In this document: piece after piece, positions 1 through 64,000 of the stretch | How positions within the stretch are numbered: the stretch's first letter is position 1 | Layout of the letters: each line of letters starts with the position of its first letter | DNA from: Solirubrobacterales bacterium | Lineage (GTDB): Bacteria; Actinomycetota; Thermoleophilia; Solirubrobacterales; 70-9 | Length of the DNA stretch: 64,000 nt | Assembly: GCA_025936755.1 (NCBI GenBank) | Contig: JAICSS010000003.1 | Span: 44,272-108,271, forward strand | Reading direction: 5' to 3' | Position numbers and translations under genes: made by a program | Notes under the pieces: generated by a model | What the model was told of the DNA's origin: nothing | What the model saw: the letters and a program-made list of their open reading frames with translations, nothing else | The model's database searches: none

Positions 1-21
1 CGGCGGCATTCAGTCTCATGA

Positions 22-462
22 TCACGCGGTGCCGGCGGCGGCGAGGCCCTCGGCGATTTCGGGGGCGGCGGCGTCGAGCTGCTCCTCCTGCTTGGCCCAG
101 GCCTCGGCGTTCCAGATCTCCAGGTACTCCCCCGCGCCGATGACGACGCAGTTGCCGTCGAGGCCGGCGTGGTCGATCAGCGGCTTGGGGACGCGGATGC
201 GGCCGGCGCTGTCGAGCTTCTCGTCGAAGGAGCCGCCGTGGAAGCGGCGGCGCAGGGCGCGGGCGTCGGCGCCGAAGGGGCTGTGCGGGGAGAGGAAGCG
301 GTCGGAGAGCTGCTCGAACTCGCCGGTGGTGTGCACCCAGACGCAGGGGTCGAAGCCCTTGGAGAGAACGATGCCGTCAGCGAGGGAAGCCCGAAAGCGA
401 GAAGGAACGGTGAGGCGGTCCTTGGAATCGAGGCTGTGCTCGTAGAGACCCCTGAACGCCAC
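22..462 (-). CDS. mraZ: Transcriptional regulator MraZ
   Basis: Two MraZ-type repeats: FRGLYEHSLDSKDRLTVPSRFR and FHGGSFDEKLDSAGRIRVPKPL. GTG at 460-462 gives a canonical N-terminus. The ORF-track ATG at 579 would add 39 non-homologous residues. Confidence 0.85.
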   Translation of the reverse strand: MAFRGLYEHSLDSKDRLTVPSRFRASLADGIVLSKGFDPCVWVHTTGEFEQLSDRFLSPHSPFGADARALRRRFHGGSFDEKLDSAGRIRVPKPLIDHAGLDGNCVVIGAGEYLEIWNAEAWAKQEEQLDAAAPEIAEGLAAAGTA

Positions 463-564
463 TGTGGCGAAGTCCTTTCTAAGCGGGAAGAGCCGGAAAG
501 AGTTGGACCGGGGTGATGAGGTGGGAGGAGCCTCACCACCCCGGTCCTGGGCTTCAACTCGATC

Positions 565-589
565 GCCACAATAACCCACTCTCCCCCAC
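565..589 (-). promoter_or_regulatory. Candidate MraZ operator: three GTGG(G/C) repeats at 10-bp phasing
   Basis: Minus strand reads GTGGGGGAGAGTGGGTTATTGTGGC. Plus-strand copies are at 565-569, 575-579 and 585-589, about 100 nt upstream of the mraZ start. Confidence 0.4.
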
Positions 590-694
590 TTTGCAACACA
601 ACCCCCCGCTGCAACCCCGTTTGCATCCCCTCCCAGCGCTCTCCTGTTCCTTTTTGTTGCCCGCCCACGAAAAGGAACAGGCCGCAGGGCGCTT

Positions 695-1429
695 CTAGAA
701 GCCGACCAGCAGCTTGCCGGCGTTGGCGATCAGGCCGGCGCCGATCATCAGCAGGACCGAGGGGACGAGGACCAGGGCGACGACGAGCTGGATCTTCGGC
801 GCGGCGCGGGCGGCGCGCTCCTCGGTCGCGCGGCGGCTGTCCCGGCGCAGCGCGGTCGCCTGGCGGCGGAGCTGGTCCGCCAGCGGCGAGCCGAACCGGC
901 GCGAGCGTTCGATCGCCGCCACCAGCGTCGCCAGCTCGCCGCCCGGCACGCGCCGTCGCAGCGATTCGAGGGCGGCGCCGAGAGGGACGCCGCAGGAGAT
1001 CTCGGCCACGGTCAGGCGCAGCTCCTCGGCCAGCGGCCCCTCCCCCGCCCGCGCCAGCTGCTCGATCCCGGCGGCCGGATCGCGGCCCGAAGCGGCGCTG
1101 ACCGCGAGCAGGTCCAGAGCGTCGGGCAGTGCGGCGATCAGGCGGCGATGGCGCCGGCGCGCCCGGCGCTGGCGGAGGACGTCGGGAGCGAGGAACCCGG
1201 CGAGGGGCAGGCCGAAGGCGACGAGCCAGGCGCTGCGCCCCGGAGCGGCCGGCGCCGCCAGCAGCGCGGTGGCAGTGCCGAGGAGGGCGCCGAGCAGCTT
1301 CCGCGGCAGCAGCGCCGGGACTTGCAGACGCGCCCCAAGGCCCGCGGCGATGCCTCCCAGCGGCAGCTCCCGCGCCGCCGCCGCTCCGAACAGCACCGCG
1401 ACCGCGGCGAGCAGGCCCGCCCCGCTCAC
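695..1429 (-). CDS. tadC: Tad/Flp pilus assembly membrane protein, T2SS-F domain (TadC-like)
   Basis: Polytopic membrane protein with the C-terminal helix IQLVVALVLVPSVLLMIGAGLI typical of TadB/TadC. Start overlaps the stop of the upstream tadB-like gene. Sits in an operon with cpaF. Confidence 0.7.
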   Translation of the reverse strand: MSGAGLLAAVAVLFGAAAARELPLGGIAAGLGARLQVPALLPRKLLGALLGTATALLAAPAAPGRSAWLVAFGLPLAGFLAPDVLRQRRARRRHRRLIAALPDALDLLAVSAASGRDPAAGIEQLARAGEGPLAEELRLTVAEISCGVPLGAALESLRRRVPGGELATLVAAIERSRRFGSPLADQLRRQATALRRDSRRATEERAARAAPKIQLVVALVLVPSVLLMIGAGLIANAGKLLVGF

Positions 1430-2268
1430 TCGACCACCTGGGAGAAGCGGCGGATCGCGAAGAAGCCGGCGACCTGCAGGGCGGCGGCAAGGGCAAGCAG
1501 CACCGCGGCGGCCGGCGAAGCCAGCAGCGTGGCGAGGAATCCGGGCTGCAGCAGCTCGGCGAAGAGGGCGCCGCCGGTGGGCATCGCCACCACCAGGAGG
1601 CCGGTGAAGCGGGCCTGCGCGGTCGCCGAGCGAGCGTCTTCGGCGACCCGCTCGCGCTCCGCGGCCCCGTCGGCGAAGCGGCGCAGGAGGCTGGCGAGGT
1701 CGCCACCGGCGAGGCGCTGGCTGAGTAGCGCGGCGGCGAAGGCGTCGACGCGCTCCGAGCGCATCCGCCGGCGCCAGGCTGCGAGCGCCTCGCCGGTGGC
1801 GGCGCCGAGCTCGAGCTCGCCCGCGAGCCGGGCCAGCTCCCGCGCCGGCGGGCCGTCCAGCGAGGCGACCGCGGCCGCGAGCGAGGCGCGCAGGGAGCGC
1901 CCGGCGCTGAGGGAGTCGGCGATCGCCGTCGCCACTTCCGGCAGCGAGCGCTCGACCGCGCGGCGGTAACGCCGCCGGCGGCTGCCGATCGCCCAGCCGA
2001 CGCCCGCCGGCCCGGCGACCGCCAGCGGCAGCGCCAGCGCCGGGCCGCCGAGGAACCAGCCCCCGGCGATCGCGGCGCCGGCGCCGAGCAGGGCCAGCCG
2101 GCGCCGCTCCAGCGTCGAGGGCGCGTATCCCTCCTCGCCGGCGCGGCGCAACGGCTCCAGCGCGAAGCGGAGCCAGCGCGCCGCCTCCGGGCTCGCCAGC
2201 AGCGCCTCGCGCACCGCCAGCGCGCCCAGCCCGCCGGCGGCCGCCGCGATCAGGACCGGCAGGATCAA
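1426..2268 (-). CDS. tadB: Tad/Flp pilus assembly membrane protein, T2SS-F domain (TadB-like)
   Basis: Membrane protein paralogous in layout to the downstream gene. 4-nt overlap with the cpaF stop. High-GC3 coding frame. Confidence 0.7.
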   Translation of the reverse strand: MILPVLIAAAAGGLGALAVREALLASPEAARWLRFALEPLRRAGEEGYAPSTLERRRLALLGAGAAIAGGWFLGGPALALPLAVAGPAGVGWAIGSRRRRYRRAVERSLPEVATAIADSLSAGRSLRASLAAAVASLDGPPARELARLAGELELGAATGEALAAWRRRMRSERVDAFAAALLSQRLAGGDLASLLRRFADGAAERERVAEDARSATAQARFTGLLVVAMPTGGALFAELLQPGFLATLLASPAAAVLLALAAALQVAGFFAIRRFSQVVE

Positions 2269-3353
2269 GGGGCCTCGGCGATCTCGGTCACCCGGCGCGA
2301 TCCGTCGGCGCCGCGCTCCAGGTGGACGACGAGGTCGATCCCCCGCCGCACCTGCTCGGTCACCGCGGAGTGCGGCAGCCCCACGCCCGCCATCAGGACA
2401 AGGGTCTCCAGCCGGCGGAGGGCGTCGGCGGGAGAGTTGGCGTGGATCGTCGAGAGGGCCCCCTCGTGACCGGTGTTGAGGGCGGTCAGGAGATCGAGCG
2501 CCTCGACTCCCCGCACCTCGCCGATCACGATCCGGTCCGGCCGCATCCGCAGCGCGTTCCGCAGCAGGTCGCGGATCGTCACCTCGCCGCGGCCCTCGAT
2601 TCCGGCTGGCCGGCTCTCGAGGCGGACGACGTGGGGCTGCCGCAGCCGCAGCTCGGCTGCGTCCTCGATCGTCACCACCCGCTCCGCCGGGGCGATGAAG
2701 CCGGAGAGCGCGTTCAGCAGCGTCGTCTTCCCCGAGCCGGTGCCGCCGCTGACGAGGACGCTGCGGCGCCCCGCCACCGCCGCGGCGAGCAGGTCCCGCT
2801 GCGCCGCCGCCAGCGTCCCCAGCGCGACCAGCTCGTCGGGGCCGGGCCGGTCGGCGCCGAAGCGGCGGATCGAGAGCGACGGACCGTCGATCGCCAGCGG
2901 CGGGATCACGACGTTGACCCGGGAGCCGTCGGCGAGGCGGGCGTCGACCATCGGACTCAGCTCGTCGACCCGGCGGCCGAGCGGGGCGAGGATGCGCTCG
3001 ATCGCGTTCCTCAGCTCCTCCTCGCCCTCGAAGGCGACGTCGGTCGCTTCCAGCAGGCCCCGCCGCTCTACGTAGACGCGGTCGGGCCCGTTGACCATCA
3101 CCTCCTCCACCGCAGGGTCGGCGAGCAGCACCTCGAGCGGCCCCAGCCCGACGCTGTCGCGGACGATCCGCTCGACCACCTGTTCGCGCTCGGCCCGCGG
3201 CAGCACCGCGGCGTGCCCCTCGACCACCTCGCGGGCGGTCTCGGCCAGCTCCTCCCCGCCGGGCCCTCCGGCGGCGGCGGCGCGGCGGCGCTCGACGATC
3301 CGCGCCCTCAGCCCCGCCGCCAGCTCGGCGATGTCCCGCTCCCGCGCCGCCAT
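2265..3353 (-). CDS. cpaF: Tad pilus secretion ATPase CpaF/TadA
   Basis: Walker A GGTGSGKTTLLNAL and VVTIEDAAELRL with the GEVRG Asp/His-box region. ATG at 3351-3353 forms an ATGA overlap with the cpaB stop. The upstream 306 codons of the 668-aa ORF are Arg/Pro junk. Confidence 0.9.
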   Translation of the reverse strand: MAARERDIAELAAGLRARIVERRRAAAAGGPGGEELAETAREVVEGHAAVLPRAEREQVVERIVRDSVGLGPLEVLLADPAVEEVMVNGPDRVYVERRGLLEATDVAFEGEEELRNAIERILAPLGRRVDELSPMVDARLADGSRVNVVIPPLAIDGPSLSIRRFGADRPGPDELVALGTLAAAQRDLLAAAVAGRRSVLVSGGTGSGKTTLLNALSGFIAPAERVVTIEDAAELRLRQPHVVRLESRPAGIEGRGEVTIRDLLRNALRMRPDRIVIGEVRGVEALDLLTALNTGHEGALSTIHANSPADALRRLETLVLMAGVGLPHSAVTEQVRRGIDLVVHLERGADGSRRVTEIAEAP

Positions 3354-3997
3354 CAGCGCGGGATCACGGTGACGCTGCGGGCGAAGCTCTGGGCGGCGAT
3401 CAGGCGCAGCGCCTGCGGTCGGGTCAGGCCGAGGGTCGCGGTGGCTTCCCCCTGACCGCCTTCGCCGCCTGGCGTCAGCGCCAGCAGCGGGACCGCCGAC
3501 GCGGCGACGTAGGTGCGGCCGTCGCCGGATCCGCTCGGTTCGGCGGTGACGACGACGTCGACCCTGGAGCCGACCGGCTGGGCGCCGAAGGCGGAGAGGG
3601 CGCCGGCGCCCTCGACGAGGATCTCCACCGGGCGCCGGCCCCTTGCGAGGGCGCCGTCGGCGCGGGGCGGCTGCGCGGTACGCAGAAGGGTGGCGAGCAC
3701 ATAGGAGCCGCGCGGGATCGCGACGGTCGGGGTCAGGCCCACCGCTTCCCGCGGCGAGGCGAGGGCGCCGGGCGGGGCGAAGCGGATCGGCACCCGCCGC
3801 ACCTCCATGTCTTCGGCGGCGACGCGCGGGTCGATTGCCGTTCCAGCCTGCAGCTCGCCGGCGGCGATCAGCACCGGTCGCAGCTCCCCGTAGCCCCTGA
3901 CCACACTGTCTCCATAGCCGTCGGCGATCGCCGCCGCCGCTGCCGCGGCCAGAGTCGCCGCGAGCAGGAAGGCGACGGCGCGGCCGCGCCGGCTCAT
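3353..3997 (-). CDS. cpaB: Flp pilus assembly protein CpaB (SAF/RcpC-type)
   Basis: N-terminal TM segment AVAFLLAATLAAAAAAAI followed by a SAF-like beta region, and positioned directly upstream of cpaF. ATG at 3995-3997 overlaps the kinase stop (ATGA). Confidence 0.7.
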   Translation of the reverse strand: MSRRGRAVAFLLAATLAAAAAAAIADGYGDSVVRGYGELRPVLIAAGELQAGTAIDPRVAAEDMEVRRVPIRFAPPGALASPREAVGLTPTVAIPRGSYVLATLLRTAQPPRADGALARGRRPVEILVEGAGALSAFGAQPVGSRVDVVVTAEPSGSGDGRTYVAASAVPLLALTPGGEGGQGEATATLGLTRPQALRLIAAQSFARSVTVIPR

Positions 3998-4707
3998 CGG
4001 CTCGCCCCCGCCAGCGGCAGCTCGAGACGGGCCTCGGTGCCCTCGGCGGACCGGCGCAGGCGGTAGCTGCCGCCGCACCTCGCCGCCAGCCGCCGCACGA
4101 TCCGCAGGCCATGGCCGTGACGGTCGCGCCCGGCGGTCCGGATCGCGCGCAGCATCCGGCGGCGCCGGGGACCGGCCCCGCCGCAGCCGCCGTCTCTGAC
4201 GACGAGATGGAGGCGATCGCCTGCTTCGCCGATCTCGACGACCACGGCATCGCGCCCGTGCACCAGCGCATTGCTGATCAAGTTGTCCAGCGCCTGCCCA
4301 AGCTCCGCCGGCGGGGTTTGGAGAACCGGTTCGCCCGCTCTCCACTCGAGGCTGACGGAGCGGTCGAGGGCCTCGGCGGGACGGCGCCACCGCTCCATCG
4401 CCGACTCGACCGCCGGCCTCAGCGATACCGGCCCGGCCGGCGCTTCCAGCGGCCCGCCGTTGATCTCCCGGTCGAGCCTCTCGACGGCGGCGACGGCCAT
4501 CAGCAGGCATGCCCCCGCGGGCTCGCTCTCCGATCCGTCCGCCGGCAGCGACAGCGCCAAGCCCTGCAGCGGCCGGCGAAGCTCGTGCATCGCCTCGTTC
4601 AGCGAGGACCGCCGCCGCCCCTCCCGCAGCGCGGTGATCCCAGTCGCCATCGCAAAGGAAGCGGCAACCGGCAGCCCGCCGGCCAGCTCCGACAGCTCCA
4701 AGGGCAT
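3994..4707 (-). CDS. Minimal sensor histidine kinase (one TM segment, HisKA plus HATPase_c)
   Basis: H-box MHELRRPLQGL, N-box LDNLISNALVHG, G-box HGHGLRIVRRLA. Only about 30 residues, containing one hydrophobic segment, precede the H-box. Confidence 0.8.
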   Translation of the reverse strand: MPLELSELAGGLPVAASFAMATGITALREGRRRSSLNEAMHELRRPLQGLALSLPADGSESEPAGACLLMAVAAVERLDREINGGPLEAPAGPVSLRPAVESAMERWRRPAEALDRSVSLEWRAGEPVLQTPPAELGQALDNLISNALVHGRDAVVVEIGEAGDRLHLVVRDGGCGGAGPRRRRMLRAIRTAGRDRHGHGLRIVRRLAARCGGSYRLRRSAEGTEARLELPLAGASR

Positions 4708-5074
4708 CTCAGCCGCCGTCCTGGGATCGGTTCATGGGGGACTAAGGGGCGAGCACCGCCCTTCTCTCCCCCTCGACGGCGAGCGCAGCTCCCAAAACGC
4801 GACCTTTCCGTCGCCTCGCAGCGCACCCGCTCCCGACCCGGGCTCGGCCAGGCGCATCGAGGGGGCGGGCGCAACCGGGGAAGACCGTTGCCCCGGGGAC
4901 ATAAGTGCCCGAATTTGACAGCGACTGCAACCGAGTAAAGCGGTCGATCTCTTTTACTGCATGTTTTCCTATCGAGATTGGTTCCGACGGACCGTTTTGG
5001 AATACTTGTCTAGTAACTCGGGCGTTCTGCCACCAACGTCTCCCCCGTCCGGGTGAAGAAACGGAGGTCCTCCC

Positions 5075-5674
5075 TTGCCACAGTCCCGCACGTCACCAGA
5101 GGGCATTACGCAGCAGCTTGCGAAGGCCCTTGCCCACCCCCTACGGGTTCGCATCCTCAGCTCCCTGCACAAAGGGATCTCGAGTCCGAACCAGCTCGCC
5201 CAGGAGCTCGGCGAGCCGCTGGGCAACGTCAGCTACCACGTCAAAACCCTGCTCGAGTACGACTGCGTCGAACTGGTCAAAACCGAGCCGCGGCGCGGCG
5301 CCGTCGAGCATTTCTACCGCGCCACCGACCGCGCCTTCCTCAGCGACTCGGACTGGGGCAAGATCCCGGCCTCCGCCCGCAAAGGCATCTCCGGCTCGAT
5401 CCTCGAGTCGATCGGCCAGAGCGCGACCGAGGCGATGGCCGAGGGGACGATCGAGGGCCGCAAGGACTCCCACCTCTCCGACACGCCGCTCCTGCTCGAC
5501 GAGCAGGGCTGGAAGGACCTCAACAAGGTCCTCGCCGACGCGGTGAAGAAGTCCGCCGAGATCCAGAAGGAAGCCGCCACGCGCCTCGACAGCAAGGCCG
5601 ACGGCATCCCGACCAAGCTGGCGATCATGCACTTCGAGGTCCCGGCCGCGAAGAAGGCCAAAGCGAAGAAGTAG
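5075..5674 (+). CDS. ArsR-like winged-helix regulator with a conserved C-terminal extension (paralogue family)
   Basis: LAHPLRVRILSSL...NVSYHVKTLLEYDCVELV wHTH. C-terminal DEQGWKDL...IPTKLAIMHFEVP matches 27452-28699 and 41074-41691. TTG start with GGAGG 6 nt upstream. Confidence 0.75.
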   Translation: MPQSRTSPEGITQQLAKALAHPLRVRILSSLHKGISSPNQLAQELGEPLGNVSYHVKTLLEYDCVELVKTEPRRGAVEHFYRATDRAFLSDSDWGKIPASARKGISGSILESIGQSATEAMAEGTIEGRKDSHLSDTPLLLDEQGWKDLNKVLADAVKKSAEIQKEAATRLDSKADGIPTKLAIMHFEVPAAKKAKAKK

Positions 5675-5683
5675 AGCCTTATC

Positions 5684-5712
5684 GACGCCCCCGCGAGGCA
5701 CGCGGGGGCGTC
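5684..5712. terminator. Bidirectional stem-loop between convergent genes
   Basis: Perfect 12-bp stem GACGCCCCCGCG / CGCGGGGGCGTC with a 5-nt loop, lying between the stops at 5674 and 5726. Confidence 0.5.
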
Positions 5713-5725
5713 GCCTTCATCTCCG

Positions 5726-6095
5726 CTAGCCGTCGACCAGGCGGTAGCCGATGCCCCAGCAGTTGACAACGAAGCGGTTGCCCTCGGGGTCGAGTTTGAG
5801 GCGCAGGCGGCTGGCGTGGGAGTCGAGGGTGCGGGTCTTGGAAGGGCCGCGGTAGGCCCAGACCGCATCCAGGAGCTCTTCCTTCGTATAGACCCGGAGG
5901 GGATCCGAGGCGAGGACGCGGAGGAGGGCGAACTCCTTCTTCGCGAGGTGGACCTCGCGATCGCCCACCGTGACCCGGCGGCGCAGCGGGTCGATCACGA
6001 GATCGCCGACGCGGGTGGGCCCTTCGTTGGGTTCCGTGCGGCGCCTGAGGACGGCGCCGATGCGGGCGCGCAGCTCGCCGTAGACGAACGGCTTG
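5726..6095 (-). pseudogene. OmpR-family response regulator, 3' fragment (end of receiver plus winged-helix DNA-binding domain), cut off by the integrated element
   Basis: Begins ...KPFVYGELRARIGAVLRRR, then a Trans_reg_C domain (LAKKEFALLRVL, RTLDSHASRLRLKL, VNCWGIGYRLV). It has no receiver domain of its own. The TTG start in the ORF track lies in element DNA. Confidence 0.85.
6087..6095. repeat. attL crossover core
   Basis: AACGGCTTG, identical to 11787-11795. The bases immediately flanking each copy differ. Confidence 0.8.
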
Positions 6096-6098
6096 CCT

Positions 6099-6149
6099 TT
6101 CAATCATTTGTTTGGCCCCATCCCAATCAGCGACCCAGAGCCAAAATAA
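6099..6149 (+). repeat. Copy 1 of a 51-nt repeat that would encode the alternative recombinase C-terminus after excision
   Basis: In frame with the recombinase across a reconstructed attP: ...NGL PFNHLFGPIPISDPEPK stop. About 80% identical to 7082-7132. Confidence 0.7.
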
Positions 6150-6225
6150 GCTGCTCGTAGCTCCTGCCTCGCACAATGCGGAAGTCCCCGGTCGCTTGGG
6201 CGAGTCGCAACGGTAGCCTCGCCGA

Positions 6226-7068
6226 GTGGCTAGCGACCGCTTTGAATTCCCCGAGACGTTCGATTCCGAACTTGAGATCGGCGACCTGCCCGGCAACAAG
6301 GCGTTCTTCGGCCGCGATGTTCTCGGCGGACTGGTCGGCGGTATCGACGACTACATGCGCCAGCGCCAGGAGCGGTGGAGGCGGCGAGGGTATCGGTCGA
6401 TGGGGCCGGGCCTCCTTGGCACGGCTATGTGGATGGACGATCCCGAGTTCATCGACAAGCTGACCGAACTCTCAGGAGCCTGCGTGGTCGTCACGAAGCA
6501 ACCGAGATCGAAGCGGGACCTTGAGAAGTTCGAGCGCCTGGCGGCACTTAACGAGCAAACCCCAGGGCTTCGCGTCGCAGCGTTCCCCGCCCTCAGCGAC
6601 CTTGCACCCAAGGTAGACGGCAAGCCCCGACTCGTCGGACCATACGACCAAATCGGCGAGGATTCGATACCTACCATCCGCGCGCTCGGATTCCGGCGCA
6701 AGGGGAACCCGCTCGTTCCGATCATGCACGCCAAGCTGGCGATCCTCGGCGAGTTCTGGTGGTACGACGAAGGGGCTCTCGGCGAGGTTGGCGACTTCTA
6801 CGGCTTCACTCCGGCGCGGCTGTGGGTCTCTTCAGCGAACTTCACCCGCCAGTCCCGGCGAAGCCTTGAGTTCGGCTACTGGACCGAGAATGAGGGACTC
6901 CGCGAAGCGGCTTATAGATTCGTTCTGCAGGCGATTCGGTTTTCGGAGTCGCTGGATTCCGCTGCGGACGCGCTTGATCCTGAGTTTGTACCGATCGAGT
7001 TCGATGACGCCGCCATGCTCGAAGCGATCGCCGACATGGAGTTCGAGGACGAGGACTTGGACGAGTAA
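6226..7068 (+). CDS. PLD-superfamily (single HKD-like) putative nuclease with an acidic C-terminal tail
   Basis: IMHAKLAILG (HxK) followed, after an insert, by LWVSSANFT (GSxN-like). Tail is EFEDEDLDE. Only one HKD-like motif, so a dimer would be needed as in Nuc/BfiI. Confidence 0.55.
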   Translation: MASDRFEFPETFDSELEIGDLPGNKAFFGRDVLGGLVGGIDDYMRQRQERWRRRGYRSMGPGLLGTAMWMDDPEFIDKLTELSGACVVVTKQPRSKRDLEKFERLAALNEQTPGLRVAAFPALSDLAPKVDGKPRLVGPYDQIGEDSIPTIRALGFRRKGNPLVPIMHAKLAILGEFWWYDEGALGEVGDFYGFTPARLWVSSANFTRQSRRSLEFGYWTENEGLREAAYRFVLQAIRFSESLDSAADALDPEFVPIEFDDAAMLEAIADMEFEDEDLDE

Positions 7069-7081
7069 TGCGCCCTCGTCC

Positions 7082-7132
7082 TTCTGGCAATTGTTTGGAC
7101 CGATCCCAATCAGCAACGCAGAGCCGAAATAG
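7082..7132 (+). repeat. Copy 2 of the recombinase-tail repeat (relic)
   Basis: Would encode FWQLFGPIPISNAEPK stop. From TTG onward it differs from copy 1 at 6 positions: 3 synonymous, 1 stop-to-stop, 2 non-synonymous. Confidence 0.65.
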
Positions 7133-7248
7133 GCCGCTTTAGGCAGATTCCCCGAATCTGCCTACACCTCCCTTCCTTCCTTTACTCACCCATCAAGCAA
7201 ACCGAGGCCCCTCCGGTGGGGGGGGAAGTTCTCCGCTTCCTCCACGCT

Positions 7249-7283
7249 GTTGGTCCCATGCCGTGACCTAAAGGCAGAAAGAC
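7249..7283. repeat. Left copy of a 35-bp inverted repeat
   Basis: GTTGGTCCCATGCCGTGACCTAAAGGCAGAAAGAC equals the reverse complement of 9683-9717 at 34 of 35 positions. Confidence 0.85.
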
Positions 7284-7302
7284 CTCCGGTCCCTCGTAAA
7301 CC

Positions 7303-7432
7303 CCGAAGCCGCCTCGCTTCCCTGGGCCCCCGCGCTCCTTGCATCTGACCCCGGTCGATCACGAATAGTGAGCGGGTGGGGTCAGATGCAAGGAGCGCCC
7401 TCATTTGGCCCAGGGAAGCGAGGCGGCTTCGG
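7303..7432. repeat. 130-nt long imperfect palindrome (21-bp plus 26-bp perfect stems)
   Basis: Left arm 7303-7352 pairs with right arm 7378-7432. Inner stem GCGCTCCTTGCATCTGACCCC / GGGGTCAGATGCAAGGAGCGC. Outer stem CCGAAGCCGCCTCGCTTCCCTGGGCC / GGCCCAGGGAAGCGAGGCGGCTTCGG. Confidence 0.85.
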
Positions 7433-7519
7433 ACGCTGCAATCGCAGCCCTGTTCGCAGCCTCCCGCGCTTCTTGAAATGCAACCCCGAAAAGTGGCCGA
7501 GCTCCAATAGGCTGCGCCG

Positions 7520-7723
7520 ATGCCCGAGGACGCGAAACGCCAGGCTGCCGCCGAAGCTGTGAAGGCAGTTCAGAAGGAGTTCCTGCGGCAGACGTCCGAA
7601 GCTCGGGCGACTCGCCGCAAGGTCTTCAAAGAAGCTAGGGAGGCGGGGTTGAACCTGCGGGAGATTGGCGAGTTGGCCGGTATCCATCACACGACGGTCG
7701 GCGAAATCATTCGGGGAGGATGA
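7520..7723 (+). CDS. Small helix-turn-helix protein (candidate regulator or recombination directionality factor)
   Basis: 67 aa. C-terminal LNLREIGELAGIHHTTVGEIIRGG resembles a Hin/resolvase-type HTH. Lies inside the element. Confidence 0.55.
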   Translation: MPEDAKRQAAAEAVKAVQKEFLRQTSEARATRRKVFKEAREAGLNLREIGELAGIHHTTVGEIIRGG

Positions 7724-7837
7724 TTTTGGAGGGTTAACCCTCCAAAGCTGCTACGGTAGCGGCGACCAAGAGAAGCGGCCCCCGGCGGTGCGGAAACACC
7801 AACCGGGAGCCTGACCACAAGGAGATGCATCCTCCTC

Positions 7838-8191
7838 ATGGCTAGAGACAACGATATGGGCGGCGGGTCGCTGGTGCCTCTTGACCTTCCCCCGCAGCAC
7901 ATCCCGATCCTGCGCGAACGTCTGACGACCTGGCTGGACGGCGTTCGGGAGGATCTGGAAGCCGTCGACGAGGCACAGGGACTCGATCAGGCCTGGCAGG
8001 AAGCGCGGGCATTTGAGCGGTTGCTAACCGCTCTTGCGACGGGGAAGATTTGCCTTCCCGACGAAGCGGCCAGGACGGCGCTCGAGGTCTCGGCAGCTGC
8101 GCATGACAAGGAGAGCGACTACGCGGACGTAGCTGCAACTCACGATGCGCTTCATGCCCTGCTTGACGCATTGGGGGGTGCCCGCGCTTGA
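7838..8191 (+). CDS. Hypothetical all-helical protein (element cargo)
   Basis: 117-aa ORF. Its stop overlaps the next start. No recognisable motif. Confidence 0.45.
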   Translation: MARDNDMGGGSLVPLDLPPQHIPILRERLTTWLDGVREDLEAVDEAQGLDQAWQEARAFERLLTALATGKICLPDEAARTALEVSAAAHDKESDYADVAATHDALHALLDALGGARA

Positions 8192-8436
8192 TCGCCACCG
8201 ACTTGCGGCTGCAACGGGTCGTGCTGGCACTTGTTCTCCGAGAACATCCGGCAGTTCTTTCGCTGCCGGCGCTGGCCGGCCAGGTTCTCGCGGACCCTCG
8301 CGCCCTCACCGGCAAGGTGGCTCTTGCCCGCGCCCTCCGCGACCTGGACAACGAGGGCTTGGTGTTCAGTGACGGCTCGCATATGCAGCCGAGCCGACCG
8401 GCTATCTACGTCAAGCGTCTGCTGGGGGCCTGCTGA
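8188..8436 (+). CDS. Hypothetical small protein, possibly winged-helix
   Basis: 82 aa. The pattern LQRVVLALVLREHP...ALRDLDNEGLVFSDG resembles a wHTH. Overlapping start and stop codons on both sides. Confidence 0.45.
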   Translation: MIATDLRLQRVVLALVLREHPAVLSLPALAGQVLADPRALTGKVALARALRDLDNEGLVFSDGSHMQPSRPAIYVKRLLGAC

Positions 8437-8924
8437 TGTTGGTTCCGGGGCGCTTCAGCAGCGCCGCGATCAACATCGGCGAGGGCGAGTTGGAGGTCCG
8501 TCTGAGCGACGGCGGCAATTGGCGAGTTCAGGTGCGCTCCACCGATGGGGAAGACTGGCGGCTGCTCTGCCGGGGCCACATTGACGGCACCATCTTTGAG
8601 ACTGCCGGGGCTGACGATGAAGCGCCGATCATGGTCGGCCCGCTACGGGTCGATCCAGCGGCCCGCTGCGTCGAAGTTCACGGCGCTCCGGTGTGCTTGA
8701 CGGCGCGGGAGTTTGAGTTGGTGGCGCTACTTGCTACGGACCCCGGCCGCGTCTTCACCAAGGACGAGTTGTTGCGGGAGGTCTGGAAGCACAGGGCTGG
8801 CGGCAGCAGTCGCACCCTTGACTCACATGCCAGCCGCGTCCGCAACAAACTCCGCAAAGCCGGGGCCGACGGCTTCATAGTCAACTGCTGGCGCGTCGGC
8901 TACATGCTTTGCGGAGATCGCTAG
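8436..8924 (+). CDS. Receiver-less OmpR/PhoB-type winged-helix DNA-binding protein with an unknown 60-aa N-terminal domain
   Basis: LTAREFELVALLA, RTLDSHASRVRNKL and FIVNCWRVGYML form a Trans_reg_C domain. No Asp-pocket receiver motifs upstream of it. Confidence 0.8.
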   Translation: MLVPGRFSSAAINIGEGELEVRLSDGGNWRVQVRSTDGEDWRLLCRGHIDGTIFETAGADDEAPIMVGPLRVDPAARCVEVHGAPVCLTAREFELVALLATDPGRVFTKDELLREVWKHRAGGSSRTLDSHASRVRNKLRKAGADGFIVNCWRVGYMLCGDR

Positions 8925-8967
8925 CTATTTGCATAGCAATTTGATCTGAGGGTGGACCGTTTCGGTC

Positions 8968-9441
8968 TTGAGCATCGTCTTAGGGGTCGATGCTCAAAGG
9001 ATTGAACGGATGCCCGACGGATCGAACGAAATCTATGCGGACGTTGCCGCCCAGCGCAGGCAATTTGCCGTACTCCTGGCGCAGCTACGCGCCGCCGAGC
9101 CGCGTTTCGCGGAAGCGTCGATCCTGCTGCCCAATGAGTATGGCGAGTGGCATGCGGCTGTCTACCTCCTGATTGGTTGCGGGCCGGTCTGGGACAGACT
9201 TGGCCCCCCGATAGTCGCGCAGTGTTCGCTTTCGCCTGTCTTTGAAGAGATGGAAAGCGCTCGGCGTCGCTGGACGAAAGACCAGCGCGCAGCGATGGAA
9301 TGGGCGCTGCACTTCTGGAGGCCGGACAAATACGCGGCCAGCTTTCCGGAGGCGTTCGGGGCGTTCATGTTCACCCGGTGGATCGTCGCCTTGCATCTAC
9401 AGAAGGGTCTCGTTCCGAGGATTCGCATAGATCGGGGCTGA
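8968..9441 (+). CDS. Hypothetical protein (element cargo)
   Basis: 157-aa ORF with coding-like composition and no recognisable motif. Confidence 0.45.
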   Translation: MSIVLGVDAQRIERMPDGSNEIYADVAAQRRQFAVLLAQLRAAEPRFAEASILLPNEYGEWHAAVYLLIGCGPVWDRLGPPIVAQCSLSPVFEEMESARRRWTKDQRAAMEWALHFWRPDKYAASFPEAFGAFMFTRWIVALHLQKGLVPRIRIDRG

Positions 9442-9682
9442 ACCGTGTATGCCGTGCGCTCCCGCCGACCCACCCAGCAAATAGCGCTGCGCCGCTCGGC
9501 AGTCAAGGGCGCGATGCGCCCGACCCCTTTAGGGGTTGACGGCCGAGCGGCGCGGCGCTTCGCTGGCAGGTAGGTCGGCGGCGGTGAAAAAAGGGTCAGC
9601 AGGTTCACTTTGGCCGGGGTGCTAGGCGAACGCCATTAGCGCAATCGGAACCATCACGACGAAAGTAACGATCTTGATCGTT

Positions 9683-9717
9683 GTCTTTCTGCCTTTAGGT
9701 CACGGCATGTGACCAAC
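9683..9717. repeat. Right copy of the 35-bp inverted repeat
   Basis: GTCTTTCTGCCTTTAGGTCACGGCATGTGACCAAC. Contains the internal palindrome GGTCAC-N5-GTGACC. Confidence 0.85.
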
Positions 9718-9719
9718 AG

Positions 9720-9882
9720 TGTCGGAACCAATAGAGAATGTCACCACTTGTTTTCGGTATGTGTAGTGAGAAAAAAATGTGTAGAAAGTTAGGGTGTGTG
9801 TGATTAGTCCAGAAACTTATTCCGCAAAGTGATCTACTTCCCTTTGTATGAAAAGGGAGAACCAACAACAAGTAGGTGAAGT
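9720..9882 (+). promoter_or_regulatory. AT-rich regulatory island upstream of the RHH-like ORF and the recombinase
   Basis: GC is far below the window average. Direct repeat ATGTGTAG at 9759-9766 and 9777-9784, followed by a GTGTGTGTG run. Confidence 0.3.
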
Positions 9883-10179
9883 ATGGAAAGCAGGGAGAAA
9901 CAACAACAAGGAGGAGATAAGCCACTGGTCGCATCCTTCAAGGACTGCGACTCATCAGCCTCGCCGCCACATACCGTCCGGCTGGAGATCATTCCCACGC
10001 ACAGGCAATACATGCAGCTCTGCAATGACCTACGCGAGCTGCGCCGACGCGGGGCCGAGACCAACACGGTCGCCATCATCGACGCGGTTCACGCCGCCAC
10101 TTCGCATAAGATCGAGGCTAGAACTTATAAACGGGCCGAGGGGCGTATGCGCGCCCCCCGGCCCCGCAACAGGAGGTAA
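9883..10179 (+). CDS. Putative ribbon-helix-helix-like small protein upstream of the recombinase
   Basis: TVRLEIIPTHRQYMQLCNDLRELRRRGAETNTVAIIDAVHAA fits a strand-helix-helix pattern. Its stop lies within the recombinase RBS (AGGAGGTAA). Start codon is uncertain. Confidence 0.35.
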   Translation: MESREKQQQGGDKPLVASFKDCDSSASPPHTVRLEIIPTHRQYMQLCNDLRELRRRGAETNTVAIIDAVHAATSHKIEARTYKRAEGRMRAPRPRNRR

Positions 10180-10184
10180 GTCCT

Positions 10185-11804
10185 GTGCCTGATAACCGTA
10201 GCGACCTCGCCATTCTCTACGCGGCGAAGTCAACGAAAGACGAGAAGGGAAGCATCCCCACGCAGCTAGGGGACACGGAGATTGCTGCGCTCGCGGAAGG
10301 CCGCGCTATTGCCGAGCGCTATGCCGACGAGAACGAGAGCGCCTATCACGGCAACCGTGGCCCCAAACTTGAAGCTGCGCTAGATCACGCGGAGCGGATC
10401 GGAGCCGAGCTTTGGGTCCAACACTCCGACCGGCTCGCCCGCGGCGACGGCGTGAAGGCCCGCCATCTTGTCCAGCTTGTCTTTGAGGCCAAGGCTCGCG
10501 GTATCCGCCTGCGCTCGGTCGAAGACGATGCCTCGCTCGAAAACGTGGTGATGGCGGCGGTGATGGGCGAGCGCAACACCGAGGATTCCCGCCGAAAGGC
10601 GGCGGCGGTGAAAGCCGGTATGGAGCGCAAGCGCCAGCGTGGCGAATACATCGGCCACCGCCCCTACGGCTACAAGTGGGAGCGTGATGAGAAGGATGAT
10701 CGCCAGATCGTTCCCGACCCCGTCCAAGCCCCGCTCATCCGGCGCATCTTCAAGGAATACCTTGCGGGTGAATCTCAGAAGGCAATCGCCCGCAATCTCA
10801 CTCGGGACAACGTGCAGACCCCGCGCGGGGGAACTCGGTGGTATCCCGGAACCGTCCGTCAAATCCTGGCCCGCCCGCTCTATGCGGGCTGGATTCCCGA
10901 CGGGAAAGACGGAGTCCTAGAGGGCAACCATGAGCCGCTAATCACCCGCGAGGAATGGGAACAAACGGAAGACTTGCGAAAGGCAAAAGCTCGCGGTCCT
11001 GGTCGTGGTCGGCCTGTGGCGGGGCGGCACCTTTTCCGCAAGGGCTTCCTTCGTTGCGGGGCCTGCGGCGGCGCTCTAATTCCTCGGACGATCCCCAATC
11101 GAGCAAATCCGCCCCGTGAAGTCTATGAATGCTTCACCCGGCATTGCGACCTTGACGGGTGTTCGCAGGAGCCGATCCTGCGCGTCGAAATCGACGGCGC
11201 AGTCCTCGGCTACTTTGAGCAAGTCGGGCTCGACTTGGACGCTACGCGGGACGAACTGGCGGCAGCGATGGACAGAAAGATCGAAGAGACCCGAGCCCTT
11301 CTGAGGGCGGCCCAAAAGGACGCGGCGACCGCTGCCGATCGACTCGCCCGCGTCAAGAGCGACTACCTGAGCGGCGAGTTGACCGCTGCCGAGTGGCGGG
11401 AGTTGCGAGCGGAGCTTGAGCCCAGCACCGTCGCCGCCTCTGCAGAGGTGGAGCGCCTAGCCGAGCAACTTCAGACTCACGAAAGCGACGGCGCCGTTGA
11501 GGTCGCGGAGCGCGAGGTATATGACTTGCTTCGGCAGATTCGGGAGACCGTGACCGGCTCGGCGGCGGATACCGCAGGAGCCCAGGCGGTGAGCGCGACG
11601 CTTCTTCGACTCTTCGACCACTTCACGTACCACGTAGGGATTCCCGAGCGGGCAAATGTCGAGTTGGTCGAAGCTCATAGCTGGATCGAGCCGACGATCA
11701 AGCCCGACCCGATTCACGGCCGCGACGATGAAGATTTCCCCCTCCCGTCCCGCGAACCGCTTGGCCAAGCCGCAAACAAAGGGCACAACGGCTTGGTGAG
11801 GTAA
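10185..11804 (+). CDS. Large serine recombinase (integrase)
   Basis: Resolvase catalytic domain (AILYAAKSTKDEKGSIPTQ, HSDRLARG), recombinase domain, zinc ribbon CGACGG...C...C, and a coiled coil. GTG start with AGGAGG. The last 3 codons and the stop lie in host DNA beyond the att core. Confidence 0.92.
   Translation: MPDNRSDLAILYAAKSTKDEKGSIPTQLGDTEIAALAEGRAIAERYADENESAYHGNRGPKLEAALDHAERIGAELWVQHSDRLARGDGVKARHLVQLVFEAKARGIRLRSVEDDASLENVVMAAVMGERNTEDSRRKAAAVKAGMERKRQRGEYIGHRPYGYKWERDEKDDRQIVPDPVQAPLIRRIFKEYLAGESQKAIARNLTRDNVQTPRGGTRWYPGTVRQILARPLYAGWIPDGKDGVLEGNHEPLITREEWEQTEDLRKAKARGPGRGRPVAGRHLFRKGFLRCGACGGALIPRTIPNRANPPREVYECFTRHCDLDGCSQEPILRVEIDGAVLGYFEQVGLDLDATRDELAAAMDRKIEETRALLRAAQKDAATAADRLARVKSDYLSGELTAAEWRELRAELEPSTVAASAEVERLAEQLQTHESDGAVEVAEREVYDLLRQIRETVTGSAADTAGAQAVSATLLRLFDHFTYHVGIPERANVELVEAHSWIEPTIKPDPIHGRDDEDFPLPSREPLGQAANKGHNGLVR
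11787..11795. repeat. attR crossover core
   Basis: AACGGCTTG. It lies inside both the recombinase 3' end and the response-regulator K-P codons on the opposite strand. Confidence 0.8.
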
Positions 11805-12139
11805 TCGTCGGCGCCGGAGTCGAGGCCGCGGACCTTGTCGGTGCCGCCGCCGCGGCCGGTGAGGACGATCACCGGCAGCCGCGGATCGAAGCGGGAGTCG
11901 ACGCCGTCGGCGTCGCGGATCTCGCGCAGGACGTCGAGGCCGGAGGCGTCCGGCAGCGAGAGGTCCAGCAGCAACAGGTCGGGATGGTTGTACCGGCACA
12001 GCCGCAGCGCGTCGGAGGCGCTGGGCGCGGGCATGACGCCGAAGCGATCGGCGGCGAGGTGCTCGCAGAGCAGGTCGAGGGTGACGTGGTCGTCCTCGCA
12101 GACGACGAGGCTGGCTATCTCTTCTCGTTGGGGGAGCAT
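11787..12139 (-). pseudogene. OmpR-family response regulator, 5' fragment (complete receiver domain), interrupted by the element
   Basis: VVCEDD, LLLLDLSLPD, VIVLTGR and ADDYLTKP give every receiver signature. After KP the frame runs into element DNA (LCPLFAAW...). Confidence 0.85.
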
Positions 12140-12145
12140 GCGGAC

Positions 12146-12445
12146 CTAAGGGCTGGGGAGCGGCGGACTCTCCCCCTCCGGCGCCGACGGAACCTCCAAA
12201 ACTGCGGAAGCTCCGTGTTGCCAGGCGACCCGCCGCGGCGGCACCGCCCGCCTGGCGGAGATCACCCGGCCTTCGGCGTCGAGGAAGAAGAGGTCCAGGG
12301 CGAAGCGCATGCCGAAGGTGTGGACGCTGCCGCAGCGCGGGATCAGCAGGCCCGGCCCGGCGTCGCGACGGTCCCTGAAGGCGAGCCCGCGCAGACGAGT
12401 TCGGAAATCCTTCGCAACGGGGACGGAGGGATGAAGATGATCCAT
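12146..12445 (-). CDS. DUF192 family protein
   Basis: Core CGSVHTFGMRFALDLFFLDAEGRV matches the DUF192 (COG1430) signature. Lies directly upstream of the response regulator. Confidence 0.7.
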   Translation of the reverse strand: MDHLHPSVPVAKDFRTRLRGLAFRDRRDAGPGLLIPRCGSVHTFGMRFALDLFFLDAEGRVISARRAVPPRRVAWQHGASAVLEVPSAPEGESPPLPSP

Positions 12446-12498
12446 GCCTCTCTAAGTGCGCCCGGCCGCCTTCTCTCCCCCGCCGCCTAGGATCAACC

Positions 12499-13431
12499 GT
12501 GGCCGATAAGCCCAAAGTCGCGATCTTCAGCCCCAACCCGATGGTCTCGATCGCGATCGAGTCCTTCAGCGCCGACGGCGGCGACGACATCCACGTCCAC
12601 CCGGCCGGGCAGGGGGTCTGGGTGGCGCGGATGGCGGCCGAGCTCGGGGCCGAGCCGGTCCTCTGCGGGTTCATCGGCGGCGAGGTCGGATCGGTGCTGC
12701 GACCGCTGCTGGAGCAGCTGCCGGTCGAGCTGCGCCTGGTCGAGACGGCGGAGCCGAGCGGCGCCTACATCCACGACCGCCGCAGCGGCGAGCGTCAGCC
12801 CGTCGCCCAGAGCGCGGCCCTGCCGGCCTCCCGCCACGAGGTGGACGACCTTTTCTCGGTCACCGTCGCCGCCGCCCTCGACTGCGACCTGCTGGCGATC
12901 TGCGGCCCCTACCCAGACAACACGGTGCCGCTGGAGATCTACGGCGGCCTCGTCGCCGACGTCAAGGCCAACGGCAAGCCGGTGATCGTCGACCTCTCCT
13001 CGCCGCGGCTCGACAGCGCCCTGGAGGGCAAGCCGGACCTGGTCAAGATCAACGACTGGCAGATCGCCGGCTTCGTCTCCGGCCCGGTCGACAGCGAGGA
13101 GCGGATGCGGGCGGCGATGGAGCGGGTGCGGGAGGAGGGCGCCGAGAGCGTGATCGTCACCCGCGCCGGCGAGCCGGCCCTGGCTCTGCGCGACGGCGGC
13201 TTCTGCGAGCTGACGCCGCCGAAGTTCGAGCGCGGCTCCCGCGAGGGCTGCGGCGACTCGATGATGGGCGCCCTGGCGGCGACGATCGCCGCCGGCCGCG
13301 AGTGGGAGGACGTCCTCCGCCTCAGCGCCGCCGCCGGCGCCACCAACGTCCTCCGCGCCGGCCTCGGCACCGGCTCCCGCAAGGTGATCGAGGAGCTCGC
13401 CCCGCGCGTCCAGCTGCGCCCTCTCGATTGA
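12499..13431 (+). CDS. PfkB-family carbohydrate kinase (1-phosphofructokinase-like)
   Basis: Ribokinase-fold layout with the C-terminal anion-hole motif GCGDSMMGALAA. Confidence 0.8.
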   Translation: MADKPKVAIFSPNPMVSIAIESFSADGGDDIHVHPAGQGVWVARMAAELGAEPVLCGFIGGEVGSVLRPLLEQLPVELRLVETAEPSGAYIHDRRSGERQPVAQSAALPASRHEVDDLFSVTVAAALDCDLLAICGPYPDNTVPLEIYGGLVADVKANGKPVIVDLSSPRLDSALEGKPDLVKINDWQIAGFVSGPVDSEERMRAAMERVREEGAESVIVTRAGEPALALRDGGFCELTPPKFERGSREGCGDSMMGALAATIAAGREWEDVLRLSAAAGATNVLRAGLGTGSRKVIEELAPRVQLRPLD

Positions 13432-13432
13432 T

Positions 13433-13478
13433 CGTTTCCCGGCTTTTGGTTCCTATGGGAACCAAAGGGGTGGAAACG
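13433..13478. terminator. Bidirectional nested stem-loop between convergent genes
   Basis: Outer stem CGTTTCC / GGAAACG enclosing TTTGGTTCC / GGAACCAAA. Confidence 0.5.
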
Positions 13479-13480
13479 AC

Positions 13481-14212
13481 CTAGATCCGGGGGGCGAAGG
13501 GGACTTCGAGGGGGTCGCCGTTGACGATTGCGCTCGGCGCGGTCTCGGCGATCCACTCCATATGGGGCGCCAGCAGCCCGACCTCGCGCAGGCGCTCGAG
13601 GGCGGAGGAGATCCGCACCGGGCGGCCGCCGAGCACGGTGTGGGCGTCGCTGCTGAGAACGTGGACGAGGCCCTTCTCGGCCATCGCCAGCATCCCCTTC
13701 GCCATGTTCTCGCGCAGGAAGAAGTCCGCGGTCGCCTGGATCAGCGCCCCCTCGGCGACCAGCGCCGTCATCCGCTCGAACATGTCCGCCGAGAGGTGGC
13801 GCTCGGGGTGGGCGACGATCGTCCCGTAGCCGCGCTCGGCGAGTTGGCCGACCCGGCGCAGCAGGCTCTCGCCGAGCGGTCCCGGCGCCGGCTCCAGCAG
13901 GACCCAGCGGCCGCTCCCCAGCGCGACCCGCTCCAGCTCCTCCTCTCCCAGTCCCTCCAGCGCCGTCTCCGCCACCTCGCCACCCTGGAGGATCCGCACC
14001 GCCACCAGTTCCCGCTCCAGCCGCTCGTTCAGGCCCCGCACCCGCCCGGCCAGCTCCTCGATCCGGACGTCGTGGTCGTGGCGGATGTGCGGGGTGGCGC
14101 AGATCGCCTCGATCCCGTCGGCCTCGGCCTGGCGCGCCATCGCGACGCTGTCGTCGGCGTCGCGGGCCCCGTCGTCGATCGCGTCGAGGATGTGGCAGTG
14201 CAGGTCGATCAC
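13481..14212 (-). CDS. CpsB/YwqE-like PHP-domain tyrosine-protein phosphatase
   Basis: N-terminal VIDLHCHILDAIDDGA, later ATPH and SDAH metal-binding motifs. I prefer the GTG start at 14210-14212; the ORF-track start at 14260 is also possible. Confidence 0.7.
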   Translation of the reverse strand: MIDLHCHILDAIDDGARDADDSVAMARQAEADGIEAICATPHIRHDHDVRIEELAGRVRGLNERLERELVAVRILQGGEVAETALEGLGEEELERVALGSGRWVLLEPAPGPLGESLLRRVGQLAERGYGTIVAHPERHLSADMFERMTALVAEGALIQATADFFLRENMAKGMLAMAEKGLVHVLSSDAHTVLGGRPVRISSALERLREVGLLAPHMEWIAETAPSAIVNGDPLEVPFAPRI

Positions 14213-14382
14213 GGCGTCTCCCGCCGAACCTCTACCCACTTGCGAGCTGAAGAAGTGCAATCTCCCGGCCAGGGTGCAACCAGGCGTTCAGCGACCGGCC
14301 CGAACGGGCACGTCTCTACGATGATCGGCAAGATCATGGACCTGCTCACGCCGGGCTTGCGTGAGCGGACTGGCTTCAACTC

Positions 14383-14850
14383 ATGGATAAGAAGACGACC
14401 CGCAGAGGGAATTACGAGTCCGGCTCCGACTACGTGCTGGAGTACGGCGAGCTCCGCTTCGCCTTCAACGAGGAGGACTTCGCGCAGCGCGTCGAGCAGG
14501 CGGCGGTGAAGCTCCGCTTCGTCGACCAGGGACTCAGCGGCGAGGAGCTCGACGACCTCCTCGACCTCGCGGTCAGCGGCGAGATCGCCGAGCCCAGCTC
14601 GCGCCTCGGCGAGCACATCAACGAGAACTGGGAAGACCTCGTCGGCCCCTCCAACCGCAGCCTCGTCCACTGGCTCCGTCGCCTCGTCTTCCGCGGCGCC
14701 TGGCTCGACCAGCGGGTCAAGGAGGGCGAGCTCGACGTCGTCTTCGACGAGCGCACCCAGACCTTCGGCTACGTGCAGCCGGACCGCAGCGACGAGCTGA
14801 TCGAGCTTTCCAAAGAGCCGTCGTGGCGCCGAATCGCCTACCGGCGCTGA
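14383..14850 (+). CDS. Hypothetical acidic protein
   Basis: 155-aa ORF with a strong GC3 bias and no recognisable motif. Confidence 0.5.
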   Translation: MDKKTTRRGNYESGSDYVLEYGELRFAFNEEDFAQRVEQAAVKLRFVDQGLSGEELDDLLDLAVSGEIAEPSSRLGEHINENWEDLVGPSNRSLVHWLRRLVFRGAWLDQRVKEGELDVVFDERTQTFGYVQPDRSDELIELSKEPSWRRIAYRR

Positions 14851-14934
14851 GTTCGGCCTGACCAAGCAGTACAAGGACGCAGGGAGCGTGGCGTGCTCTG
14901 CACGCGAGCGACCGAGGACGCGGTAATGCCCCGG

Positions 14935-15792
14935 TCAGGCGGACTCAGGGCGCTCTAGAGCGGCCACAACCGTCAACGACCCACTGCCCTGCGCACCCTG
15001 GCCGCGGCCGGCGTCGAAGAACTCCTTCGCGGCCTCGGCGTCTTCGTAGGCCTCGCCGAGGCGGGTGAGGGAGTCGACGAGGAGGATCACGTCTTCGCCG
15101 CGGCCGGCGCGGGTCGCCGCCTGGGCGAGGGCGTCGCTGGCGTGGCGCGGCTGCCCGGCGGAGACGATCTCCGCCTGGGGGGCGTCGCGCTTCCAGTCGG
15201 CAAGCTCCTCGGGGCTGGGGTCGATCAGCAGGGCGACGGGGTCGGGGCCCTTGCTGTCGGCGGCGAGGTCGGCGGCGACGCCGCGCAGCAGCGCCGTGCA
15301 GCCCTCGCGGCTCTCGGCGAAGACGAGCGCCTGGCGGCCGGCCTCCGGGGGCAGCAGCAGACCCTGCAGGGTGACGCCCTGCTTGCCGCGGCGGCCGAAG
15401 CGGCGGCGCCGGCGCCGGCGGGGACGCCCCGGCTCGGCGGCTGCGGGCTCCGGGGCGGGCTCGCGCTCGGGAGCTCTCTCGGGACGGTCGCGCCGCTGCC
15501 GGGGCTTCTCGGCGGCCTCGCTGCCGGCCTCATCCCCCTCCTCGATCTCCTCGGAGACGGCGGGCGATCCGGTGCGGCGGCTGCGGCGCCGGCGGCGCGG
15601 CCGCTCGCCGCCCCCGCCGCTAGGCTCGCCGCGCTCGGGGGTCGCGCCCTCGGCGCCGCCTTTGCCGTTGCCCTCGGCGAGCTTCTCGACCAGCTCGCTC
15701 TTGCTCAACAGGCGGTACTTCTCGACGCCGGCCTCGGCGGCCAGCAGGTGCAGGTCGGACAGGTGCTTTTTCTCCAGCTCGGCCTTAGTCAT
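14935..15792 (-). CDS. Rho-derived protein: Rho_N domain, Arg-rich linker and a truncated RecA-like core with a degenerate Walker A
   Basis: Rho_N: LEKKHLSDLHLLAAEAGVEKYRLLSKSELVEKL. Core parallels E. coli Rho (LLIDPSPEELADWKR, VILLVDSLTRLGEAY, GSLTVVAAL), but the P-loop is FAESREGCT rather than PPKAGKT. There is no OB-fold and no C-terminal 90 aa. Confidence 0.7.
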   Translation of the reverse strand: MTKAELEKKHLSDLHLLAAEAGVEKYRLLSKSELVEKLAEGNGKGGAEGATPERGEPSGGGGERPRRRRRSRRTGSPAVSEEIEEGDEAGSEAAEKPRQRRDRPERAPEREPAPEPAAAEPGRPRRRRRRRFGRRGKQGVTLQGLLLPPEAGRQALVFAESREGCTALLRGVAADLAADSKGPDPVALLIDPSPEELADWKRDAPQAEIVSAGQPRHASDALAQAATRAGRGEDVILLVDSLTRLGEAYEDAEAAKEFFDAGRGQGAQGSGSLTVVAALERPESA

Positions 15793-15803
15793 CGAGGCGC
15801 AGA

Positions 15804-17492
15804 CTATCCACCGACCCGACTGGGCGTCGCGGCGGGGTCGGTGCCCTCCTCGGCGGCGACCGCGAGCCAGCTCTCGGCCTCGCGCGAGCGCTGCCGCCGC
15901 CCCCAGCCCAGCTCGCCCCCGAGCGCGTCGGCGACCGGGCGCACCGCCTTCGCCGTGCGCAGCTGCGGGGCGGCGAGGATTCCCAGCCTGGTCCGGCGCA
16001 GGAGCACGTCGGCGACGCTGCGGGCCTGCTCGGCTCGCGCCGCCAGGACGACCTCGGCCAGCAGGTCGGGGCGGCCGGGGACGATCGGGCGGGCCAGCTT
16101 CGGGTCGGAGCGGGCGATCTCGAGCACCCGGCGAGCGGCGTGGCCGTAGCGGAAGGCCAGCTGCTCGACCGCCTCCTCCCCCACCCCGGCCGGCGCCTCG
16201 AGGTCATCCAGCCGCGCCTCCATCCCCAGCGGGATCTCGTGGGTGTGACAGGGAGCCTCGCGCCCCTCGCGCTCGACCAGGCGGTCGACCGTCTGCTTCG
16301 CCATCCGCCGCCAGGTGGTGAGCTTGCCGCCGGTGATCGTCAGCATCCCCGAGGAGGTCTCGTACAGCTCGGCTCTGCGGGAGATGTCGACCGACTTGCG
16401 CGGATCCCCGGTGGAGATCAGCGGCCGCACCCCCGCGTAGGCGCCGACCAGGTCGGACTCGCCGACCGCGGTCCCGAAGAACTCGTTCACCGCCTGCAGC
16501 AGGTAGGCGACGTCGTCCTCGGCCGGGCGGGGGTGGGCGATGTCGCCGTCGAAGTCGTTGTCGGTGGTGCCGACCAGGGTGCGCCCGTACCAGGGCAGCG
16601 AGAAGATCATCCGCCCCTCGCCGGCCGGGACGATGCAGGCGGCCTTGCCCATCGGCAGCTGCCCGGAGTCGATCAGGAGATGGGTGCCGCGGCTGGGCGC
16701 GATCCGCGGCACGTCCTCCTCCCCCAGCAGCTCCTCGGGCCGGACCCGGTCGGCGAAGACGCCGGTGGCGTTGACGACGTGGTCGGCGCCGACCTCCAGC
16801 CGTCCCCCCGAGGCCTCCTCGACGAAGGCGACGCCGACGGCTTTGCCGTCCTTCGCCAGCACCTCGGTCACCTCCGCCCCGTTCAGCATCACCGCCCCGA
16901 ACCGCTCGGCCTCGCCGAGGACGGTGAGGACGAGGCGGACGTCGTCGGTCTGGCAGTCGTAGAAGAGGTAGGCGTCGTGCGGTTCGCGCCGGACCAGCGC
17001 CGGCACCAGCTCCAGCACCTCGTCGCCGTCGATCGTGCGGTGGCGGTCGGGGGACCAGTAGTCGTCGTCCTCGACCTCGCTCGAGTGGCGCTGGCGCCGT
17101 CTGCGGCCGGCGCGGCTGGTCGCCATCACGTCGTACATGTTCAGCCCGAGGCCGAGTTTGCGGTCGCGGCGCTCCTCGCCGAGCGCGGCGACCAGGAATG
17201 GGGTCGGATAGACCAGGTGCGGAGCCAGGCGGACCATCAGCTGCCGCTCCAGGAGCGCCTCGCGGACGAGGCCGAGGTCGAAGTTCTGCAGGTAGCGGAG
17301 ACCGCCATGGACCATCTTCGAGGAGCGACTGGAGGTGCCGACCGCGTAGTCGCCGCGCTCCAGCAGGGCGACCGAGTAGCCGCGGGAGGCGGCGTCGAGG
17401 GCGACGCCGGCGCCGGTGATGCCGCCGCCGATCACCACCACCTCGAAGTGCCTGCCGGCGATCTCCTCGATGGCGCGGGCGCGGGTCAGCAT
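15804..17492 (-). CDS. glpD: FAD-dependent glycerol-3-phosphate dehydrogenase
   Basis: VVVIGGGITGAGVALDAASRG dinucleotide fold and SSRSSKMVHGGLRYL. 562 aa. Confidence 0.88.
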   Translation of the reverse strand: MLTRARAIEEIAGRHFEVVVIGGGITGAGVALDAASRGYSVALLERGDYAVGTSSRSSKMVHGGLRYLQNFDLGLVREALLERQLMVRLAPHLVYPTPFLVAALGEERRDRKLGLGLNMYDVMATSRAGRRRRQRHSSEVEDDDYWSPDRHRTIDGDEVLELVPALVRREPHDAYLFYDCQTDDVRLVLTVLGEAERFGAVMLNGAEVTEVLAKDGKAVGVAFVEEASGGRLEVGADHVVNATGVFADRVRPEELLGEEDVPRIAPSRGTHLLIDSGQLPMGKAACIVPAGEGRMIFSLPWYGRTLVGTTDNDFDGDIAHPRPAEDDVAYLLQAVNEFFGTAVGESDLVGAYAGVRPLISTGDPRKSVDISRRAELYETSSGMLTITGGKLTTWRRMAKQTVDRLVEREGREAPCHTHEIPLGMEARLDDLEAPAGVGEEAVEQLAFRYGHAARRVLEIARSDPKLARPIVPGRPDLLAEVVLAARAEQARSVADVLLRRTRLGILAAPQLRTAKAVRPVADALGGELGWGRRQRSREAESWLAVAAEEGTDPAATPSRVGG

Positions 17493-18001
17493 CAGTCGAG
17501 GTAGGTGGTGGTCCGGTCGGCGCCGGGACGCTCGGGCGGCGGCTTCTCCTGGCGCGGGTGGCCGAGGTGCAGCAGGCCGACGAAGCGCTCCTCCTCGGGC
17601 AGGCCGACGGCGGCGCGGCCCTCGGCGCCGCGGAGGATGCCGGGGGTGCGCCAGTAGCCGGCGAAGCCGCGGGCGTGGGCGGCCAGCAGGACGATGTAGG
17701 AGGCGGCGGCGGTCGCGTGCAGGTCCTCTTCCTCCTCGACCGGGTCGCCGCTGAGGACGCAGGAGACGACGACAAGGGTCGGGGCGCGGTCGAGCTTCGC
17801 GGCCCCCTCGGGCCCGGCGACCTCCTTCAGCCGCCGCAGCGTCTCCGGCCCGATCACCCGGAAGCGCCAGGGGACGGTGAGGTTGTGGTTCGGCGCCCAG
17901 CTCGCCAGCTCCAGCAGCTCGTCGACCTCCGCCCGCGGCAGCGGCTCCGGGCCGAAGGCCTTGTGGGTGCGGCGGGTGCGGATCGCGGTCTCGACGTCCA
18001 T
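17492..18001 (-). CDS. Nitroreductase-family protein
   Basis: N-terminal IRTRRTHKAF and WAPNHNLTVPWRF match the nitroreductase-fold pattern. Confidence 0.75.
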   Translation of the reverse strand: MDVETAIRTRRTHKAFGPEPLPRAEVDELLELASWAPNHNLTVPWRFRVIGPETLRRLKEVAGPEGAAKLDRAPTLVVVSCVLSGDPVEEEEDLHATAAASYIVLLAAHARGFAGYWRTPGILRGAEGRAAVGLPEEERFVGLLHLGHPRQEKPPPERPGADRTTTYLD

Positions 18002-18044
18002 CGGTCGAGGGTATAGCGAGGGTCTCGCGGAGGAGATCCGCGGC

Positions 18045-20060
18045 TCAGAAACCGTAGCGCCAGCGCATCCAGCCGCGGCGGCCGGCGAGGCCGGCGCCGA
18101 AGAGGACGCAGCCGGCGAGGAGGCCGAGGAGGACCGCCCCGGCGATGCTGCTGCCGGAGTCGCTTTCGCTGGTCGCCGCGGCCGGCTCGCCCGACGCCTG
18201 TGCGCCCGCGGGGCCGGGGACGGCGCCGAGATCGCCCTCGGGCACCGCGCCGCCGGTGGCGGGGGCTTTGGGATGCGTTCCCGCCCCCGCGTCCGCGCTG
18301 CCCCCCGAGGAGGACGGTTTCCCGGCAGGAGCTCCCGACGCGCCTTCGAAGAATCGCTTCAGGTCCGAGGCGGAAGGCGGCACCGAGCCCGAGCTCGACG
18401 GCGGCAGGTCGAGCGACGGCGAGACGCCGCCGGCGTCCGAGGAGCTCGAGCTCGCTTTCGGCTGCTTCGGCTTCGGAGCCCGCGGCGGCGGGGCGACCGG
18501 GTAGTACTTGCCGGCGGCGGCGACCAGGACCTGGCCGGTGACCCAGACCGGCGTCTGGTTGGCGACCTCCGAGGCGGTCTGGTCGGGGTTGGCGTAGCGG
18601 TAGGAGCCGTCTTCGCGCTGGTTGCGGGCGAGGTACTCGGGGGCGCTGACGCTGCCGCGCCGGAAGGAGTCGGGGTTGCCGCCGGCGGCGAGGATGCCCT
18701 GGATCGCCCAGGCCGTGGACATCGTGTTGACGGTGCCGTTGCCGCCGAGCGGGAAGCCGCCGCCCTTCTGCTGGGCCTGGTGGCGCAGGTAGAAGAGGCC
18801 GTGGCCGGCCGCTTTGGAGTCCGGAGAGAGGGCCTGCATGACGGCGCCGGTGCCGTCGGTGGTGCTGGGCGAGCCGGGGGTGTCGCCCCAGCCGCCGTCT
18901 TCGTTCTGGACCTTGCGCAGCCAGTCGAGGGACTTCTGCACGCCCTGGATCCCGGCGGCCCGCAGGGCGATCACGGCGAAGGCGGTCGAGTTCGGCCAGC
19001 CGTGGTAGGAGCCGTTGTCGCGCTGGCTCGCCAGCAGCTCGGCGACCAGGTTGTGGCCGGCGAAGTTGCGCGGGTCAACGCCCGCCCCCTCGAGCGCGAG
19101 GATCGTCCGGGCGAGGTCCCCGGGGCTGCCGATGGAGCCGATTTCCCGGCGCAGGAAGTCGACCGGCGTCCGTCCTTTTGCCGAGGCGACGTCGAGCGGG
19201 TTGCGGCCGGCGGCCTCGAGTCCCAGCATCACCCAGCAGCTGGTCGCGGTCCCGGATTCGTCGCTTGCCGAGGGACCGAAGCCGCCATCGCCGTTCTGCA
19301 CCGATTCGAGCCAGTCGGCGGCGTGGCCGACGGAGGAGGCGCGGGCCGGCGTGGGCGCCGCCGCGACGAGGGCGACGAGCAGCAGGGCGGCGACACCGCC
19401 GCTGCGGAGCGCGCCGCCGCGGGGCCCCTGGCGTCGCGGCGGGGCGGCGGCGGGACCCCCGCGCTCCCATTCGAAGCGCTGGCGGAAGCGCATCAGCATC
19501 CTCACCATCGCCGGGCCGGCGACCAGGGCGAGGACGACGTTGGCGGTCGCGTGGGCGATTTCGAACGGGATCGCCCGTGCCTCGAGCACGAGGAAGTGCC
19601 GCCACGTTAGGTCCCCGCCGTACGTCGCCATCAGCGAGAAGTTCAGCAGAGCCCCGTACAAAATGCCAGCAAACCCGCAGGTTGCCGCGAGGGCGTAGCG
19701 GCTGGCGTTGCGCCCTCCCAGGGCCAGGACCGCGCCGAGAACGCCGCATAACCCCCATCCCGCCATCTGCCACGGCGTCCACGGGCCCTGGCCGAAGAAG
19801 AAGTTGGAGACGAGGGCGGTGAGGGCGCCGACGGCGAAGCCGGGGGCGCCGCCGAGGGCGTAGCCGGCGAAGATGACGATGTCGGTCGTCGGCTTCATGT
19901 TGGGGAAGGCGGCGAAGGCGATGCGGCCGGCGATCGCCAGGGCCGCCAGGGCGGCGACCAGGGCCACCACCTGCGCCGGCGGCCGCGAGCGCTCGTACCA
20001 GGCGAAGCCGGCGAGGACGACCAGGCCGACGCCGAGGAAGCTGGCGACCTCCCAGGTCAC
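18045..20060 (-). CDS. ECF-transporter S-component fused to an extracytoplasmic prenyltransferase/terpene-cyclase-like alpha-toroid repeat domain, with a C-terminal TM anchor
   Basis: N-terminal about 200 aa are polytopic (NMKPTTDIVIFAGYALG, SNFFFGQGPWTPWQMAGWG). Repeats follow: QNGDGGFG, QRDNGSYHGW, QNEDGGWG, QKGGGFPLG, QREDGSYRY. Then a Pro/Ser linker and a final TM helix. Confidence 0.7.
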   Translation of the reverse strand: MTWEVASFLGVGLVVLAGFAWYERSRPPAQVVALVAALAALAIAGRIAFAAFPNMKPTTDIVIFAGYALGGAPGFAVGALTALVSNFFFGQGPWTPWQMAGWGLCGVLGAVLALGGRNASRYALAATCGFAGILYGALLNFSLMATYGGDLTWRHFLVLEARAIPFEIAHATANVVLALVAGPAMVRMLMRFRQRFEWERGGPAAAPPRRQGPRGGALRSGGVAALLLVALVAAAPTPARASSVGHAADWLESVQNGDGGFGPSASDESGTATSCWVMLGLEAAGRNPLDVASAKGRTPVDFLRREIGSIGSPGDLARTILALEGAGVDPRNFAGHNLVAELLASQRDNGSYHGWPNSTAFAVIALRAAGIQGVQKSLDWLRKVQNEDGGWGDTPGSPSTTDGTGAVMQALSPDSKAAGHGLFYLRHQAQQKGGGFPLGGNGTVNTMSTAWAIQGILAAGGNPDSFRRGSVSAPEYLARNQREDGSYRYANPDQTASEVANQTPVWVTGQVLVAAAGKYYPVAPPPRAPKPKQPKASSSSSDAGGVSPSLDLPPSSSGSVPPSASDLKRFFEGASGAPAGKPSSSGGSADAGAGTHPKAPATGGAVPEGDLGAVPGPAGAQASGEPAAATSESDSGSSIAGAVLLGLLAGCVLFGAGLAGRRGWMRWRYGF

Positions 20061-21685
20061 GGCCCTGCCTCCCGCAGCGCCACGGCCCCCTGCTCGGGGG
20101 TGACGACCCCCGGCAGGTCGAGCACCCGCGCCACCTCGGTGGCGAAGTACCAGCCGCCGGAGAGGACTTCCGCCATCGGCCCGTCGGCGATGACGACGCC
20201 GTCGCCGAGCAGGATCACGCGCTCGGCGAACTCGGAGGCGAACTCGACGTCGTGGGTGGCGACGACGACCGCCGCGCCCCGCGTTGCCAGGTCTTCGACC
20301 AGGCGGACGAGCTCGCCTTTGCGCACGTGGTCCATGCCGCGGGTCGGCTCGTCGAGGGCGACGAGGCCGGGCAGGTCCTTGCCTTCCATCCGCCCGGCCA
20401 GGGCGATCGCCAGGGCCAGTCGCTGCCGCTCGCCGCCGGAGAGGTCGCGAGGGTCGGCGTCCGTCGCGTGCTCCAGGCCGACGGTCCGCAGCGCCGCCAG
20501 ACCCTCTTCGCCCGGTAGCTCGTCCGCTACGCGCTCGCGGACCAGGTAGTCGCTGGGGTTCTGGGTGAGCAAGGCGATGGAGTCGACCGAGAGCTTTCCC
20601 GCAACCGGCTCGTGCAGCCCGGCGGCAGTTCGCAGCAGCGTGCTCTTGCCGGCGCCGTTGCGGCCCATCAGGGCAACTCGTTCGCCTCGACGCACCGTCA
20701 GCTCCACGCCCTTCAGCACATCCCGCGGATCTTCACCGCGATCCAGCTCCACCCACAGGCCCTTCGCCTGAAGAACCGGGTCCTGGGGATGGGGGTCGCA
20801 CTCCCTCCTACTCGATCGATTGGGAGGGTGTGCGACCCCCATCCCTCGCAGCGTTTGCCTCGCATCGCGGACGCCGATCGGGAGCGGATCGATTCCGGCC
20901 AGGGAGAAGAGGCGGGCAGCTGGAGTCTCCAGAGCAGGATCCGAGTCGCAAGCCCAGGCGAGGAACTCCGCGGGGGCGCCGTCGAAGGAAAGCCGTCCCG
21001 CTTCCATGGCGATGACTCGATCCGCCGCTGCGAGACAGCGCTCCAAACGATGTTCGGCGAGAAGCACCGCAACCCCCCACTCCTCGTTGAGGCGCCTCAA
21101 GAGCCAGATCAGCTCATCGCCGGCGACTGGATCGAGTTGGGACGTTGGCTCGTCGAGGAGGATCAGGCGGGGGCGGGTGACGAGAGCGGCGGCTAGGGCA
21201 ACGCGTTGGAGCTCCCCTCCCGAGAGGGTGTCGACGGTGCGGTCGAGGAGGTGTGGGATCGCGAGGGCGAGGGCGACCTCCTCGACGGCGCGGGCGCGGT
21301 CTGCGGGGGCGTCGCCTCGCATCTCCAGCGGCAGCTCGATCTCGGCGGCGACGGTGGTCGAGACGACCTGGGTCTCGGGATCCTGGGCGAGGTAGCCGAC
21401 GGCCGCGGCCAGCTCTCCGGGACCGGCGACGACCGCATCGAGGTCGGCGACGCTGACCTCGCCTTCGATCTCGCCGCCGTGGAAGTGCGGGACGAGGCCG
21501 CAGGCGGCCTTCAGCAGGGTCGACTTGCTCGAGGCCGAGCGGCCGGCGAGGAGGACGAACTCTCCGGGCGCCACCTCGAGCGAGACGTCTTCGAGCGCCG
21601 GTTGCGTCGATTGCGGGTAGGCGTAGCTCAAGCCGCGTACCGCCAGCGCCGGCGCCACCCCCCGCCTGATCGCCAGCTCAGACAC
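20057..21685 (-). CDS. ECF transporter fused double ATPase (EcfA1-EcfA2)
   Basis: Two ABC cassettes: GRSASSKST with LSGGELQR, and GRNGAGKST with LSGGERQR. Confidence 0.88.
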   Translation of the reverse strand: MSELAIRRGVAPALAVRGLSYAYPQSTQPALEDVSLEVAPGEFVLLAGRSASSKSTLLKAACGLVPHFHGGEIEGEVSVADLDAVVAGPGELAAAVGYLAQDPETQVVSTTVAAEIELPLEMRGDAPADRARAVEEVALALAIPHLLDRTVDTLSGGELQRVALAAALVTRPRLILLDEPTSQLDPVAGDELIWLLRRLNEEWGVAVLLAEHRLERCLAAADRVIAMEAGRLSFDGAPAEFLAWACDSDPALETPAARLFSLAGIDPLPIGVRDARQTLRGMGVAHPPNRSSRRECDPHPQDPVLQAKGLWVELDRGEDPRDVLKGVELTVRRGERVALMGRNGAGKSTLLRTAAGLHEPVAGKLSVDSIALLTQNPSDYLVRERVADELPGEEGLAALRTVGLEHATDADPRDLSGGERQRLALAIALAGRMEGKDLPGLVALDEPTRGMDHVRKGELVRLVEDLATRGAAVVVATHDVEFASEFAERVILLGDGVVIADGPMAEVLSGGWYFATEVARVLDLPGVVTPEQGAVALREAGP

Positions 21686-22607
21686 GTGCCGCCTCCGGGT
21701 GTCGATTTGCTCTCGTTATACGAGAGGAAGGCGACACTCGACTTCGCCGTCGGAGTGGGGCAAGCCCGCTGAGGGCGACTAGGACGCTGAGGGCGAGGGT
21801 TGCGCCGCCGAGGCCGATCTCTACGGCGGGGTAGGTCTGGAAGTCGTCGGCGCCGAGGGCCTTGCCGGCGATCGCGGCGGCGAGGACGAGGGCGGCGACG
21901 GCGTAGAAGCGGCGGTCGTAGCGGGAGCGGGCACGGCGGTTGCGGGCAGGCGGGGCGTCGAGGCTGTAGCCGCGGAGCTCGAGGGTGGCGGCGACGTCGA
22001 CGGCGCGGTCGAGGGAGCCGGCGAGGAGGCGCCGGGCCAGCGGGCCCCTGCCGACCGCCGCGGCGCCGGGGCCGCGGAGGCGGGCGGCGTCGCGGAGGCG
22101 GGCGGCGTCGGCGGCGGCGACCGGGACGAGGCGGGAGACCAGCGTCGCCGTCAGGGCCGAGCGGCCGGCCAGCGGCCGCAGCGCCCGCAGCACCCGGTCG
22201 GGGTCGACGCAGGCCGAGTAGACGGCGGCGGCGACGATCGCCACCGCGGCGCGGAGTCCGCCGGAGAGGCCGGCGACGATCGCCTCGAGGGTGACGTCGA
22301 CGCGGCCGAACAGCGGCCAGTCCCCGAGCCGCGCCAGCACGGTCTCGCCGCGGTCGACGACGAGGGCGTTGACGACGACGATCAGCAGCGCCAGGGAGAA
22401 ACCCATCTTCAGGGCGAGCCAGACGGAGCGGCGCGCCCCGCAGAGGAGGCCGGCCACGGTGGCGGCGATCCCGGCCGCGACCAGGACCAGCGGGTTCGAG
22501 TAGAGGAAGGCGACGGCGACGATCGCGCCGAGGTAGGCGACGGCGGCGCCCGGCGAGGCGAGCTGCAGGGGGCGCGGGCGCGGCTGGTAGGCGAAGTGGG
22601 ATTTCAT
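21678..22607 (-). CDS. ECF transporter transmembrane component (EcfT/CbiQ family)
   Basis: Polytopic protein with coupling-helix type motifs AARLRG and TLELRGY. ATG at 22605-22607 forms an ATGA overlap with the upstream stop. Confidence 0.78.
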   Translation of the reverse strand: MKSHFAYQPRPRPLQLASPGAAVAYLGAIVAVAFLYSNPLVLVAAGIAATVAGLLCGARRSVWLALKMGFSLALLIVVVNALVVDRGETVLARLGDWPLFGRVDVTLEAIVAGLSGGLRAAVAIVAAAVYSACVDPDRVLRALRPLAGRSALTATLVSRLVPVAAADAARLRDAARLRGPGAAAVGRGPLARRLLAGSLDRAVDVAATLELRGYSLDAPPARNRRARSRYDRRFYAVAALVLAAAIAGKALGADDFQTYPAVEIGLGGATLALSVLVALSGLAPLRRRSRVSPSSRITRANRHPEAARV

Positions 22608-23524
22608 CGCGTCCGCAGCGGCAAAGTCGTCGTCTTCCCGTCCTCGATCGCCACCGCGTAATGGTCGCGCAGGTGCCCGGCGTCCAGAGCACCGGCGGCG
22701 GCCCGCACCGCCGCCGCCGTGCCGCCGGTGACGACCCAGACGGGTAGGCCGCCGTAGCGGCTGGTCGCGGCGACGAGACCCGCGTCCGGGCCAAGGCTTT
22801 CGGCCCGATTCCCCGCTTCGTCGAGCGCCGCGAGTTCGTACCCCCCTTCGCCGGGTTCGAAGTCCGCAAAGACGCCGCTTTCGGCCGGGCCCGCCTCGAC
22901 GGTCCGGGCGGCGGGGTCCTCTCGCACCTGCTCCCAGGGGCCGACCAGGATCCGGATCGCCCTCTCGGGTTCGCCCGAGGCGACCTTCACGCCTTCGCGC
23001 TCGAGCGCTTCGCGCACTTCGCCGCAGGCCGCCCCCACGCCCTCGCACCGCACCGCCACCGGATACCGCTTCCCCTCGATCCCGTCGCTGAACGGAGCCG
23101 GCCAGGAGCCGACGACCGCCGGCACGTGGTTCGTCGCCGACCAGTTGCGGTAGTCCCACCAGATCCGCTCGCCGCCCTCGACCTCGGACTCGGCGGCGCC
23201 GACCGGGGACTCGACGCCGTCGACGTAGAAGAACCAGTCGTAGGGGTCGCCGTCGCGCTGCCCCTCCGCCACCCCGTCGATCGAGTGGACGTAGCCGCCG
23301 CCGTAGCGGGTGCCGATCTCGGCCTCGCCTTCCAGCACCCGCATCACCGTGTCGGATTCGTTCGCCCCGACCGCGCTGCTCAGGACCGGCACGGCGCCGT
23401 ATTCGCGCGTCACCGTCAGCTGCACGTCGCCGACGCCGGCGCCGGGACCGAGGCCGCAGCCGGCGGTCGCGAGCGCCGCGCAGAGCAGCGCGCCCACGAC
23501 CGCCGTGCCGCGGCGATGCCTCAC
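22604..23524 (-). CDS. Lipoprotein with a DUF4430 (transcobalamin-like C-terminal) domain
   Basis: Lipobox LATAGCG. DUF4430 hallmark YVHSIDGV...DWFFYVDGVESPVGAAESEVEGGERIWWDY. Confidence 0.7.
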   Translation of the reverse strand: MRHRRGTAVVGALLCAALATAGCGLGPGAGVGDVQLTVTREYGAVPVLSSAVGANESDTVMRVLEGEAEIGTRYGGGYVHSIDGVAEGQRDGDPYDWFFYVDGVESPVGAAESEVEGGERIWWDYRNWSATNHVPAVVGSWPAPFSDGIEGKRYPVAVRCEGVGAACGEVREALEREGVKVASGEPERAIRILVGPWEQVREDPAARTVEAGPAESGVFADFEPGEGGYELAALDEAGNRAESLGPDAGLVAATSRYGGLPVWVVTGGTAAAVRAAAGALDAGHLRDHYAVAIEDGKTTTLPLRTR

Positions 23525-24276
23525 TTAGGGCACTTGCCCCCGACGCAGACCGCCTCCCGGGCCGAGGGGATCTCCCCGGTCGCGCGGGCGATCAGCTTCG
23601 CCGGCCTGGACAGCGTCACCGTGGTGCGGCCGTCGGCGCCGGTCGGCTGCGCCGCCCCGGTCACCTTCGCCCCGGCCTGCGGGCTCTTGCGGCCCTTGCC
23701 GTCGTAGGCCCAGACGCGGACCGTGAAGGAGGCCCCCGTCTTGACCGTGTGCGGCGCGGTCAGCACCAGCTCGTCCGGATATTCGAAGTCCGGCGCTTCG
23801 GTCTTCGCCAGCGCCCACAGCACTTCGTCCCCGGCCTTGATCTTCGCCACCTCGCCGCCTACCTGCAGCGACTTGTGGTTGATCTTCAGGTACCAGGAGG
23901 AGCTCCCCCTGGCGACGCTCGACCCGATCCCGCAGAGCGCGAGGCCGAAGTCGAAGTGGTCGCTGATCGAGAGCGGCCGCAGGGCCGGGATCGTCCTCGC
24001 GCCGCTGGCGAGCAGGCCCATCGCCGTGTTGCCCTTCAGCTGCACGGCTTCGCCGCTGCCGCCGGTGCCCGGCCCGAAGCAGGTCGCCTTGGGGCTGGTC
24101 TTGACGGAGACGTTGGCGCTCGCGACCGTCTTTTCGGCCAGCACTTTGCCGCCGGCGCCGACCACGCGCAGATCGGCTCGCAGGCCCTTGGCCGCAGCTC
24201 CCGCGGCGAAGGCGAACGTCAGGGACAGAGCCAGCGCGCAGACGGCCGCCAGCCGGAACGGGGTGATTCTTGGCAT
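23521..24276 (-). CDS. Secreted DUF4430-domain protein with a C-terminal Ig-like domain
   Basis: Signal peptide. SWYLKINHKSLQVGGEVAKIKAGDEVLWAL, followed by a beta-rich domain (FTVRVWAYDGKG). Confidence 0.62.
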   Translation of the reverse strand: MPRITPFRLAAVCALALSLTFAFAAGAAAKGLRADLRVVGAGGKVLAEKTVASANVSVKTSPKATCFGPGTGGSGEAVQLKGNTAMGLLASGARTIPALRPLSISDHFDFGLALCGIGSSVARGSSSWYLKINHKSLQVGGEVAKIKAGDEVLWALAKTEAPDFEYPDELVLTAPHTVKTGASFTVRVWAYDGKGRKSPQAGAKVTGAAQPTGADGRTTVTLSRPAKLIARATGEIPSAREAVCVGGKCPK

Positions 24277-24299
24277 TTACGCCACCCTTTCCTCGAGGG

Positions 24300-24475
24300 T
24301 TGATTTGGCTGGGCCGGGGACAGGTCTCCTGGCTTCCGGGATCAGGGAGGACGCGCCTTCCCGGGGACGAGGTGTCGCCCCCAGTGGCTGACGCGAAAGC
24401 GCCCGCGAACTCCTCCACCCGGTCACAGTGGCGGGACCACGCCGGACTTGCACCGGACTTCCCTTGACCACCGAC
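24300..24475 (-). promoter_or_regulatory. Cobalamin (B12) riboswitch
   Basis: Minus strand reads GGTGGTCAAGGGAAGTCCGGTGCAAGTCCGGCGTGGTCCCGCCACTGTGACC ... GAAGCCAGGAGACCTGTC (B12 box). It lies directly upstream of the first DUF4430 gene. Confidence 0.8.
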
Positions 24476-24551
24476 CGATATGTACGCGGCGAGTCTACCG
24501 TCGCCGCGGGTTTTGGCGCCGGGGCTCCCGGCGCCGCTCTGACCGCGGCCG

Positions 24552-24902
24552 TCAGACCCGCGCCGGGAGCCTCTCCGCGTACATCCGCCAGAAGAAGACC
24601 CCCGCCCCGCCGGAGCCGGCGAGGACCGAGAGCGCGGGGACGATCAGTTCGACGGGACCGCTGAGGAGGGCGACGGTCAGTGTAAACACGGCCATCGTCG
24701 CCACCAGGACCAGGATTGCGAGCACCGTGACGAAGCCCTTCCGCACCCAGCCGAAGCTCCGGCGTTCCTCCTGCGCCATCCGCAGTTCCTCGCGCTGGTG
24801 CTCGAGCTCGATCTCCTCCGGCGTCCGCAGGTCCGAAGCGTTCGCCGGCAGATCCTCGAAGCTGCGACGAACTCTATTGTGCAAATTCCCCTGATCGTCC
24901 AC
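24552..24902 (-). CDS. Hypothetical small membrane protein
   Basis: Tail of a longer track ORF. GTG at 24900-24902. Two hydrophobic helices (FVTVLAILVLVATMAVFTLTVALL and LIVPALSVLAGSG). Confidence 0.4.
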   Translation of the reverse strand: MDDQGNLHNRVRRSFEDLPANASDLRTPEEIELEHQREELRMAQEERRSFGWVRKGFVTVLAILVLVATMAVFTLTVALLSGPVELIVPALSVLAGSGGAGVFFWRMYAERLPARV

Positions 24903-24970
24903 CCGGGATGAAGGTAGTTCGCGGCCCGGAGTCTTGTCAAGGAATGGACCGGTTCCAGCCGTGGCGGATC

Positions 24971-25714
24971 TCAGACGGCCAGCAGCAGGTCGAGGGCCAT
25001 CATCGCCGCCGTCCCGATCGCGATCCCCAGCGTCGGCCCCCGCCAGCGCCGCCGCTCCCCGTATGCCTGCGGCAGCAACTCGACCGCGATCAGGCTCAAC
25101 ATCGCCCCCGCCGCGAAGGCGAAGGAGAAGGGCAGCAGCGCGTTGACCTCCGCCACCGCGAGGTAGGCGATCACCGCCCCCACCGGCTGCGGGGCGCTGG
25201 TCCCCACCGCCGCCCAGAACTGCCGCGCCCGCCCGTAGCCGGTCGCCTCCATCGGGATCGCGACGCTGGTCCCCTCGGGGACGTTCTGGATCGCGATCGC
25301 GAGGATCACGAACAGCCCCAGGCCCGCCCGTTCGGAGGCGTACGCGGTGCCGACCGCGAGCCCCTCCGGCAGGCTGTGGACGAAGAGGACGGCGAAGACC
25401 AGCGCCGAGGTCCGCGCCCCCGGCCCGCTCCGCCCCATGAAGACGGACTCGTGGTCGAGCCGGCTGCGCGCCACCCCCAGCAACACGCCGCCCAGGGCCA
25501 GGCCGGCGACCAGGTCGAGGGCGGAGCCTTCTTCCGCGGCCGGGATCAGCAGCCCGGCGACCGAGGCCACCCCCATCACCCCGGCGGCCAGCCCGAGCAG
25601 GAACGGGGTCAGCGCCGCCGCGCGGGTGCCGAGGAACCAGACCGGGATCGCGCCGAGGCCGGTCGCCAGCGCGGTGCCGCAGGCGGCGAGGAAGAGGACG
25701 AGGAGGTCGGGCAC
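24971..25714 (-). CDS. ZIP-family divalent metal transporter (ZupT-like)
   Basis: Eight-TM pattern with HSLPEGLAVG and IAIQNVPEG motifs. Confidence 0.85.
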   Translation of the reverse strand: MPDLLVLFLAACGTALATGLGAIPVWFLGTRAAALTPFLLGLAAGVMGVASVAGLLIPAAEEGSALDLVAGLALGGVLLGVARSRLDHESVFMGRSGPGARTSALVFAVLFVHSLPEGLAVGTAYASERAGLGLFVILAIAIQNVPEGTSVAIPMEATGYGRARQFWAAVGTSAPQPVGAVIAYLAVAEVNALLPFSFAFAAGAMLSLIAVELLPQAYGERRRWRGPTLGIAIGTAAMMALDLLLAV

Positions 25715-25773
25715 CTCCCCTCACGCTATTCGTCGCCGAGGAGGCGAAGCCGGGCTTCGGGCCCTGGTCCCTC

Positions 25774-26238
25774 TTAGTGAGACTCGCGCCGGCGACGACC
25801 GAGCAAGCGGACGGCGCGGCCCGGGCGAGGGACCCGGAACATCGTCAGCTGACTGGAAAACGGCTCGGTCGCCGCCCGGCGCCGGTGCTCGCGGTCCGAG
25901 CGCTCGGTGGCGCCCAGCACGAGCAGGGCCTGGCCACTGTCCGCAACGGCCGAGCGAAGCAGGCGCTCGCGGCCGCCGGGACAGCGCCGGGTACCGTCGA
26001 CGCAAACACAGCCGGAGTCCTCCAGCACCTGGGTGTGGTAGCTGATTTCCCCGCGGCTGAGTTGGGGGAGAGCGGCGACGATGTCTGTGATGCTGCGCGG
26101 TTGCTCCGCTCCCTGCAAAACCCTGAGGATGTCGCGCCGTGTGGGGTGGTTGAGGGCGTCCTGGAGCTGGGGCTCCAGCGTCGCCACCAGATCCGCGGCA
26201 AGGCGCCCGTCTTCGGCCAAGACCCCCGCGTCGCCCAT
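25774..26238 (-). CDS. ArsR/SmtB-type winged-helix regulator with a Cys-rich segment
   Basis: LNHPTRRDILRVL ... LSRGEISYHTQVLEDSGCVCVDGTRRCPGG. Confidence 0.68.
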   Translation of the reverse strand: MGDAGVLAEDGRLAADLVATLEPQLQDALNHPTRRDILRVLQGAEQPRSITDIVAALPQLSRGEISYHTQVLEDSGCVCVDGTRRCPGGRERLLRSAVADSGQALLVLGATERSDREHRRRAATEPFSSQLTMFRVPRPGRAVRLLGRRRRESH

Positions 26239-26366
26239 CTCTCCTCCTCCGGTGGTTACCAGAAAAACATCACGATCACTAAGAGATCGTTGCGGAAGCC
26301 TAAAAGCGGGCCTCGCCTGTTACGAAGGCAAAATCCGGCAGTAATCGGGCGACGCGGGTTCGGCGG

Positions 26367-27167
26367 TTACTTAGCGCGGCAGAGGTACACCGCCTTGGTG
26401 TGGTGGTTTTCGTCCAGCCCGAGCGAAAGCTCGCCGTCCAGCTCGCCGTACAGGGCCACGCACTCGAGCCCGGCGCGGTCGATCGCCCCCCGCACCTGCG
26501 CCTCGCTGAAGTGGCGCTGGCGATGGACGTGGGCCTGCCCCGGCTGCCCGGGAACGTCGAAGCGCGCTTCGGCGAAGGTGCCGGGCCTGACTTCCTCCGG
26601 CGAGAGCTGCCCCTGCCAGACCAGGCGCTTGCCGCCTTCCTCGACGACGACTTCTTCGCTGAAGAAGGTCCGGTAGGTAACCAGCGTGTTGAGGTCGAAA
26701 AGGGCGATTCCGTCCGGGGCGAGGTTGCGGCCCATCCCCCGCAGCGTCGCCTCCAGTTCCTCGACCTCCAGCAGGTAGTTGAAGGGGTCGCTGACCGCCC
26801 AGATCAGGTCGAACTCGCCCAGCTCCGGCAGCTCCCGCATATCCGCCTCGACCAGCTCGGCCCGGTCGCCGGCCCGGGCCCGGGCCCGCTCGAGCATCTC
26901 CGTCGAGATGTCGCAGCCGGTCACCTCCCAGCCCGCCTCGAGCAGGCGGATGAAGCTGAGGCCGGTGCCGCAGGCGACGTCCAGCAGGCGCCTGCCGCCG
27001 ATCCCGGCCTCTTCGGCCCGCGAAAGCAGCCTCCCCGTCCAGCGCTCGTACATGTAGCCGCGGTTGAACTCGTCGTAGACCGGCGCGTAGGCGTCGTAGG
27101 CCTGCTTCGCCGAATCCCCCGCTGCCCATTGGTCTTGCATCTCTCCTCCTCCTGATCCCATTCCCAA
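26367..27167 (-). CDS. Class I SAM-dependent methyltransferase
   Basis: Motif I LLDVACGTGLS and post-I VTGCDIS. Confidence 0.85.
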   Translation of the reverse strand: MGMGSGGGEMQDQWAAGDSAKQAYDAYAPVYDEFNRGYMYERWTGRLLSRAEEAGIGGRRLLDVACGTGLSFIRLLEAGWEVTGCDISTEMLERARARAGDRAELVEADMRELPELGEFDLIWAVSDPFNYLLEVEELEATLRGMGRNLAPDGIALFDLNTLVTYRTFFSEEVVVEEGGKRLVWQGQLSPEEVRPGTFAEARFDVPGQPGQAHVHRQRHFSEAQVRGAIDRAGLECVALYGELDGELSLGLDENHHTKAVYLCRAK

Positions 27168-27451
27168 ATCGCGGCCCCTCTCCGAGCGATCAACCCGTGG
27201 AAGAGGGGCCGCGTTCCATTTAGGCGCCCTTGCTCGTGCTGGCTTTGGGCAGCGCCATATCCGTTGCGTCGAACTTCATCCTGCTCACCCCCCTTCACAA
27301 GATCCGACGTTTATGAGCAGGATCGTCCATCGCTGACAAAATCGGTCACTAATCCGAAGTTCGAAGGACCACTTTGGGAGAAGAAAGAATTCTTGAGCCA
27401 AAAGAATTAGTCTTCGTCTCTGTACTCAGCGTCTATTGAGGGGGTTTTCGG

Positions 27452-28699
27452 GTGGCGCGGGTTGTTGGAGAGAAGGAACCGGCGGCGTTCGGGATCAGCG
27501 CTAAGACGGCCCGTGCCCTGGCCGACCCCTGGCGGTTCCGGATCCTGATCGAGGTGACGGTGCGTCCACTCAGCCCTTCCCGCTTCGTCGAGGAATTCGG
27601 CGGCGAGCTGACCCACATCGCCCGCTGCTTCCGGCAATTGGCCGAGTGGGGCTACCTCGAGGTGGCCGAAGAGCGGCCCGGCCGTCGTCGCGGGGCGGCG
27701 ATCGAGCACGTCTACCGGGCGATCCGGCGGGCGCAGTTCGACTCCTACACCTGGGAAAGCGTCTCCCACTCCGACCGCGACAGCGTCACCCGCTCGATCC
27801 TCGACTCCTACCAGCAGCGCATCGGCGAAGCGCTGGAGTCGGGCACCTTCGACCAGGAGGTCGACCGCCACCTCTCCTGGGACATGGTCACCCTCGACCG
27901 ACCGGCCTGGCGGGAGCTGGGCGATCGACTCGACCTCCTCCTCGAATCCCTCGCCCAGCATGAGCTCGACGCCGGCGAGCGGCTGGCGGCGAACGACGGC
28001 GAGCAGATTCCGACGACCGTCGGCCTGGCCGCCTTTCGCTCCCCGGGCAACCCGGCGCCGCGGGCGAACGGCAAGAGCCGGCCCGGGCCCGGCGCCCCCC
28101 AGCCGGGCACCCACTACGTCCTCGGGCCGAAGCTCGCCAAGGCCCTCTCCAACCGCTGGCGCTGCCGGATCCTGATGGAGGTGAGCATGCGCCCGCAGAG
28201 CCCCTCCCAGTTCGTCGAGGAGCACGGCGGCTCGATGACCCACGTCTCCCGCTGCTTCCGCGAGCTGGCGAAATGGGGGTACCTCGAGGTCCTCGAAGAG
28301 CGCAAAGGCGGCCGGCGCGGCGGCGGCGTCGAACGGATCTACAAGAGCACCCACCGCCCCTACTTCGACTCCCCCACCTGGAAAGGCCTCCCCCAGATCC
28401 TCCGCGAAGAGATCTCCCCCTGGTTCCTCAACACCTACTTCGACCGCGTCAGCGAGGCGATCGAGCAGGGCACCTTCGACGCCGACCTCGACCGCCACCT
28501 CTCCTGGAAGCCCGTGGTCATCGACCGCGAGGCCTGGACGAGCATCGCCGGGGACCTCGACGAGATCCTCTCCTGGCTGCCGGAGCTGGAGGCGCAGTCG
28601 CTGGAGCGCACCGAGGACGCCGGGGAGCTGATCCCGGCGACGGTGGGGATGGCTTCGTTCCGGTCGCCCCCTTCGAGGCGCGGCCGCTCAGACGTTTGA
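27452..28699 (+). CDS. Tandem-duplicated (two-module) ArsR-like winged-helix regulator
   Basis: Two roughly 200-aa repeats. Each has LADPWRFRILIEV / LSNRWRCRILMEV wHTH, GTFD..DRHLSW, and IPTTVGLAAFRSP / IPATVGMASFRSP. GTG start. Confidence 0.75.
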   Translation: MARVVGEKEPAAFGISAKTARALADPWRFRILIEVTVRPLSPSRFVEEFGGELTHIARCFRQLAEWGYLEVAEERPGRRRGAAIEHVYRAIRRAQFDSYTWESVSHSDRDSVTRSILDSYQQRIGEALESGTFDQEVDRHLSWDMVTLDRPAWRELGDRLDLLLESLAQHELDAGERLAANDGEQIPTTVGLAAFRSPGNPAPRANGKSRPGPGAPQPGTHYVLGPKLAKALSNRWRCRILMEVSMRPQSPSQFVEEHGGSMTHVSRCFRELAKWGYLEVLEERKGGRRGGGVERIYKSTHRPYFDSPTWKGLPQILREEISPWFLNTYFDRVSEAIEQGTFDADLDRHLSWKPVVIDREAWTSIAGDLDEILSWLPELEAQSLERTEDAGELIPATVGMASFRSPPSRRGRSDV

Positions 28700-28819
28700 C
28701 GACCCCCCGCGGCGACATCCGTCCAGCCGCCGGGTTCCGCCTCTAGGTTGCCGCCACTTCAACCGCCCCTGGCAATGGGGGCGAGTCGATCTATCAACGG
28801 ATCTGAAAGGGGAGTTCGG

Positions 28820-29494
28820 ATGAGCAGGGGACTGCGGCAGGTGCCGGTGCTGGTGGTCGCGGGCGTGGCGCTCGCGGCGGCGCTGGGCGGAACGGTCTAC
28901 GCGGCCGGCAAGGTCAACGGGCGGACGATCAAGGTGAAGTCGCTGCCCGGGAACCGTCTCGCGCTCGGGTCGGTGCCGGGAAACCGGTTGAAGCCGGGGG
29001 CGATCAAGGGATCGGCGCTGGCGCCGGGGTCGATCACCGGGATCCAGATCGACGCCTCCACCCTCGGCCAGGTCCCCTCGGCGATCCACGCCGACGCGGC
29101 GGACTCGGCAGGCGACGCGGAGACGGCGCTGAACGCCGCCAACGCCGAGAACGCGCGCACCGTCAACGGCTACGAAGCCGGCTGCAGGAGCGGGACCCGC
29201 GGCTTCGCCGGCGCCTGCTGGCAGACGGCGGCGAGCGAGACCGCGCTGAACGCGCCGGCGGCGGCCGCGGCTTGCGCGACGCAGGGCGGCGAGCTGCCCG
29301 AGGCGCTGGCGCTGGCCGCCTTCTCCCAGCAGCCGGGGGTGACGCTGGCGGGGGATGAGTGGTCGAGCGACATCCCAGTGGTCTCTAGCCCTGATGTCTA
29401 CGCGGTGGTGACCGTAGCGTCTGACGGCGAAGTCGCCTCTGCCATCTCCACCGCCACCAAGAAATTCCGCTGCGTGCTGCCGCTGGTCGGCTGA
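28820..29494 (+). CDS. Secreted hypothetical protein with short G-x-(L/I)-x-PG repeats and a Cys-containing C-terminal domain
   Basis: ATG at 28820 with an AAAGGGGAG RBS. Signal/TM VPVLVVAGVALAAALGG. Repeats LPGNRLALGSVPGNRLKPGAIKGSALAPGSITG. Confidence 0.5.
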   Translation: MSRGLRQVPVLVVAGVALAAALGGTVYAAGKVNGRTIKVKSLPGNRLALGSVPGNRLKPGAIKGSALAPGSITGIQIDASTLGQVPSAIHADAADSAGDAETALNAANAENARTVNGYEAGCRSGTRGFAGACWQTAASETALNAPAAAAACATQGGELPEALALAAFSQQPGVTLAGDEWSSDIPVVSSPDVYAVVTVASDGEVASAISTATKKFRCVLPLVG

Positions 29495-29525
29495 TGCCCG
29501 GCCCTCTTCTATCCTCGGGCGGGCG

Positions 29526-30452
29526 ATGTTCCCGCACCCCGGCAGCCGCACGTCGAAGCCCGCCCTGCTCTGCGCGGCACTCGCCCTGGCGCTGGCGCTG
29601 GCGCTCGTCGCCGAAGCGGCGGAGGGCTCGGAAACCGGCGCAGCCGGCCGCGTCCGCCGTTACTGGACGCCGCAGCGGATGCAGAGCGCCCGCCCGCTCG
29701 ACCTCGTGGTCGGCGCCGACGGGCGGCCGCGGCTCGATCTCGGCCGCCCGGCGGCGCTCGCCGCCGCCAGCTTCCTCGACGCCCCGACCCCGACCGCGCC
29801 GCCCGCCTCGGCCAACGGCCGCCTCTTCGTCCGCATCGGCAAGGACCGCGGCTACTGCTCGGCGACGGCGATCGACAGCCCGACCCGGCAGCTCGTCCTG
29901 ACCGCCGGCCACTGCGTCAACGCCGGCTCCAGCCACCACGGCAACCTCTGGTACCGCGACCTCCTCTTCGTCCCCGCCTACAGCGCCGGCAAGGCCCCAT
30001 TCGGCGCCTTCCCGGCGCGGCGCAAGAAGATCTTCTCGCCGCCACAGTGGACCCACCGCGACAACCCCGACTTCGACCTCGGCGCCTTCCTCGCGGCCCC
30101 TGACAAGCGCGGCATCGACGTCGCCGACGCGGTCGGCGGCGGCGCCGCGATCGCCCTCGACCTCCCCCGCAACCAGCGCTACTCCTCCTTCGGCTATCCC
30201 GGCAACTTCAAGCGGATGCAGACCTGCACCGCCGGCTATGCGGGGGACGACGGGCTGACCAGGCCCCTCCCCGGCCCGCCGACCCTGGCGATCGGCTGCG
30301 GCTGGGCGCCCGGCGCCAGCGGCGGCGGCTGGCTGGTCGAAGACGGGCGCATCGCCGGGCTCAACTCCTATCTCAAGATCGGCGAACGCTCCCGCACCTA
30401 CGGTCCCTACTTCACCCGGGAAACCGTCGGCAAGCTGGTCGAAGGGCTCTGA
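29526..30452 (+). CDS. Secreted trypsin-like serine peptidase (S1 family)
   Basis: Signal peptide. Catalytic His LTAGHC, Asp in DFDLGAF, Ser in APGASGGGW. Confidence 0.78.
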   Translation: MFPHPGSRTSKPALLCAALALALALALVAEAAEGSETGAAGRVRRYWTPQRMQSARPLDLVVGADGRPRLDLGRPAALAAASFLDAPTPTAPPASANGRLFVRIGKDRGYCSATAIDSPTRQLVLTAGHCVNAGSSHHGNLWYRDLLFVPAYSAGKAPFGAFPARRKKIFSPPQWTHRDNPDFDLGAFLAAPDKRGIDVADAVGGGAAIALDLPRNQRYSSFGYPGNFKRMQTCTAGYAGDDGLTRPLPGPPTLAIGCGWAPGASGGGWLVEDGRIAGLNSYLKIGERSRTYGPYFTRETVGKLVEGL

Positions 30453-30458
30453 GGCCGT

Positions 30459-30839
30459 TCAGCCGGCCTCGGCCTCGAGCAGGCGGCGGTAGTAGCGGTA
30501 GTCGCGCCGCTCGGGGCGGAGGTTGCAGGCGAGCGCGAGGTGGTGACGGGCGCGCCGCTTCTGGCCGGTCTTGCTGAGGGCGCGGCCGAGGCAGAAGTGG
30601 GCGAAGTCGTTGACCGGGTGCGAGGCGACCACCGCCTCGAACTCGGCCGCGGCCGGGGCGAAGCGGCCGGAGCGGAAGTAGGCGCGGCCGAGGGCCTCGC
30701 GGACCGAGGTCTTCTCCGGGGCGCGGCGGGCGGCCTCGGCCAGCGGCGCGGTGGCGTGCTCGAAGTCGCCGTCCTCGAGCAGCTCGAGGCCGCGGCGGTA
30801 GAGCGTGTAGGTCGGCTCGGGGGTCGCCTCGCCGGGCAT
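30459..30839 (-). CDS. Tetratricopeptide-repeat protein
   Basis: TPR-like helical pairs (YRRGLELLEDGDFEHA, LGRAYFRSGRFAPAAAEFE, LGRALSKTGQ). I prefer the ATG at 30837-30839. Confidence 0.6.
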   Translation of the reverse strand: MPGEATPEPTYTLYRRGLELLEDGDFEHATAPLAEAARRAPEKTSVREALGRAYFRSGRFAPAAAEFEAVVASHPVNDFAHFCLGRALSKTGQKRRARHHLALACNLRPERRDYRYYRRLLEAEAG

Positions 30840-30989
30840 GGGGGAAAGTGTAGGAGGCCGGCAAAGCCGCAAAACGGGGGCCGCGATTGCATGAGCCTGC
30901 GATTCGTGCGTGCCAGCAGGGCAAAAAGGCGACCCTGCTACCGTAGGGAGACGGATTCGGCAGCTTTTTCCCGCGCCGGATCACTCCTT

Positions 30990-31337
30990 ATGAGCACGAT
31001 TACGACCGCGAAAAAATGGACCTGCGACCAGTGCGGGGTGACCGTCAGCCGCCTCGGCGGCGAGAAGGTCGAGCTGCCCGCCAGCTGGACGTCCTCGCAG
31101 GAGGGCACCTTCTGCCTGCTCTGCCGGCGTGAGCGCGCCGCCCAGGCCGCCCTCGACGCCGCGCCCAAGGACAGCGGCCTCGAAGACCGCGCCAAACTCC
31201 GCCGCGCCGCCCTGGTCGAGTTCGAGGTCCGCCGCCGCCCCGGCCACGGCAACGGCGAGATCGCCAAAGCCTGCCGCTCCTCCGTCGCCGCGGTGGTCGC
31301 CGCCCGCAAACGCCTGAAGATCCCGGCGCCGCAGTAG
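30990..31337 (+). CDS. Hypothetical zinc-ribbon-like protein
   Basis: CDQC ... CLLC pairs. 115 aa starting from the ATG at 30990. Confidence 0.45.
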   Translation: MSTITTAKKWTCDQCGVTVSRLGGEKVELPASWTSSQEGTFCLLCRRERAAQAALDAAPKDSGLEDRAKLRRAALVEFEVRRRPGHGNGEIAKACRSSVAAVVAARKRLKIPAPQ

Positions 31338-31386
31338 CGCAGCGGATCTTCGCCCCACCGGGGTGGGGCGAAAGCCGGCTGCGCCG

Positions 31387-32499
31387 CTAGACCCGCGTGC
31401 GCTCGGCCAGGTCGGCGAGCAGCGCGCCCATCCCGCCCTCGCCGTGGACGCGGCGCTGGCGCTCGGCGCCGTTGCCGTCGGCGAGGATACGGTCGATCTC
31501 CTCGAGGGCGTCCTCGCCACCGAGGTCCCTGGCGTAGGGGCGGGCCTCTTCGAGGGTGCCGCGGGCGACCTCGGGGGCCGGGGCGGCGGTGCCCTCGTCG
31601 ATCATCAGGCGCGCCTCGAGGCCGTAGCGCTCGGCCTGGAAGTAGGACTCCTCGATCGCCTCGCGGGTGAGGCCGGGGGCGCCGGGGCGGTCGATCTCCT
31701 TCGCCGCCAGGGCCTGGATCAGGGCGGCGATCGCCGCGTTCGCCTGCGGCCGCGCCTGCACGTCCATCCCCCGCACCTCGACCGTGCCGAGCCTGGGGTG
31801 CGGGCGCACGTCCCACCAGATGTAGGTGTAGTCGGAGACGCCGGCGGCGGCGATCAGCTGGTCGGCGACGCGGAGGAAGTCGTCGTAGTCGCGGAAGGCG
31901 CGGGGCAGCTCGAAGCGCGGGTAGCTGCGGACGGCGGCGGCGCGGGCGCTGGCGAGGCCGGAGTCGGCGCCGTCGCGGAAGGGCGAGTTGGCGGTCAGCG
32001 CCGCCAGCAGCGGCAGGTGGTGGCGCATCGCGTTGGCAACGGCGACGGCGGTTTCGGGATCGGGGACGCCGACGTGGACGTGGAGCCCGCAGGGCGGCGT
32101 CGCCAGCAGGCTGGCGAGGTCCTTCTTCACCGACTCGTAGCGGGCTTTTTCGATCAGCGCCGGCTCGCCGCTCTCGCCCGGGTAGAGGCCGGAGCCCATC
32201 AATCGGGCGCCGGCGGCGACGGCGGCCCGGCGCACCTCGCCCAGCTCCTTCGCGGCCTGGCCGGCGTCGAGGCAGACTCCCGTCTTCAGCTCGATCTGGG
32301 TGGCGAAGATCTCGGTCGAGACCGCCTTGCGGTGACCCGCCTCGATCCGTTCCAGCACCTGCTCGCCCCCGGCCACCAGCCCGCACCCCTCGTCGACCAG
32401 CAGCAGCTCCTCCTCGACCCCGATCGTCAGCGGCGTCGAGGAGCCGAACTCGTGCTCGCGGCGGCCGGCTTCGCCCTCGGTTTTGGATGAAGTTCCCAT
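31387..32499 (-). CDS. Carboxylate-amine ligase, glutamate-cysteine ligase family 2 (YbdK-like)
   Basis: TIGVEEELLLVD, TEIFATQIELKT and GLHVHVGV are GCS2 signatures. ATG at 32497-32499. Confidence 0.85.
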   Translation of the reverse strand: MGTSSKTEGEAGRREHEFGSSTPLTIGVEEELLLVDEGCGLVAGGEQVLERIEAGHRKAVSTEIFATQIELKTGVCLDAGQAAKELGEVRRAAVAAGARLMGSGLYPGESGEPALIEKARYESVKKDLASLLATPPCGLHVHVGVPDPETAVAVANAMRHHLPLLAALTANSPFRDGADSGLASARAAAVRSYPRFELPRAFRDYDDFLRVADQLIAAAGVSDYTYIWWDVRPHPRLGTVEVRGMDVQARPQANAAIAALIQALAAKEIDRPGAPGLTREAIEESYFQAERYGLEARLMIDEGTAAPAPEVARGTLEEARPYARDLGGEDALEEIDRILADGNGAERQRRVHGEGGMGALLADLAERTRV

Positions 32500-32565
32500 A
32501 GTGCCCCGGTGAGGGCGAGCTACCCACGGGAGAAGCTTCTTTAACCCCCGCCTATCCTGGCTCGG

Positions 32566-33831
32566 ATGCCCATTCGAAGGCGCTTCGACGTGCTCCGGGA
32601 ACCGGCCTACCGGCGGCTCTTCCTCGGCCGCACCGCCTCGCTTGTCGGCGACGGGATGGCCCCGATCGCGATCTCCTTCGCCATCCTCGGCCTGACCGGC
32701 TCGGCGACCGACCTCGGCCTCGTCCTCACCGCCCACGCCGCCGTCATGATCGCTCTCCTCCTCGTCGGCGGCGTCGTCGGCGACCGGGTCTCGCCGCGGC
32801 TGGCGATGCTCGGCGCCGACCTGACGCGGGCGATCTCGACCGCGCTGCTGGCGGCGCTGCTGCTTACCGGCGCCGCCGAGATCTGGCAGCTGGCGCTGCT
32901 CTACGCGATCGACGGCGCCGCCACCGCCTTCTTCAACCCGGCCTCCACCGCGATCGTCCCCCAGGTGGTCCCCGGCCCCCGGCTGCAGGAGGCGAACGCG
33001 CTGCTGAACATCTCCCGCCACGGCGGCAAGGTGGCGGGGCCGGCGCTGGCCGGCCTGCTGCTGGCGCTGGGCTCGCCGGGCACCGCGCTCGCCGTCGACG
33101 CCGCCACCTTCGCCCTCAGCGCCGCCTGCCTGCTCGGCGTGCGAGCGCCGAGGCTGCCGCAGACCGGCAGGGAGCCGGCATTCTTCTCCGAGCTGCGGCA
33201 CGGCTGGCGCGAGTTCTCCAGCCGCAGGTGGATGGTCGCGATAGTCCTCTCGGCGGCGGTCAGCAACGGGATCTTCTTCCCGGTCTTCCAGGTGCTCGGG
33301 CCGGTGGTCTCCAGCGAATCGCTAGACGGCTCCAGCTCCTGGGCGCTGATCATGGCGCTCTTCGGCGCCGGCGGGCTGCTTGGCGCGGTCGCCGCCCTCT
33401 CGCTGCGGCCGCGCCGGCCGCTGCTGGTCGGCGAGGGCCTGATCTGCCTGATCGCGATCCCGGCGCTGCTGCTGGCGATCCCGGCCTCGACCGCGGCGAT
33501 CGCCATCGGAGCCCTCGTCTCCGCCACCACCGTCGGCTTCGGCGAGGTCCTCTACGACACGGTGGTGGCACAGCACGTCCCCCCGGAGTCGCTCTCGCGG
33601 GTGATCGCCTACGACTGGTTCGGAGCCCTCGCCCTGGAGCCCGTCGGCCTGGCGCTGGTCGGCCCGCTGGCGGCGGGGCTCGGGACCTCGACCACGCTCT
33701 ACCTCGGCGCCGCGGCGATCACCGTCTGCCAGGCCTGCGTCCTCCTCGTCCCCAGCCTCCGCCGCCTCGAAGCGCGTCCCGAAGCGACCGGCCCGCTGCC
33801 GCCGCTGCGGCCGGTCGAGGCCGGCGACTGA
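32566..33831 (+). CDS. MFS transporter
   Basis: About 12 TM helices. Loop motif GDRVSPRL between TM2 and TM3. Confidence 0.82.
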   Translation: MPIRRRFDVLREPAYRRLFLGRTASLVGDGMAPIAISFAILGLTGSATDLGLVLTAHAAVMIALLLVGGVVGDRVSPRLAMLGADLTRAISTALLAALLLTGAAEIWQLALLYAIDGAATAFFNPASTAIVPQVVPGPRLQEANALLNISRHGGKVAGPALAGLLLALGSPGTALAVDAATFALSAACLLGVRAPRLPQTGREPAFFSELRHGWREFSSRRWMVAIVLSAAVSNGIFFPVFQVLGPVVSSESLDGSSSWALIMALFGAGGLLGAVAALSLRPRRPLLVGEGLICLIAIPALLLAIPASTAAIAIGALVSATTVGFGEVLYDTVVAQHVPPESLSRVIAYDWFGALALEPVGLALVGPLAAGLGTSTTLYLGAAAITVCQACVLLVPSLRRLEARPEATGPLPPLRPVEAGD

Positions 33832-33914
33832 CCCGCCGCCGGGGCCCGGTTTCGGCCAGCGATTAGGGCGCCGAATACCAGCGCAAGAAAACGCGTCAGC
33901 ATATCAGTCGTTTC

Positions 33915-33943
33915 TTGACATAGACATTGCCGTTCCCTAGTTT
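33915..33943 (+). promoter_or_regulatory. Candidate sigma-70-type promoter
   Basis: TTGACA, 17-nt spacer, TAGTTT. Located in a low-GC patch upstream of 34136. Confidence 0.3.
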
Positions 33944-34135
33944 TCGGGAGAGGCCCGAGGGGACGGCGAAAGGTCATATCGAGAAGACGCGGGGAGAAAA
34001 AAGGCAATAGGACGACCCTTCTTCAGGTTGGCCCCTGCCTGCCGCAGCGCTCCCCGCGCTCCTATTCATCTGACCCCGCTCTGCCCATCAGTAAGGGGCT
34101 ATCGACAACCCGTCACAGATAGAAAAACACCAGTC

Positions 34136-34471
34136 ATGAGCAATCGGAGAGAAAAGATGAAATATGTGAAGTACCTATCGATATTGACGGCATCCCTTGC
34201 CGTTCTATTCCTACCTATCGGTTTCGGCGCAGCCTCGTATCTGTTTTCCGGCTCTGTCGGCCAACCCGGCCTTACCCTCGCTCTCGCCGCCGTCGCGATC
34301 GCGCTGACGATCGCCTTCCAGACGCTCGTCGCGTCCACCATCGCGACCCCCAGAAGCCGCCGCCTACTGCGGCAACTCCACGTCGTCGGCGCCGATGACG
34401 ACGCCACCGACAACTCCGACCGCAGAGGTATCCCCACGCGTAGCTGCCAAGAAAAACTTCGCCTTGCCTGA
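34136..34471 (+). CDS. Hypothetical small membrane protein
   Basis: Two hydrophobic helices (LSILTASLAVLFLPIGFGAA and LTLALAAVAIALTIAF). Low-GC 5' end. Start codon uncertain. Confidence 0.4.
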   Translation: MSNRREKMKYVKYLSILTASLAVLFLPIGFGAASYLFSGSVGQPGLTLALAAVAIALTIAFQTLVASTIATPRSRRLLRQLHVVGADDDATDNSDRRGIPTRSCQEKLRLA

Positions 34472-34617
34472 AGGCAACGCGTAGAGCCTCCTCCACGGTT
34501 CGTCGTGACTAGCCCGCGCTAGTCGTTCGCGCCTTGGTCTGAGCGGCCTCTCCGTGTCGCCTGCGACGGCAGGTCGAAAGACGGTGCACACCTTGCACCG
34601 CCCCCAGGAGAGGCTCG

Positions 34618-35358
34618 ATGCCCGACCAACTACCCGAAGAGAACAAACCCGCCCCCGCGCTCTCCCGCAACTTCGCGGGACAGCCCGTCGACGACACCGA
34701 TCCCGCCGCGGACGAGACGCCGCAGCGACGCGAGCCCTCGCCGCGGAGGGTCCTCGAAGAAGAAAGCGCCGCGCGCGAGGCGATGAGGCTGACCATCAGC
34801 CGCAAGCAGGCGCAGCTGCGAGTCGAGAACGAGCGGGCCCGCAAATTGGGGGCCGAAGCGGACCGGATGGAACTGGAAGCCGCATCCGTGCGCGCCCGGG
34901 TGCGGGCGGCGAACGCCGAAGCCGAGAAGCAGGAGGCGGAGAGCTCGGTTGCGAGCGCGAAGGCTCGGACCGCGGGCGCCGAAGCCCTCAAGAGCGAGCA
35001 CGAGGCCGAGATCCCGGCGGCCCAGGTCCGCGACCTCGACGCCGGCGCGAAGAAGAAACGGCAGGAGGCCGGCTTCGTGGCCGCGCAGGCCCAGAAAGCG
35101 AAGCATGCCGCCGACCACGAGCCCGCCCACCAGCGGCAGGCGCTGTTCGCGGGATGGACCAGGATCGGCCTCACCATCTTCCTCACCCTGGTCTCGACGA
35201 GCCTGCTGATCGTCGGCTACCTGATCGACCCGGTGGCCTACGTTCCAGCGCTTGCAGCCGGGGTCGGTCTCTACCCCTTCAAGCCGGGGGAGTTCGTCTT
35301 CTCCCGCCCGTCCAAGACGGAGGAAGGCGACGATGCGGGCGGAGGCGCGAAGAGCTAG
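34618..35358 (+). CDS. Coiled-coil protein with a C-terminal two-helix membrane anchor
   Basis: Long Ala/Glu/Arg/Lys heptad-like region, then IGLTIFLTLVSTSLLIVGYLI and VPALAAGVGLY. ATG with a GGAGAGG RBS. Confidence 0.5.
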   Translation: MPDQLPEENKPAPALSRNFAGQPVDDTDPAADETPQRREPSPRRVLEEESAAREAMRLTISRKQAQLRVENERARKLGAEADRMELEAASVRARVRAANAEAEKQEAESSVASAKARTAGAEALKSEHEAEIPAAQVRDLDAGAKKKRQEAGFVAAQAQKAKHAADHEPAHQRQALFAGWTRIGLTIFLTLVSTSLLIVGYLIDPVAYVPALAAGVGLYPFKPGEFVFSRPSKTEEGDDAGGGAKS

Positions 35359-35460
35359 AGCGTGGGCGGGACCGCTTCGGCGGCGTTGAGCTCTGGACCC
35401 CGAAGGGCGGCGGCGCGGGATCGAGCAGGCCCATGGCCGGCCAGCCTAACCTCCGCTGCC

Positions 35461-36693
35461 ATGGCCTATCGCCGCATCCTCGCCCAGCCCAACGTCCTCG
35501 CCCTCTGCGTCGCCTCGGTGCTGGCGCGGCTCCCGGTCGGGATGGGGTCGGTGGCGCTGGTGATCTTCCTCCACGACCGCACCGGCTCCTTCGGCGTCGC
35601 CGGCCTCGCCGCCGGCGCCTTCACGATCGGCCTCGGCGCCACCTCGCCGCTGCTCGGGCGGCTGGTCGACCGGCGCGGGCCGCGGCCGGTGATCGTCCCC
35701 GCCGCCCTGGTCACGGCGCTCGCCCTCGTCCTCCTCGTCGTCCTCGCCGAAGCCGGCGCCGGGACCGCCGCGCTGGTCGCCGTCTCCGGCCTCGCCGGGG
35801 GCTCGACGCCGCCGATCGGCGGCCTCCTGCGCCGGCTCTGGCCGCGGCTGGTCGGCGAGGGCGACATCGTCGGCGGCTACGTGATCGACTCGCTGCTGAT
35901 CGAGATCTTCTTCGTCGCCGGCCCGCTGCTGACCGGCGTGATGGCCGCCGTCGCCGGCTCCGCCTCCCCCCTCTTCGCCGCCGCCGGCCTCGGCTTCCTC
36001 GGCGCCGTCTGGTTCGCCGCCGTCCCCGCCGTCGGCGCGGTCGAGCGCTCCCCGGCCGAGCACCGCACCCGCGCCGGCGCCCTCGCCTCGCCGGCGATCC
36101 GCCTCCTCGTCTTCACCGGGGTACCGATCGGAATCAGCTTCGGCGTCTTCGACGTCATCTATCCCGCCTTCGGCTCCGACCACGGCAACTCCGCCCTCGG
36201 CGGCCCCTTCATCGCCGCCACCGCGATCGGCTCCGCGGTCGGCGCGCTCGTCTACGGCTCCCAGGCCCACCGCTTCCGCACCCCCGCCCAGGGCTCGATC
36301 GCGCTGGCGATCTACCAGCCGCTCGCCTGCCTCCCCCTCCTCCTCGCCGACTCCAGCCTGGCGATGCTCCTGCTCGCCCCGATCGCCGGCAGCTACATCG
36401 CCCCCGCCACCAACCTCCGCAACCAGATCGCCCAGGCGGCGATGCCGCCCGGCACCGGTACCGAAGCCTTCACCTGGCTGGCCCTATCGCTGACCGTCGG
36501 CGCCAGCGCTGGCGCCGCCCTGGCCGGACCTCTGGTCCAGCGCAGCGGCTGGCACGCCGGCGCGCTCCTCGCCGCCGCCCTGCCGGCGCTCTGGCTGCCG
36601 CTGATCCTGCTCCGCCGCGAGCTGCTGCACCGGGCGGCCCGGCCGGACCTCGCCGGCGGCGGGCCGCGGACTAGGGGAACTCGCCGTGGGTAA
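35461..36693 (+). CDS. MFS transporter
   Basis: 12-TM pattern with GRLVDRRGPR loop motif. I prefer the ATG at 35461 over the track start at 35362. Confidence 0.8.
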   Translation: MAYRRILAQPNVLALCVASVLARLPVGMGSVALVIFLHDRTGSFGVAGLAAGAFTIGLGATSPLLGRLVDRRGPRPVIVPAALVTALALVLLVVLAEAGAGTAALVAVSGLAGGSTPPIGGLLRRLWPRLVGEGDIVGGYVIDSLLIEIFFVAGPLLTGVMAAVAGSASPLFAAAGLGFLGAVWFAAVPAVGAVERSPAEHRTRAGALASPAIRLLVFTGVPIGISFGVFDVIYPAFGSDHGNSALGGPFIAATAIGSAVGALVYGSQAHRFRTPAQGSIALAIYQPLACLPLLLADSSLAMLLLAPIAGSYIAPATNLRNQIAQAAMPPGTGTEAFTWLALSLTVGASAGAALAGPLVQRSGWHAGALLAAALPALWLPLILLRRELLHRAARPDLAGGGPRTRGTRRG

Positions 36694-37354
36694 GGATGCG
36701 CAGGTCGTCGCGGAAACGCTCTTTCAGCGCCTGCTGGAATTCCTGCGCCCGTTCGACGTCGCGGATGTCCACCAGGACGCGGCCGTGGCGGTCGCCCAGC
36801 TGGTCGACCTCGCGCTCTCCCAGCAGCTTCTCCGTCGCCGCCAGAGTCTCCTCGACCCCTGCCACCCGCTGGCTCACCACCCGCGGGGGGGTTCCCGGGG
36901 CCACGCCCCAGAAATGCCCTGCGTCGCGGAAGCTCCTCGGGCTGGCCGGGTCCTTCAGCCAGGCGACGAACGCCGGGTGCCCGACGATCCGTTTGATCTC
37001 CATCTCGAAGACACGGTCGGTTTTCTCCCGCGCCTCGGAACCCTCCGAGCTCGCGGTCGAGGCCTCGGCCAGGCCCTTCGGGGTGAGCCGGTAGGTGCGG
37101 GGGCGCACCCGCTCCAGCAGGCCGGAGCCGACGATCCCCTGGTTGCCTTTGCCGCGGCTGTCCAGCTCGCGGTGGATGCGGTTCGAATCGGGGTACTCCC
37201 GCTCGTAGCCCCTCAACCCCCAGGAGGTACGGTCGCTCATCCAGGCGGCAACCAGCAGTTCCTCGGAGGAGAACGTCTTACGCAGGTCCCCGTCGCTGCA
37301 GGCGAGTGCGGCGCGGAGGAGCTGCTGGCGGAGGTCGGTCTTTTTCGCGGCCAT
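36671..37354 (-). CDS. Hypothetical protein, third gene of the HARE-HTH/GHKL-like operon (possible winged-helix N-terminus)
   Basis: ATG at 37352-37354 forms an ATGA overlap with the upstream stop. GLLERVRPRTYRLTPKGL resembles a wHTH wing. No other motif recognised. Confidence 0.6.
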   Translation of the reverse strand: MAAKKTDLRQQLLRAALACSDGDLRKTFSSEELLVAAWMSDRTSWGLRGYEREYPDSNRIHRELDSRGKGNQGIVGSGLLERVRPRTYRLTPKGLAEASTASSEGSEAREKTDRVFEMEIKRIVGHPAFVAWLKDPASPRSFRDAGHFWGVAPGTPPRVVSQRVAGVEETLAATEKLLGEREVDQLGDRHGRVLVDIRDVERAQEFQQALKERFRDDLRILTHGEFP

Positions 37355-39687
37355 CACGGAAGCTCGCCCCCGGCGATGACGTAGTCCTGCAGCTCGCTCC
37401 ACATCTGCTGGACGGTGTGGACCTGATGGCGGTCGAGGGCGAGTTTGTGCTCTGCCCAGTAGCCCTGGCGCTCGTCGTCGCCCTTGCGGGTGAACTCGTC
37501 CTGCATCAGGACCTGGGTGACCATGTCCATCACTTTCTGGACGTGGAAGTGGCGCCACAGGGTGGAGTCTTCGGCGCGCTGGCGGAAGGCGAAGGAAGCC
37601 TCGGCGCTCTGCAGGTTCAGCCACCAGACGCTGTGCTCGAAGTCGCTCACCTCCTGCCAGAGGGAAGGCTGGTCAGGGTCGCCTTCGCGGACCGCGTCGG
37701 TGGCCGGGTCGAGATCGCGGCCGGTCAGCAGCAGGCGCGGGAAGCCGCTTCCCCGCTCCGGCTCCTCCTCGCCGCGGACGACCTGGACCTCGACCGGAAT
37801 GCGGGCCCAGACGCCGCCCGCGGCCGGGTCGCCCGCCCCCGCCGTGACAAGCGTCGAGCCGAGCCGGTTGCCGACCACCCAACCGCTGGGACGGATGCGG
37901 ACGATCATCTGGTCTTCCGCGTCGTGGCTCCAGTCCAGGTAGACGTCGGTCGCCCGTTCTCCCTGGTCGTTGGTCACCTCGGCGACGATCTGTTGCCGCT
38001 TGCCCAGGGGAAGGTCGATTCCGCGCGGAGTAAGGAGGACGTGGTCGACCGTCCACACCTCGACCGGCACGCGCGGAGATTCCACTTCCCCGCCGGAGGC
38101 AGAGGCCCAGACCTCGGTCCGGCCCGCCGACTTCGGCGCCAGCAGCCCCGAGCCGTCGATCGCCGCCACCGCCGGCTCTGCAACGTGCCATTCGAGCTGG
38201 CAGCCCGGGACGGTGCGGCCGGCCGGGTCCTTGACGGTGGCCGCCAGGATCCGCTTCAGGTGGAGGTTCACCCCCAGCGCTACCCGCAGGGCCGGGTCCG
38301 GGACGGTCAGCTCGATGCTGTCGGCTTCGCTACCGTAGTCGGGCGGAGGCGGCGGCGGTTCGCCGTCTTCCCCTCCTCCCCCTTTGCCGGTCGGCGTCTC
38401 GCCGGCGCCGTCTTCGATCAGGAACCGGTTCTTGAACTCGTTCAGCTTGCGGTTCTCCTCGTAGACCTCGTCGAGCGACTGTTCGTCGAGGTCCTCGCGC
38501 CGGCGCTGGTTGATCTCGCGGGCCAGCTCCTTGATCTTCTCGCTGGCGAAGCGGTCGACGGCCTCCACCAGCGGGCCGTCCTTCGGCCGGCGCCGGCCGT
38601 GGTCGACGTACCCGGGCTCCAGCGCCGGCAGCTCGATCGTGCCGTAGATGAAGTGGGCCCCGGGCGTGTTCGGGGCCAGGTCGGAGATCCGTTTCGAGCC
38701 GACCATCTGGTGGGTGGTGCGATAGGTCATCTTCCAGCGGGGGCGCAGGTTCTTGTACGCGTAGTACATGTGCTCGCTGGAGGTGAAGAGGAGCAGGCGG
38801 CCCTTCGGGCGGGCGCCGTTCTCGGTGGTGGAGACGACCTGCCCGTCGGTCAGCGGCAGCTCCTCGGGAATCGGGTGGACGAACGGGCCCTCCAGCTCCG
38901 GATACGGCGGGATCTCCGGAAGCCGGAGCGGCTTGCCGTCCTCCAGCGCCGCGCCGTTGTGCATCGCGTAGATCCGGACCTGCTGGAGCGCCAGCGTCGA
39001 CTGGTCGTGGCGCACGGTCCTGCGGATCAGCTCCTCGGCGTCGATCTGGCCGTTGTAGAACTCCAGCGGCTCGGTGCCCTCGACGAGGGTGAAGGCATTG
39101 CGCCTCAGGATCGCCTCGAGCGCCTCGGGTGGAAGGTCCTGCGGGTCGAGGCCGTAGGGCTCCAGCGCCCGCTGCAGCTCCACCTCCACCACGGCGATCG
39201 GCACCTCGCGGCCGGAGGCCGCGTCGGGAACGAAACCGGGCGTGCCGCGCTCGACCGTCCCCTCTCTGCCCTCGAACCCCTTCGAGTTGCGCTTCCCGTC
39301 GCGGACGCCAACGATCCGTGCGGGCCCCTTGAACAGCCGGTACATGTAGGCCTTGCCGCCGTTGCCCTGGGTCTGCTCCTCGTTGCCCGCGCTGGAGCGC
39401 GAGGAGGCGTCGGGGTCCTGCCAGGTGCTCCAGGCGGTGACGTCCTCGACCGTAGCGCCGCCGACGTCGAGCAGCCCGATCCGGGCCGGCCCGGCGGGGT
39501 TGGCGTCGTTGAGAAGAAGCACCGCGCAACGGTCCTCCTCGGCGACCGCGGCACGGTCGGCTTGGTAGGCCCGGCGCACGTTCTTCAGCCACTCGGCGAG
39601 ACCCTCGTCGTGGCTGGAGATCCAGCGGGTGACGGCGATGAGGGTGCCCTGCTCGTGGAAGCGGATCGTCTCGTCGCGCTCGATCAC
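37354..39687 (-). CDS. Large cytoplasmic protein: GHKL/Bergerat-like N-terminal region, two Big_2 Ig-like domains, helical C-terminal domain
   Basis: Weak GHKL-like motifs EWLKNVRRAY, LLDVGGATV and QGNGGKAYMY. Clear Big_2 patterns (LEWHVAEPAVAAIDGSGLLAPKSAGRTEVWASA, and LPLGKRQQIVAEVTND...GSTLVTAGAG). GTG at 39685-39687 overlaps the upstream stop (GTGA). No signal peptide. Confidence 0.7.
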   Translation of the reverse strand: MIERDETIRFHEQGTLIAVTRWISSHDEGLAEWLKNVRRAYQADRAAVAEEDRCAVLLLNDANPAGPARIGLLDVGGATVEDVTAWSTWQDPDASSRSSAGNEEQTQGNGGKAYMYRLFKGPARIVGVRDGKRNSKGFEGREGTVERGTPGFVPDAASGREVPIAVVEVELQRALEPYGLDPQDLPPEALEAILRRNAFTLVEGTEPLEFYNGQIDAEELIRRTVRHDQSTLALQQVRIYAMHNGAALEDGKPLRLPEIPPYPELEGPFVHPIPEELPLTDGQVVSTTENGARPKGRLLLFTSSEHMYYAYKNLRPRWKMTYRTTHQMVGSKRISDLAPNTPGAHFIYGTIELPALEPGYVDHGRRRPKDGPLVEAVDRFASEKIKELAREINQRRREDLDEQSLDEVYEENRKLNEFKNRFLIEDGAGETPTGKGGGGEDGEPPPPPPDYGSEADSIELTVPDPALRVALGVNLHLKRILAATVKDPAGRTVPGCQLEWHVAEPAVAAIDGSGLLAPKSAGRTEVWASASGGEVESPRVPVEVWTVDHVLLTPRGIDLPLGKRQQIVAEVTNDQGERATDVYLDWSHDAEDQMIVRIRPSGWVVGNRLGSTLVTAGAGDPAAGGVWARIPVEVQVVRGEEEPERGSGFPRLLLTGRDLDPATDAVREGDPDQPSLWQEVSDFEHSVWWLNLQSAEASFAFRQRAEDSTLWRHFHVQKVMDMVTQVLMQDEFTRKGDDERQGYWAEHKLALDRHQVHTVQQMWSELQDYVIAGGELP

Positions 39688-40178
39688 CTGGACCCACCCC
39701 CGCTGTTCGAGCGGCCGCGGACGCGGCGCCGGGTGGCGGGCGCCGTCGGGACCGGCAGGTTCCACTCCGCCAGCCCGTAGATCCCCCGGCTCGGCCGCAC
39801 GATCAGGGGGTCGCGCGAGAGGTGGGCGATGACGTTGGCCGCTTTGCCCTGGCCGGGGACCCGGACCCCGCGGGCGTGCAGACGGTCCATCAGTTCCGAG
39901 ATGTGCAGCGGCCGGCCGGCCTCCTTGAGCTCCTTGACCACCTCGCGGACGACCGGGTGCGTGGGGGCGGCGGGGGTCTCGGCGCCGGCGTCCGCGTCGC
40001 GACCTCCTCCCCTGCGCACGCGCAGCAGCTGCCGGATCAGATCGGCTTCGCTCTTCGCTTCCTCCATCTCCCGCACCTTCGTCGCGATCTGTTCCTCCAG
40101 CGCGGACACCCGCGCCAGGGAGGCGTCCAGCGCCGCCTGGAGATCCCTTTTGTTGAGCGGCCCCCGTCCATCTTCCAT
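39684..40178 (-). CDS. Coiled-coil protein with a C-terminal HARE-HTH winged-helix domain
   Basis: VVREVVKELKEAGRPLHISELMDRLHARGVRVPGQGKAANVIAHLSRDPLIVRPSRGIYGLAEW matches the HARE-HTH (RpoE delta N-terminal-like) pattern. Confidence 0.7.
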   Translation of the reverse strand: MEDGRGPLNKRDLQAALDASLARVSALEEQIATKVREMEEAKSEADLIRQLLRVRRGGGRDADAGAETPAAPTHPVVREVVKELKEAGRPLHISELMDRLHARGVRVPGQGKAANVIAHLSRDPLIVRPSRGIYGLAEWNLPVPTAPATRRRVRGRSNSGGGSR

Positions 40179-40425
40179 AACTAGGAATCTAGCATAGCTA
40201 GAACACGTTGTTACAGATTTTGTAGCGAGGCTATGGAAGGGGGCTCCATTCCCTGCCGAAGACGGGGGCGACCAGGAGCCGACCCCCGGTTGGAAGGCAC
40301 CGGCGCCGGGCGAGCCTGCAGCCCGGGCGACCGCTACCCCTACCGACCCCGGTCACCCTGTCTTACGAGCCCCTCGAGGAACCCCTGCCCGAAGTCTGCT
40401 GCTGAAAGGAACCCTGAACCTGGAG

Positions 40426-40498
40426 TACCGCTACGGGGATTCGAACCCCGGTTTCCGGACTGAGAATCCGGCGTCCTAGTCCCCTAGACGATAGCGGC
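40426..40498 (-). tRNA. tRNA-Glu (anticodon CUC)
   Basis: Minus strand reads GCCGCTATCGTCTAGGGGACTAGGACGCCGGATTCTCAGTCCGGAAACCGGGGTTCGAATCCCCGTAGCGGTA. Cloverleaf folds by hand with a G1-U72 wobble. CCA is not encoded. Confidence 0.85.
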
Positions 40499-40614
40499 GA
40501 GGATGCGCGCATTTTAGCGAGCCGCCGGGCGGGGGCGCGAGACGTCGGTCACATGGAAGCCGCGGGGGGCGGCGGGGGGCGGGCGGCGCACAACCGGTAA
40601 ATTGCCTCCTCCGC

Positions 40615-40698
40615 GCGGCTGTGGCGGAACTGGTAGACGCGCACGGTTCAGGTCCGTGTGGGCGAGAGCCCGTGGAGGTTCGACTCCTCTCAGCCGCA
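40615..40698 (+). tRNA. tRNA-Leu (anticodon CAG)
   Basis: GCGGCTG acceptor paired with CAGCCGC, anticodon loop TTCAGGT, long variable arm, T-loop GGTTCGACTCC. Confidence 0.9.
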
Positions 40699-41073
40699 TC
40701 GCAACTTCGACGGCCCGGTCCCTTCGTCGGGAAGGAGGGGGCGGTGGCCGATCGAGCCGCCCCTCGCACTGCCGTCTCTACGCCGCCTTGCGGATGCGCA
40801 GCATCGATACGGCAGCTCCGGTAGCCGTTGCCTTCATGCTCTTCCACCTCCTCCGGTTGGGGGACAAGATGGACTGAAGATATTTGATTAATACGAATTC
40901 TTCAATTTAAGATATGGCATGTTTACCCTTACCGTCCCCTCGCCTCCCGGGCTAGGTTCGAGGTGCCTCAGGGGCCCATGGCCAAGAAGGGCCGCTGAGG
41001 CTTTTTGACAGGGAAAGTCGAGAGCGCCGAAATGCCCTGGGTTGGCATCCGGCGTCAGGAAGAGAGAGCAAAC

Positions 41074-41691
41074 ATGGCACGACGCCACGAAGCGATCGTC
41101 GGCGACGAGAAATCGCCCGGGGAAGTCCTCAGGCACCCGTTGCGGGTGCGGATCCTCGCCGCCTGCACGGAGCGGGAGACGACGATCAGGGAATTCGCCG
41201 AACGGGCGAAGGTGCGGGAGTCCAAGGCGGCCTACCACTTCCGCATCCTCCTGCGAGAGGGGTACGTCAAGGTCGTCCGCAAGGAGCCGGTGCGGGGCTT
41301 CCGCCGACATGTCTACGCAGCGACCCGGCTGGGCCTGATCAGCGACCGGGAATTCGCGGAGCTCGCGGCCGAAGAGCAGCGCCGGGTCAGCTCGGCGGTG
41401 ATCAAGACCTTCCACGGGCGTTGCCTGGTGGCGTTGCAGGCCGACACCTTCGACTCCCGCGGCGACAGCCACTTCACCTGGGCCCCGAGGGTCTTCGACG
41501 AGCAGGGATGGAAGGACCAGATGGAGGACCTGCTGAAAAGCTACGAGCGATCGGACCAGATCGAGGCTGAATCGAAAGCACGGCTGCGGAGGAGCCGCGA
41601 GGAGGGCATCCCTACAACCATCGCCCTGGCCGGCTTCGAGAGCCCGGCGGAGGAGGCCCCGAATTCGGAGCCGCCGCCAGGCGACCGCTAG
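41074..41691 (+). CDS. ArsR-like winged-helix regulator with a C-terminal extension (paralogue family)
   Basis: LRHPLRVRILAAC ... AAYHFRILLREGYVKVV. C-terminal DEQGWKDQ ... IPTTIALAGFESP. ATG at 41074 with a purine-rich RBS. Confidence 0.75.
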   Translation: MARRHEAIVGDEKSPGEVLRHPLRVRILAACTERETTIREFAERAKVRESKAAYHFRILLREGYVKVVRKEPVRGFRRHVYAATRLGLISDREFAELAAEEQRRVSSAVIKTFHGRCLVALQADTFDSRGDSHFTWAPRVFDEQGWKDQMEDLLKSYERSDQIEAESKARLRRSREEGIPTTIALAGFESPAEEAPNSEPPPGDR

Positions 41692-42608
41692 GCAGGCTGG
41701 ACCGTCGGCTCGGTCCGCGACGCCCGGGCCGCGTTGCCGACGATCTCCTCGACGAAGGTCGGGTGGAGCGCCCGGGGCAGGTCGTGGCCCATGCCGTCGA
41801 TCATCTTCAGGCGGGCGCCGGGGATCGCCCTGGCGGTGGCCCGCCCGCCGGAGGGGTTGACGAGGAGGTCGTTCTTGCCGTGGATGACGGCGGCGGGCAG
41901 CTCGAGCCTGCGGAGGTCGGCGGTGCGGTCGCCGGAGGCGGTGATCGCGTGGAGCTGGCGGGCGATCCCGGCCTCGCTGTGGCCGCGGTCGAAGGAGAGG
42001 GCGGCGATCTCGCGGATCCGCTCCTCTTCGAAGGGATAGCCGGGAGAGCCGATCAGCTTGAAGGTCTTGACGACGCGCTCGATCGCCGCCTCGCGCTCGC
42101 GCGGCGGGTTGCCGAGCAGGAGGCCGAAGGTTTTGTAGCTGGGGTGGCCGACGCGGCGGCTGCCGGTGGTCGACATGATCGAGACGATCGAGCGGACCCG
42201 CGCGGGGTCCTCGATCGCGGCGGTCTGGACGATCATCCCGCCCATCGAGGCGCCGACCAGGTGGGCGGACCCGATTCCGAGATGGTCCATCAGGCCGAAG
42301 GTGTCGGCCGCCATGTCGCGCAGCAGGTAGGGAGCGGTGCCCCTGCGGCCGACGAGCATGTCGAGGGTGCCGGGCGTGCCGGCGGAGCGGAGCTTGGTCG
42401 AGCGGCCGATGTCGCGGTTGTCGAAGCGGACGACGCGGAAGCCGCGCTCGGCGAGCAACCCGCAGAGCTCCTCGCTCCAGGCGATCATCTGGGTCGCCAG
42501 CCCCATCACCAGCAGCAGCGGCTCACCGTCCGGGTCGCCGATCTCCTGGTAACAGAGCTCGATCCCGTCGTTGACGGGGGCGAACGATTCCTCGCCGAAG
42601 TGATGCAT
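41688..42608 (-). CDS. Alpha/beta-fold hydrolase
   Basis: Nucleophile elbow LVGASMGG, HG oxyanion region LLVMGL, C-terminal GHDLP. Confidence 0.82.
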   Translation of the reverse strand: MHHFGEESFAPVNDGIELCYQEIGDPDGEPLLLVMGLATQMIAWSEELCGLLAERGFRVVRFDNRDIGRSTKLRSAGTPGTLDMLVGRRGTAPYLLRDMAADTFGLMDHLGIGSAHLVGASMGGMIVQTAAIEDPARVRSIVSIMSTTGSRRVGHPSYKTFGLLLGNPPREREAAIERVVKTFKLIGSPGYPFEEERIREIAALSFDRGHSEAGIARQLHAITASGDRTADLRRLELPAAVIHGKNDLLVNPSGGRATARAIPGARLKMIDGMGHDLPRALHPTFVEEIVGNAARASRTEPTVQPA

Positions 42609-42710
42609 TTGTGGAGCGTACCCGTCCTGGCTGCCCAGCCAAACCGGCGGCGTTCGTCCTTTGACCCCCTATAGGCGAACAAAGGACGAACGCCGCGATA
42701 GAAAGGGCGG

Positions 42711-43823
42711 GTGCGGACCGCGATCGTCTCCGACCTCCACCTCGGCGTCGCCTCCAACGAGGACGTGCTGCGCGACCCGGCCGTGCGGCGGATCCTGCTC
42801 GGGGAGATCGCCGGGGCCGACCGCGTCGTCCTCCTCGGCGACGTCGTCGAGCTGCGGAACCTGCCGGTCGGGCCCTCGCTCGCGCGCGCCCGGCCTTTCT
42901 TCGAGGAGCTGGGGGAGGCGCTGGGCGAGGTCGAGGTGGCGCTCGTCCCCGGCAACCACGACCACCGCCTCGCCGAGCCGCTGCTCGACGACCTCTCGAT
43001 CGCCGGCGGCCCGGAGCTCGGACTCGAGCACCACCACGCTCCCTCCCTCGGGCCGGCGGCGCTGATCGACGAGTGGCTGGGACCGGCCCGGCTGAAGATC
43101 GCCTACCCCGGCCTCTGGCTGCGCGACGACGTCTACGCGACCCACGGCCACTACATGGACGTCCACCTCTCCCTGCCCCGCGCCGAGTGCGTCGCGGCGG
43201 CGCTGATGGTCCGCCTCTCGCGCCCGCTGCCGCCCCGGACGACCCCCGCCGACTACGAACGCGTGCTGCGCCCCTTATATGGACTGGCCTACGGCCTCGC
43301 CCAGGTTCTGCCGGTCAAGCGCCGCCGCAACGGTCCCTTCGAGCGCGCCTGGGAGGTGCTGGCCGGGGAAGAGCGGGAGCGGACGCTCGGCGCCCGCGCC
43401 GCGCGCGCCGGCTTCCCGCTGGCGATCCGCGGCCTCAACGGCCTCCTCCGGGCCGGCTTCGAGCCCGACGTGACGACGCCGGCGATCTTCCGCAGCGGCG
43501 TCGAAGCGGCGGCCGAGATGGCGGCGCGCCTCGGCCTCGACGGCGTCCACGTGATCACCGGCCACACCCACCGCGGCGGCCCGCTCCCCGACGAACCCGA
43601 ATGGCTCCTCCCCGGCGGCGGCCGCCTCCACAACACCGGCAGCTGGGTCTTCGCCTCCGCCTTCCACCAGCCCGGAACGCCCCCCAACTCCTACTGGCCC
43701 GGCACCGTCACCTGGCTCGAGGACGACGATCCCCCACGCCGCATCCAGCTCCTCCACAGCTATTCCCACAAGGAGATGAGCGACCTGATCGAAGAGAACG
43801 GTCAAAGGGCCGGCCGGGGGTGA
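42711..43823 (+). CDS. Metallophosphoesterase
   Basis: SDLHLG, LLGDVVEL, GNHDH and GHTH calcineurin-like motifs. Confidence 0.8.
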   Translation: MRTAIVSDLHLGVASNEDVLRDPAVRRILLGEIAGADRVVLLGDVVELRNLPVGPSLARARPFFEELGEALGEVEVALVPGNHDHRLAEPLLDDLSIAGGPELGLEHHHAPSLGPAALIDEWLGPARLKIAYPGLWLRDDVYATHGHYMDVHLSLPRAECVAAALMVRLSRPLPPRTTPADYERVLRPLYGLAYGLAQVLPVKRRRNGPFERAWEVLAGEERERTLGARAARAGFPLAIRGLNGLLRAGFEPDVTTPAIFRSGVEAAAEMAARLGLDGVHVITGHTHRGGPLPDEPEWLLPGGGRLHNTGSWVFASAFHQPGTPPNSYWPGTVTWLEDDDPPRRIQLLHSYSHKEMSDLIEENGQRAGRG

Positions 43824-43870
43824 CTCGCCGGGCCCTCCCCGCTGTTGCCCGCCGAGTCACCCCCGGCCGG
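43810..43870. terminator. Bidirectional 18-bp perfect stem-loop between convergent genes
   Basis: CCGGCCGGGGGTGACTCG (43810-43827) pairs with CGAGTCACCCCCGGCCGG (43853-43870). Confidence 0.55.
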
Positions 43871-43875
43871 CCCTC

Positions 43876-44754
43876 CTAGCCAAGCCACTCCGCGATCGTC
43901 GCGCCGATCTCCGCCCCCGCGTCCTCCTGCAGGAAGTGGGAGGCGTTCTCGACCGGCCGCGGCGGCGGCAGGTTGAGCTCGGAGGAGACGCGCTCGCCGA
44001 CCGCGAAGGGCAGGACGGGGTCGGAGTCGGCCCAGAGGACGAGCGCCGGGCGGTCGTCCCCGCGCAGCGCGTCGGCGACCCGTTTGCCCTCGACGGCGCC
44101 GGGCATCTCGGGCGTGGTCGGGAGGATCAGCGGGAAGGCGCGGACGCCGGCCTTGGAAGCCGGTTCGGGATAGGGAGCTTCGTAGGCGGCGATCACCGCC
44201 TCGCCCGGGTCCGTCTTGCAGCCCCCCTTGACGAGGAAGCCGACCGGCACGTCCTCGGTGTCGCGGACGAAATCGCGGAAGGCGAGCCAGGCGTCGCTCA
44301 TCCTCTGGTGGCCGGTGAAGGGCCCGGTCTCCATGATCACCAGCCGGCTGATCCGGTCGGGATGCTCGACCGCGAGCCGCAGCCCGATCGGCCCGCCCCA
44401 GTCGTGGACGACCGCGGTCGCATTCCGCAGGTCGAGTTCCTCCAGCAGCGCCGCGATCAGCTCGACGTGGCGGTCGTAGGTGTACCAGCCGACGTCGGTG
44501 GGCTTGTCGGAGCGGCCGAAGCCGGCGTAGTCGGGGGCGATGCAGCGGTAGCCGGCGTCGCGCACCGGCGGGATCACCTTGCGCCAGAGGAACGACCAGG
44601 TCGGCTCGCCGTGGAAGAAGACGACCGGCTCCCCCTCCCCCTCGTCGAGGTGCGCCAGCCGCAGCCCGTCGACCTCGCGGTAGCGGGACTCGAACGGGTA
44701 GTCGGGGAGGCCTTCCAGCTGTTCGTCCGGAGTCCGGACCACGTCGTCTCTCAT
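43876..44754 (-). CDS. Haloalkane dehalogenase-like alpha/beta hydrolase
   Basis: HGEPTWSFLWRKVIP and nucleophile motif VHDWGGPIGL, typical of the haloalkane dehalogenase subfamily. Confidence 0.8.
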   Translation of the reverse strand: MRDDVVRTPDEQLEGLPDYPFESRYREVDGLRLAHLDEGEGEPVVFFHGEPTWSFLWRKVIPPVRDAGYRCIAPDYAGFGRSDKPTDVGWYTYDRHVELIAALLEELDLRNATAVVHDWGGPIGLRLAVEHPDRISRLVIMETGPFTGHQRMSDAWLAFRDFVRDTEDVPVGFLVKGGCKTDPGEAVIAAYEAPYPEPASKAGVRAFPLILPTTPEMPGAVEGKRVADALRGDDRPALVLWADSDPVLPFAVGERVSSELNLPPPRPVENASHFLQEDAGAEIGATIAEWLG

Positions 44755-44862
44755 GCGAAGACCCTAATCCACATCAGGATTCCAGACTTTCTTGGTCAAC
44801 TTTGTGCTAGGGTGCCGCACCGGCAATTGAAGATTAAGTTAGTCAACTTAGAAAGGAACAGA

Positions 44863-45858
44863 ATGCGGTCTCTCTCCCTCGCCCTGCTCGCCCTGCTCGC
44901 GGCAGCCTTTGCCGGAGGCTGTGGCAGCGGCGACAGCGCCACCGGCGGCAAGCTCGACGTCGTCGGCTACTCCACCCCGGAAGCCGTCTACACCGAAGCG
45001 CTCGAGCCCGCCTTCGAAGAAAGCTCGAAAGGCTCCGGCGTCAGCTTCAGCAACTCCTTCGGGGCCTCCGGCGATCAAAGCCGTGCCGTCGCCGCGGGGC
45101 AACCCGCATCGGTGGTCCACTTCTCCCAGGCCGGCGACATGGAACGGCTGGTCGAAGAAGGCGAAATCGTCGCCAAGGGCTGGGACGAGAACAAGTACGA
45201 GGGCATCGCCCAGGACTCGGTCGTCGTCATGGTCGTCCGCAAGGGCAACCCCGAGGGCCTGAAGTCCCTGGATGACCTGCAGAGCAAGGACGTCGACGTC
45301 ATCACCCCCAACCCGTTCAGCTCGGGCTCGGCCCGCTGGAACATCATGGCCGTCTACGGCAACGCGATCGAGGCCGGAGCGTCGCCGCAGGAAGCACTCG
45401 CCCAGGTCAAGACGGTGCTCGAAAAGACCGTCGCCCAGCCGGGCAGCGGACGCGACGCCCTCGCGGCCTTCACTCAGGGTCAGGGAGACGTCCTCCTCGG
45501 CTACGAGAACGAGGCGATCAAGGCCGAAGAGGAGGGTGAAGACGTCGAATACATCGTGCCCCCCTCGACTATCCAGATCGAAACTCCGGTCGCCGTCACC
45601 AAGGACGCTCCGGAGCCCGCGGCCGAAGCCTTCCTCAACTTCATCTGGTCCGATGAAGGGCAGGAAATCTGGGCCGAAAACGGCTACCGCCCAGTCAACC
45701 CGAAGCTCCTCGACGAGAAGCGGTTCCCGACCCCCGAAGACCTGTTCCAGATCGCCGACTTCGGCGGCTGGGGCAAAGTCAACGACGAGTTCTTCGATGA
45801 CGAAAGCGGCTCGGTCGCCGAAATCGAGAAGGAACTCGGAGTCTCGACCAGCGGCTGA
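44863..45858 (+). CDS. cysP: Sulfate/thiosulfate ABC transporter substrate-binding lipoprotein
   Basis: Lipobox AFAGGCG. NPFSSGSARWN motif. Sits in an operon with cysTWA. Confidence 0.85.
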   Translation: MRSLSLALLALLAAAFAGGCGSGDSATGGKLDVVGYSTPEAVYTEALEPAFEESSKGSGVSFSNSFGASGDQSRAVAAGQPASVVHFSQAGDMERLVEEGEIVAKGWDENKYEGIAQDSVVVMVVRKGNPEGLKSLDDLQSKDVDVITPNPFSSGSARWNIMAVYGNAIEAGASPQEALAQVKTVLEKTVAQPGSGRDALAAFTQGQGDVLLGYENEAIKAEEEGEDVEYIVPPSTIQIETPVAVTKDAPEPAAEAFLNFIWSDEGQEIWAENGYRPVNPKLLDEKRFPTPEDLFQIADFGGWGKVNDEFFDDESGSVAEIEKELGVSTSG

Positions 45859-46694
45859 TGGAGGCGCAGCCGGCAAACCTCCCCGCTCCCACCGCCTCCC
45901 GGGCAAGCCTGCGCCTGCCCGGGATCGGCACCGGCGTCGGCAACGGCATGGTGGTGCTCTACCTGAGCATCGTCGTGCTGCTGCCGCTGGCCGCCGTCGG
46001 CAGCGAAGCCTTCTCCCTCGGCCTCGGCCACTTCTGGGAACAGGTCACCTCGCCGCTGGCGGTGAAGAGCCTGAAGCTGACCGTCGTCTGCTCGCTGGTC
46101 GTCGTCGTCCTCAACGGGATCTTCGGCACGATTCTCGCCTGGCTCCTGGTCCGCGACGAGTTCCCCGGCAAGAGCATTGTCAACGCCGTAATCGACCTGC
46201 CATTCGCGCTGCCGACGATCGTCGCCAGCCTGGTGCTGCTGACGCTCTACGGCTCCGACAGCCCCCTGGGGATCGATATCGCTTCGACCCGGGCCGCGGT
46301 GGTCGTGGCGCTGATGTTCGTCACCCTGCCCTTCGTCGTCCGTGCCGTGCAGCCGCTGCTGCTGGAGATGGATCGCGAGATGGAGGCCGCGGCAGCCTCG
46401 CTGGGGGCCGGCAACTTCACGATCTTCCGCCGCATCATCTTCCCGAACCTGCTCCCCGGGCTCGGTGCCGGGGTGGCCCTGGCCTTCGCCCGCGCCCTCG
46501 GCGAGTTCGGCTCGGTCCTGCTCTTCGCGGGGGGCCTGCCGGACACGACGGTCACGTCGGTCTTCATCCGCAACCAGGTCGAGTCGAACAACCTGGTCGG
46601 AGCCTCCGCCGTCTCGATGGTCCTGCTCCTCGCCTCGCTGCTGCTGCTCGGCTGCGTTTCGCTGATCCAGCGCTGGAGCGCGCGCCATGTCTAG
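45858..46694 (+). CDS. cysT: Sulfate ABC transporter permease CysT
   Basis: BPD_transp_1 permease with the EAA loop MEAAAASLGAGNFTIFRRIIFP. TGATG overlap with cysP. Confidence 0.85.
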   Translation: MEAQPANLPAPTASRASLRLPGIGTGVGNGMVVLYLSIVVLLPLAAVGSEAFSLGLGHFWEQVTSPLAVKSLKLTVVCSLVVVVLNGIFGTILAWLLVRDEFPGKSIVNAVIDLPFALPTIVASLVLLTLYGSDSPLGIDIASTRAAVVVALMFVTLPFVVRAVQPLLLEMDREMEAAAASLGAGNFTIFRRIIFPNLLPGLGAGVALAFARALGEFGSVLLFAGGLPDTTVTSVFIRNQVESNNLVGASAVSMVLLLASLLLLGCVSLIQRWSARHV

Positions 46695-47475
46695 TCGCTG
46701 GGGCCTGCGGTTTCTCGGACTCGGCTATCTGACCCTGCTGCTTCTGATCCCGCTGGCGATGATCTTCTACAAGACCTTCGAAGACGGGATCGGCCCGCCG
46801 CTCGACGCGGTCACCTCGCCCGACGGCCTGCACGCGCTGAAGCTGAGTCTGCTGATGGTCGCGATCTCCGTGCCCCTGAACACGATCTTCGGGGTCGGCT
46901 GTGCGCTGCTCCTGGTCCGCCACAAGACGAAGCTGAACCCGGGGATCGACGCGGTCATCAACCTCCCTTTCGCTGTCTCGCCGGTCGTCATCGGCCTCTC
47001 GCTCTACCTCCTCTATGGAGTCGGTGGCTGGTTCTCCTTCATCGGCGAAGAAGGCTTGAAGATCGTCTTCGCGGTGCCGGGGATGGTGCTCGCAAGCATC
47101 TTCGTCTCGCTGCCCTTCGTGGTACGCGAGACGGTGCCGGTGCTGCAGGAGATCGGGACCGACCAGGAGCGGGCCGCCTCGACGCTCGGCGCCAACGGCT
47201 GGCAGACCTTCTGGAAGATCACCCTGCCGTCGATCCGCTGGGGCGTCGCCTACGGGATCGTCCTCACCACCGCCCGGGTGCTCGGCGAGTTCGGCGCGGT
47301 GACGATCGTCTCCGGATCGATCAGCGGCCAGACCCAGACGCTGCCCCTGTTCGTCGAGAAGCAGTACGCCAACTTCAACTCAACCGGCGCCTACGGCGCC
47401 TCCCTGGTGCTGGCGCTCCTGGCGCTGATCACCTTGTTCGCGATGAACCTGCTGAAACGGAAGGAGGACGCCTGA
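46687..47475 (+). CDS. cysW: Sulfate ABC transporter permease CysW
   Basis: Second permease with the EAA loop [22 protein letters not shown]. Confidence 0.85.
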
Positions 47476-48512
47476 TGGGAATCTCAGTCGAGGGAGCAAA
47501 CAAGCGCTTCGGTGGCTTTCAGGCGCTTGACGACGTATCGATCGAGGTCCCGGACGGGTCGCTGACCGCCTTGCTCGGGCCCAGCGGCTCCGGCAAGTCC
47601 ACCCTGCTGCGGGCGATCGCCGGGCTCGAGGACCTGGATTCTGGCCTGGTGACGATCAACGGCGAGAACGCGACGGGCAAGCCGGCGCAGAAGCGCGGCG
47701 TTGGCTTCGTCTTCCAGCACTACGCCGCCTTCAAGCACATGACCGTGTACGACAACGTCGCCTTCGGGCTGAAGATCCGCAGGTGGGAGAGGGAGAAGAT
47801 CTCCCAGCGCGTCCACGAGCTGCTCGACCTGGTCCAGCTCCCCGGCCTCGCCGACCGCTACCCCTCCCAGCTCTCCGGCGGGCAGCGGCAGCGGATGGCG
47901 CTGGCGCGGGCGCTCGCGGTGGAGCCGCAGGTGCTGCTGCTCGACGAGCCCTTCGGGGCGCTCGACGCCAAGGTCCGCAAGGACCTGCGGACCTGGCTGC
48001 GCAACCTCCACGAGGAGATGCACGTGACGACGATCTTCGTCACCCACGACCAGGAGGAGGCGATGGACGTCGCCGGCCAGCTGGTGGTGATGAACGAGGG
48101 GCGGGTGGAGCAGTCCGGCAGCGCCGACGACCTCTACGAGCACCCGGCCAACGAGTTCGTGATGAGCTTCGTCGGCGAGGTCAACCGGCTCGGCGACCAC
48201 TTCGTGCGCCCGCACGACATGGAAGTCGTCCTCGACCGCGACGAGCGCAGCCAGGAGGGCCTGGTCCAGCGGATCGTCACCCTCGGCTTCGAGGTCCGGG
48301 TCGAGCTCGTCCTCTCCGACGGGACCGAGGTCTGGGCGCAGCTGACCCGGGCCGAACTCCAGCGCCTGGAGCTGCGCGAGAGCCAGATCGCCTACCTGCG
48401 TCCGGTCCAGGCCAAGAGCTTCAACGGTTCGTCGCCGTCCCTCCCCGACGGGGCCTCGACTCCCCTCGGGTCCCGGGACGGCGGCGACGCAGGCCTCCCT
48501 GCAGCCGTCTGA
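47475..48512 (+). CDS. cysA: Sulfate ABC transporter ATP-binding protein CysA
   Basis: [23 protein letters not shown] and a C-terminal TOBE-like domain. Confidence 0.9.
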
Positions 48513-48573
48513 AGAGGCGACGGGGCGGGGCGTCTTCTTGCCGGGTGACGCCCCGCCCCGACTCGCCGCCTCT
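48513..48573 (+). terminator. GC-rich stem-loop after cysA
   Basis: GACGGGGCGGGGCGTC / GACGCCCCGCCCCG stem. No clear U-tract. Confidence 0.45.
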
Positions 48574-48706
48574 CGGCTGGGACCGGGCAGAACCGGACCA
48601 CCCAGGCGGGTGCGGTTGAGCTTTGGCCTCATATAGCGCCGCAAAGCTCAACCACACCCGGGCGCCGGGATCACGGAAGCGATACGGATCTGCCAGGCTT
48701 TCGCGC

Positions 48707-49192
48707 ATGAGCGCGCCGGAGCCGCAGGGGGAGCCGATCACCCAGGAGGGCCTGGAGGAGCTGAAAGCGGAGCTGGCCGAGCTGGAAGGCCCGGCCCGCA
48801 AAGCGATGGCGGCGCGGATCAAGGTCGCCCGCGAGGAGGGCGACCTCAAGGAGAACGCCGAGTATCACGTCGCCAAAGAGGACCAGGCGCACATGGAGAC
48901 CAGGATCAAGCGGCTGCAGGAACGGCTGCGGAACGCGGTCGTGGTCGAGGTCTCCGCGCTCGACAGCGACTTCTTCTCCTTCGGCCGCACCGCCGAGGTG
49001 CTCGACGAGTCCAAGGGCGAGAGCGTCGAGTGGACGCTGGTCGGCTCGACCGAGGCGAACCTGGCCGAAGGGCGACTCTCGGCCGAGTCGCCGATCGGCC
49101 GCGCCCTGATGGACGCCAAGGTCGGCTCCACCGTCGTGGTCGAGACGCCGAAGGGCGACCGCTCCTTCAAGGTCGTCAGGCTGGTCTCCTGA
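48707..49192 (+). CDS. greA: Transcription elongation factor GreA
   Basis: ITQEGLEELKAELAELE ... REEGDLKENAEYHVAKEDQ coiled coil plus a C-terminal FKBP-like domain. ATG at 48707. Confidence 0.9.
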   Translation: MSAPEPQGEPITQEGLEELKAELAELEGPARKAMAARIKVAREEGDLKENAEYHVAKEDQAHMETRIKRLQERLRNAVVVEVSALDSDFFSFGRTAEVLDESKGESVEWTLVGSTEANLAEGRLSAESPIGRALMDAKVGSTVVVETPKGDRSFKVVRLVS

Positions 49193-49198
49193 CGCCGG

Positions 49199-50107
49199 AT
49201 GCTGAGGCTCCGCTCCTCCGTCCCCGACCACCAGGCCGATGACTTCGGAGCGTTGCTGCGCGACCTCGAAGGGGTGCGCCGGGTTGTGCGACAGGCCGAG
49301 ACCGAGGCCCCCGGCGGCTCCTTCGTCTTCGTCGCCGACGTCGAGCCCGCCGTCGCCGACCGCCTGATCGAGGCGATCGCCGAGCTCGGGCTCGAAGGCG
49401 ACGACTACGTCCTCAGCAAGATCGAGGTGGTCGCCCCGCAGCACCGCCACCGCCACGGCGAAGACGGGATCGAAGGCTTCGCCTGGGTCGAGGTGATGGG
49501 ACAGGCGCGGGCGAACTCGCGGCCCCTGGCCCGCTACCTGGCGCTGATCAACGTCTCCGCCGTGATCGCCGCCCTCGGCGTCATCACCTCGAGCTCGATC
49601 CTGATCGTCGGCGCGATGGCGGTCAGCCCCGACCTGCTGCCGATCTGCGCCACCGCCGTCGGCATCGTCGGGGGGCGCTACGGCCTCGCCCAGCGGGCTT
49701 TCACCACCCTCGTCCTCGGCCTCGGCCTGGTGGTCGTCACGGCGATGGTCCTCAGCGCCCTCCTGAAATGGACCGGGTTCCTCCCCGACCACTTCGCGGT
49801 CGAGCAGAGCAGCCTCTCCACCCTCGCCAAAACCGACTACTCGACCGTGCTGATCGCGCTGGCGGCAGGGGTCGCGGCGATGCTCTCCTTCGAGACCCGG
49901 GCCAGCGCCGCCGTCGGCGTCGCGATCTCGGTGACGACGATCCCCGCCTCGGCCTACCTCGGCGTCGCCCTCGGCGGCGGCGGCATCGAGCACGCGCTCG
50001 GCGCCGCCGTGGTCCTGGCGATCAACGTCTCGCTGCTGATCGTCTCCGCCAGCCTCACGCTGGCGGTGCAGCGATGGCTTCCGAATCGCTCCGGGGCTCC
50101 GATTTAG
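49199..50107 (+). CDS. DUF389-family membrane protein
   Basis: Soluble N-terminal domain followed by a polytopic region (ISVTTIPASAYLGVAL), typical of DUF389. Confidence 0.65.
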   Translation: MLRLRSSVPDHQADDFGALLRDLEGVRRVVRQAETEAPGGSFVFVADVEPAVADRLIEAIAELGLEGDDYVLSKIEVVAPQHRHRHGEDGIEGFAWVEVMGQARANSRPLARYLALINVSAVIAALGVITSSSILIVGAMAVSPDLLPICATAVGIVGGRYGLAQRAFTTLVLGLGLVVVTAMVLSALLKWTGFLPDHFAVEQSSLSTLAKTDYSTVLIALAAGVAAMLSFETRASAAVGVAISVTTIPASAYLGVALGGGGIEHALGAAVVLAINVSLLIVSASLTLAVQRWLPNRSGAPI

Positions 50108-51065
50108 GCGACTCCGCCAGCGGTTGCGACCATGGCGCCGGCGCCGGGCGCCATTCGTCGTAGACGACTTCGGTGTCCGAGAAGCGGTCTTCCCAGGCCC
50201 GCCGGCGCTCGCCGAAGACGACGCCGAGGAAGCCGATCCCGAAGCTGAGGACGGAGAGGCCGAGGCCGAGGAGGCGCCGGAAGCTGCGCCGCGGCGTCAG
50301 GCGCTCCTCCGCGAGGCGGACACCGAGGAAACGCATCCCCGGCGTCTGCCCGGCCAGGGACCAGAAGCCGAGCAGGTAGATCGCGCCGAAGGAGAGCCAG
50401 GCGGTCGAGCCGATCGCGATCGCGAGCCCGCTCCCGCCTTCGCCGTTGCCGCCGAAGACGTTGGCGACCAGGGTGACGAGGGCGACGAACGCGGTGAAGG
50501 CGAGGTTGACGAAGACGCCGTCGACGATCATCGCCAGACCGCGGCTGACGAACCCGGCGCGGTCGCTCGGCAGGACCCGGGGCCGGCGAAAGAAGATGCG
50601 ACGCAGGAGGCGCTCGAAGCGAGCGTCGAGGCGGCGGGCGAGGTTCCCGATCGTCCGCCCGATGTCCTCCACCAGGCCCATCCCCTGGGCGCCGATCGCC
50701 GCCCGCACCTCGGGCGCCTCGGCGATCCGCTCGACCAGCTGCTGCGCCTGGTCTGAGGCCAGCAGCCGCCGCCAGACCTCGTCGACGAGCTCGGAGTCCA
50801 TCGCTTCCAGCAGCGCCTTCTTCACGGCCTCGCTCTCCAGCGCCCCCTCGACCGCCTCCTGGACCACCGGGCCTTCGAGCACCCGCGCCATCGCCCGCTC
50901 GACCGCCTGGCTCTCGACCGCGGCGACGATCGCCTCCTCGGCGGCGGCTTCGACGGCGCGGTCGATCCCGGTCGCTCTGGTTACGGTGCGAGCGCCTCGC
51001 ACTCCGACGCCGAGGAGGCGCGCCGGAATCGGAGACCTACCGTTCGGGGACGCTCCGTTCTCCAT
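50055..51065 (-). CDS. RDD-family membrane protein with a helical N-terminal repeat region
   Basis: RAGFVSRGLAMIVDGVFV ... GQTPGMRFLGVRL are RDD motifs. Confidence 0.68.
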   Translation of the reverse strand: MENGASPNGRSPIPARLLGVGVRGARTVTRATGIDRAVEAAAEEAIVAAVESQAVERAMARVLEGPVVQEAVEGALESEAVKKALLEAMDSELVDEVWRRLLASDQAQQLVERIAEAPEVRAAIGAQGMGLVEDIGRTIGNLARRLDARFERLLRRIFFRRPRVLPSDRAGFVSRGLAMIVDGVFVNLAFTAFVALVTLVANVFGGNGEGGSGLAIAIGSTAWLSFGAIYLLGFWSLAGQTPGMRFLGVRLAEERLTPRRSFRRLLGLGLSVLSFGIGFLGVVFGERRRAWEDRFSDTEVVYDEWRPAPAPWSQPLAESPKSEPRSDSEAIAAPPA

Positions 51066-51543
51066 CTGCCGACCCTAACCGCTCGAGCAGGCGATCCAAA
51101 AGCTCTGCTTGGGCGGGGAGGATCTTCTCCCGCGCCGTCTCGAGGTCGAACCACTCGGCCTTGTCGACCTCGGGGAACTCCTGCTCGCCGCCGCTGCGGG
51201 GCGGCCATTCCATGCTGAAGGTGTTGCTGTCGAGCTCCGCCGGGTCGAACTCGGCCTCCGCCGCCCAGGCCTCGACCACTTTTCCGGCCCGCTGCTTGAT
51301 CGACCCCAGCTCGACCAGCTGGCCGGGATCGAGCGCCGGCGCCCGGCCCAGCTCCTCTTCGAGCTCGCGGATCGCGCAGGCGCGCGCCTCCTCCTCGTGT
51401 TCGATCTGCCCCTTCGGGATCGTCCAGGCGCCGCGGTCTTTGCGCTTCCAGAACGGGCCGCCGGGATGGACGAGGAGGAACTCGACCCCGGCTTCGCCGC
51501 CGCGGCGGAAGAGGAGGATCCCGGCGCTGTGCTTGCTCGCCAT
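51037..51543 (-). CDS. NUDIX hydrolase
   Basis: Nudix box GQIEHEEEARACAIRELEEELG. Confidence 0.8.
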   Translation of the reverse strand: MASKHSAGILLFRRGGEAGVEFLLVHPGGPFWKRKDRGAWTIPKGQIEHEEEARACAIRELEEELGRAPALDPGQLVELGSIKQRAGKVVEAWAAEAEFDPAELDSNTFSMEWPPRSGGEQEFPEVDKAEWFDLETAREKILPAQAELLDRLLERLGSADGERSVPER

Positions 51544-51582
51544 CGACCCGAGTCATACCCGACTCGGGTCGATGGAAGCGTT

Positions 51583-53106
51583 TTATCCGCCCAGCCTGAA
51601 GGCAACCAGTTTCGGGGTCTGCCCTTCGGCGGCCGGCAGGCCAGCGCCGGCGAGCAGCATGTCGCCGGTGACCGTCACGCCGGCGTTGGTCCCCGACGGC
51701 AGGGCCGCCTGCCACAGTTCGCCGCCTTTGGCGGAGTCGAGGGCGTGGATGACGCCGTCGGCCGTGGTCGCGAAGACGACGTCGTTGGAGACGACCAGCG
51801 AGCCGTATGCCGGCTGCGACATTTCGGTCGTCCAGAGGACCTTGCCGGTGGCGATGTCGAGCGCCGCCACTTCGCCGGTCGCGGTGCTTTCTTCGGTCGT
51901 TTCTTCGCCGTTGACCAGGGTCAGCGAGTGGTTGACGATGGGCACGTAGATTCGTTTGGCGTCGGCCGCCGCCAGGGCGACGACGCCGCCGATCGCACCC
52001 GGGAAGACTTCGCCCGGCTTGATCTTGTCGTATTCGCCCTTCATCGCGTACATGGGGTCGTTGTCGTGGCCGTTGTGCTTGCCGACGCTGGTCCGCCAGA
52101 CCGGCTTCCCCGTCTTGACGTCGACGGCGACCACGAAGCCGGACTTGCCGGAGCCGATCGCCACTTCCCTGCCGCCCAGCTTGGTGATGATCGGCGAGTT
52201 CTGGAAGTCCCAGTCGTAGATGTTGTGCGGGGTCTCCTGGTAGTACCAGATGAGCTTGCCCGTCTTCGGATCCAGTTTCACCATCGAGTCCGCGTAGAGG
52301 TTCGGGCCCGGCCGGCTCGAGCCGAAGGGTTCGCCCTTGGCGCCGGGCAGCGGCGCCGGGTTGCCGGTGCCGGCGTAGACGAAGCCTTTGCCGTCGAAGG
52401 AGGGCGGGTACCAGAGGCCGCCGCCGGAATTCACCTTCGGCTTGCCCCAGAGGCTTTTCGGGACCGTGTCCCAGTGCCACAGTTTCTTCCCGGTCTTGCC
52501 GTCCATCGCCCAGAGCGTCCCGACCGCCCCCGCTTCGTATTCGGCCGCCGGCGTCTCCGGCACCGTCGAGACGTAGACCCGGCCGTCGTTGACGCCCGGG
52601 GCCATGTCGATCGCCCCTTCGAGGTCGACCTGCCAGGCGGTCTTGCCGGTTTCCTGGTCGAGGGCGAACGCTTCCGAGGAGGTCGCCCCGTAGACGAATC
52701 CGTCGGCGACCGCGAGGCCGTTGGGCCCGTGGCTCGGCGATTCCCACTTCTTCGTCCAGAGGACTTCGCCGCTTTCGAGGTCGATCGCCTGGACGTTGGA
52801 TTCGAGGTCCTGCGAGTAGATCACCCCGTTGGCGATCACCGGCGTCGAGGCGTAGCTGCCGTAGACGCCGACGCCCTTGACCGGGAGCGACCAGGCTTCT
52901 TCCAGTTCGGAGACGTTGCCGCTGTCGATCTTGCTCGCTGCCGCCCGGTGGCTGGCGGCGTCGATGTTCGGAAGCGCTTCGCCGCTGAAGTTGGCGTCTC
53001 CCGAGGAGGACGAGGACGACGAGGAGCCGCACCCCGCCAGCAGCACTCCCACCGCGACAACCGCCGCGAGCAGCGGCAACCTCCAGAACCTAGACGGCAT
53101 CGACAT
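51583..53106 (-). CDS. PQQ-repeat beta-propeller lipoprotein
   Basis: Lipobox LLAGCGS. Repeated 'G...W' propeller blades (DLESGEVLW, DQETGKTAW, DGKTGKKLW, DPKTGKLIW, DVKTGKPVW, DIATGKVLW, DSAKGGELW). Confidence 0.78.
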   Translation of the reverse strand: MSMPSRFWRLPLLAAVVAVGVLLAGCGSSSSSSSSGDANFSGEALPNIDAASHRAAASKIDSGNVSELEEAWSLPVKGVGVYGSYASTPVIANGVIYSQDLESNVQAIDLESGEVLWTKKWESPSHGPNGLAVADGFVYGATSSEAFALDQETGKTAWQVDLEGAIDMAPGVNDGRVYVSTVPETPAAEYEAGAVGTLWAMDGKTGKKLWHWDTVPKSLWGKPKVNSGGGLWYPPSFDGKGFVYAGTGNPAPLPGAKGEPFGSSRPGPNLYADSMVKLDPKTGKLIWYYQETPHNIYDWDFQNSPIITKLGGREVAIGSGKSGFVVAVDVKTGKPVWRTSVGKHNGHDNDPMYAMKGEYDKIKPGEVFPGAIGGVVALAAADAKRIYVPIVNHSLTLVNGEETTEESTATGEVAALDIATGKVLWTTEMSQPAYGSLVVSNDVVFATTADGVIHALDSAKGGELWQAALPSGTNAGVTVTGDMLLAGAGLPAAEGQTPKLVAFRLGG

Positions 53107-53118
53107 CCCACTTCCTCC

Positions 53119-54477
53119 CTAATCGAGTAATAAGGACTTGTCTTCTATCGTTTCAGAAATTCCCGCAAAGTGGACACCGAGTTCACTCAGCAGCGGTTGC
53201 AGGACGCGGTTGGCGAGCAGGCCGAGGCTGCCGAGGTTGGCGAAGCCCGGTCCCTGCCGCAGGCCGCCGAGGCCGGGGATGTGGAGGCGCGGCCGCACGC
53301 CTTCCAGTTCCAGGCCGCGGCCGATCGGGACCTCCGTCTTCGGCGGGCTGTCCCAGAGCGGCCCGCACTGTTCTTCGACCTCGTCGCGGACGGCGTCGGG
53401 GAAGAGCCCGCGCAGCTGCCTCAGCAGGTCGAAGCCGGTGCAGTTGACGACGTAGTCGTAGCGCTGGGACCGCTCCCCTTCCGAGGGGCTGTCGAATTCG
53501 AGCAGCGCCGCCTCGCCGTCCGCGGCGAGGGAGACGTGCATCGCCCGCCCGCAGACGAACGAGAGGTGGTCGTCGTCGGCGATCCGCTCCAGGACGCTGG
53601 CGTCGAAGACGCCGCGGTCGCAATGCTTGACGAAGTCCCGCCGCGTCTCGACGTCGAGGTGTTCCCAGTCGACGTTGTCGGGGTCGGCAAAGACGCGGTT
53701 CTCGAGGAAGCTCTCGCCGCGGCTCAACGGCAGGGTCGGCGTGTAGACCGTCAGCCGCGCCTGCGGCCGCAGCGCGCGCAGGAAGACGAGGGCGCTGAGG
53801 GCGCTCTCGCCGCCGCCGATGATCGCGATCTCCACCGGCTCGCCCTCGGGCACCCGGGCGAGTTCCTCGCGCCGGCTGTCGCAGTGGAAGACGCGGGACT
53901 CGACCTCGGGATCGTGCGGGAAGTGGCGGTGCACGCCGGGGCCGGTGAGGACGAGGACGCGGCCCCGGTGGCTCTCGGGGTCCTCCGCCCGACCGCGCTC
54001 GGCGACCTCGGCCTGCCAGCTCTCGTGCCCTTCGGCGAGCGCGACCTCGGTCACCCGGCCGTCGTAGATGGAGACCCCCTCCGTCGCCCGTTCCAGCACC
54101 CATCCCAGGTACCGGCCGTAGTCGCGGTGCATCACCGAGGGCGAGCCCGAGTTGACCCAGGTCGCGTATTCGTGCCGTTCCATCGCGAAGCGCTGCCAGG
54201 TGAACGGCAGCAGGGCGGCGTCGATCTCGTCGCCCACCTGGCCGAACTGACGGCTGCTCTGGTATGGGAAGCCGACGTCCTTGACCGGCGGGATCGCCAG
54301 CGGCTCCTCGCCCGAGGTCATCCCGTTGCGCCCGAGCCAGGAGGCGGCGGGCTCGGTTTTCTCGATCACGGTCATCGAGATCTCGCCCAGGCCGAGCGTG
54401 TTGATCGTGTGCACCTTGGCGGCCAGCGCGGCGGCCTTGGCGCCGGCGCCGACGACGAGGATGTCGCTCTCGCTCAT
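53119..54477 (-). CDS. FAD/NAD(P)-binding monooxygenase, lysine/ornithine N-hydroxylase-like
   Basis: ILVVGAGAKAAALA and a second dinucleotide fold IAIIGGGESALSAL. Size and layout resemble the SidA/IucD/PvdA family. Confidence 0.62.
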   Translation of the reverse strand: MSESDILVVGAGAKAAALAAKVHTINTLGLGEISMTVIEKTEPAASWLGRNGMTSGEEPLAIPPVKDVGFPYQSSRQFGQVGDEIDAALLPFTWQRFAMERHEYATWVNSGSPSVMHRDYGRYLGWVLERATEGVSIYDGRVTEVALAEGHESWQAEVAERGRAEDPESHRGRVLVLTGPGVHRHFPHDPEVESRVFHCDSRREELARVPEGEPVEIAIIGGGESALSALVFLRALRPQARLTVYTPTLPLSRGESFLENRVFADPDNVDWEHLDVETRRDFVKHCDRGVFDASVLERIADDDHLSFVCGRAMHVSLAADGEAALLEFDSPSEGERSQRYDYVVNCTGFDLLRQLRGLFPDAVRDEVEEQCGPLWDSPPKTEVPIGRGLELEGVRPRLHIPGLGGLRQGPGFANLGSLGLLANRVLQPLLSELGVHFAGISETIEDKSLLLD

Positions 54478-54487
54478 GCCCGCTCCC

Positions 54488-63593: not shown

Positions 63594-64000
63594 CTAGCTC
63601 CCCCGCAGGGCCCGCAGGACGACCCCCGGACGGCGCCCGACCTTCGGGCCCAAGACGAGGGCGAAGACGGTGAGCGCCAGCCACGGTCGCAGGTGCGGGC
63701 CGATGCGGCGGATGCGGCCCCCGGCGTCGAGGTCGAAGACCATCGCGTCGGTCATCCGCACGCCCAGCAGCCGCGCTTCGCCGAAGAGGACGCGCCGCTC
63801 TCCGGCGCCGATCTCGTCGGTCCAGCGCAGTCCCTTCAGGCTGCCGTAGACGGCGGCGAGCAGGTGCCGGACGTCGTCGCTGCCGCGGAAGACCATCCGG
63901 CCCGAGATCGGCGAGACGAGCTCGGCGTCGGGCGCGAGCGTCGCCATGATCCCGTCGATGTCGCCCGCCTCCGAGGCGCTTCGGTACCGCTGGATCGCGT
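63594..64000 (-). CDS. SnoaL/NTF2-like domain protein, 5' end runs off the window
   Basis: The open frame continues upstream of the track ATG (…AIQRYRSASEAGDIDGIMATLAPDAELVSP), a typical SnoaL-like N-terminal pattern. Confidence 0.55.
   Translation of the reverse strand, partial: AIQRYRSASEAGDIDGIMATLAPDAELVSPISGRMVFRGSDDVRHLLAAVYGSLKGLRWTDEIGAGERRVLFGEARLLGVRMTDAMVFDLDAGGRIRRIGPHLRPWLALTVFALVLGPKVGRRPGVVLRALRGS

Follow-up and report, generated by a model that had tools for sequence, protein, structure and literature searches.

Two fragments of what reads as a single OmpR-family response regulator gene lie 5.7 kb apart in the DNA of a Solirubrobacterales bacterium, with a gene for a large serine recombinase (LSR) between them. 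The locus raises the question of whether the intervening DNA is a regulated gene switch, as the intact halves had suggested to a first, sequence-only reading, or a mobile element that has landed in a conserved gene. Our analysis of the surrounding 64-kb stretch of DNA (‘the window’) and of related loci (designated by L numbers) favors the latter: the insert is very probably a small, 5.7-kb mosaic integrative element, recently acquired, that represents a non-autonomous member of an ICE/IME-like family rather than a domesticated switch.

The split regulator and its uninterrupted orthologues

Exactly two copies of the 9-bp core AACGGCTTG are present in the window, at positions 6087–6095 (the attL copy) and 11787–11795 (the attR copy), and cover the K-P codons as had been noted from the sequence; shuffled sequences averaged 0.31 matches, and two matches were reached in three of 100 shuffles. 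Joining the host DNA on either side (5726–6095 and 11796–12139, minus strand) reproduced the claimed uninterrupted 237-codon ORF, which reads ...GADDYLTKPFVYGEL... and contains directly readable CEDD, LLLLDLSLPD and TKP motifs. Pfam searches with the joined ORF matched Response_reg (PF00072) at residues 12–127 (model positions 2–110 of 111) and Trans_reg_C (PF00486) at residues 161–234, consistent with the complete receiver and full winged helix of the earlier description. The protein has the features of the OmpR/PhoB family: a receiver with an acidic pocket, a phospho-accepting aspartate and a conserved lysine, followed by the winged-helix domain. Its C-terminal half (5726–6095, minus strand), colinear with intact orthologues, extends from K116-P117 to the stop codon and encodes the OmpR-type winged helix, while the N-terminal half (11796–12139, minus strand) encodes the receiver domain. 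The receiver-half ORF as it stands continues to position 11714, giving a 141-aa product that also appears in the annotation of NCBI assemblies.

More than 100 uninterrupted 237-aa orthologues, 83–96% identical and sharing the gene neighborhood, were found in Solirubrobacterales. The 5,700-bp insert has a GC content of 62%, versus 71–73% in its flanks, and the insert-free host sequence aligned to the uninterrupted locus L001 as one 2,010-bp HSP across the junction (91% identity). L001, from the nearest host relative (82–97% nucleotide identity), and L002 are both empty loci with matching synteny. Precise excision of the insert would rebuild a 237-aa ORF that aligns end to end with intact orthologues (96% identity). 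Because such orthologues exist, neither of the sequence-based objections anticipated by the sequence-only reading (relatives that always carry two separate genes, or a joined ORF that fails to align with OmpR-family regulators) holds. The earlier reading is supported on two points: a serine-recombinase element interrupts an OmpR-family regulator gene within its K-P codons, and conservative recombination between attL and attR would give back the exact gene.

The nearby kinase-led Tad pilus operon of the earlier description was recovered by domain matches at 695–4707 (minus strand), comprising a HATPase_c histidine kinase, a SAF/CpaB-like protein, a T2SSE (CpaF-like) protein and two T2SSF (TadB/C-like) proteins, with synteny kept at L001 and L002. 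The split regulator is tightly syntenic with this kinase-Tad operon, and an ArsR-type HTH_20 regulator (5075–5674, plus strand; domain match and empty-locus comparison) lies between the kinase and the split gene.

Recombinase, attachment sites and cargo

The insert encodes a 539-aa LSR (10185–11804, plus strand) with Resolvase, Recombinase and Zn_ribbon_recom domains, in agreement with the original assignment to serine recombinases. Its catalytic domain matches PF00239 (E = 1.5e-13, residues 9–154), and the nucleophilic serine S16, together with D82 and the arginines R83 and R86 of the DRLxR motif, does not vary among 26 relatives; a lysine that is invariant across the clade (K15) occupies the place where the catalytic-pocket arginine of serine recombinases is usual. 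The Recombinase domain (PF07508, E = 1.6e-21) is accompanied by a zinc beta-ribbon (PF13408, 27.8 bits versus a cut-off of 25.3), of whose four cysteines C294, C316 and C326 do not vary and C291 reaches at least 90% conservation. The recombinase is under purifying selection (dN/dS 0.13–0.17). Host DNA supplies its last two codons and stop codon, and the excised form would be 554 aa in length. Among solved structures, its sequence matches SprA (YokA) alone (E = 2e-6), and the LSR is only ∼25% identical to any LSR in phage or plasmid collections. The best NCBIfam match is XisF of the fdxN element (E = 5e-15), but its score of 55 bits falls far short of the 375 that the family requires, so this recombinase is no XisF equivalog.

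The reconstructed attB (GACGATTACCTCACCAAGCCGTTCGTCTACGGC) and attP (∼50 bp around 11787/6095) agree with the strings proposed earlier, and have the form expected of LSR sites: short, imperfectly dyad-symmetric sequences with a putative 2-bp crossover inside a shared core. The arms of attP, including the P arm at the left end of the element (6096–6155, conserved in L003 and L086), pair at 14 of 20 positions when centered on the AA of the Lys codon, a value that two of 2,000 shuffles reached; the symmetry of attB is weak (9 of 20). The shared core is reduced to AAG in L055, and the AA is always retained. Comparison and symmetry together suggest that strand exchange most likely occurs at this AA (TT on the strand given here), within the codon for the conserved receiver lysine K116.

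Directly upstream of the recombinase gene, orfG (98 aa; 9883–10179, plus strand) stops 5 bp before the LSR start. In tblastn searches it matched 14 other loci, every one of them LSR-bearing and with the match upstream of the LSR match; it has no significant family in Pfam, and its structure model is poor (pLDDT 54.6). Excision by large serine recombinases through attL × attR recombination needs a recombination directionality factor (RDF). The only candidate that we found for such a factor is orfG, which might instead be a regulator, and its assignment is a guess. An operator-like palindrome is located upstream of orfG.

The remaining cargo begins with orfA (280 aa; 6226–7068, plus strand), a probable single-HKD protein of the PLD superfamily (Nuc-like) whose 34 homologues all keep H168, K170, S203, N205 and T207. 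Nine of those 34 family members weakly match PLDc_2, the match to H. pylori NucT has an E-value of 0.65, and a Pfam search with orfA itself returned no match. This accessory module is absent from L003 and L086, whose elements begin at the equivalent of ∼7088, within a second, degenerate repeat of the left end (7075–7138, 78% identical to 6092–6155) that marks an older left boundary. A 40-nt inverted repeat (95% complementary), the pair conserved in L003 and L023, has its left arm at 7244–7283, with the palindrome GGTCAC-N5-GTGACC, and its right arm at 9683–9722, within a stretch of 48% GC that precedes orfG. A 130-nt near-perfect hairpin at 7303–7432, which comprises inverted repeats I2 and I3 and has a computed DNA folding energy of −71.7 kcal/mol (z = −13.8), is a candidate oriT or terminator.

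The following genes, all on the plus strand, are orfB (67 aa; 7520–7723), with a weak HTH (HTH_3, E = 0.002) and homologues in L003, L031, L092 and L094; orfC (117 aa; 7838–8191), with a coding-type GC pattern and a place in the conserved module of L092 and L094; orfD (82 aa; 8188–8436), called from coding evidence and relatives' loci; orfE (162 aa; 8436–8924); and orfF (157 aa, or 143 aa in other calls; 8968–9441), 86% identical in L003 and also present in L023, L025, L092 and L094. The orfE product is a receiver-less OmpR-type winged-helix protein (Trans_reg_C, E = 1e-20) that shares 47% identity with the DNA-binding half of the split regulator (BLASTP versus the joined regulator, E = 5e-29); at E ≤ 1e-8 its family has 547 members, and the best 120 of these are 64–93% identical. 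Searches of Pfam, PHROG and NCBIfam revealed no recognizable relaxase, replication or transfer genes in 6096–11795, and no phage genes were found in the 5.7-kb element. It does not carry the relaxase, coupling protein and mating-pore genes of its own that define an ICE; with respect to IME features, an integrase is present, the hairpin is the sole oriT candidate and no relaxase was found.

Relatives, targets and horizontal mobility

The K-P junction is also cut in loci with LSRs that are 97, 90, 89, 70, 68, 60 and 52% identical to this one (L003, L086, L006, L087, L008, L004, L095, L089 and L015), and paralogues of the regulator are cut at the K-P Lys codon with LSRs of 40–43% identity. As a new observation, this one Lys codon is where LSRs with as little as 40% identity cut the regulator or a paralogue of it; our literature search did not find the response-regulator K-P codon reported as an integration target. 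Also new, two further LSR lineages cut the same gene elsewhere, at codon ∼54 in L020 (LSR 49% identical) and at codon ∼205 in L039 (LSR 40% identical, opposite orientation); at these two loci the DUF192 or ArsR and kinase genes beside the cut gene confirm its orthology. Sister LSRs in L017, L023 and L025 target an ECF-type sigma factor, within region 4, and fused ORF calls indicate that others probably target DprA-, AMP-binding- and MFS-type genes.

The three lineages that cut the orthologous gene (at codons ∼54, 116 and ∼205), together with the paralogues cut at K-P, could reflect a benefit that elements gain from inactivating the regulator, for example if Tad-pilus shutdown blocks superinfecting phages or rival elements. 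Such a benefit, which is compatible with recent acquisition, would explain the convergence of several recombinase lineages on this gene. However, the gene is among the most conserved sequences available (83–96% amino acid identity across many MAGs), and that conservation alone would make it a good attB; moreover, the sister LSRs hit other genes. We consider selection for this target possible, although rather unlikely.

The LSR shares 96.4% nucleotide identity with that of L003, whereas host genes of the same pair share 77–90%, and synonymous divergence between the two hosts is far lower for the LSR (dS 0.11) than for the split regulator (dS 0.44). A copy in another species is 96% identical, so the element has been mobile recently, and by these values it is younger than the divergence of its hosts. 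Its occupancy among Solirubrobacterales hosts is patchy and, with the nearest host empty, does not show the vertical lineage association of domesticated gene switches. The cargo is mosaic: its core (7084–9589) is 83–89% identical to elements with tyrosine integrases that are inserted elsewhere, and the larger relatives L089, L087 and L095 carry genes for a T4 coupling protein (T4CP), SLT transglycosylase, ParB, ArdC and SSB.

These observations bear directly on the proposal that excision by the LSR plus an RDF, triggered by host or element under defined conditions, rebuilds the regulator and turns Tad-pilus regulation on or off, in the manner of skin/sigK, SPbeta/spsM or the comK prophage. Exact restoration of the gene is possible. 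Neither half is damaged at this locus or in L003, L086 and L055, and all N-terminal halves seen have an intact receiver domain. The element is small and lacks phage and transfer genes, its conserved orfG precedes the LSR as sprB precedes sprA, with the operator-like palindrome upstream, and the regulator keeps its synteny with the kinase-Tad operon. Against this stand the patchy occupancy, the youth of the element relative to its hosts and the cargo shared with tyrosine-integrase elements, and no excision product (neither an attB allele of this strain nor an attP junction) was present in any assembly searched. The exact joined protein was also absent from a 15-billion-protein collection, and the attP junction from IMG/VR. 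Recent horizontal acquisition explains the undamaged halves without invoking reversibility, so that of the original ‘recent or reversible’ only the first term is supported and the second is not needed; nor do intact halves imply a skin/sigK-type switch, given an empty nearest host, an LSR less diverged than host genes, mosaic cargo and conjugative-looking larger relatives. A regulated switch is, in our estimation, unlikely.

If excision ability had instead been lost, the regulator would be a young pseudogene. The missing excision product would fit such a dead end, as would a lineage-specific R214L substitution (in a column at least 97% conserved, just past the recognition-helix region) and a stop codon in the receiver half of the same-strain MAG contig L091, although the latter lies close to the contig end. 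Yet the regulator has not decayed (dN/dS 0.14 versus L001; one change at a conserved column, where intact orthologues range from 0 to 5), the complete LSR is subject to purifying selection, the att arms show no damage and the copy in another species speaks for recent mobility, making this outcome distinctly improbable. A chimeric assembly, or two genes as the natural state of the locus, has nothing in its favor except that the source is probably a metagenome-assembled genome; it is already refuted by the same attR junction in two independent NCBI MAG assemblies (99.98–99.99% identity), the same architecture in more than eight other assemblies and intact orthologues as the rule.

Comparison with known intervening elements

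The recently acquired, ICE/IME-like element that we favor belongs to uncultured soil Solirubrobacterales, and its LSR uses an attB inside a highly conserved OmpR-family regulator gene. Integration divides that gene into the 141-aa receiver-only ORF and a DNA-binding half without native promoter or start codon, and regulator function is presumably lost while the element is integrated. Because serine recombination is conservative, recombination between attL and attR would give back the gene without a base changed, probably with the aid of a directionality factor for which orfG is the candidate.

SPbeta in spsM of Bacillus subtilis (SprA LSR, SprB directionality factor) is likewise an LSR element that splits an ORF rebuilt by conservative excision. 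In SPbeta, sprB is located upstream of sprA, and a small gene directly precedes the recombinase gene in both systems. SPbeta is a 134-kb functional phage with excision tied to sporulation and stress, whereas the element described here is 5.7 kb, has no phage genes and encodes an LSR that is only distantly related. The disruption of spsM by SPbeta is treated in PMC13228054, which cites the regulatory-switch literature. The skin insertion in sigK (SpoIVCA), like further intervening elements of sporulation genes, is a cryptic serine-recombinase element that sits within a regulator gene. Across taxa, a single such gene is interrupted at different positions by different recombinases, much as L020, L039 and this clade cut one gene at different positions. 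Skin, however, is domesticated and excised only in the terminally differentiated mother cell, while the present element is patchy, mobile between species and younger than host divergence.

The comK prophage (A118/phi10403S-type serine integrase) shares the intragenic insertion into a regulator gene, but it is a full prophage with excision experimentally shown inside macrophages. PMC7397523 describes this Listeria monocytogenes insertion, and the reversible restoration of the regulator gene, as active lysogeny. In Anabaena, a serine recombinase, XisF (the best NCBIfam match noted above), excises the fdxN element, an intervening element, from a gene; it works during heterocyst development and depends on XisH and XisI. 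Finally, although this copy has no recognizable relaxase, T4CP or oriT, it resembles serine-integrase ICEs and IMEs (Tn5397 TndX, streptococcal ICEs, SCCmec Ccr) in its site-specific LSR integration, often within conserved genes, and in its modular mosaic cargo, and relatives of its LSR adjoin T4CP, SLT, ParB, ArdC and SSB genes.

A response-regulator gene split by a 5,700-bp insert

The OmpR-type response-regulator gene of the window is interrupted at its K116 and P117 codons, with its two halves (5726–6095 and 11796–12139, both on the minus strand) lying on either side of a 5,700-bp insert that is bounded by two copies of a 9-bp core. That core (AACGGCTTG) occurs only twice in the 64-kb window, at 6087–6095 and 11787–11795; shuffled sequence yields a mean of 0.31 matches. 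Deletion of the 5,700 bp joins minus-strand positions 12139–11796 and 6095–5726 into one 237-codon ORF (...GADDYLTKPFVYGEL...), reproducing what an earlier sequence-only reading of this DNA had described; the coordinates, protein motifs, attB string and attP string of that reading were likewise all correct. The reconstructed attB junction contains …GACGATTACCTCACCAAGCCGTTCGTCTACGGC… and the reconstructed attP junction contains …CAAACAAAGGGCACAACGGCTTGCCTTTCAATCATTTGTTTG…. Pfam analysis of the joined ORF identified a full receiver domain (residues 12–127) and a full OmpR-type Trans_reg_C domain (residues 161–234). The GC content is 62% for the insert and 71–73% for its flanks, with GC3 values of roughly 0.7–0.8 in the insert and 0.92–0.93 in host genes.

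As the sequence-only reading had anticipated, related genomes contain an intact orthologue: more than 100 uninterrupted 237-aa proteins match the joined protein from end to end (83–96% identity, 100% coverage), with all named sources being Solirubrobacterales MAGs. The exact joined protein, which excision would restore, was absent among ∼15 billion catalogued proteins. Two loci in which the site is empty (L001 and L002; regulator 96% identical at the amino-acid level) display the same gene neighbourhood as the window, in the order PfkB, DUF192, regulator, ArsR-type HTH_20, histidine kinase, SAF/CpaB-like, T2SSE, two copies of T2SSF, and MraZ. The window sequence minus the insert aligns to L001 as a single 2,010-bp HSP that spans the junction at 91% identity. 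We conclude that the regulator gene is really split by the insert. The nearby Tad-like operon headed by a kinase, also part of the earlier description, is present in the window itself.

The regulator has a dN/dS of 0.14 relative to L001, and its window copy carries one change at conserved columns (intact orthologues carry 0–5), a count that is informative for the window copy only, the reference set being biased for distant hosts. One lineage-specific substitution, R214L (codon 214, ∼5795–5797), is located just past the recognition-helix motif SHASRLR, in a column with at least 97% conservation across the 119 intact orthologues; it could be a first sign of relaxed constraint or normal variation. 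Elsewhere, the window contains a cobalamin riboswitch (24302–24487, minus strand, 76.5 bits), tRNA-Glu(CTC) (40425–40498, minus), tRNA-Leu(CAG) (40615–40698, plus) and tRNA-Thr(TGT) (61492–61564, minus).

The recombinase, its attachment sites and its targets

The product of the insert's plus-strand ORF at 10185–11804 is a large serine recombinase (LSR) of 539 aa that comprises Resolvase, Recombinase and zinc ribbon domains. The protein displays every testable feature of its class: no variation occurs across 26 relatives at S16, the arginines of the DRLAR motif or three of the zinc-ribbon cysteines, and conservation of the remaining cysteine is at least 90%. The residue preceding the nucleophilic serine in serine recombinases is usually an arginine; in this LSR it is a lysine (YAAKS, with residues 15–16 at window positions 10227–10232), and K15 is invariant in 26 of 26 aligned relatives.

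On the coding strand of the regulator, attP reads CAAACAAATGATTGAAAGGC-AA-GCCGTTGTGCCCTTTGTTTG. Its 20-bp arms, which flank the AA of the Lys codon, match at 14 of 20 positions and form the best dyad of the region; 2 of 2,000 shuffles reached a match of that quality. Because the same AA provides the sole constant bases across all junctions and the attP dyad is centred there, it is likely to be the crossover dinucleotide. The attP site (window 11787–11804 plus 6096–6150) is located within the 3′ end of the LSR gene. In the integrated form, the last two codons and the stop codon of that gene come from host DNA (539 aa, ending in ...NGLVR), while the excised circular form would encode a 554-aa LSR with 15 additional residues (ending in ...NGLPFNHLFGPIPISDPEPK), so that the C-terminal tail varies with integration state. 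The attP junction had no match in IMG/VR.

By analogy with established serine integrase chemistry, integration would occur via attP × attB exchange at the 2-bp overlap, this exchange would neither gain nor lose bases, and excision would need a directionality factor. While the element is integrated, a 141-aa receiver-only protein could still be made from the native start, and such a product is annotated in NCBI assemblies. The DNA-binding half displays no conserved start and no promoter, which most likely leaves the regulator switched off as a transcription factor. Re-expression of that half from a TTG start codon within the element (MKGKPF...) was rejected, because a TGA stop immediately precedes it, the equivalent codon in L086 (a locus occupied at the same site) is TCG, and there is no leftward promoter-like site.

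The LSR has 430 relatives at E ≤ 1e-10, and those with a source name are from Solirubrobacterales. LSRs that are 97, 90, 89, 70, 68, 60 and 52% identical to it all abut the same orthologous receiver half (loci L003, L086, L006/L007, L008, L087, L004, L095, L089 and L015), with the cut in each falling at ...DDY(L/V/I)xK(P). Both regulator halves are visible in L003, where the element is ∼4.9 kb, and in L086. In regulator paralogues, LSRs of 40–43% identity make their cut at the equivalent position (L055, L035, L044, and L034, the last in reverse orientation). Neither half is damaged in L055, whose two junctions have only AAG in common. Another two LSR lineages interrupt the orthologous regulator itself at other positions. 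At L020 (3419–3592; LSR 49% identical, DUF192 adjacent) the cut follows codon 54, between RYNHPD and LLLLD, and adjoins the phospho-acceptor motif LLLLD. At L039 (6119–6236; LSR 40% identical, ArsR and kinase adjacent) it falls near codon 205, and the LSR ORF continues in frame into the last ∼30 codons of the regulator (...HASRLRRSLDPEG...). Sister LSRs of 47–50% identity truncate a gene for an ECF-type sigma factor within region 4 (L017 7531–8115, L023 11530–12120 and L025 4172–4738, all minus strand), after ...GYS(R/Q)TK, again following a Thr-Lys codon pair. For other sister LSRs, the targets suggested by fused ORF calls are DprA-, AMP-binding- and MFS-type genes. The more original outcome of the analysis is this comparison: the LSR clade tracks the conserved Lys codon in orthologues and paralogues of the response regulator alike, and several LSR lineages converge on the same Tad-linked regulator.

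Cargo genes and mosaic structure

All other ORFs of the insert are on the plus strand. The product of orfA (6226–7068) contains H168-x-K170 and S203-x-N205-x-T207 motifs that are invariant in 34 homologues, 9 of which weakly match PLDc_2, and is a probable single-HKD, PLD-type protein. Within the following group (orfB–orfF, 7520–9441), orfB (67 aa) has a weak HTH match and orfE encodes a receiver-less OmpR-type winged-helix protein, from a family with 547 members at E ≤ 1e-8. PADLOC, PHROGs and NCBIfam yielded no function for orfA, orfC, orfD, orfF or orfG, and the insert contains no recognisable phage structural, replication or transfer gene. The structures predicted from single sequences for orfA (pLDDT 34.5) and orfG (pLDDT 54.6) were not good enough to support a fold search. 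The 98-aa orfG (9883–10179) ends 5 bp upstream of the LSR start, and in 14 other loci tblastn matches to it likewise lie upstream of the LSR; no family matched it at a significant level, and we consider it a candidate only for the directionality factor.

The region containing orfB–orfF (7084–9589) is 83–89% identical in nucleotide sequence to L092 (7081–9150) and L094 (6671–9158), two loci in which the module adjoins tyrosine integrases rather than an LSR, at unrelated sites; positions 8938–11794 are common to the window element and L003. The element is a mosaic, in which orfB to orfF, including the winged-helix orfE, are a single cargo core that is combined with exchangeable integrase modules. 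The module carrying orfA has been added, and a degenerate second copy of the element's left end (7075–7138) marks its boundary. This copy forms a 64-nt direct repeat with 6092–6155 (78% identity) that flanks the module, and the L003 and L086 elements lack orfA and start at the equivalent of the inner copy, suggesting that the module was gained or lost via recombination between copies.

An inverted repeat of 37–40 nt (95% complementary; 7244–7283 and 9683–9722) brackets orfB–orfF and contains the operator-like palindrome GGTCAC-N5-GTGACC. The same pair is found in L003 (6887–6923 and 9507–9543) and L023 (6752–6788 and 9504–9530), and is thus kept in three elements, one with an LSR that is only 48% identical; it is a candidate operator, module boundary or inversion site. 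Between orfA and orfB, positions 7303–7432 form a 130-nt near-perfect hairpin (DNA fold −71.7 kcal/mol, z = −13.8) that is alignable in L003, L023, L086 and L094 and is a candidate oriT or terminator. The possibility that orfE, which is 47% identical to the regulator's winged helix, is the captured DNA-binding half of a former target or a decoy for it was rejected: it is not target-specific, because its family is large, the orfB–orfF module also lies beside tyrosine integrases elsewhere, and the same-site elements in L003 and L086 lack orfE.

Mobility, the gene-switch reading and known systems

In the most similar hosts, L001 and L002 (host genes 82–97% identical to the window in nucleotide sequence), the site is empty. 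In the occupied locus L003, host genes are 77–90% identical to those of the window and the LSR is 96.4% identical. Synonymous divergence from the window is 0.44 for the regulator and 0.11 for the LSR in L003, and 0.60 and 0.32, respectively, in L086. The lower values for the LSR indicate that the recombinase module moved between these lineages after their divergence, and its dN/dS of 0.13–0.17 indicates that it has been kept functional. Larger same-site relatives carry conjugation-type genes (a TrwB/TraG coupling protein in L089; an SLT transglycosylase and DUF3560 in L087; ParB, ArdC and SSB in L095). Given the empty nearest site, the contrast in synonymous divergence, the mosaic cargo and these relatives, the family behaves as an ICE/IME-like mobile set, of which the window copy is a minimal and probably non-autonomous member.

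The same strain is represented in two NCBI MAGs (GCA_025927755.1 and GCA_025924595.1; 99.98–99.99% identity), with the element integrated. Breaks in their contigs were rejected as evidence of excision: the start of one contig (L090), at window position 7360, lies in the 130-nt hairpin, and a 61-nt inverted duplication opens the other (L091), which points to assembly effects. L091 (GCA_025924595.1) also contains a stop codon in the receiver half (DVLR-stop-IRD, at ∼4240), ∼55 bp from the contig end, which could reflect either an error in the assembly or a genuine nonsense variant.

The sequence-only reading had proposed that excision could act as a gene switch. Its central observation, that a serine-recombinase element splits the regulator and could be removed without a scar, holds; the intact halves do not support a switch, since a recent insertion would be expected to leave both halves undamaged and intactness does not require reversibility. 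Unlike a domesticated switch, the window element displays no stable vertical association, the one testable expectation of that reading, and the gene-switch idea is possible but unsupported. Also improbable is a reading in which the LSR clade has specialised on the receiver Lys-Pro codons, several other recombinase lineages strike the same Tad-linked regulator elsewhere, and this gene is a reversible control point favoured by selection, with small non-phage elements toggling Tad-pilus regulation by integration and excision, whether for the host in a manner resembling phase variation or against rival phages or elements.

Precedents for active lysogeny are described in PMC6597384, PMC13228054 and PMC7397523. 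The literature searched contained no report of a response-regulator K-P codon or gene as a serine recombinase (integrase) target, nor of Solirubrobacterales integrative elements. On present evidence no new mechanism is revealed. The analysis provides a clean set of attB, attP, attL and attR sites for a previously undescribed serine-integrase clade in an uncultured soil actinobacterial order, and a candidate case of reversible inactivation of a regulator of Tad pili. Crossover on a codon conserved across response regulators offers a testable case of a recombinase family tracking a protein motif across paralogues, and the new att/integrase pairs might find use as genome-engineering tools.

LSRs from the phage and plasmid collections searched reach only ∼25% identity with the window LSR. 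SprA is the one solved structure that matches this protein, which is an equivalog of neither XisF nor Ccr, scoring far under the cut-offs for both. The window element differs from an ICE in having no conjugation module. By mechanism, it resembles SPbeta/spsM, skin/sigK, the comK prophage and the fdxN element, in each of which a serine recombinase element lies within a gene and can be removed without a scar.

What the first reader, a model, noticed from the sequence alone, without database searches (positions are those of the whole stretch)
6099..7132. The recombinase gene spans attR, so its C-terminus changes with integration state; a second relic copy of the alternative tail brackets the PLD gene
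In the integrated state the recombinase ends ...NGLVR using host codons. Across a reconstructed attP the same frame would read ...NGLPFNHLFGPIPISDPEPK and stop at 6147-6149. A second copy at 7082-7132 would encode FWQLFGPIPISNAEPK plus a stop. From TTG onward the two copies differ at 6 positions: 3 synonymous, 1 stop-to-stop and 2 non-synonymous. That pattern suggests purifying selection on a coding sequence, not a neutral repeat. The 1-kb PLD module therefore sits between two tail copies. This suggests tandem integration of related elements followed by deletion, or cassette capture at attP.
Basis: seen in the sequence. Interest (0 to 1): 0.7.

Follow-up and report, generated by a model that had tools for sequence, protein, structure and literature searches.

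The report
Recombinase gene that spans its attachment site
A 5.7-kb mobile element sits inside a response-regulator gene, and its serine recombinase gene runs across the element's own attachment site, so the enzyme has a conserved 17-residue tail only when the element is excised; a second copy of that tail marks where a nuclease-like gene was later picked up.

Summary
Window 6095-11794 is a 5,700-bp element inside an OmpR-family response-regulator gene. Uninterrupted copies of that gene, in the same gene neighbourhood, exist in other genomes. The large serine recombinase gene (10185-11804) crosses the TT crossover 11 nt before its stop. Integrated, it ends NGLVR. Across a rebuilt attP it ends NGLPFNHLFGPIPISDPEPK.

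This holds for the whole family. Most of the 120 nearest homologues change sequence class just after a conserved A-x-N-N. Eight or more lineages with different targets rebuild in frame to L-F-G-P-I-(P)-[IVLM]. "LF" (TTGTTY) mirrors the AAACAA in the P arm, so it reflects the DNA site. The next codons vary at third positions and keep hydrophobic residues, so they look protein-coding. One public contig carries a contiguous attP-form gene.

The second copy (7082-7132) is a relic half-site plus tail. Three close relatives at the same site have one tail and lack the 983-bp module. Tail 1 plus the ORF recurs as a unit in another array. The ORF has a PLD-superfamily fold.

What the tail does is untested. 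The closest precedents, Mx8 IntP and SSV integrases, are tyrosine recombinases, so this is a new variant of a known kind.

The parts
5726..6094 (-). Displaced 3' part of the host OmpR-family response-regulator gene (Trans_reg_C domain), left of attL
   Evidence: Pfam Trans_reg_C, E = 8e-21. It joins in frame with 11795-12139 to give a 237-aa regulator. Intact homologues reach 96% identity.
6088..6096 (.). attL core AACGGCTTG; inferred crossover dinucleotide TT at 6093-6094
   Evidence: The same 9-mer lies at 11788-11796. TT is the centre of the 42-bp imperfect palindrome in the rebuilt attP. The unoccupied attB matches the window's flanks on either side of this TT.
6095..6113 (+). P' half-site: 13 nt (GCCTTTCAATCAT) followed by TTGTTT, which mirrors the P-arm AAACAA
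   Evidence: The geometry AAACAA-N13-(central dinucleotide, TT in most)-N13-TTGTTY is shared across the family.
6096..6149 (+). Tail copy 1: codons PFNHLFGPIPISDPEPK plus stop. This is the C-terminus of the recombinase in the excised (attP) form.
   Evidence: It is in frame with 10185-11795 across the rebuilt attP. The LFGPI(P)[IVLM] motif is conserved with third-position variation in 27 distinct tails.
6226..7068 (+). Cargo ORF (280 aa), a single-domain PLD-superfamily (HKD) nuclease-like protein
   Evidence: 279 homologues of about 280 aa, none with a Pfam domain. H168, K170, S203, A204, N205 and T207 are invariant. AlphaFold pLDDT 83. All top Foldseek matches are PLD superfamily: PLD3/4, NucT (TM 0.72), Nuc, Zucchini and BfiI. 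The ORF is absent from L004, L084 and L085.
7076..7132 (+). Relic half-site (TC + GTCCTTCTGGCAA + TTGTTT) followed by tail copy 2 (FWQLFGPIPISNAEPK*, 7082-7132)
   Evidence: Repeat D2. Its 3' half and the sequence downstream of it match the single tail of L004 and L085. Homology linked to the ORF in L090 and L091 ends at 7074-7078.
7140..7164 (+). 11-bp hairpin just after tail copy 2; probably the terminator of the recombinase gene in the ancestral excised form
   Evidence: -20.5 kcal/mol, z = -4.6. It is conserved directly after the single tail in L004, L084 and L085. It has no T-run, so the consensus scan does not flag it.
10185..11804 (+). Large serine recombinase gene (539 aa in the integrated form, 554 aa across attP)
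   Evidence: Pfam Resolvase, Recombinase and Zn_ribbon_recom. 436 homologues.
11774..11794 (+). P half-site inside the recombinase ORF (AAACAA + AGGGCACAACGGC) and crossover TT (11793-11794), 11 nt before the stop
11795..12139 (-). 5' part of the split response-regulator gene (receiver domain). Its Asp-Tyr codons, read in antisense, supply the recombinase stop codon.
   Evidence: Pfam Response_reg, E = 6.5e-17; reconstruction.

Best explanation
**The element (shown).** Window 6095-11794 is a small integrative element. It was inserted by its own large serine recombinase into the DDYLTKPF-coding stretch of an OmpR-family response-regulator gene.

**The attachment site (shown).** attP is a 42-bp imperfect palindrome, AAACAA-N13-TT-N13-TTGTTT. 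Its left arm and crossover lie inside the last codons of the recombinase gene. Two protein forms follow from this:
- The excised circle encodes a 554-aa enzyme ending in an element-encoded tail, PFNHLFGPIPISDPEPK.
- The integrated element encodes a 539-aa enzyme ending in two host-derived residues. Its stop codon comes from the antisense of the host Asp-Tyr codons.

**The tail motif (shown).** The tail core L-F-G-P-I-(P)-[I/V/L/M] is kept at the protein level in many lineages of this recombinase family that use different target genes.

**What the tail does (inferred).** The tail is a short linear motif at the end of a disordered C-terminal extension. It probably makes the excised-form enzyme differ functionally from the integrated-form enzyme, in integration competence, directionality or stability. 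That would give a switch that depends on integration state, as with Mx8 IntP.

**The second copy (shown).** The copy at 7082-7132 is the element's original tail. A 983-bp unit was inserted in front of it, made of a new tail, a spacer and the PLD-like ORF.

**How the unit arrived (inferred).** Insertion was by recombination at or next to the conserved P'/tail sequence. Such half-site-plus-tail repeats bracket cargo in relatives as well.
For: **Boundaries and attB**
- intact regulator at 96% identity, and loci with an unoccupied site in the same gene neighbourhood.

**Recombinase identity**
-.

**Site geometry**
- The P-arm geometry is shared by all 16 loci examined. A search that did not use the tail sequence then recovered a matching attL in 9 of them.

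**A family-wide trait**
- Of the 120 nearest homologues, at least 60 stop 6-9 residues after A-x-N-N, with endings specific to the target class.
- 15 read through into one host gene, and 4 read into a tRNA gene (GFEPATFGL). Only 2 carry an LFGPI-type tail.

**In-frame tails in other lineages**
- L015, L009 and L010 (about 52% identical recombinases, a different target), L047, L022 and L018 (45-48%, ECF-sigma-like target), L038, and the tRNA-targeting L016, L020, L027, L034 and L041.

**Protein-type constraint**
- TTGTTY followed by GG.CC.AT occurs 29 times in 1.7 Mb, against a background that tails off at 4-5 matches.
- Entropy by codon position is (0, .23, 1.48) (.61, .23, .83) (0, 0, 1.12) (1.34, 1.18, 1.99) (1.28, 0, 1.38).
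- Codons 4 and 5 were not used to find the sites. Codon 5 is NTN in 27 of 27. Codon 3 never ends in G.

**A natural contiguous attP-form gene**
- L094/P0061: AAACAA-TTGTCGTCAGACC-TT-GGTCTACCGTCAA-TTGTTTGG.

**Structure**
- AlphaFold of P0061 gives a confident body. Residues 508-551 have pLDDT of about 30-40.

**The cassette**
- L004, L084 and L085 have one tail, followed directly by the hairpin, and no ORF.
- L091 carries tail 1 plus the ORF as a unit at 93% identity, behind a different half-site.
- Elsewhere the ORF occurs alone.
- L015 and L010 carry arrays of two or three half-site-plus-tail repeats.
Against: - **No functional data.** Nothing shows that the two protein forms behave differently. 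The tail is predicted to be disordered, so the structure gives no hint of a binding partner.
- **Part of the motif is a DNA-site effect.** This covers LF (TTGTTY), and possibly GP as well, since those codons fall within about 25 bp of the centre.
- **The antisense frame is not formally excluded.** Third positions of the tail frame coincide with third positions of the antisense frame, which continues the host gene frame. Periodicity alone therefore does not fix the strand. Only codon 3 (ATH, never ATG) and codon 5 (NTN) favour the sense frame.
- **The 27 tails are not phylogenetically independent.**
- **No attP-form contig for the window's own lineage.** All 11 members of its 90% cluster are 539 aa, the integrated form.
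- **The cassette junctions do not fit one simple mechanism.** The left edge of homology with L091 lies near TTGTTT. The right edge lies at the predicted crossover dinucleotide, which is TC rather than TT.
- **The L015 and L010 arrays are not explained by canonical attP x attB chemistry.** Their repeats carry host-type left arms.
Confidence: 0.72

Rival explanations
1. The tail is not a functional peptide. Its conservation reflects DNA-level roles only: an extended P' half-site for the recombinase or a directionality factor, plus the start of a terminator. On this view the open frame is an unavoidable by-product of the recombinase gene overlapping attP.
For: TTGTTY is the exact mirror of the P-arm AAACAA at fixed spacing, so "LF" is a DNA-site effect and the frame is fixed by geometry. 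The GG.CC. bases fall within about 25 bp of the centre, the usual reach of a serine-integrase half-site (established knowledge of these sites). The tail is predicted to be disordered. Beyond five codons the tails diverge freely and vary in length.
Against: The three-base periodicity extends to codons that were not used to find the sites. Codon 4 is CCN in about 19 of 27, with an even spread of bases at the third position. Codon 5 has T at position 2 in 27 of 27, while positions 1 and 3 vary and always give I, V, L or M. Codon 3 is never ATG. DNA-protein contacts are not expected to produce a period of three. These positions lie 27-36 bp from the centre, and the P arm shows no mirrored conservation there.
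Confidence: 0.15
2. The periodicity comes from the opposite strand. The antisense frame, which continues the host gene's frame into the element, is the one that is translated. It would give element-encoded N-terminal extensions or start codons for the displaced host gene fragment at attL.
For: Third positions of the recombinase frame and the host-gene frame coincide in all three target classes examined. In L047 and L018 the antisense frame is open from the element into the sigma-factor fragment (...SMGIGPNNCRK|TKINRCLAEGR) and contains an ATG. In the window the P' arm supplies a TTG that opens ORF 5726-6103.
Against: In the window and in L084 the antisense frame hits TGA inside the P' arm (sequence). 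The antisense reading of codon 5 would be A-[T/C/G]-N, giving Ile, Thr, Ser or Arg, which share no common property. The sense reading is always aliphatic. The absence of G at the third position of codon 3 has no antisense explanation, because all the resulting GGN codons encode Gly. Long open frames are common by chance at 70% G+C.
Confidence: 0.06
3. The two tail copies come from tandem integration of two related elements, followed by an internal deletion that removed the second recombinase gene. They do not come from capture of a small cassette.
For: The copy-2 half-site (GTCCTTCTGGCAA) differs in type from the P' arm used by this recombinase lineage in L004, L084 and L085, and resembles those of L015 and L047. 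Backbones are mosaic: L022 and L047 carry relic PI(S/T)..EPK tails plus the hairpin region inside elements with different recombinases. Tandem islands at a serine-recombinase target are documented for the Dehalococcoides ssrA islands (PMC3146451).
Against: The interval holds only one ORF with about 75 nt and 10 nt of flank. No recombinase or P-arm remnant lies to the left of copy 2. The same tail 1 plus ORF unit is found in L091 behind an unrelated half-site. The ORF also moves alone, with boundaries 16 nt upstream of its start and at its stop. Serine integrases do not normally recombine attP with attL or attR (established knowledge).
Confidence: 0.2

Closest known systems
Myxophage Mx8 IntP (Tojo et al. 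1996, as cited in PMC4383910)
   Same: attP lies inside the 3' part of the integrase gene. Integration replaces the C-terminal residues with a few host-encoded ones, so the free and integrated forms encode different proteins.
   Different: Mx8 Int is a tyrosine recombinase, whereas this enzyme is a large serine recombinase. By my recollection Mx8 exchanges about 110 residues; I did not check this. Here 17 residues of a disordered tail are exchanged, and the catalytic and DNA-binding domains are untouched.
SSV-type integrases of archaeal viruses and plasmids, the so-called suicidal integrases (PMC7253208)
   Same: The recombination site is carried inside the integrase open reading frame.
   Different: These are tyrosine recombinases. 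Integration splits the gene into two large inactive parts. Here the integrated gene keeps all its domains.
Integration-dependent immunity of mycobacteriophages (PMC8092301)
   Same: attP lies inside a gene, so the free and integrated products differ at the C-terminus and integration acts as a genetic switch. There the C-terminal extension acts as a degradation tag.
   Different: The gene is the repressor, not the integrase, and those systems use tyrosine integrases. The tags end in -AA (ssrA-like). This tail ends ..EPK or in other variable endings, and its conserved part is LFGPI.
Canonical phage serine integrases (phiC31, Bxb1, A118, SPbeta)
   Same: Same domain set: resolvase, recombinase domain, zinc ribbon and a long coiled coil. 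Short core identity, a 2-bp crossover, imperfectly palindromic attP, and insertion inside host coding sequences.
   Different: In those systems attP lies outside the integrase gene (my recollection; no counter-example turned up in searches). Directionality is set by a separate protein. No state-dependent isoform has been described for them.
Tandem ssrA genomic islands of Dehalococcoides, and cis-mobilizable elements more generally (PMC3146451)
   Same: Repeated att-type sequences bracket cargo modules that lack an integrase, next to an element that carries a serine recombinase. Cargo accumulates on the side away from the target gene.
   Different: There the repeats are 20-bp copies of the target's 3' end and the units are islands of many kilobases. 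Here the repeat is the element-side half-site plus a coding tail, and the unit is a single gene of about 1 kb.

Membership tests
Large serine recombinase (serine integrase) | N-terminal resolvase catalytic domain with a conserved serine, followed by a recombinase domain and a zinc-ribbon domain with an inserted coiled coil | tested here: met
   Pfam PF00239, PF07508 and PF13408 all exceed their cut-offs. S16 is invariant, as are two of the cysteines in the zinc-ribbon region (C294, C326), in alignment A1. AlphaFold of the homologue P0061 shows long helices at 349-454.
Large serine recombinase (serine integrase) | attP is an imperfect inverted repeat around a 2-bp crossover, identity with attB is short, and integration is precise | tested here: met
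   42-bp palindrome centred on TT. The shared core is 9 bp. The unoccupied attB matches the flanks exactly.
Large serine recombinase (serine integrase) | Catalyses attP x attB without a cofactor, and attL x attR only with a directionality factor | not testable with these tools
   Needs biochemistry. No candidate directionality factor could be identified: the small ORFs have no family hits.
Integrase genes that extend across attP (Mx8 IntP type) | The crossover lies inside the integrase ORF, so the C-terminus differs between the free and integrated states | tested here: met
   Crossover at 11793-11794, stop at 11802-11804. The rebuilt attP gives a 17-residue alternative tail.
Integrase genes that extend across attP (Mx8 IntP type) | Tyrosine recombinase chemistry | tested here: not met
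   Serine recombinase domains only.
Integrase genes that extend across attP (Mx8 IntP type) | The two isoforms differ in activity | not testable with these tools
   Only indirect evidence is available: protein-level conservation of the tail.
SSV-type split integrase | Integration separates the gene into two parts that each lack essential domains | tested here: not met
   The integrated ORF keeps residues 1-537 and all its domains.
Integration-dependent immunity | attP lies inside the repressor gene, and the free form carries an ssrA-like -AA degradation tag | tested here: not met
   The gene is the recombinase. Tails end EPK, GNG, DLS, VRD and so on, none in -LAA or -AA.
Integron-type cassette array | A tyrosine IntI, an attI site and attC-bounded promoterless cassettes | tested here: not met
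   No tyrosine recombinase is present. The repeats are recombinase half-sites plus a coding tail, not attC hairpins.
Tandem accretion / cis-mobilizable element | A module without an integrase, bounded by two att-type sites next to an element that has the integrase | tested here: inconclusive
   The PLD module is bounded by attL and an internal relic half-site. However, the inner site has TC instead of TT and no host-type arm. The L015 and L010 arrays have complete sites. Mobility of these modules is untested.
PLD superfamily (HKD) nuclease-like proteins, for ORF 6226-7068 | HxK...N catalytic motif | tested here: met
   H168, K170, S203, A204, N205 and T207 are invariant in 30 homologues. The spacing between HxK and SxN is longer than in Nuc.
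PLD superfamily (HKD) nuclease-like proteins, for ORF 6226-7068 | PLD fold | tested here: met
   AlphaFold pLDDT 83, pTM 0.81, though only one of the five models was confident. The top 50 Foldseek matches are all PLD superfamily: NucT TM 0.72, PLD3/4, Nuc, Zucchini and BfiI, with E about 1e-3.
PLD superfamily (HKD) nuclease-like proteins, for ORF 6226-7068 | A match to a curated PLD sequence model | tested here: not met
   No Pfam, PADLOC, PHROGs or PDB sequence match, even with a profile.

The most novel reading that the evidence does not exclude
The LFGPI tail is a built-in directionality or activity switch. Only the excised circle can make the integration-competent recombinase. The integrated copy makes a tail-less form that is inert, or competent only for excision. 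Directionality would then be set partly by the topology of the element's own gene rather than by a separate factor alone. In addition, the conserved half-site-plus-tail sequence would serve as the point where single-gene cargo cassettes are captured and exchanged, which would make these elements a cassette platform based on a serine recombinase.
Probability: 0.15. Interest if true: 0.85.

Novelty: new variant of a known kind. Interest (0 to 1): 0.6.

Why it matters
- **Precedent.** Integrase genes that cross attP are known for tyrosine recombinases (Mx8, SSV). My literature searches found no such case for large serine recombinases.
- **Enzyme mining.** Serine integrases are mined from integrated prophages as genome-engineering tools. 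For this family, the ORF read from an integrated copy is not the protein that carried out the integration. Its true C-terminus can be recovered only by joining attR to attL. If the tail matters for activity, enzymes cloned from integrated copies would be mis-built.
- **An easy experiment.** Two natural isoforms that differ only in a short disordered tail make it simple to test how a C-terminal extension affects directionality. Engineered integrase-directionality-factor fusions already show that C-terminal additions can reverse the reaction (PMC5737554; abstract seen).
- **Cargo acquisition.** The repeats of half-site plus tail that bracket single cargo genes suggest a route by which small integrative elements acquire cargo.

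Tried and rejected
- **Viral contigs.** A scan for the generic attP pattern found 0 matches.
- **Metagenome contigs.** The scan for close relatives returned only 3 loci, none with the left end of a close relative.
- **attL not found.** I could not locate attL for L003, L006, L007, L008, L011, L012, L026 or L028 within the 10 kb fetched. The copy-2 half-site therefore could not be matched to a living lineage.
- **PVISPIS tails.** These are found in 15 homologues and first looked like a second class of attP tail. They turned out to be host-encoded read-through of an ECF-sigma-like target gene.
- **Tail-only protein search.** A representative-library search was not attempted, because rebuilt sequences from other loci are not accepted and 16 residues cannot reach significance.
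- **Cluster members.** All are the 539-aa integrated form.
- **Cargo ORF.** Pfam, PADLOC, PHROGs and PDB sequence searches gave nothing. Only the fold search was informative.
- **Promoter and terminator scan.** No better than shuffled sequence.
- **Rfam.** Only sub-threshold, hairpin-like matches.
- **AlphaFold of the attP-form homologue.** The tail came out disordered, so there is no docking hypothesis.
- **Element-borne OmpR-type protein.** I tested whether it is a recent capture of the target gene. It is only 47% identical, so this was rejected.
- **L015 array.** I tried to find its host junction by comparing L009, L010 and L015. The left flanks share no homology, so this was inconclusive.
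Full report
**1. What is in the window**

The finding's coordinates and sequences are correct. A 539-aa ORF at 10185-11804 carries the Resolvase, Recombinase and Zn_ribbon_recom domains of a large serine recombinase. It ends ...NKGHNGLVR*.

The 9-mer AACGGCTTG occurs at 6088-6096 and again at 11788-11796. On the minus strand, 11801-12139 encodes a response-regulator receiver domain and 5726-6103 encodes a Trans_reg_C domain.

Joining the two host flanks at the TT inside the 9-mer gives one uninterrupted 237-aa OmpR-family regulator. It contains ...GADDYLTKPFVYGEL....
- Intact 237-aa homologues reach 96% identity over 100% of the length (P0251, a cluster of 71 sequences).
- Two loci with the same neighbouring genes (PfkB, regulator, HTH_20, HATPase_c, SAF, T2SSE) carry the uninterrupted gene. 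At the junction they read ...GACGAACGGCTT|CGTCAGGTAGTCGTCGGCGCC....

The element is therefore 6095-11794, 5,700 bp, with the crossover at TT (6093-94 and 11793-94).

**2. The attachment site and the two protein forms**

The rebuilt attP reads AAACAA-AGGGCACAACGGC-TT-GCCTTTCAATCAT-TTGTTT. It is a 42-bp imperfect palindrome centred on TT. All 16 recombinase lineages I examined have AAACAA followed by 13 nt before the central dinucleotide. Wherever attL could be found, it has the same dinucleotide followed by 13 nt and TTGTTY.

Because the P arm and the crossover lie inside the ORF, the two states encode different proteins.
- The integrated gene ends with two host-encoded residues. Its stop codon is the antisense of the host Asp-Tyr codons.
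- The excised form would read NGL-PFNHLFGPIPISDPEPK*, with the stop at 6147-6149.

**3. A trait of the whole family**

I sorted the 120 nearest homologues (Solirubrobacterales and relatives) by what follows the conserved A-x-N-N.
- At least 60 end 6-9 residues after it, in discrete classes: G[FL][TV][TRM], ALLL, [TV]FQP and LVWL.
- 15 read through into one host gene (PVISPIS).
- 4 read into a tRNA gene (GFEPATFGL).
- About 12 run on for tens to hundreds of residues.
- Only 2 carry an LFGPI-type tail.

The G[FL][TV]x endings are the antisense of DY[LVI][TV]KPF, which is the same target as in the window. The PVISPIS endings are host sequence from an ECF-sigma-like gene (EIGEITGYSQTKINRCLAEGR), not an attP tail.

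All 11 members of the window protein's own 90% cluster are 539 aa, the integrated form.

**4. Is the tail a conserved peptide?**

Rebuilding attP in other lineages gives in-frame tails with the same core:

| Locus | Rebuilt tail |
|---|---|
| L015 | ..AEALLLWQLFGPIPIGGNG* |
| L009 | ..YQLFGPIPIGLRPGH* |
| L047 | ..ETLVFRQLFGPIPIDLS* |
| L022 | ..LVYRQLFGPIPVGQ.. |
| L038 | ..KKLFGAIALGDDPS* |
| L016, L020, L027, L034, L041 (tRNA-targeting) | ..KLFGPI[LV][IV].. |

One public contig holds a contiguous natural attP-form gene: L094, from a Logan assembly of SRR22405871, encoding P0061. It reads AAACAA-TTGTCGTCAGACC-TT-GGTCTACCGTCAA-TTGTTTGG and the protein ends LVYRQLFGPIAGGDDDR*.

"LF" is TTGTTY, the mirror of the P-arm AAACAA. 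That part of the conservation is explained by the DNA site, and the site geometry fixes the reading frame.

The next codons behave like coding sequence.
- In 1.7 Mb of fetched loci there are 567 TTGTTY. The number of matches to GG.CC.AT in the next 9 nt is bimodal: 26 sites have four matches, 4 have five and 29 have six.
- In 27 distinct tails, entropy by codon position is (0, 0.23, 1.48), (0.61, 0.23, 0.83), (0, 0, 1.12), (1.34, 1.18, 1.99) and (1.28, 0, 1.38).
- Codons 4 and 5 were not used to select the sites. Codon 4 is CCN in about 19 of 27, with all four bases roughly equal at position 3. Codon 5 has T at position 2 in 27 of 27, and always encodes I, V, L or M.

One caveat needed checking. 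The antisense frame that continues the host gene has its third positions at the same bases, so periodicity alone does not fix the strand. Two features favour the recombinase frame.
- Codon 5 read in antisense would give Ile, Thr, Ser or Arg.
- Codon 3 is ATC, ATT or ATA and never ATG (0 of 27 have G). In antisense, any base there would still give Gly.

In the window and in L084 the antisense frame also hits TGA inside the P' arm.

AlphaFold of P0061 gives a confident body. Residues 508-551 have pLDDT of about 30-40. The tail therefore looks like a short linear motif on a disordered extension.

**5. The second copy and the PLD module**

Repeat D2 pairs 6092-6155 with 7075-7138: 64 nt at 78% identity.

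Three close relatives sit at the same host site: L004 (recombinase 97% identical), L084 (90%) and L085. Each has a single tail followed directly by the hairpin GCCGCTTTAGGCAGATTCCC.GAATCTGCC, and none has the ORF. Window 5000-6155 and 7088-7843 map to adjacent, overlapping stretches in each of them. Their tails are NGLPFNHLFGPIPIPHAEPK*, KGLPFDHLFGPIPIRDVDPK* and KGLPFNHLFGPIPISDAEPK*.

The parts of the window's two copies have different affinities.
- The 3' half of copy 2 and the sequence downstream of it match those resident tails.
- The downstream flank of copy 1 is unique to the window.
- The copy-2 half-site (GTCCTTCTGGCAA) differs from the lineage's usual GCCTTTCAATCAT.

The hairpin after copy 2 is stable (7140-7164, -20.5 kcal/mol, z = -4.6). 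Nothing comparable follows copy 1.

The ORF 6226-7068 has 279 homologues of about 280 aa, none with a Pfam domain.
- H168, K170, S203, A204, N205 and T207 are invariant.
- The predicted structure has pLDDT 83 and pTM 0.81, although only one of the five models was confident.
- It matches only PLD-superfamily structures: NucT at TM 0.72, PLD3/4, Nuc, Zucchini and BfiI.

Elsewhere the ORF occurs alone, in varied contexts, once beside CBASS-like genes. In those cases the homology is limited to 6210-7074.

In L091 the homology runs from 6101 to 7074. That span is a degenerate copy of tail 1 plus the spacer and the ORF, and it lies behind a different half-site-plus-tail (LFGPITVGAGG*). ORF-linked homology ends at ...TGCGCC(C)TCG. 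That is the dinucleotide position (7076-77, TC) 13 nt before the TTGTTT of copy 2.

I conclude that a unit of about 983 bp (tail, spacer and ORF) was inserted in front of the resident tail. Capture of a small unit fits better than tandem integration followed by deletion. The enzymology remains open.

**6. Relatives with similar repeats**

- L015 has three direct attL-type sites (1679-1730, 3211-3262, 3950-4001). L010 has two or three, with 0.7-1.7 kb of unrelated cargo between them.
- In those arrays the left arm of each repeat encodes, on the minus strand, a plausible C-terminus of the host protein (KSKASA* or KSKSAA*). The recombinase P arm does the same.
- The left flanks of L009, L010 and L015 share no homology, whereas the element backbones and right flanks do. 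This resembles an accretion zone.
- L022 and L047 carry partial relic PI(S/T)..EPK tails plus the hairpin region inside elements with different recombinases.
- Tandem islands at a serine-recombinase target are documented for the Dehalococcoides ssrA islands (PMC3146451).

**7. Comparison with known systems**

- Integrases that extend across attP are known for Mx8 and SSV (PMC4383910; PMC7253208). Both are tyrosine recombinases.
- Integration-dependent immunity places attP inside a repressor gene and removes an ssrA-like tag on integration (PMC8092301).
- Four literature searches found no description of a large serine recombinase gene spanning attP. The large survey of serine recombinases (PMC10083194) did not mention this in the passages I retrieved.
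- Engineered fusions of a directionality factor to the C-terminus of a serine integrase change the direction of the reaction (PMC5737554; abstract seen). A functional C-terminal extension is therefore plausible in principle.

**8. Verdict**

The anatomy is shown: the boundaries, the site, the two ORF forms, the family-wide pattern and the insertion of the PLD-like unit. Protein-level constraint on the tail is well supported. It rests on non-independent sequences and on two features that discriminate between the strands. The function of the tail, whether activity, directionality or stability, is inferred only. I rate this a new variant of a known kind, of moderate to good interest, with direct relevance to anyone mining serine integrases from integrated elements.

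Noticed in passing
L016 3425(+)/9533(-); L020 22(+)/3984(-); L027 6024(+)/9503(-); L034 6339(+)/9535(-); L041 2118(+)/9546(-); also L017 4037(-), L054 9540(-): tRNA-targeting relatives carry an extra, intact attP in inverted orientation about 450 nt upstream of the recombinase start. It consists of a 3' fragment of the recombinase gene of about 100 nt, then P-O-P', the tail and about 250 nt more. Together with attL it forms long inverted repeats around about 3 kb of cargo (in L027, 6024-6270 and 9503-9290). Its purpose is unknown.
   Followed up: partly
L015 1679-1730, 3211-3262, 3950-4001; L010 3219 and 4875 (possibly 1939): Arrays of two or three complete attL-type sites in direct orientation, each a host-type arm, TT, the P' arm and an LFGPI tail. 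Unrelated cargo lies between them, including cupin-like, amine-oxidase-like and RTX-like ORFs. Canonical attP x attB recombination does not explain tandem attL sites.
   Followed up: partly
window 7303-7432: A near-perfect hairpin of about 60 bp (-121 kcal/mol, z = -13.9). It is conserved at the DNA level in L004, L084 and L085, and also in L022 and L047, which have only 45-48% identical recombinases. It has no Rfam family. It could be an origin or some other cis-acting site.
   Followed up: partly
window 7244-7283 and 9683-9722: A 40-nt inverted repeat (95% complementary) flanks the variable middle of the element. Each arm contains the palindrome GGTCAC-N5-GTGACC. Both arms are conserved in L004 and L085. 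It looks like a shared operator for the left and right transcription units.
   Followed up: no
window 8436-8924 (+): The element that disrupts an OmpR-family regulator itself encodes a 162-aa OmpR-type winged-helix protein without a receiver domain. Its recognition-helix region resembles that of the disrupted gene: 47% protein identity overall, and two DNA stretches of about 43 nt at 82-83%. It is absent from the close relative L004; the middle regions of L084 and L085 also fail to align with the window's, but were not checked for this gene specifically. It could take over the disrupted regulator's DNA targets.
   Followed up: partly
window 11797-11804 and the equivalent position in L001-L008: The stop codon of the integrated recombinase is the antisense of the invariant Asp-Tyr codons of the regulator's DDY motif. 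GAT-TAC gives TAA and GAC-TAC gives TAG, so any regulator of this type supplies a stop 2-3 codons after the crossover.
   Followed up: yes
L009, L010, L015 around 11575-11611: In the lineage ending ALLL, the P arm encodes the recombinase C-terminus (ENNYAEALLL) on one strand. On the other strand it encodes KSKASA*, which restores the C-terminus of the host target protein. In all three target classes examined, the recombinase frame and the host frame share their third codon positions.
   Followed up: partly
window 9462-9580: A stretch of about 120 nt containing a 24-nt inverted repeat (9483-9506 and 9536-9559) lies 0.6 kb upstream of the recombinase gene. It is 74-84% identical in elements with only about 45-50% identical recombinases (L016, L017, L020, L022, L034, L041 and L047). 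It has no Rfam family.
   Followed up: no
window 6101-6103 (minus strand), ORF 5726-6103: The P' arm supplies a TTG that opens a 125-aa minus-strand ORF. This ORF encodes only the DNA-binding domain of the split regulator (MKGKPFVYGEL...). If transcribed from within the element, it would yield an effector domain without a receiver.
   Followed up: no
L089 3552-8329: One homologue of the PLD-like ORF (75% identical) lies directly upstream of a CBASS-like gene set (SMODS, ThiF, JAB and SAVED). This hints that the ORF family may be associated with defence systems.
   Followed up: no

Follow-up and report, generated by a model that had tools for sequence, protein, structure and literature searches.

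The repeat pair and the element around it

The window, i.e. the whole 64-kb stretch of DNA that was analysed, contains a 5.7-kb element (positions 6087-11795) which was inserted into an OmpR-type response-regulator gene by a large serine integrase. The sequence AACGGCTTG is present at both junctions. In-silico joining of the flanks produced an intact response regulator of 238 aa, and the reconstructed attP is symmetric at 15 of 24 positions around TT. The split two-component response-regulator gene, a target of one lineage of the family, is located beside a pilus/secretion locus. The features of the locus are the following.

5726-6103, minus strand: 3' part of the host response-regulator gene
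6087-6095: crossover core of attL (AACGGCTTG), where the element meets this 3' part
7075-7240, plus strand: block 1, a degenerate copy of the integrase P' arm and a conserved 130-nt non-coding block
7244-7283, plus strand: IR-L, left arm of the inverted repeat, from the repeat search; 19 nt 5' of HP1
7303-7432, plus strand: HP1, near-perfect 130-nt hairpin immediately inside IR-L, defined by fold energy and family conservation
7520-9441, plus strand: core operon of five genes, all between the arms
7520-7723, plus strand: HTH gene, first core gene (domain match HTH)
7838-8191, plus strand: 117-aa gene of the core operon
8188-8436, plus strand: 82-aa gene of the core operon
8436-8924, plus strand: gene of a protein with a Trans_reg_C domain match only
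9010-9441, plus strand: gene of a conserved 143-aa protein (ATG at 9010 called in two MAGs; longer ORF 8968-9441)
9462-9585, plus strand: hp2, branched long stem with two inner hairpins, directly 3' of the last core gene
9622-9678, minus strand: candidate micro-ORF for the hydrophobic peptide IKIVTFVVMVPIALMAFA followed by a stop; begins at the inner edge of IR-R, start codon uncertain
9683-9722, minus strand: IR-R, right arm, from the repeat search; 97 nt 3' of hp2 and 160 nt 5' of the small ORF and integrase genes
9883-10179, plus strand: 98-aa ORF, 3' of IR-R, on the strand shared with the integrase gene
10185-11804, plus strand: large serine integrase, 539 aa, 3' of IR-R
11787-11795: crossover core of attR (AACGGCTTG), where the element meets the 5' part of the host gene
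11714-12139, minus strand: 5' part of the host response-regulator gene

Repeat search in the window defined two arms of 40 nt which match at 38 of 40 positions (95% complementary) and lie 2399 nt apart. Both the core of 34 matches in 35 positions and the weaker outward similarity of the original prediction are contained in these arms. A 37-mer search allowing up to three mismatches detected two copies in the 64 kb, while none was expected from 100 shuffles. The view of the pair as a non-random feature of a mobile element that brackets a discrete module was borne out, and the five same-strand ORFs announced between the repeats are present (7520-9441). The palindrome GGTCAC-N5-GTGACC, claimed for each copy, is perfect in the right arm, but the left arm reads GGTCCC-N5-GTGACC; moreover, the homologous repeats of most relatives lack it. 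The claim that no target-site duplication is visible agrees with the window flanks (...TTCCTCC/ACGCTG and CAGTGT/CGGAACC) and with the repeat boundaries across the family. A function of the arms as att sites of the large serine integrase was rejected, with AACGGCTTG at both junctions and the repeat internal to the element and unrelated in sequence.

Searches of the module proteins with Pfam, PHROGs and PADLOC gave matches only for HTH and Trans_reg_C. The AlphaFold2 model of the 143-aa protein was all-helical, with a pLDDT of 57 and a quality too low for fold search. A conserved TAGGCT is located 6 nt 5' of the first core ATG, which would be consistent with a leaderless promoter.

Two non-coding structures are found just within the arms. 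HP1 displays a fold energy of -121 kcal/mol (z -12.9) and an identity of 85-96% across the family. Five of its 52 pairs showed compensatory change, its G.U pairs are invariant, and each of the four one-sided changes leads to a plus-strand G.U. The structure of hp2 (-100.8 kcal/mol, z -8.1) is conserved in the family alignment as well, and its one-sided changes give G.U about 16 times on the plus strand versus about 7 on the minus strand. Judged from these substitutions, HP1 and hp2 behave as plus-strand single-stranded structures. Outside the left arm, block 1 contains the palindrome GCAGATTC-N3-GAATCTGC within its conserved 130-nt part. Two further candidates were discarded. One was a minus-strand terminator in block 1 past the left arm, a weak hairpin not conserved in the window type (z -0.8 against shuffles). 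The other was a structured RNA in the approximately 150 nt inside the right arm, which folded no better than shuffles (z -0.3). All Rfam matches were below threshold and concerned models of miRNA precursors and sRNAs, i.e. generic hairpins, and a scan of viral contigs with a hairpin 20-mer gave no matches.

Co-variation of the arms across the element family

The repeat pair was found at the same two positions in 14 related elements from Solirubrobacterales genomes and metagenomes. One arm is located just outside an HP1-type 130-nt hairpin and always directly inside block 1, and the other about 100 nt past the second conserved hairpin. Each of the 15 elements (4.7-10 kb) carries exactly one arm per strand at homologous positions, with a repeat length of 27 to 58 nt, an arm spacing of 2.1-6.8 kb and boundaries that are sharp on both sides. 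A third copy of the arm was detected solely in L122, 40 nt 5' of its integrase operon. Literature searches yielded no description of the family or of a comparable repeat pair; this family of small integrating elements is previously undescribed, and it carries two unusually conserved structured non-coding elements.

Comparison of the arms clearly showed that they evolve together. Their identity is 0.93 within an element and 0.60 between elements, and the observed mean within-element identity was reached by none of 100,000 random re-pairings. A non-majority base is common to both arms in 82 cells, while the arms are unlike in 26. The sole mismatched pair belongs to L108, a degraded element whose 143-aa gene is truncated. 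Read on the same strand, the arms are complementary segments which evolve by concerted or compensatory change, the pattern looked for in a long-range duplex. From these comparisons, selection appears to act on the mutual complementarity of the arms rather than on a specific sequence. Altogether, the data suggest that the arms function through mutual matching, probably as RNA. We tentatively regard them as a co-evolving cis pair that marks where the conserved core begins and ends in a small integrative element.

The original prediction offered, among other options, an invertible segment. Comparison of related elements for both orientations revealed only one, identical in 15/15 complete elements and in every partial contig with a left junction. 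Exact-protein look-ups with the window integrase and the 143-aa protein yielded two MAG contigs, both from the same organism, and nothing else. They end inside a palindrome and not at the repeat, and are thus uninformative on orientation. According to the inversion reading, the arms would recombine, either by homology or through an unidentified invertase, thereby flipping the 2.4-kb core, and gene conversion would keep them identical. The layout, with a serine recombinase gene beside a segment flanked by inverted repeats, indeed resembles the Mu G segment, and recombination-linked conversion would account for arms that evolve in concert and for repeats of variable length. Nevertheless, inverted copies are missing from the complete elements and left-junction contigs, and the arms lack the conservation expected of a recombinase site. 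The neighbouring recombinase has dedicated att sites where the element ends, and relatives carry unrelated integrases in its place, the pair persisting beside three unrelated integrase modules. Furthermore, as the arms are identical, inversion would leave a promoter or ORF spanning the right arm unchanged. Arms of 27-45 bp are also poor substrates for RecA. The inversion switch is disfavoured and was considered improbable.

The same layout is shared by the Mu G/Gin, P1 C/Cin and Salmonella Hin systems, where inverted repeats of about 30 bp surround a kb-scale segment with a serine recombinase gene adjacent. In contrast to these invertases, the recombinase of the element is a large serine integrase having att sites of its own, the repeats are variable, relatives carry tyrosine integrases, and a single orientation was seen.

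Equally, the proposal of a nested non-autonomous transposon or cassette with the arms as terminal inverted repeats found little in its favour beyond the repeats being short, perfect, sharply bounded and bracketing a gene set. Neither a target-site duplication nor a transposase domain inside the unit was detected. In about 45 loci the unit always lies between block 1 and the integrase region, with no copy outside this fixed position. The window holds just two copies, and the viral collection none. The transposon-end reading, to which we give almost no credence, was rejected along with that of att sites.

Possible protein sites, promoters and a candidate micro-ORF at the arms

Two copies of a dimer-binding operator had also been proposed. 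In a repressor-operator pair the repeat is expected to follow its regulator. One and the same repeat was found beside unlike regulators, and near-identical regulators beside unlike repeats, i.e. there was no co-variation. An identical repeat is associated with an HTH protein of 55% identity and an integrase of 48% identity, while unlike repeats occur with a 91%-identical HTH and a 98%-identical 82-aa protein. Over the five conserved proteins tested (HTH, 82-aa, 143-aa, 98-aa and integrase), the repeat type is decoupled from all. The pair is kept with three integrase modules (two serine-integrase lineages and a tyrosine integrase), and the integrase genes stand immediately past the right arm, co-directional with the operon, in 11/11 elements where an integrase is visible there. 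With the internal palindrome not conserved, a co-evolving operator is disfavoured. Rare inversion, or recognition by a factor encoded outside the element, is possible. Phage lambda OL/OR and nutL/nutR likewise are inverted cis sites about 2.4 kb apart around regulatory genes and differ between relatives, but in lambdoid phages a change of site goes along with a change of repressor or N protein, whereas the arms here follow none of the tested element proteins.

A factor outside the core, such as a host or helper regulator or RNA polymerase, could recognise the arms as twin protein sites or promoter elements. The right arm would then be the upstream half of an inward promoter and the left arm a promoter-less decoy or looping partner. 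In seven relatives the right arm forms the -35 and spacer of a predicted minus-strand promoter. On the minus strand, these C-type right arms (7/7) read TTGAC(A/G) or TTGATG, N17-18 and TAnnnT, and their -10 lies just inside the repeat. A promoter scan of L127 agreed with this C-type promoter, which was its single match in 800 nt (0.1 expected). L122, L125 and L027 have a minus-strand terminator ahead of the arm, and the third copy in L122 lies near the integrase operon. A helper-encoded factor would also account for a repeat type that follows no element protein. On the other hand, window-type and B-type arms show poor -35 hexamers (GTGACC, GCGCAA) and no canonical -10. A -10 at the proper distance is absent from every left arm, so that twin promoters were rejected. 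The perfect identity over 27-45 nt, which includes the fast-evolving purine-rich spacer, far exceeds what a protein site usually needs, and the lack of conservation of the internal palindrome weighs against such sites as well. Twin sites for an outside factor were considered unlikely.

In the window's repeat type, the right arm overlaps the start region of the minus-strand micro-ORF, which brings in antisense control of a small minus-strand gene at the right end, as in type I toxin-antitoxin systems. The right arm would be the start region of the micro-ORF mRNA, and a leftward transcript of the left arm a perfectly complementary antisense RNA. A/B-type elements share the hydrophobic micro-ORF, which is conserved and borders the right arm on its inner side. 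Its ALMAFA/ALVAF motif recurs in 9 elements, with pairwise differences of 24/34/49 by codon position, and the variation of the ALMAFA block is mostly synonymous. A local hairpin sequesters GAAAG and displays a compensatory change between the window and L113. Lethality of a mismatch would account for the absence of mismatched arms in intact elements. However, the elements do not agree in their start codon, and several have stops or changes of frame between arm and peptide (in the window, TGA at codon 3). The promoter scan of the window gave no leftward promoter right of the left arm, and HP1 is selected on the plus strand. The predicted C-type promoter would start its transcript downstream of the arm, which places the arm outside that mRNA. 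Finally, the peptide ORF of L108 is intact although its arms are mismatched. Antisense control of a toxin was judged as improbable as the inversion. Both the C-type promoter and the micro-ORF are possible reasons for conservation of the right arm, but they leave the matching left arm unexplained.

Proposed pairing of the arms as RNA

The reading we prefer, with reservations, is that the plus-strand copies of the arms pair as RNA, giving a duplex of the processing or antisense type between core operon and integrase genes. The left arm would share a transcript with the adjoining HP1. The right arm would be part of the transcript which leaves the core operon and runs past hp2 toward the integrase genes. 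Pairing might occur in cis, as in the long-range processing stems of rRNA operons, or in trans, as with an antisense RNA. The perfect duplex of 27-45 bp would be long enough for RNase III. It could separate or gate the integrase message and leave the core mRNA capped by two large hairpins. The co-variation of the arms, their independence from the proteins, the plus-strand bias of HP1 and hp2 and the integrase directly beyond the right arm argue for such pairing, if only tentatively. The transcripts, the arm pairing and any cleavage we infer from sequence comparison.

Several observations speak against RNA pairing. Between the arms are 2.1-6.8 kb of translated mRNA, which is kinetically demanding. 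In the window, the promoter scan gave no canonical promoter 5' of the left arm, block 1 holding only a weak -10-like TAGGCC, and HP1 could itself stop transcription. The first core gene apparently has its own leaderless promoter, so the left arm need not be part of the operon mRNA. The approximately 10 clear arm mismatches showed no plus-strand preference for G.U, a number of events too small for reading a wobble bias.

Long-range stems of this kind are known. In the RNase III stems of rRNA operons (16S/23S) and the processing sites of phage T7 early mRNA, complementary same-strand sequences kb apart likewise bracket a transcription unit, change in a compensatory manner and are free in sequence as long as complementarity is kept. 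Here, in contrast, the arms surround an operon of protein genes in a mobile element, they are perfect over 27-45 bp, and the pair is known from sequence alone. In the lambda sib/int system, an RNase III-sensitive structure controls the integrase mRNA and depends on integration, as att splits the circle. Similarly, the left arm and the integrase gene become neighbours only across attP in the excised circle. The likeness goes no further than position, sib being a single local hairpin 3' of int and the repeats here a distant pair.

A more specific and less likely proposal is that the arms are an RNA-level specificity code, each lineage of these mini integrative elements having its own matched pair. 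Left-arm RNA scaffolded by HP1 would pair with the right arm and in this way gate the expression of the integrase or the immunity of the element, and pairs that co-evolve rapidly would set incompatibility groups without a protein repressor. As the left arm and the integrase gene adjoin only across attP, the pair might in addition sense excision of the element. Phage P4 immunity (CI RNA with seqA/seqB/seqC) and the c4 RNA of P1/P7 similarly feature co-varying short complementary repeats, in a small integrative satellite-like element. In P4, P1 and P7 the repeats set specificity without a protein repressor, and a stable structured RNA contains one of them. The repeats of P4 are confined to a few hundred nucleotides of a single transcript, whose synthesis they end prematurely, while the arms here are 2.1-6.8 kb apart and the small RNA is hypothetical. 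If the arms work by mutual matching, control of integration or immunity would depend on a nucleic-acid code and not on a repressor protein, for which only few precedents (P4, P1) exist to our knowledge, and this code would sit in an element family that swaps its integrases freely.

The analysis adds to the Solirubrobacterales a family of integrative elements of 4.7-10 kb. Defence-type genes occupy the space from HP1 to the first core gene in several relatives.

The repeat pair and its host element

The repeat search confirmed that the near-perfect inverted repeat pair is real. Its two 40-nt arms (left arm 7244-7283, right arm 9683-9722) are complementary at 38 of 40 positions and separated by 2399 nt. 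A 37-mer search of the 64 kb, with up to three mismatches allowed, found both arms and nothing else, against a chance expectation of none. As claimed in the original prediction, no target-site duplication was found at the repeat flanks. The palindrome GGTCAC-N5-GTGACC, attributed to both copies, is perfect in the right arm but not in the left. All five ORFs proposed as a one-strand module between the arms (the core operon) were recovered, but the size of 157 aa given for the last one is doubtful: a start at ATG 9010, giving 143 aa as annotated in two MAGs, is more likely.

The G+C content of the window (about 72%) dips at about 5 to 12 kb. The following features were identified around the repeat.

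Features of the element and its target gene
5726-6103, minus strand: Trans_reg_C domain of a split OmpR-type response-regulator gene (domain search)
6087-6095 and 11787-11795: att crossover core AACGGCTTG, present at both junctions
10185-11804: large serine integrase, 539 aa, ending at attR
11714-12139, minus strand: receiver domain of the split regulator gene (domain search)

Joining the host flanks in silico restored a regulator of 238 aa reading ...DDYLTKPFVYGEL..., and attP, as reconstructed, shows imperfect dyad symmetry around GGC-TT-GCC, with 15 of 24 positions symmetric. Given the position of the att cores and of the integrase end, the repeat falls within an integrated element of 5.7 kb and is not its attachment site.

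The disrupted regulator gene adjoins a histidine kinase gene and T2SS/Tad-like genes, and is also targeted by related elements, including the much larger L006 with SLT and DUF3560 genes. The receiver-less Trans_reg_C protein of the element (8436-8924) shares 47% identity with the DNA-binding domain of the disrupted regulator (5726-6103; BLASTP 9e-31). A Trans_reg_C protein of the same domain, size and position is encoded in L120 (tyrosine integrase) and L127 (second serine-integrase lineage).

Matched arms in a family of related elements

Relatives of the integrase are numerous in MAGs of Solirubrobacterales and in metagenomes from soil. Related loci (L-numbers) were gathered in three ways: by the integrase, by the invariant 20-mer of HP1, the hairpin beside the left arm, and by the conserved 143-aa protein. 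The common order is att, block 1 (about 130 nt, conserved), left arm, HP1, optional cargo, HTH gene and 82/99-aa protein, followed by variable genes, the 143-aa protein, a second hairpin (hp2), a variable stretch of about 65-110 nt, right arm, small ORF, integrase and att. The core was found with three integration modules.

Integration modules paired with the core
Module 1: serine integrase of the window, regulator gene as target (window, L009, L003, L121)
Module 2: second serine integrase lineage, 45-48% identical (L057, L027, L122, L127)
Module 3: tyrosine integrase (L105, L120, L125), with an Xis-like gene in L105

Both arms were found in 15 elements, one per strand and at the same two positions in each, 2124 to 6833 nt apart. 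The repeat edges are sharp on both sides. Arm sequences differ largely between elements and are nearly identical within one element.

Example arms
Window: CCATGCCGTGACCTAAAGGCAGAAAGAC
L003: CCATGCCGCACAAGAAGAGCAGAAAGAC
L092: CCCCATCCCGCGCAAGAAAGGAAGAAAGAC
L103: CCCCATTCCTTGACACACATAGAGAGCTT
L127: CCCCGTCCTTGACAAAAACTGAGA

In a 26-nt register, mean arm identity was 0.93 within and 0.60 between elements, a within-element mean reached by none of 100,000 random re-pairings; a non-majority base was common to both arms in 82 cells, and the arms differed in 26. The sole mismatched pair (left arm TTGACA-like at about 2540-2570, right arm GCGCAA-type at about 4760-4790, oriented coordinates) belongs to L108, a degraded element with a truncated 143-aa gene and neither HTH nor 82-aa gene. 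Although conserved, recombination-prone blocks flank each arm, no mixed pairs occur in intact elements, which argues for selection or active homogenisation keeping the arms matched.

A third copy of the repeat was found in L122 and in no other element. It occupies 8846-8877, with the right arm 143 nt to its left and the integrase operon about 40 nt downstream; relative to the left arm it is a direct copy, and together with the right arm it makes a local inverted repeat.

In the window, a 64-nt direct repeat (6092-6155 and 7075-7138, 78%) duplicates the integrase P' arm and the start of block 1. The copies enclose a single 280-aa ORF (6226-7068), which matched no family and contains an HKD-like motif (HAKLAILGE...SSANFT). 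This insert of about 1 kb is absent from L009 and L003, and thus seems to be what is left of a second element accreted in tandem. Block 1 contains a perfect palindrome (7143-7161, GCAGATTC-CCC-GAATCTGC) between TTAGGC-like and TACACC-like hexamers, the layout of an operator within a promoter; it is kept in window-type and B-type elements (classes of arm sequence) and degenerate in others.

The cargo slot, with HP1 on one side and the HTH gene on the other (L121 5724-6401; L122 3678-6470; L126 3111-5300; L127 1047-5260; L125 3157-5289), is variable in content. In several relatives it includes defence-type genes (lambda Ea47-like, HEPN AbiU2, PycTM with neighbours, HNH), so the family may act as a small carrier of defence genes.

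Long inverted repeats of 70-480 nt also occur in other serine-integrase elements of the same order (L034, L021, L025, L042, L050, L066, L022). In L034 they lie at 6007-6231/9296-9520 and 9517-9587/11513-11583. Taken as a whole, such repeats make up an attP-like copy in inverted orientation, directly upstream of the integrase gene. They are a phenomenon separate from the arm pair and may result from integrase-mediated inversion or nested insertion. In the literature searched, neither the family nor a repeat pair of this kind was described.

Proteins, orientation and minus-strand signals

The repeat pair fails the defining tests of invertase systems, transposon ends, attachment sites and co-evolving operators. 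Integrase sites were rejected, as the true att sites are at other positions and the pair persists where the integrase has been exchanged. That the arms are transposon ends, or the terminal repeats of a nested cassette as once suggested, is hardly credible: duplication, transposase and independent location are all absent.

A dimer-binding operator had also been considered, and the repeat type was found to follow neither the integrase nor the HTH, 82/99-aa, 143-aa or 98-aa proteins. One repeat type is common to the window and L009, whose HTH proteins are 55% identical, whose 82/99-aa proteins are 42% identical and whose middle genes are devoid of DNA similarity, whereas L009 and L003 have different repeats and HTH proteins 91% identical. 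Another repeat type is carried by L093 and L112 (82-aa protein 98% identical) and by L114 (HTH 86% identical). The repeat of the window recurs in L057 beside an integrase 48% identical; a single change separates the two, and it is present in each arm of L057.

Related elements were compared for both orientations of the proposed invertible segment. Only one was seen, in 15 of 15 complete elements and in every partial contig showing block 1 or its right end beside HP1, and a frequent inversion switch is disfavoured. Rare inversion with gene conversion appears improbable; as the arms are identical, inversion would leave a signal spanning an arm intact.

Minus-strand signals were found at the right arm. 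In the seven elements with C-type arms (arms containing TTGACA) it carries TTGAC(A/G) or TTGATG, N17-18 and TAnnnT, with a variable -10 hexamer just inside the repeat (TAAGCT, TACCCT, TACGGT, TAAAGT, TACAGT). The promoter scan of L127 found this as the sole promoter-like site in 800 nt, and in L122, L125 and L027 a minus-strand hairpin and a T-rich tract precede it. No left arm has a -10 in any element. That the arms are paired sites for RNA polymerase, or for a host or helper factor, is considered unlikely.

In arms of the window type and the related B types, three parts were found instead: CCCATGCC, then a purine tract, then AGAAAGAC(ATG). At the inner edge of the right arm lies the following candidate.

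Candidate micro-ORF
9622-9678, minus strand: hydrophobic, with the motif ALMAFA

The ALMAFA-like motif is conserved in nine elements, with mostly synonymous variation that is highest at third codon positions; no consistent start codon was seen, and the motif is often preceded by stops or changes of frame. Antisense control of this micro-ORF, as in type I toxin-antitoxin systems, is rather doubtful. The minus-strand signals that the right arm overlaps differ between lineages, and the left arm mirrors it in all, which argues that the match itself is the selected feature.

Hairpins and possible RNA pairing

HP1 (7303-7432) is a near-perfect 130-nt hairpin (-121 kcal/mol, z -12.9). Its identity across elements is 85-96%, against only about 50% for the proteins of these elements. 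Its 52 pairs include five compensatory ones and two invariant G.U, and each of the four one-sided changes yields a G.U pair on the plus strand but would leave an A.C mismatch on the minus strand. In hp2 (9462-9585), a long stem surrounds two small hairpins (GGGCGC-N3-GCGCCC and CCCC-TTTA-GGGG), and one-sided changes give about 16 G.U on the plus strand against about seven on the minus. From this bias, both look like plus-strand single-stranded structures, either RNA or ssDNA. The arms lie just outside them, the left 19 nt before HP1 and the right about 100 nt after hp2.

The most economical reading, a tentative one, is that the plus-strand arm copies pair as RNA. In cis, the core operon would be enclosed by a long-range processing stem built from the two arms, in the style of rRNA operons, and HP1 and hp2 would be left behind as protective ends. 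In trans, an RNA of the left arm and HP1 would act on the operon transcript running toward the integrase genes. RNA pairing would account for the sequence-independent complementarity, the sharp edges and constant orientation. It would also explain why the pair is independent of the tested proteins and integrase types, and why co-directional integrase genes lie directly past the right arm. Against it, the promoter search established no promoter upstream of the left arm, HP1 itself might terminate transcription, and the arm mismatches show no wobble bias. For the first core gene, a conserved TAGGCT six nt before the ATG is consistent with a leaderless promoter.

The closest known systems are rRNA processing stems, lambda sib and P4/P1 RNA immunity, from each of which the arm pair differs in distance and context.

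HP1 has no family in Rfam; given its GACCCCGG motif, it could conceivably be an origin-of-transfer, clt or ssDNA signal. The hp2 core also occurs in L091 (3867-3949) and L106 (218-300), where a further HP1 lies about 5.7 kb away and the outer stem and flanks differ in sequence. Two MAG contigs of the organism of the window break at palindromes and not at the repeat: L001 starts at window position 7360, the centre of HP1, and L002 begins with a 61-nt fold-back (1-61) at the terminator after the HTH gene. Both breaks are assembly artefacts.

Follow-up and report, generated by a model that had tools for sequence, protein, structure and literature searches.

The operon described here raises the question of what a MORC-like ATPase does for a bacterium when it is joined to cytoplasmic Ig-like domains, paired with a dedicated winged-helix partner and accompanied by no recognisable effector, as is predicted for the family of proteins to which g2, the product of its central gene, belongs. 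Since 2008, a part in bacterial conflict systems has been predicted for GHKL/MORC-type ATPases. To our knowledge few of them have been tested, and in the known ones an accompanying nuclease, helicase or methylase is plain to see.

Gene order and translational coupling

A preliminary description of the window (the whole 64,000-nucleotide stretch of Solirubrobacterales DNA that was analysed) had proposed three coupled genes at this locus, and all three are present as minus-strand open reading frames. The features are as follows, in window positions.

40615-40698, plus strand: tRNA-Leu(CAG), context only
40425-40498, minus strand: tRNA-Glu(CTC), 247 bp upstream of the g1 ATG, context only
40179..40202, minus strand: CTAG-rich palindrome TCTAGC-TAT-GCTAGA-TTCCTAGTT, abutting the g1 ATG
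39684-40178, minus strand: g1, 164 aa (open reading frame list)
37354-39687, minus strand: g2, 777 aa, GTG start, core component of the system (open reading frame list)
39073..39687, minus strand: g2 aa 1-205, predicted Bergerat (GHKL) ATP-binding domain (invariant residues and Foldseek)
38578..39072, minus strand: g2 aa 206-370, predicted alpha/beta transducer (S5-like) domain (Foldseek alignments over both domains)
38422..38577, minus strand: g2 aa 371-422, two long helices forming a coiled-coil arm (AF2 helices H372-396 and H402-421)
38323..38421, minus strand: g2 aa 423-455, Gly/Pro-rich disordered linker (pLDDT <50 at 423-448)
37768..38322, minus strand: g2 aa 456-640, two tandem Big_2 Ig-like domains (profile, Foldseek and relatives)
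37357..37767, minus strand: g2 aa 641-777, C-terminal domain of short strands and two long helices (AF2 secondary structure)
36671-37354, minus strand: g3, 227 aa, with the wing RTYRLTPKG at aa 86-94 (open reading frame list)

The GTGA overlap proposed for g1 and g2 is present, with the g2 start GTG at 39687-39685 and the g1 stop TGA at 39686-39684. The ATGA proposed for g2 and g3 has to be corrected: the DNA reads cc-GTGATGG, and the junction is therefore TGATG, a 1-nt overlap whose ATG start gives the 227-aa product, or GTGA if the GTG start is used. The g3 start lies -1 to +5 nt from the g2 stop in 27/27 distinct loci examined, and because this spacing is kept throughout, the stop-start coupling of the two genes is not due to chance. 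Indeed, g2 and g3 are neighbours without exception wherever the contig extends far enough, and a pair on an Ensifer conjugative plasmid that is ~25% identical to the window pair (hhalign E 2.4e-99 for g2 and 1.4e-15 for g3) is still adjacent, with a 4-nt overlap.

Conservation of the trio as a unit had been suggested as a check: the conserved core is the invariably adjacent g2-g3 pair, and g1 belongs to a set of several modules that can alternatively stand upstream of it. Homologues of g1 number at least 319, several of them sharing contigs with g2 matches, and a g1 homologue is followed by g2 in 3/3 extra contexts checked. The gene is frequent but swappable, the slot elsewhere holding a second helical (wHTH) protein or a MazE-VapC pair. 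An alternative upstream protein of ~200 aa was considered as a g1 homologue and set aside as unsupported (hhalign E 0.09). Upstream of g1, the palindrome is kept in four Thermoleophilia loci, the remaining intergenic region not being conserved, and it may act as an operator and as the -10 region of a transcript without a leader. Neither a sigma-70 consensus promoter nor a credible terminator was found for the operon.

The N-terminal half of g2 is predicted to be a GHKL ATPase

The motifs EWLKN, LLDVGG and QGNGGK, previously read as GHKL-like, hold E32, K35, N36, D74, G77, G108, G110 and K112, which together with R365 are invariant in 34 sequences reaching down to 21% identity; 16 columns in all are invariant across 34 family members. 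Motif I is E32-x-x-K35-N36 and motif II is D74-x-G-G77, the latter occurring in the family as DxGG or DFxGM as against the canonical DxGxG. Motif III, G108-N-G110-G111-K112, lies in a disordered lid, and its GNGGK is taken here to resemble the G-x-G-x-K of HATPase_c_3 proteins. In motif IV, F-T200-L-V, the threonine is nearly invariant in the 34 sequences and invariant in a 21-sequence N-terminal alignment. A full ExxxNxxD is found in the wider family, the D position being R39 in the window clade.

The AF2 model of g2 is of moderate confidence (pLDDT 72.7), with the ATP-lid region disordered. When it was searched with Foldseek, a check that had been suggested for all three proteins, residues 1-~420 were seen to fold as a GHKL ATPase followed by a transducer domain, with matches to MORC2/3/4, SMCHD1, Hsp90, Grp94, Trap1 and GyrB at E 1e-7 to 4e-6 and probability 1.00 over 400-490 aligned columns (MORC2, E 1.2e-7; MORC4, TM 0.49). 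By its predicted fold and its motifs g2 is a member of the GHKL (Bergerat-fold) ATPase superfamily. It is probably an active ATPase that binds and hydrolyses ATP, and the invariant R365 is a candidate gamma-phosphate sensor, putatively equivalent to K307 of MutL or R380 of Hsp90.

This membership is seen by structure and is invisible to the sequence methods used. Neither window g2 (Pfam and NCBIfam) nor 10 distant relatives (Pfam) match HATPase_c or HATPase_c_3 at threshold, HATPase_c_3 being the best sub-threshold Pfam match in 1/21 members of the family (E 0.014). No GHKL match was returned by sequence-profile searches of the PDB with the close-family and the 21-member N-terminal alignments, and hhalign of the N-terminal profile against E. 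coli MutL aligned motif I alone (on ELVENSLDA), at a probability <1%.

Ig-like domains and partner proteins

The Big_2 pair of g2 had been called unmistakable; in Pfam the window protein matches at only E 0.11 and 12.9 bits. Relatives pass the Pfam Big_2 model (PF02368) at up to 46.4 bits in two stretches, the family profile matches the tandem Big_2 repeats of a teneurin-like protein in the PDB (2.5e-8), and Foldseek matches LigA (1.5e-10); g2 carries two Big_2 domains. Conservation of the proteins is strong overall, with a mean column identity of 71%. The least conserved segments of g2 are the linker and the first Ig domain, both with a mean pairwise identity of 0.44, as against 0.70 in the highly conserved second Ig domain. 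The C-terminal domain, for which no match was found, carries invariant W689 and N691 and, if the C-terminal domains of MutL and Hsp90 are a guide, may be a constitutive dimerisation domain. As had been noted, g2 has no signal peptide, nor does it have a membrane segment (maximum Kyte-Doolittle 19-residue mean 1.09), and all three proteins are soluble.

In its predicted architecture (AF2 pLDDT 85), g3 has a winged helix at its N-terminus, which a helical linker joins to a second module, small and of alpha/beta type. Its wing-like RTYRLTPKG is a real wing, both in the model and when aligned by hhalign onto the winged-helix wing of MukF. MukF also provides the top fold matches, which are not significant (Foldseek E 0.026-0.042, TM 0.16-0.29), and hhalign against E. 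coli MukF gives a probability of 4% and covers only the YRLTPxG wing. There is no Pfam match to g3, no confident match of its profile to PDB sequences or of its model to the PDB, and nothing below E 0.4 when the model is compared with the viral structures of BFVD. It is an orphan and the obligate partner of g2. Two catalytic assignments were considered and rejected. A Top6A/Spo11-like catalytic partner, with the conserved R86-x-Y88-R89 of the wing, found neither a Toprim-like domain nor a fold match, and the predicted secondary structure is at odds with a PD-(D/E)xK reading of the segment YPDSNRIHRELDSRGK.

In g1, a low-complexity linker follows the N-terminal coiled coil (~aa 10-55), which matches designed coiled coils; a winged helix of the HARE-HTH type then spans aa 74-141, and an Arg-rich tail ends the protein. 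The HARE-HTH domain, initially described as clear, is so at the family level, the window protein itself falling below the Pfam cut-off (22.9 bits against 25.9, E 1.2e-4). It is matched at E <=0.01 by 7/10 homologues (best 1.3e-5), and precomputed PF05066 matches are found in three close homologues (P0392, P0394 and P0402); no solved HARE-HTH structure was retrieved. In conflict systems, HARE-HTH is considered to recognise modified DNA (PMC10853773).

Comparison with known systems

The claim that this combination is not any named system holds across PADLOC, NCBIfam, a phage collection and the literature. Scans of g1-g3 against Pfam, NCBIfam and PADLOC give nothing at threshold, those against PADLOC-DB v2 (2023) returning noise only (GajB, E 0.026 over 38 residues; ThsB, E 0.045 over 35), and g2 has no tblastn match in 50,697 phage records. 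A match to a known phage structural or housekeeping family had been named as grounds for rejecting the proposal; no match to either, or to a named defence family, was obtained. A nuclease, helicase, methylase, TIR or other effector is not recognisable in g1-g3 by profile searches or, for g3, fold searches. The operon is a real, conserved and undescribed paraMORC-like module.

The top structural matches of g2 come from the MORC ATPases, a family that comprises eukaryotic MORC1-4 and SMCHD1 and the prokaryotic MORCs of Iyer, Abhiman & Aravind 2008. In these, as in the g2 model, the GHKL domain precedes a transducer of the S5 type, with a coiled coil after that, and their sporadic, laterally transferred distribution is common to the g2 family. 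An S5-fold domain with a conserved basic residue after the GHKL domain, by which MORCs are recognised, is present in g2 by structural alignment (R365). However, the MORC-defining S5 signature GhXhhpXXRhl (PMC2292703) was found by regular expression in 0/34 members. The SF2 helicases, restriction-fold or HNH nucleases and methylases of MORC and paraMORC neighbourhoods are not consistently adjacent here, where only sporadic MTase/Vsr and PLD-helicase genes occur, and unlike MORCs the g2 family alone has a C-terminal half made up of two Big_2 domains and a helical domain, and an obligate g3. The paraMORC1-5 families are likewise divergent prokaryotic GHKL-S5 ATPases with family-specific C-terminal extensions, a patchy distribution and conflict contexts (PMC2292703), but there the extension consists of nuclease, TIR or HxH domains, and helicases, methylases and Vsr share the operon, whereas g2 has an Ig-like and helical extension and a winged-helix partner. 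No sequence-level link of g2 to any paraMORC family was found.

The MutL, Hsp90 and GyrB clamps share the general plan predicted for g2, an ATP-gated GHKL-transducer module at the N-terminus, then a flexible linker of low complexity and a C-terminal domain set apart, but g2 lacks the C-terminal endonuclease/dimerisation domain of MutL and any MutS or MutH context. Shedu type I-D (VcSduA) is an experimentally validated anti-phage protein in which a GHKL ATPase whose middle domain resembles a clamp is considered to gate the effector (PMC12137116). In VcSduA the HATPase_c motifs are recognisable and the chain also holds a PD-(D/E)xK (DUF4263) nuclease, whereas g2 has no nuclease and no PADLOC Shedu match. 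Wadjet and MukBEF offer a functional analogy only, an ATPase ring translationally coupled to small winged-helix subunits of the kleisin and KITE kinds (MukF/JetA and MukE/JetB); their ATPase is of the SMC/ABC type as against GHKL here, and there is no counterpart of the Toprim nuclease JetD. Finally, CapK-CapS(-VapC) combines a GHKL protein with a small DNA-binding partner and sometimes a VapC PIN nuclease, as do variants of the module, but CapK, a small kinase of the anti-sigma-factor type, lacks a transducer domain and CapS belongs to the STAS proteins, whereas g2 is a 777-aa MORC-like protein and g3 a winged-helix one.

Distribution and genomic setting

A scan of one genome from each of 185,579 species found 28 distinct loci in 27 MAGs. 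Close relatives of g2 number at least 362, and at E <=1e-30 at least 554 g2 clusters are found in a 50%-identity library, a count inflated by unrelated Big_2 repeat proteins. The module is common to soil bacteria of at least five phyla, among which it is patchily distributed, and to one conjugative plasmid. Identity is 57-60% across MAGs of Actinomycetota, Acidobacteriota, Verrucomicrobiota, Planctomycetota and Pseudomonadota and therefore indicates transfer; the module is horizontally mobile. Two copies of g2 are interrupted, by IS1595 and IS4, and frameshifted copies also occur.

The distance to tRNA-Glu, put earlier at about 250 bp, measures 247 bp. In relatives, inserts of ~0.5 (L036), 1.7 (L009) and 7.3 kb (L008) lie between the tRNAs and the operon, as against ~0.2 kb in the window; tRNA-Glu and tRNA-Leu mark a variable hotspot. 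No convincing att-type direct repeats of the tRNA 3' end were found around the operon, and Rfam matches nearby are tRNAs only. The low-GC patches reported on either side are present but modest: GC is 0.646 in the interval 40-41 kb and 0.649 in the interval 34-35 kb, the surrounding values being 0.69-0.74.

At several loci, those of the window, L036 and L037 among them, the operon is set among ordinary metabolic genes. Elsewhere conflict-type genes are frequent neighbours, namely TIR_2, CAP12-PCTIR_TIR, SRA_ScoMcrA, HamA/HamB (Hachiman), a Ppl-like ATPase, MTase with Vsr, PLD-helicase-DUF3427, and HepT/MNT, PIN/MazE and RelB/YafQ pairs, and recombinases, integrases and IS elements are often nearby too; motif searches and a targeted PADLOC scan did not place the Hachiman matches at a particular locus. 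A match to SspA/DndA is probably not a defence gene, because it is a cysteine desulfurase and came in the same batch as an encapsulin match.

Proposed function and alternative explanations

From the gene neighbourhoods of the module, a DNA-directed role in host defence is plausible. We favour, at a probability of roughly 0.55, the reading that the module is a mobile, cytoplasmic and very divergent MORC/MutL-class ATPase that works with its winged-helix partner to survey or restrict invading DNA. On this account g2 and g3 would be made in fixed proportion through translational coupling, with g1 added in the window lineage. Held as a dimer by its C-terminal domain, g2 would close its N-terminal gates on binding ATP, as MORC, MutL, Hsp90 and GyrB do, to form a clamp around DNA that g3 and g1 may deliver or recognise and for which the variable first Ig domain may give specificity. 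Invading phage or plasmid DNA would then be met by entrapment, by silencing, or by licensing of an effector, whether unlinked or close by, an example being the VapC nuclease found in place of g1 in some variants. Against defence speak the lack of a recognisable effector in g1-g3, the metabolic surroundings of several loci, the position of the operon in Thermoleophilia, which is more stable than that of many defence systems, and the strong overall conservation, which is unlike that of typical fast-evolving sensors.

A narrower version, which we consider rather unlikely, makes the module a nuclease-free prokaryotic counterpart of eukaryotic MORC silencing, in which an ATP-gated GHKL ring, with winged-helix and HARE-HTH proteins as its loading adaptors, would topologically entrap or compact incoming phage or plasmid DNA and so block its expression or replication. 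The variable cytoplasmic Ig-like domain would tune the ring, and the upstream module (HARE-HTH, wHTH or MazE-VapC) would set the target or output.

The alternative that best withstands the evidence, though still unlikely, is that the module serves its carrier, a plasmid or integrative element, as a DNA-organising, silencing, partition or exclusion device and not as host anti-phage defence. The copy on a conjugative plasmid would agree with this, as would the mobility genes found near other copies (an integrase with an excisionase, serine recombinases, and a MobA relaxase with an AEP primase). Eukaryotic MORCs, moreover, compact and silence DNA (PMC2292703), and the absence of an effector domain would suit a structural or regulatory role. 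However, recognisable element genes are missing within 8-10 kb of many copies, those of the window, L036, L037 and L043 among them. The module shows no consistent linkage to replication or partition genes, and in Thermoleophilia it resides stably in the chromosome.

Protein kinases are among the members of the GHKL superfamily, and it is conceivable, if improbable, that the pair is a signalling device. As a GHKL-type kinase or ATP-dependent switch, g2 would modify or release g3 (and g1), and transcription of neighbouring stress or immune genes would be controlled thereby. Immune operons next to CapK-CapS pairs are regulated by them, and such pairs have been co-opted with a VapC toxin (PMC13373217); one specific family of MazE-VapC pairs lies directly upstream of g2 in three divergent clades. 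Both g1 and g3 are of DNA-binding type, and the conserved palindrome abuts the g1 start. Yet no histidine or anti-sigma kinase appears among the 50 best Foldseek matches of g2 listed, g3 is not a STAS-domain protein as CapS is, and the neighbourhoods examined hold no conserved regulated operon downstream of the module.

A housekeeping role in DNA repair or chromosome maintenance, as a MutL- or Hsp90-like factor specific to soil lineages, has still less to recommend it. It would account for the unchanged chromosomal position of the operon in Thermoleophilia (72-91% identity), for its GC content, which matches that of the genome, for purifying selection along the entire protein, and for L009 and L036, where the divergence of the operon resembles that of its flanks. 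In L008, however, the operon is far closer to that of the window (91% identical) than are its flanks (75-82%), and so small a number of loci among the species scanned, the cross-phylum identity, the disrupted copies and the plasmid copy all fit poorly with a maintenance factor.

Big_2 domains are a usual feature of surface proteins and of phage tails, and S-layer proteins, LigA and a virion protein of a phage are among the Foldseek matches of g2. Even so, an adhesin, secreted or on the surface, or a structural protein of a phage, encoded in a prophage remnant, is scarcely credible as the identity of a protein with no signal peptide or membrane segment, 420 N-terminal residues with the predicted fold of an ATPase, no match among the phage records and no phage genes near the operon in the neighbourhoods examined.

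Significance

The trio contains no recognisable effector. If the module defends cells, its mechanism must be unusual: entrapment or silencing, or else regulation of an effector outside the trio, VapC for example. MORC-like silencing of incoming DNA, if true, would be a new mechanistic class of bacterial immunity. The copy on the conjugative plasmid of a cultured strain, Ensifer adhaerens CTYH.Ch1, makes the module experimentally accessible, and, if defensive, it would provide a simple bacterial model for the recognition of foreign DNA by MORC-type clamps.

Organisation of the operon and its surroundings

The operon consists of three minus-strand genes, g1 to g3 in order of transcription, whose products are all annotated as hypothetical proteins:

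39684-40178, minus strand: g1, 164 aa, ATG start
37354-39687, minus strand: g2, 777 aa, GTG start overlapping the g1 stop as GTGA
36671-37354, minus strand: g3, 227 aa

The preliminary description reported GTGA and ATGA overlaps, of which only the first is present; the g2/g3 junction reads GTGATGG, so that the overlap is TGATG (1 nt), or GTGA if GTG is used as the start. In none of g1, g2 and g3 is there a hydrophobic stretch that could serve as a signal peptide or membrane helix, and g2 had already been described as without a signal peptide; the module encodes soluble proteins from two translationally coupled genes, here three. The tRNA-Glu(CTC) gene lies 247 bp upstream of g1, close to the 250 bp first estimated, with tRNA-Leu(CAG) just past it on the opposite strand, and the low-GC patches said to flank the operon are present but modest (dips to 0.65 on both sides, against 0.69-0.73 across the operon).

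The 24 bases directly 5' of the g1 ATG (40179-40202, minus strand) form a CTAG-rich palindrome, TCTAGC-TAT-GCTAGA-TTCCTAGTT, which is kept in the window and at three related loci (L008, L009 and L036), while the remaining spacer is not conserved. In DNA this rich in GC, few CTAG sites would be expected. Neither a consensus promoter nor a terminator was found at the operon, and it is reasonable to infer from the sequence that the palindrome is a candidate operator or leaderless promoter, the transcript then being leaderless with an operator.

Several other features of the window were recorded in passing. An ArsR-family HTH protein of 228 aa (41005-41691, plus strand) adjoins tRNA-Leu; the sole conservation observed is a weak nucleotide similarity reaching about 41722-41731 in L008, L009 and L036, and there is no sign that it belongs to the operon. 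A cobalamin riboswitch is found at 24302-24487 (minus strand, 76.5 bits). The stretch 5000-12000 has a low GC content (0.575-0.66 against about 0.70-0.75) and is probably an integrated element, with the following contents:

5075-5674: ArsR-like HTH ORF, resembling 41005-41691 in type
6226-7068: 280-aa ORF with an HxK 'MHAKLAILG' PLD/HKD-like motif; no PDB sequence match
7.1-10.1 kb: stretch of about 3 kb with no ORF of 180 aa or more
10185-11804: 539-aa ORF, by appearance a large serine recombinase

The predicted g2 ATPase

HMM searches recovered the domains expected of the trio only in part. Against Pfam, g1 gave a sub-threshold HARE-HTH match (22.9 bits, cut-off 25.9) and g2 a very weak match to Big_2, and HATPase_c_3 was the best sub-threshold match in just one of 21 g2 members. 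NCBIfam returned nothing for g1-g3 and PADLOC noise alone. Nor was a description of the architecture found in the literature on bacterial MORC/paraMORC proteins, GHKL proteins in defence and HARE-HTH in defence, in keeping with the early impression that the combination is no named system.

The AF2 model of g2 (26 homologues in the alignment, mean pLDDT 72.7) is disordered at residues 1-27, in the loop 85-114 and in the linker 423-448. Foldseek against the PDB matches it over 400-490 columns to MORC2 (E 1.2e-7), MORC3, MORC4 (TM 0.49 on target), SMCHD1, Hsp90/Grp94/Trap1 and GyrB, all of them GHKL ATPases with an S5-type transducer domain. Only 16 columns are invariant across 34 aligned members, whose identity falls to 21%, among them E32, K35 and N36, D74 and G77 (LDFxGM), G108, G110 and K112 (GGHGNGGK, inside the disordered 'lid') and R365 of the second domain; the N-terminal alignment adds T200 (FTLV, on a strand) as a further invariant position. 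The wider family motif GLPEWxKNSxDAY corresponds to the Bergerat ExxxNxxD, and in the model the motif positions follow Bergerat topology, that is, helix, strand-DxG-helix, flexible lid and strand. The weak GHKL-like motifs first noticed in the sequence contain conserved residues, and in the model the N-terminal part of g2 has a GHKL-transducer fold with invariant ATP-site residues.

Sequence methods are blind to this relationship. PDB sequence-profile searches with g2 were negative for GHKL, and hhalign against E. coli MutL aligned motif I alone, on ELVENSLDA, without significance. None of the 34 members has the S5 motif by which the MORC family in the strict sense is defined (PMC2292703). g2 is therefore classed not with the MORCs but as a new paraMORC-like family of GHKL-S5 proteins, a very divergent one.

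Behind the ATPase part the model has a pair of long helices (372-421), a disordered linker rich in Gly and Pro, two Big_2 domains and a C-terminal domain that ends in two long helices and carries the invariant W689 and N691. The two Big_2 domains recognised at the outset are corroborated by a match of the family profile to a teneurin-like protein (2.5e-8) and by a second kind of Foldseek match, to the Ig-like arrays of LigA, SbsC and Nup210. Conservation is lowest in the linker and the first Ig domain (mean pairwise identity 0.44 against 0.64-0.70 elsewhere). An ATP-gated module at the N-terminus, joined by a flexible linker to a separate C-terminal domain, is also how MutL and Hsp90 are laid out, a resemblance taken as an analogy.

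At least 362 relatives of g2 exist in a large protein collection, nearly all of 770-800 aa, and identity is still 56-60% in Acidobacteriota, Verrucomicrobiota and other phyla. Among 185,579 species scanned, one genome each, g2 was found at 28 distinct loci in 27 genomes, all MAGs, from Thermoleophilia/Actinomycetota, many Acidobacteriota, Planctomycetota, Verrucomicrobiota and a few Pseudomonadota. An exhaustive profile search added full-length relatives at 21-29% identity in which Pfam detects Big_2 only, and tblastn traced a single distant copy to a cultured strain of Ensifer adhaerens, where a conjugative plasmid carries it.

An obligate partner and a swappable upstream slot

The product of g3 has at least 291 homologues, every one unannotated. 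By tblastn, g3 lies directly downstream of g2 wherever the contig reaches that far, its start falling -1 to +5 nt from the g2 stop in 27 of 27 distinct loci (junctions ATGA, GTGA, TAATG, TGATG or TAGATG). On the Ensifer plasmid the pair is likewise arranged with a 4-nt overlap, the 800-aa protein matching the g2 profile (E 2.4e-99 over 727 columns) and the 229-aa protein the g3 profile (hhalign E 1.4e-15). g3 is an obligate partner of g2. Its AF2 model is confident (pLDDT 85) and comprises a winged-helix N-terminal module, as the wing noted earlier had suggested, a helical middle and a small second alpha/beta module, with no evident catalytic motif. The model has no significant structural match (best in the PDB MukF, E about 0.03; best viral E 0.4), and hhalign with E. 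coli MukF aligns the wing YRLTPxG alone.

The N-terminus of g1 is a coiled coil, its C-terminal part a winged helix. The clear HARE-HTH domain first ascribed to it holds at the level of the family, where seven of ten members and precomputed matches of close relatives identify it; the match of g1 itself lies below the cut-off. The family counts at least 319 members; several homologues are on contigs equal in length to those of g2 matches, and a g2-like gene was next in all three cases with context retrieved.

In the genomes and contigs sampled, g1 is present at 10 distinct loci. Elsewhere its place is taken by an unrelated helical protein of about 200 aa with a wHTH-like C-terminal region (five loci), by small proteins, for example a 67-aa zinc-ribbon-like, a 63-aa RHH-like or, in Ensifer, a 75-aa protein, or by an AbrB/MazE antitoxin and VapC PIN toxin, 20-65 nt upstream of g2, at six loci:

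L003: 7277-7980
L016: 2611-3252
L022: 6188-6832
L031: 9295-9957
L033: 6431-7248
L035: 9297-9940

All these MazE-VapC pairs are of one family, whereas their g2 partners fall into three divergent clades; the PIN proteins of L016 and L022 are 71% identical and the g2 proteins 52%. Conversely, g2 of L016 is 74% identical to that of L006, a HARE-type locus, so that within one clade the slot alternates between MazE-VapC and the HARE-HTH gene. Such a pattern points to a functional connection and not to neighbours by chance. The core of the module is thus g2 with g3, and what stands upstream is a swappable module; of the trio proposed as a unit, only the pair is conserved as such.

Genomic neighbourhood and mobility

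Neighbours of the module include serine recombinases, tyrosine integrases with excisionase, transposases, MobA relaxase and Prim-Pol/AEP primases, toxin-antitoxin pairs (PIN/MazE, HepT/MNT, RelB/YafQ and a DUF3368/UPF0175 pair adjoining a Uma2-family gene), TIR_2, CAP12-PCTIR_TIR and SRA_ScoMcrA, as well as HamA/HamB, a Ppl-like AAA_21 ATPase, MTase with Vsr, a DGQHR protein and a PLD-helicase-DUF3427 protein. Many of the remainder are ordinary metabolic or transport genes, and the association with defence islands is suggestive, not established. At L018 (14773-16725) there is a cysteine-desulfurase-like ORF (SspA/DndA models, Aminotran_5), and a type 2A encapsulin shell protein (SrpI-like) also occurs among the neighbour ORFs; should the two genes be adjacent, they would represent an encapsulin cargo system and not a defence module of the Dnd/Ssp kind.

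The module is horizontally mobile. The Ensifer copy (L040; plasmid pCTYH.Ch1_3, NZ_CP118613.1, 59223-62548; PWG15_RS36150-36160), a distant full-length pair with its 75-aa upstream gene, is carried by a MOBP/MPF_T conjugative plasmid, where its neighbours are a DNA methyltransferase, an AAA ATPase with partner gene, a GIY-YIG nuclease, LigD and an SOS-response peptidase. Transposases split g2 in L021 (6810-10001, by an IS1595-family element) and L027 (11545-13079, by an IS4-family element); frameshift-like breaks in L012, L026 and L030 may be long-read assembly errors.

In three related Thermoleophilia contigs the operon stands beside the same tRNA-Leu/tRNA-Glu pair, with inserts between tRNA and operon of about 0.2 kb in the window, 0.5 kb in L036, 1.7 kb in L009 and 7.3 kb in L008, and a far side that also varies; this locus is a variable hotspot. 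The L008 insert (2163-9446) encodes a 627-aa AAA_21/SMC_N ATPase (PADLOC Ppl model, 1.5e-34) and a 642-aa ORF without any match. In comparison with L009 and L036, operon and flanks show similar divergence. With L008, the closest relative, the operon shares 91% identity and the flanks 75-82%, which suggests recent exchange of the operon at the shared hotspot. No att-like repeats were found around the operon.

Proposed function

By analogy with the established behaviour of MORC, MutL, Hsp90 and GyrB (in part from PMC2292703), g2 would be a constitutive dimer whose N-terminal modules dimerise on ATP binding to form a clamp. DNA is the likely ligand, since both partners, winged-helix and HARE-HTH, are of DNA-binding type and HARE-HTH domains are considered readers of modified DNA (PMC10853773). 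g1-g3 contain no recognisable nuclease, helicase, methylase, TIR or toxin domain, and the output would thus be either a physical one (entrapment or silencing) or one mediated by another protein, as the recurrent VapC module of some variants hints.

We give a role in defence or DNA surveillance a probability of about 0.55. Maintenance of mobile elements, whose genes also adjoin the module, is a distinctly less probable role. A signalling pair of the CapK/CapS kind (PMC13373217) is unlikely, and a housekeeping role is slightly less likely again. A surface or phage structural role is most improbable for soluble proteins, tblastn having found no copy of g2 in 50,697 phage records.

GHKL-S5 proteins are already known in prokaryotic conflict systems (PMC2292703), the nearest validated case being the GHKL-nuclease Shedu protein VcSduA, which, unlike g2, has canonical motifs and a fused nuclease (PMC12137116). 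What is new here is a family invisible to current profiles and lacking a recognisable effector, with cytoplasmic Ig-like domains, a dedicated orphan partner and a modular upstream slot.
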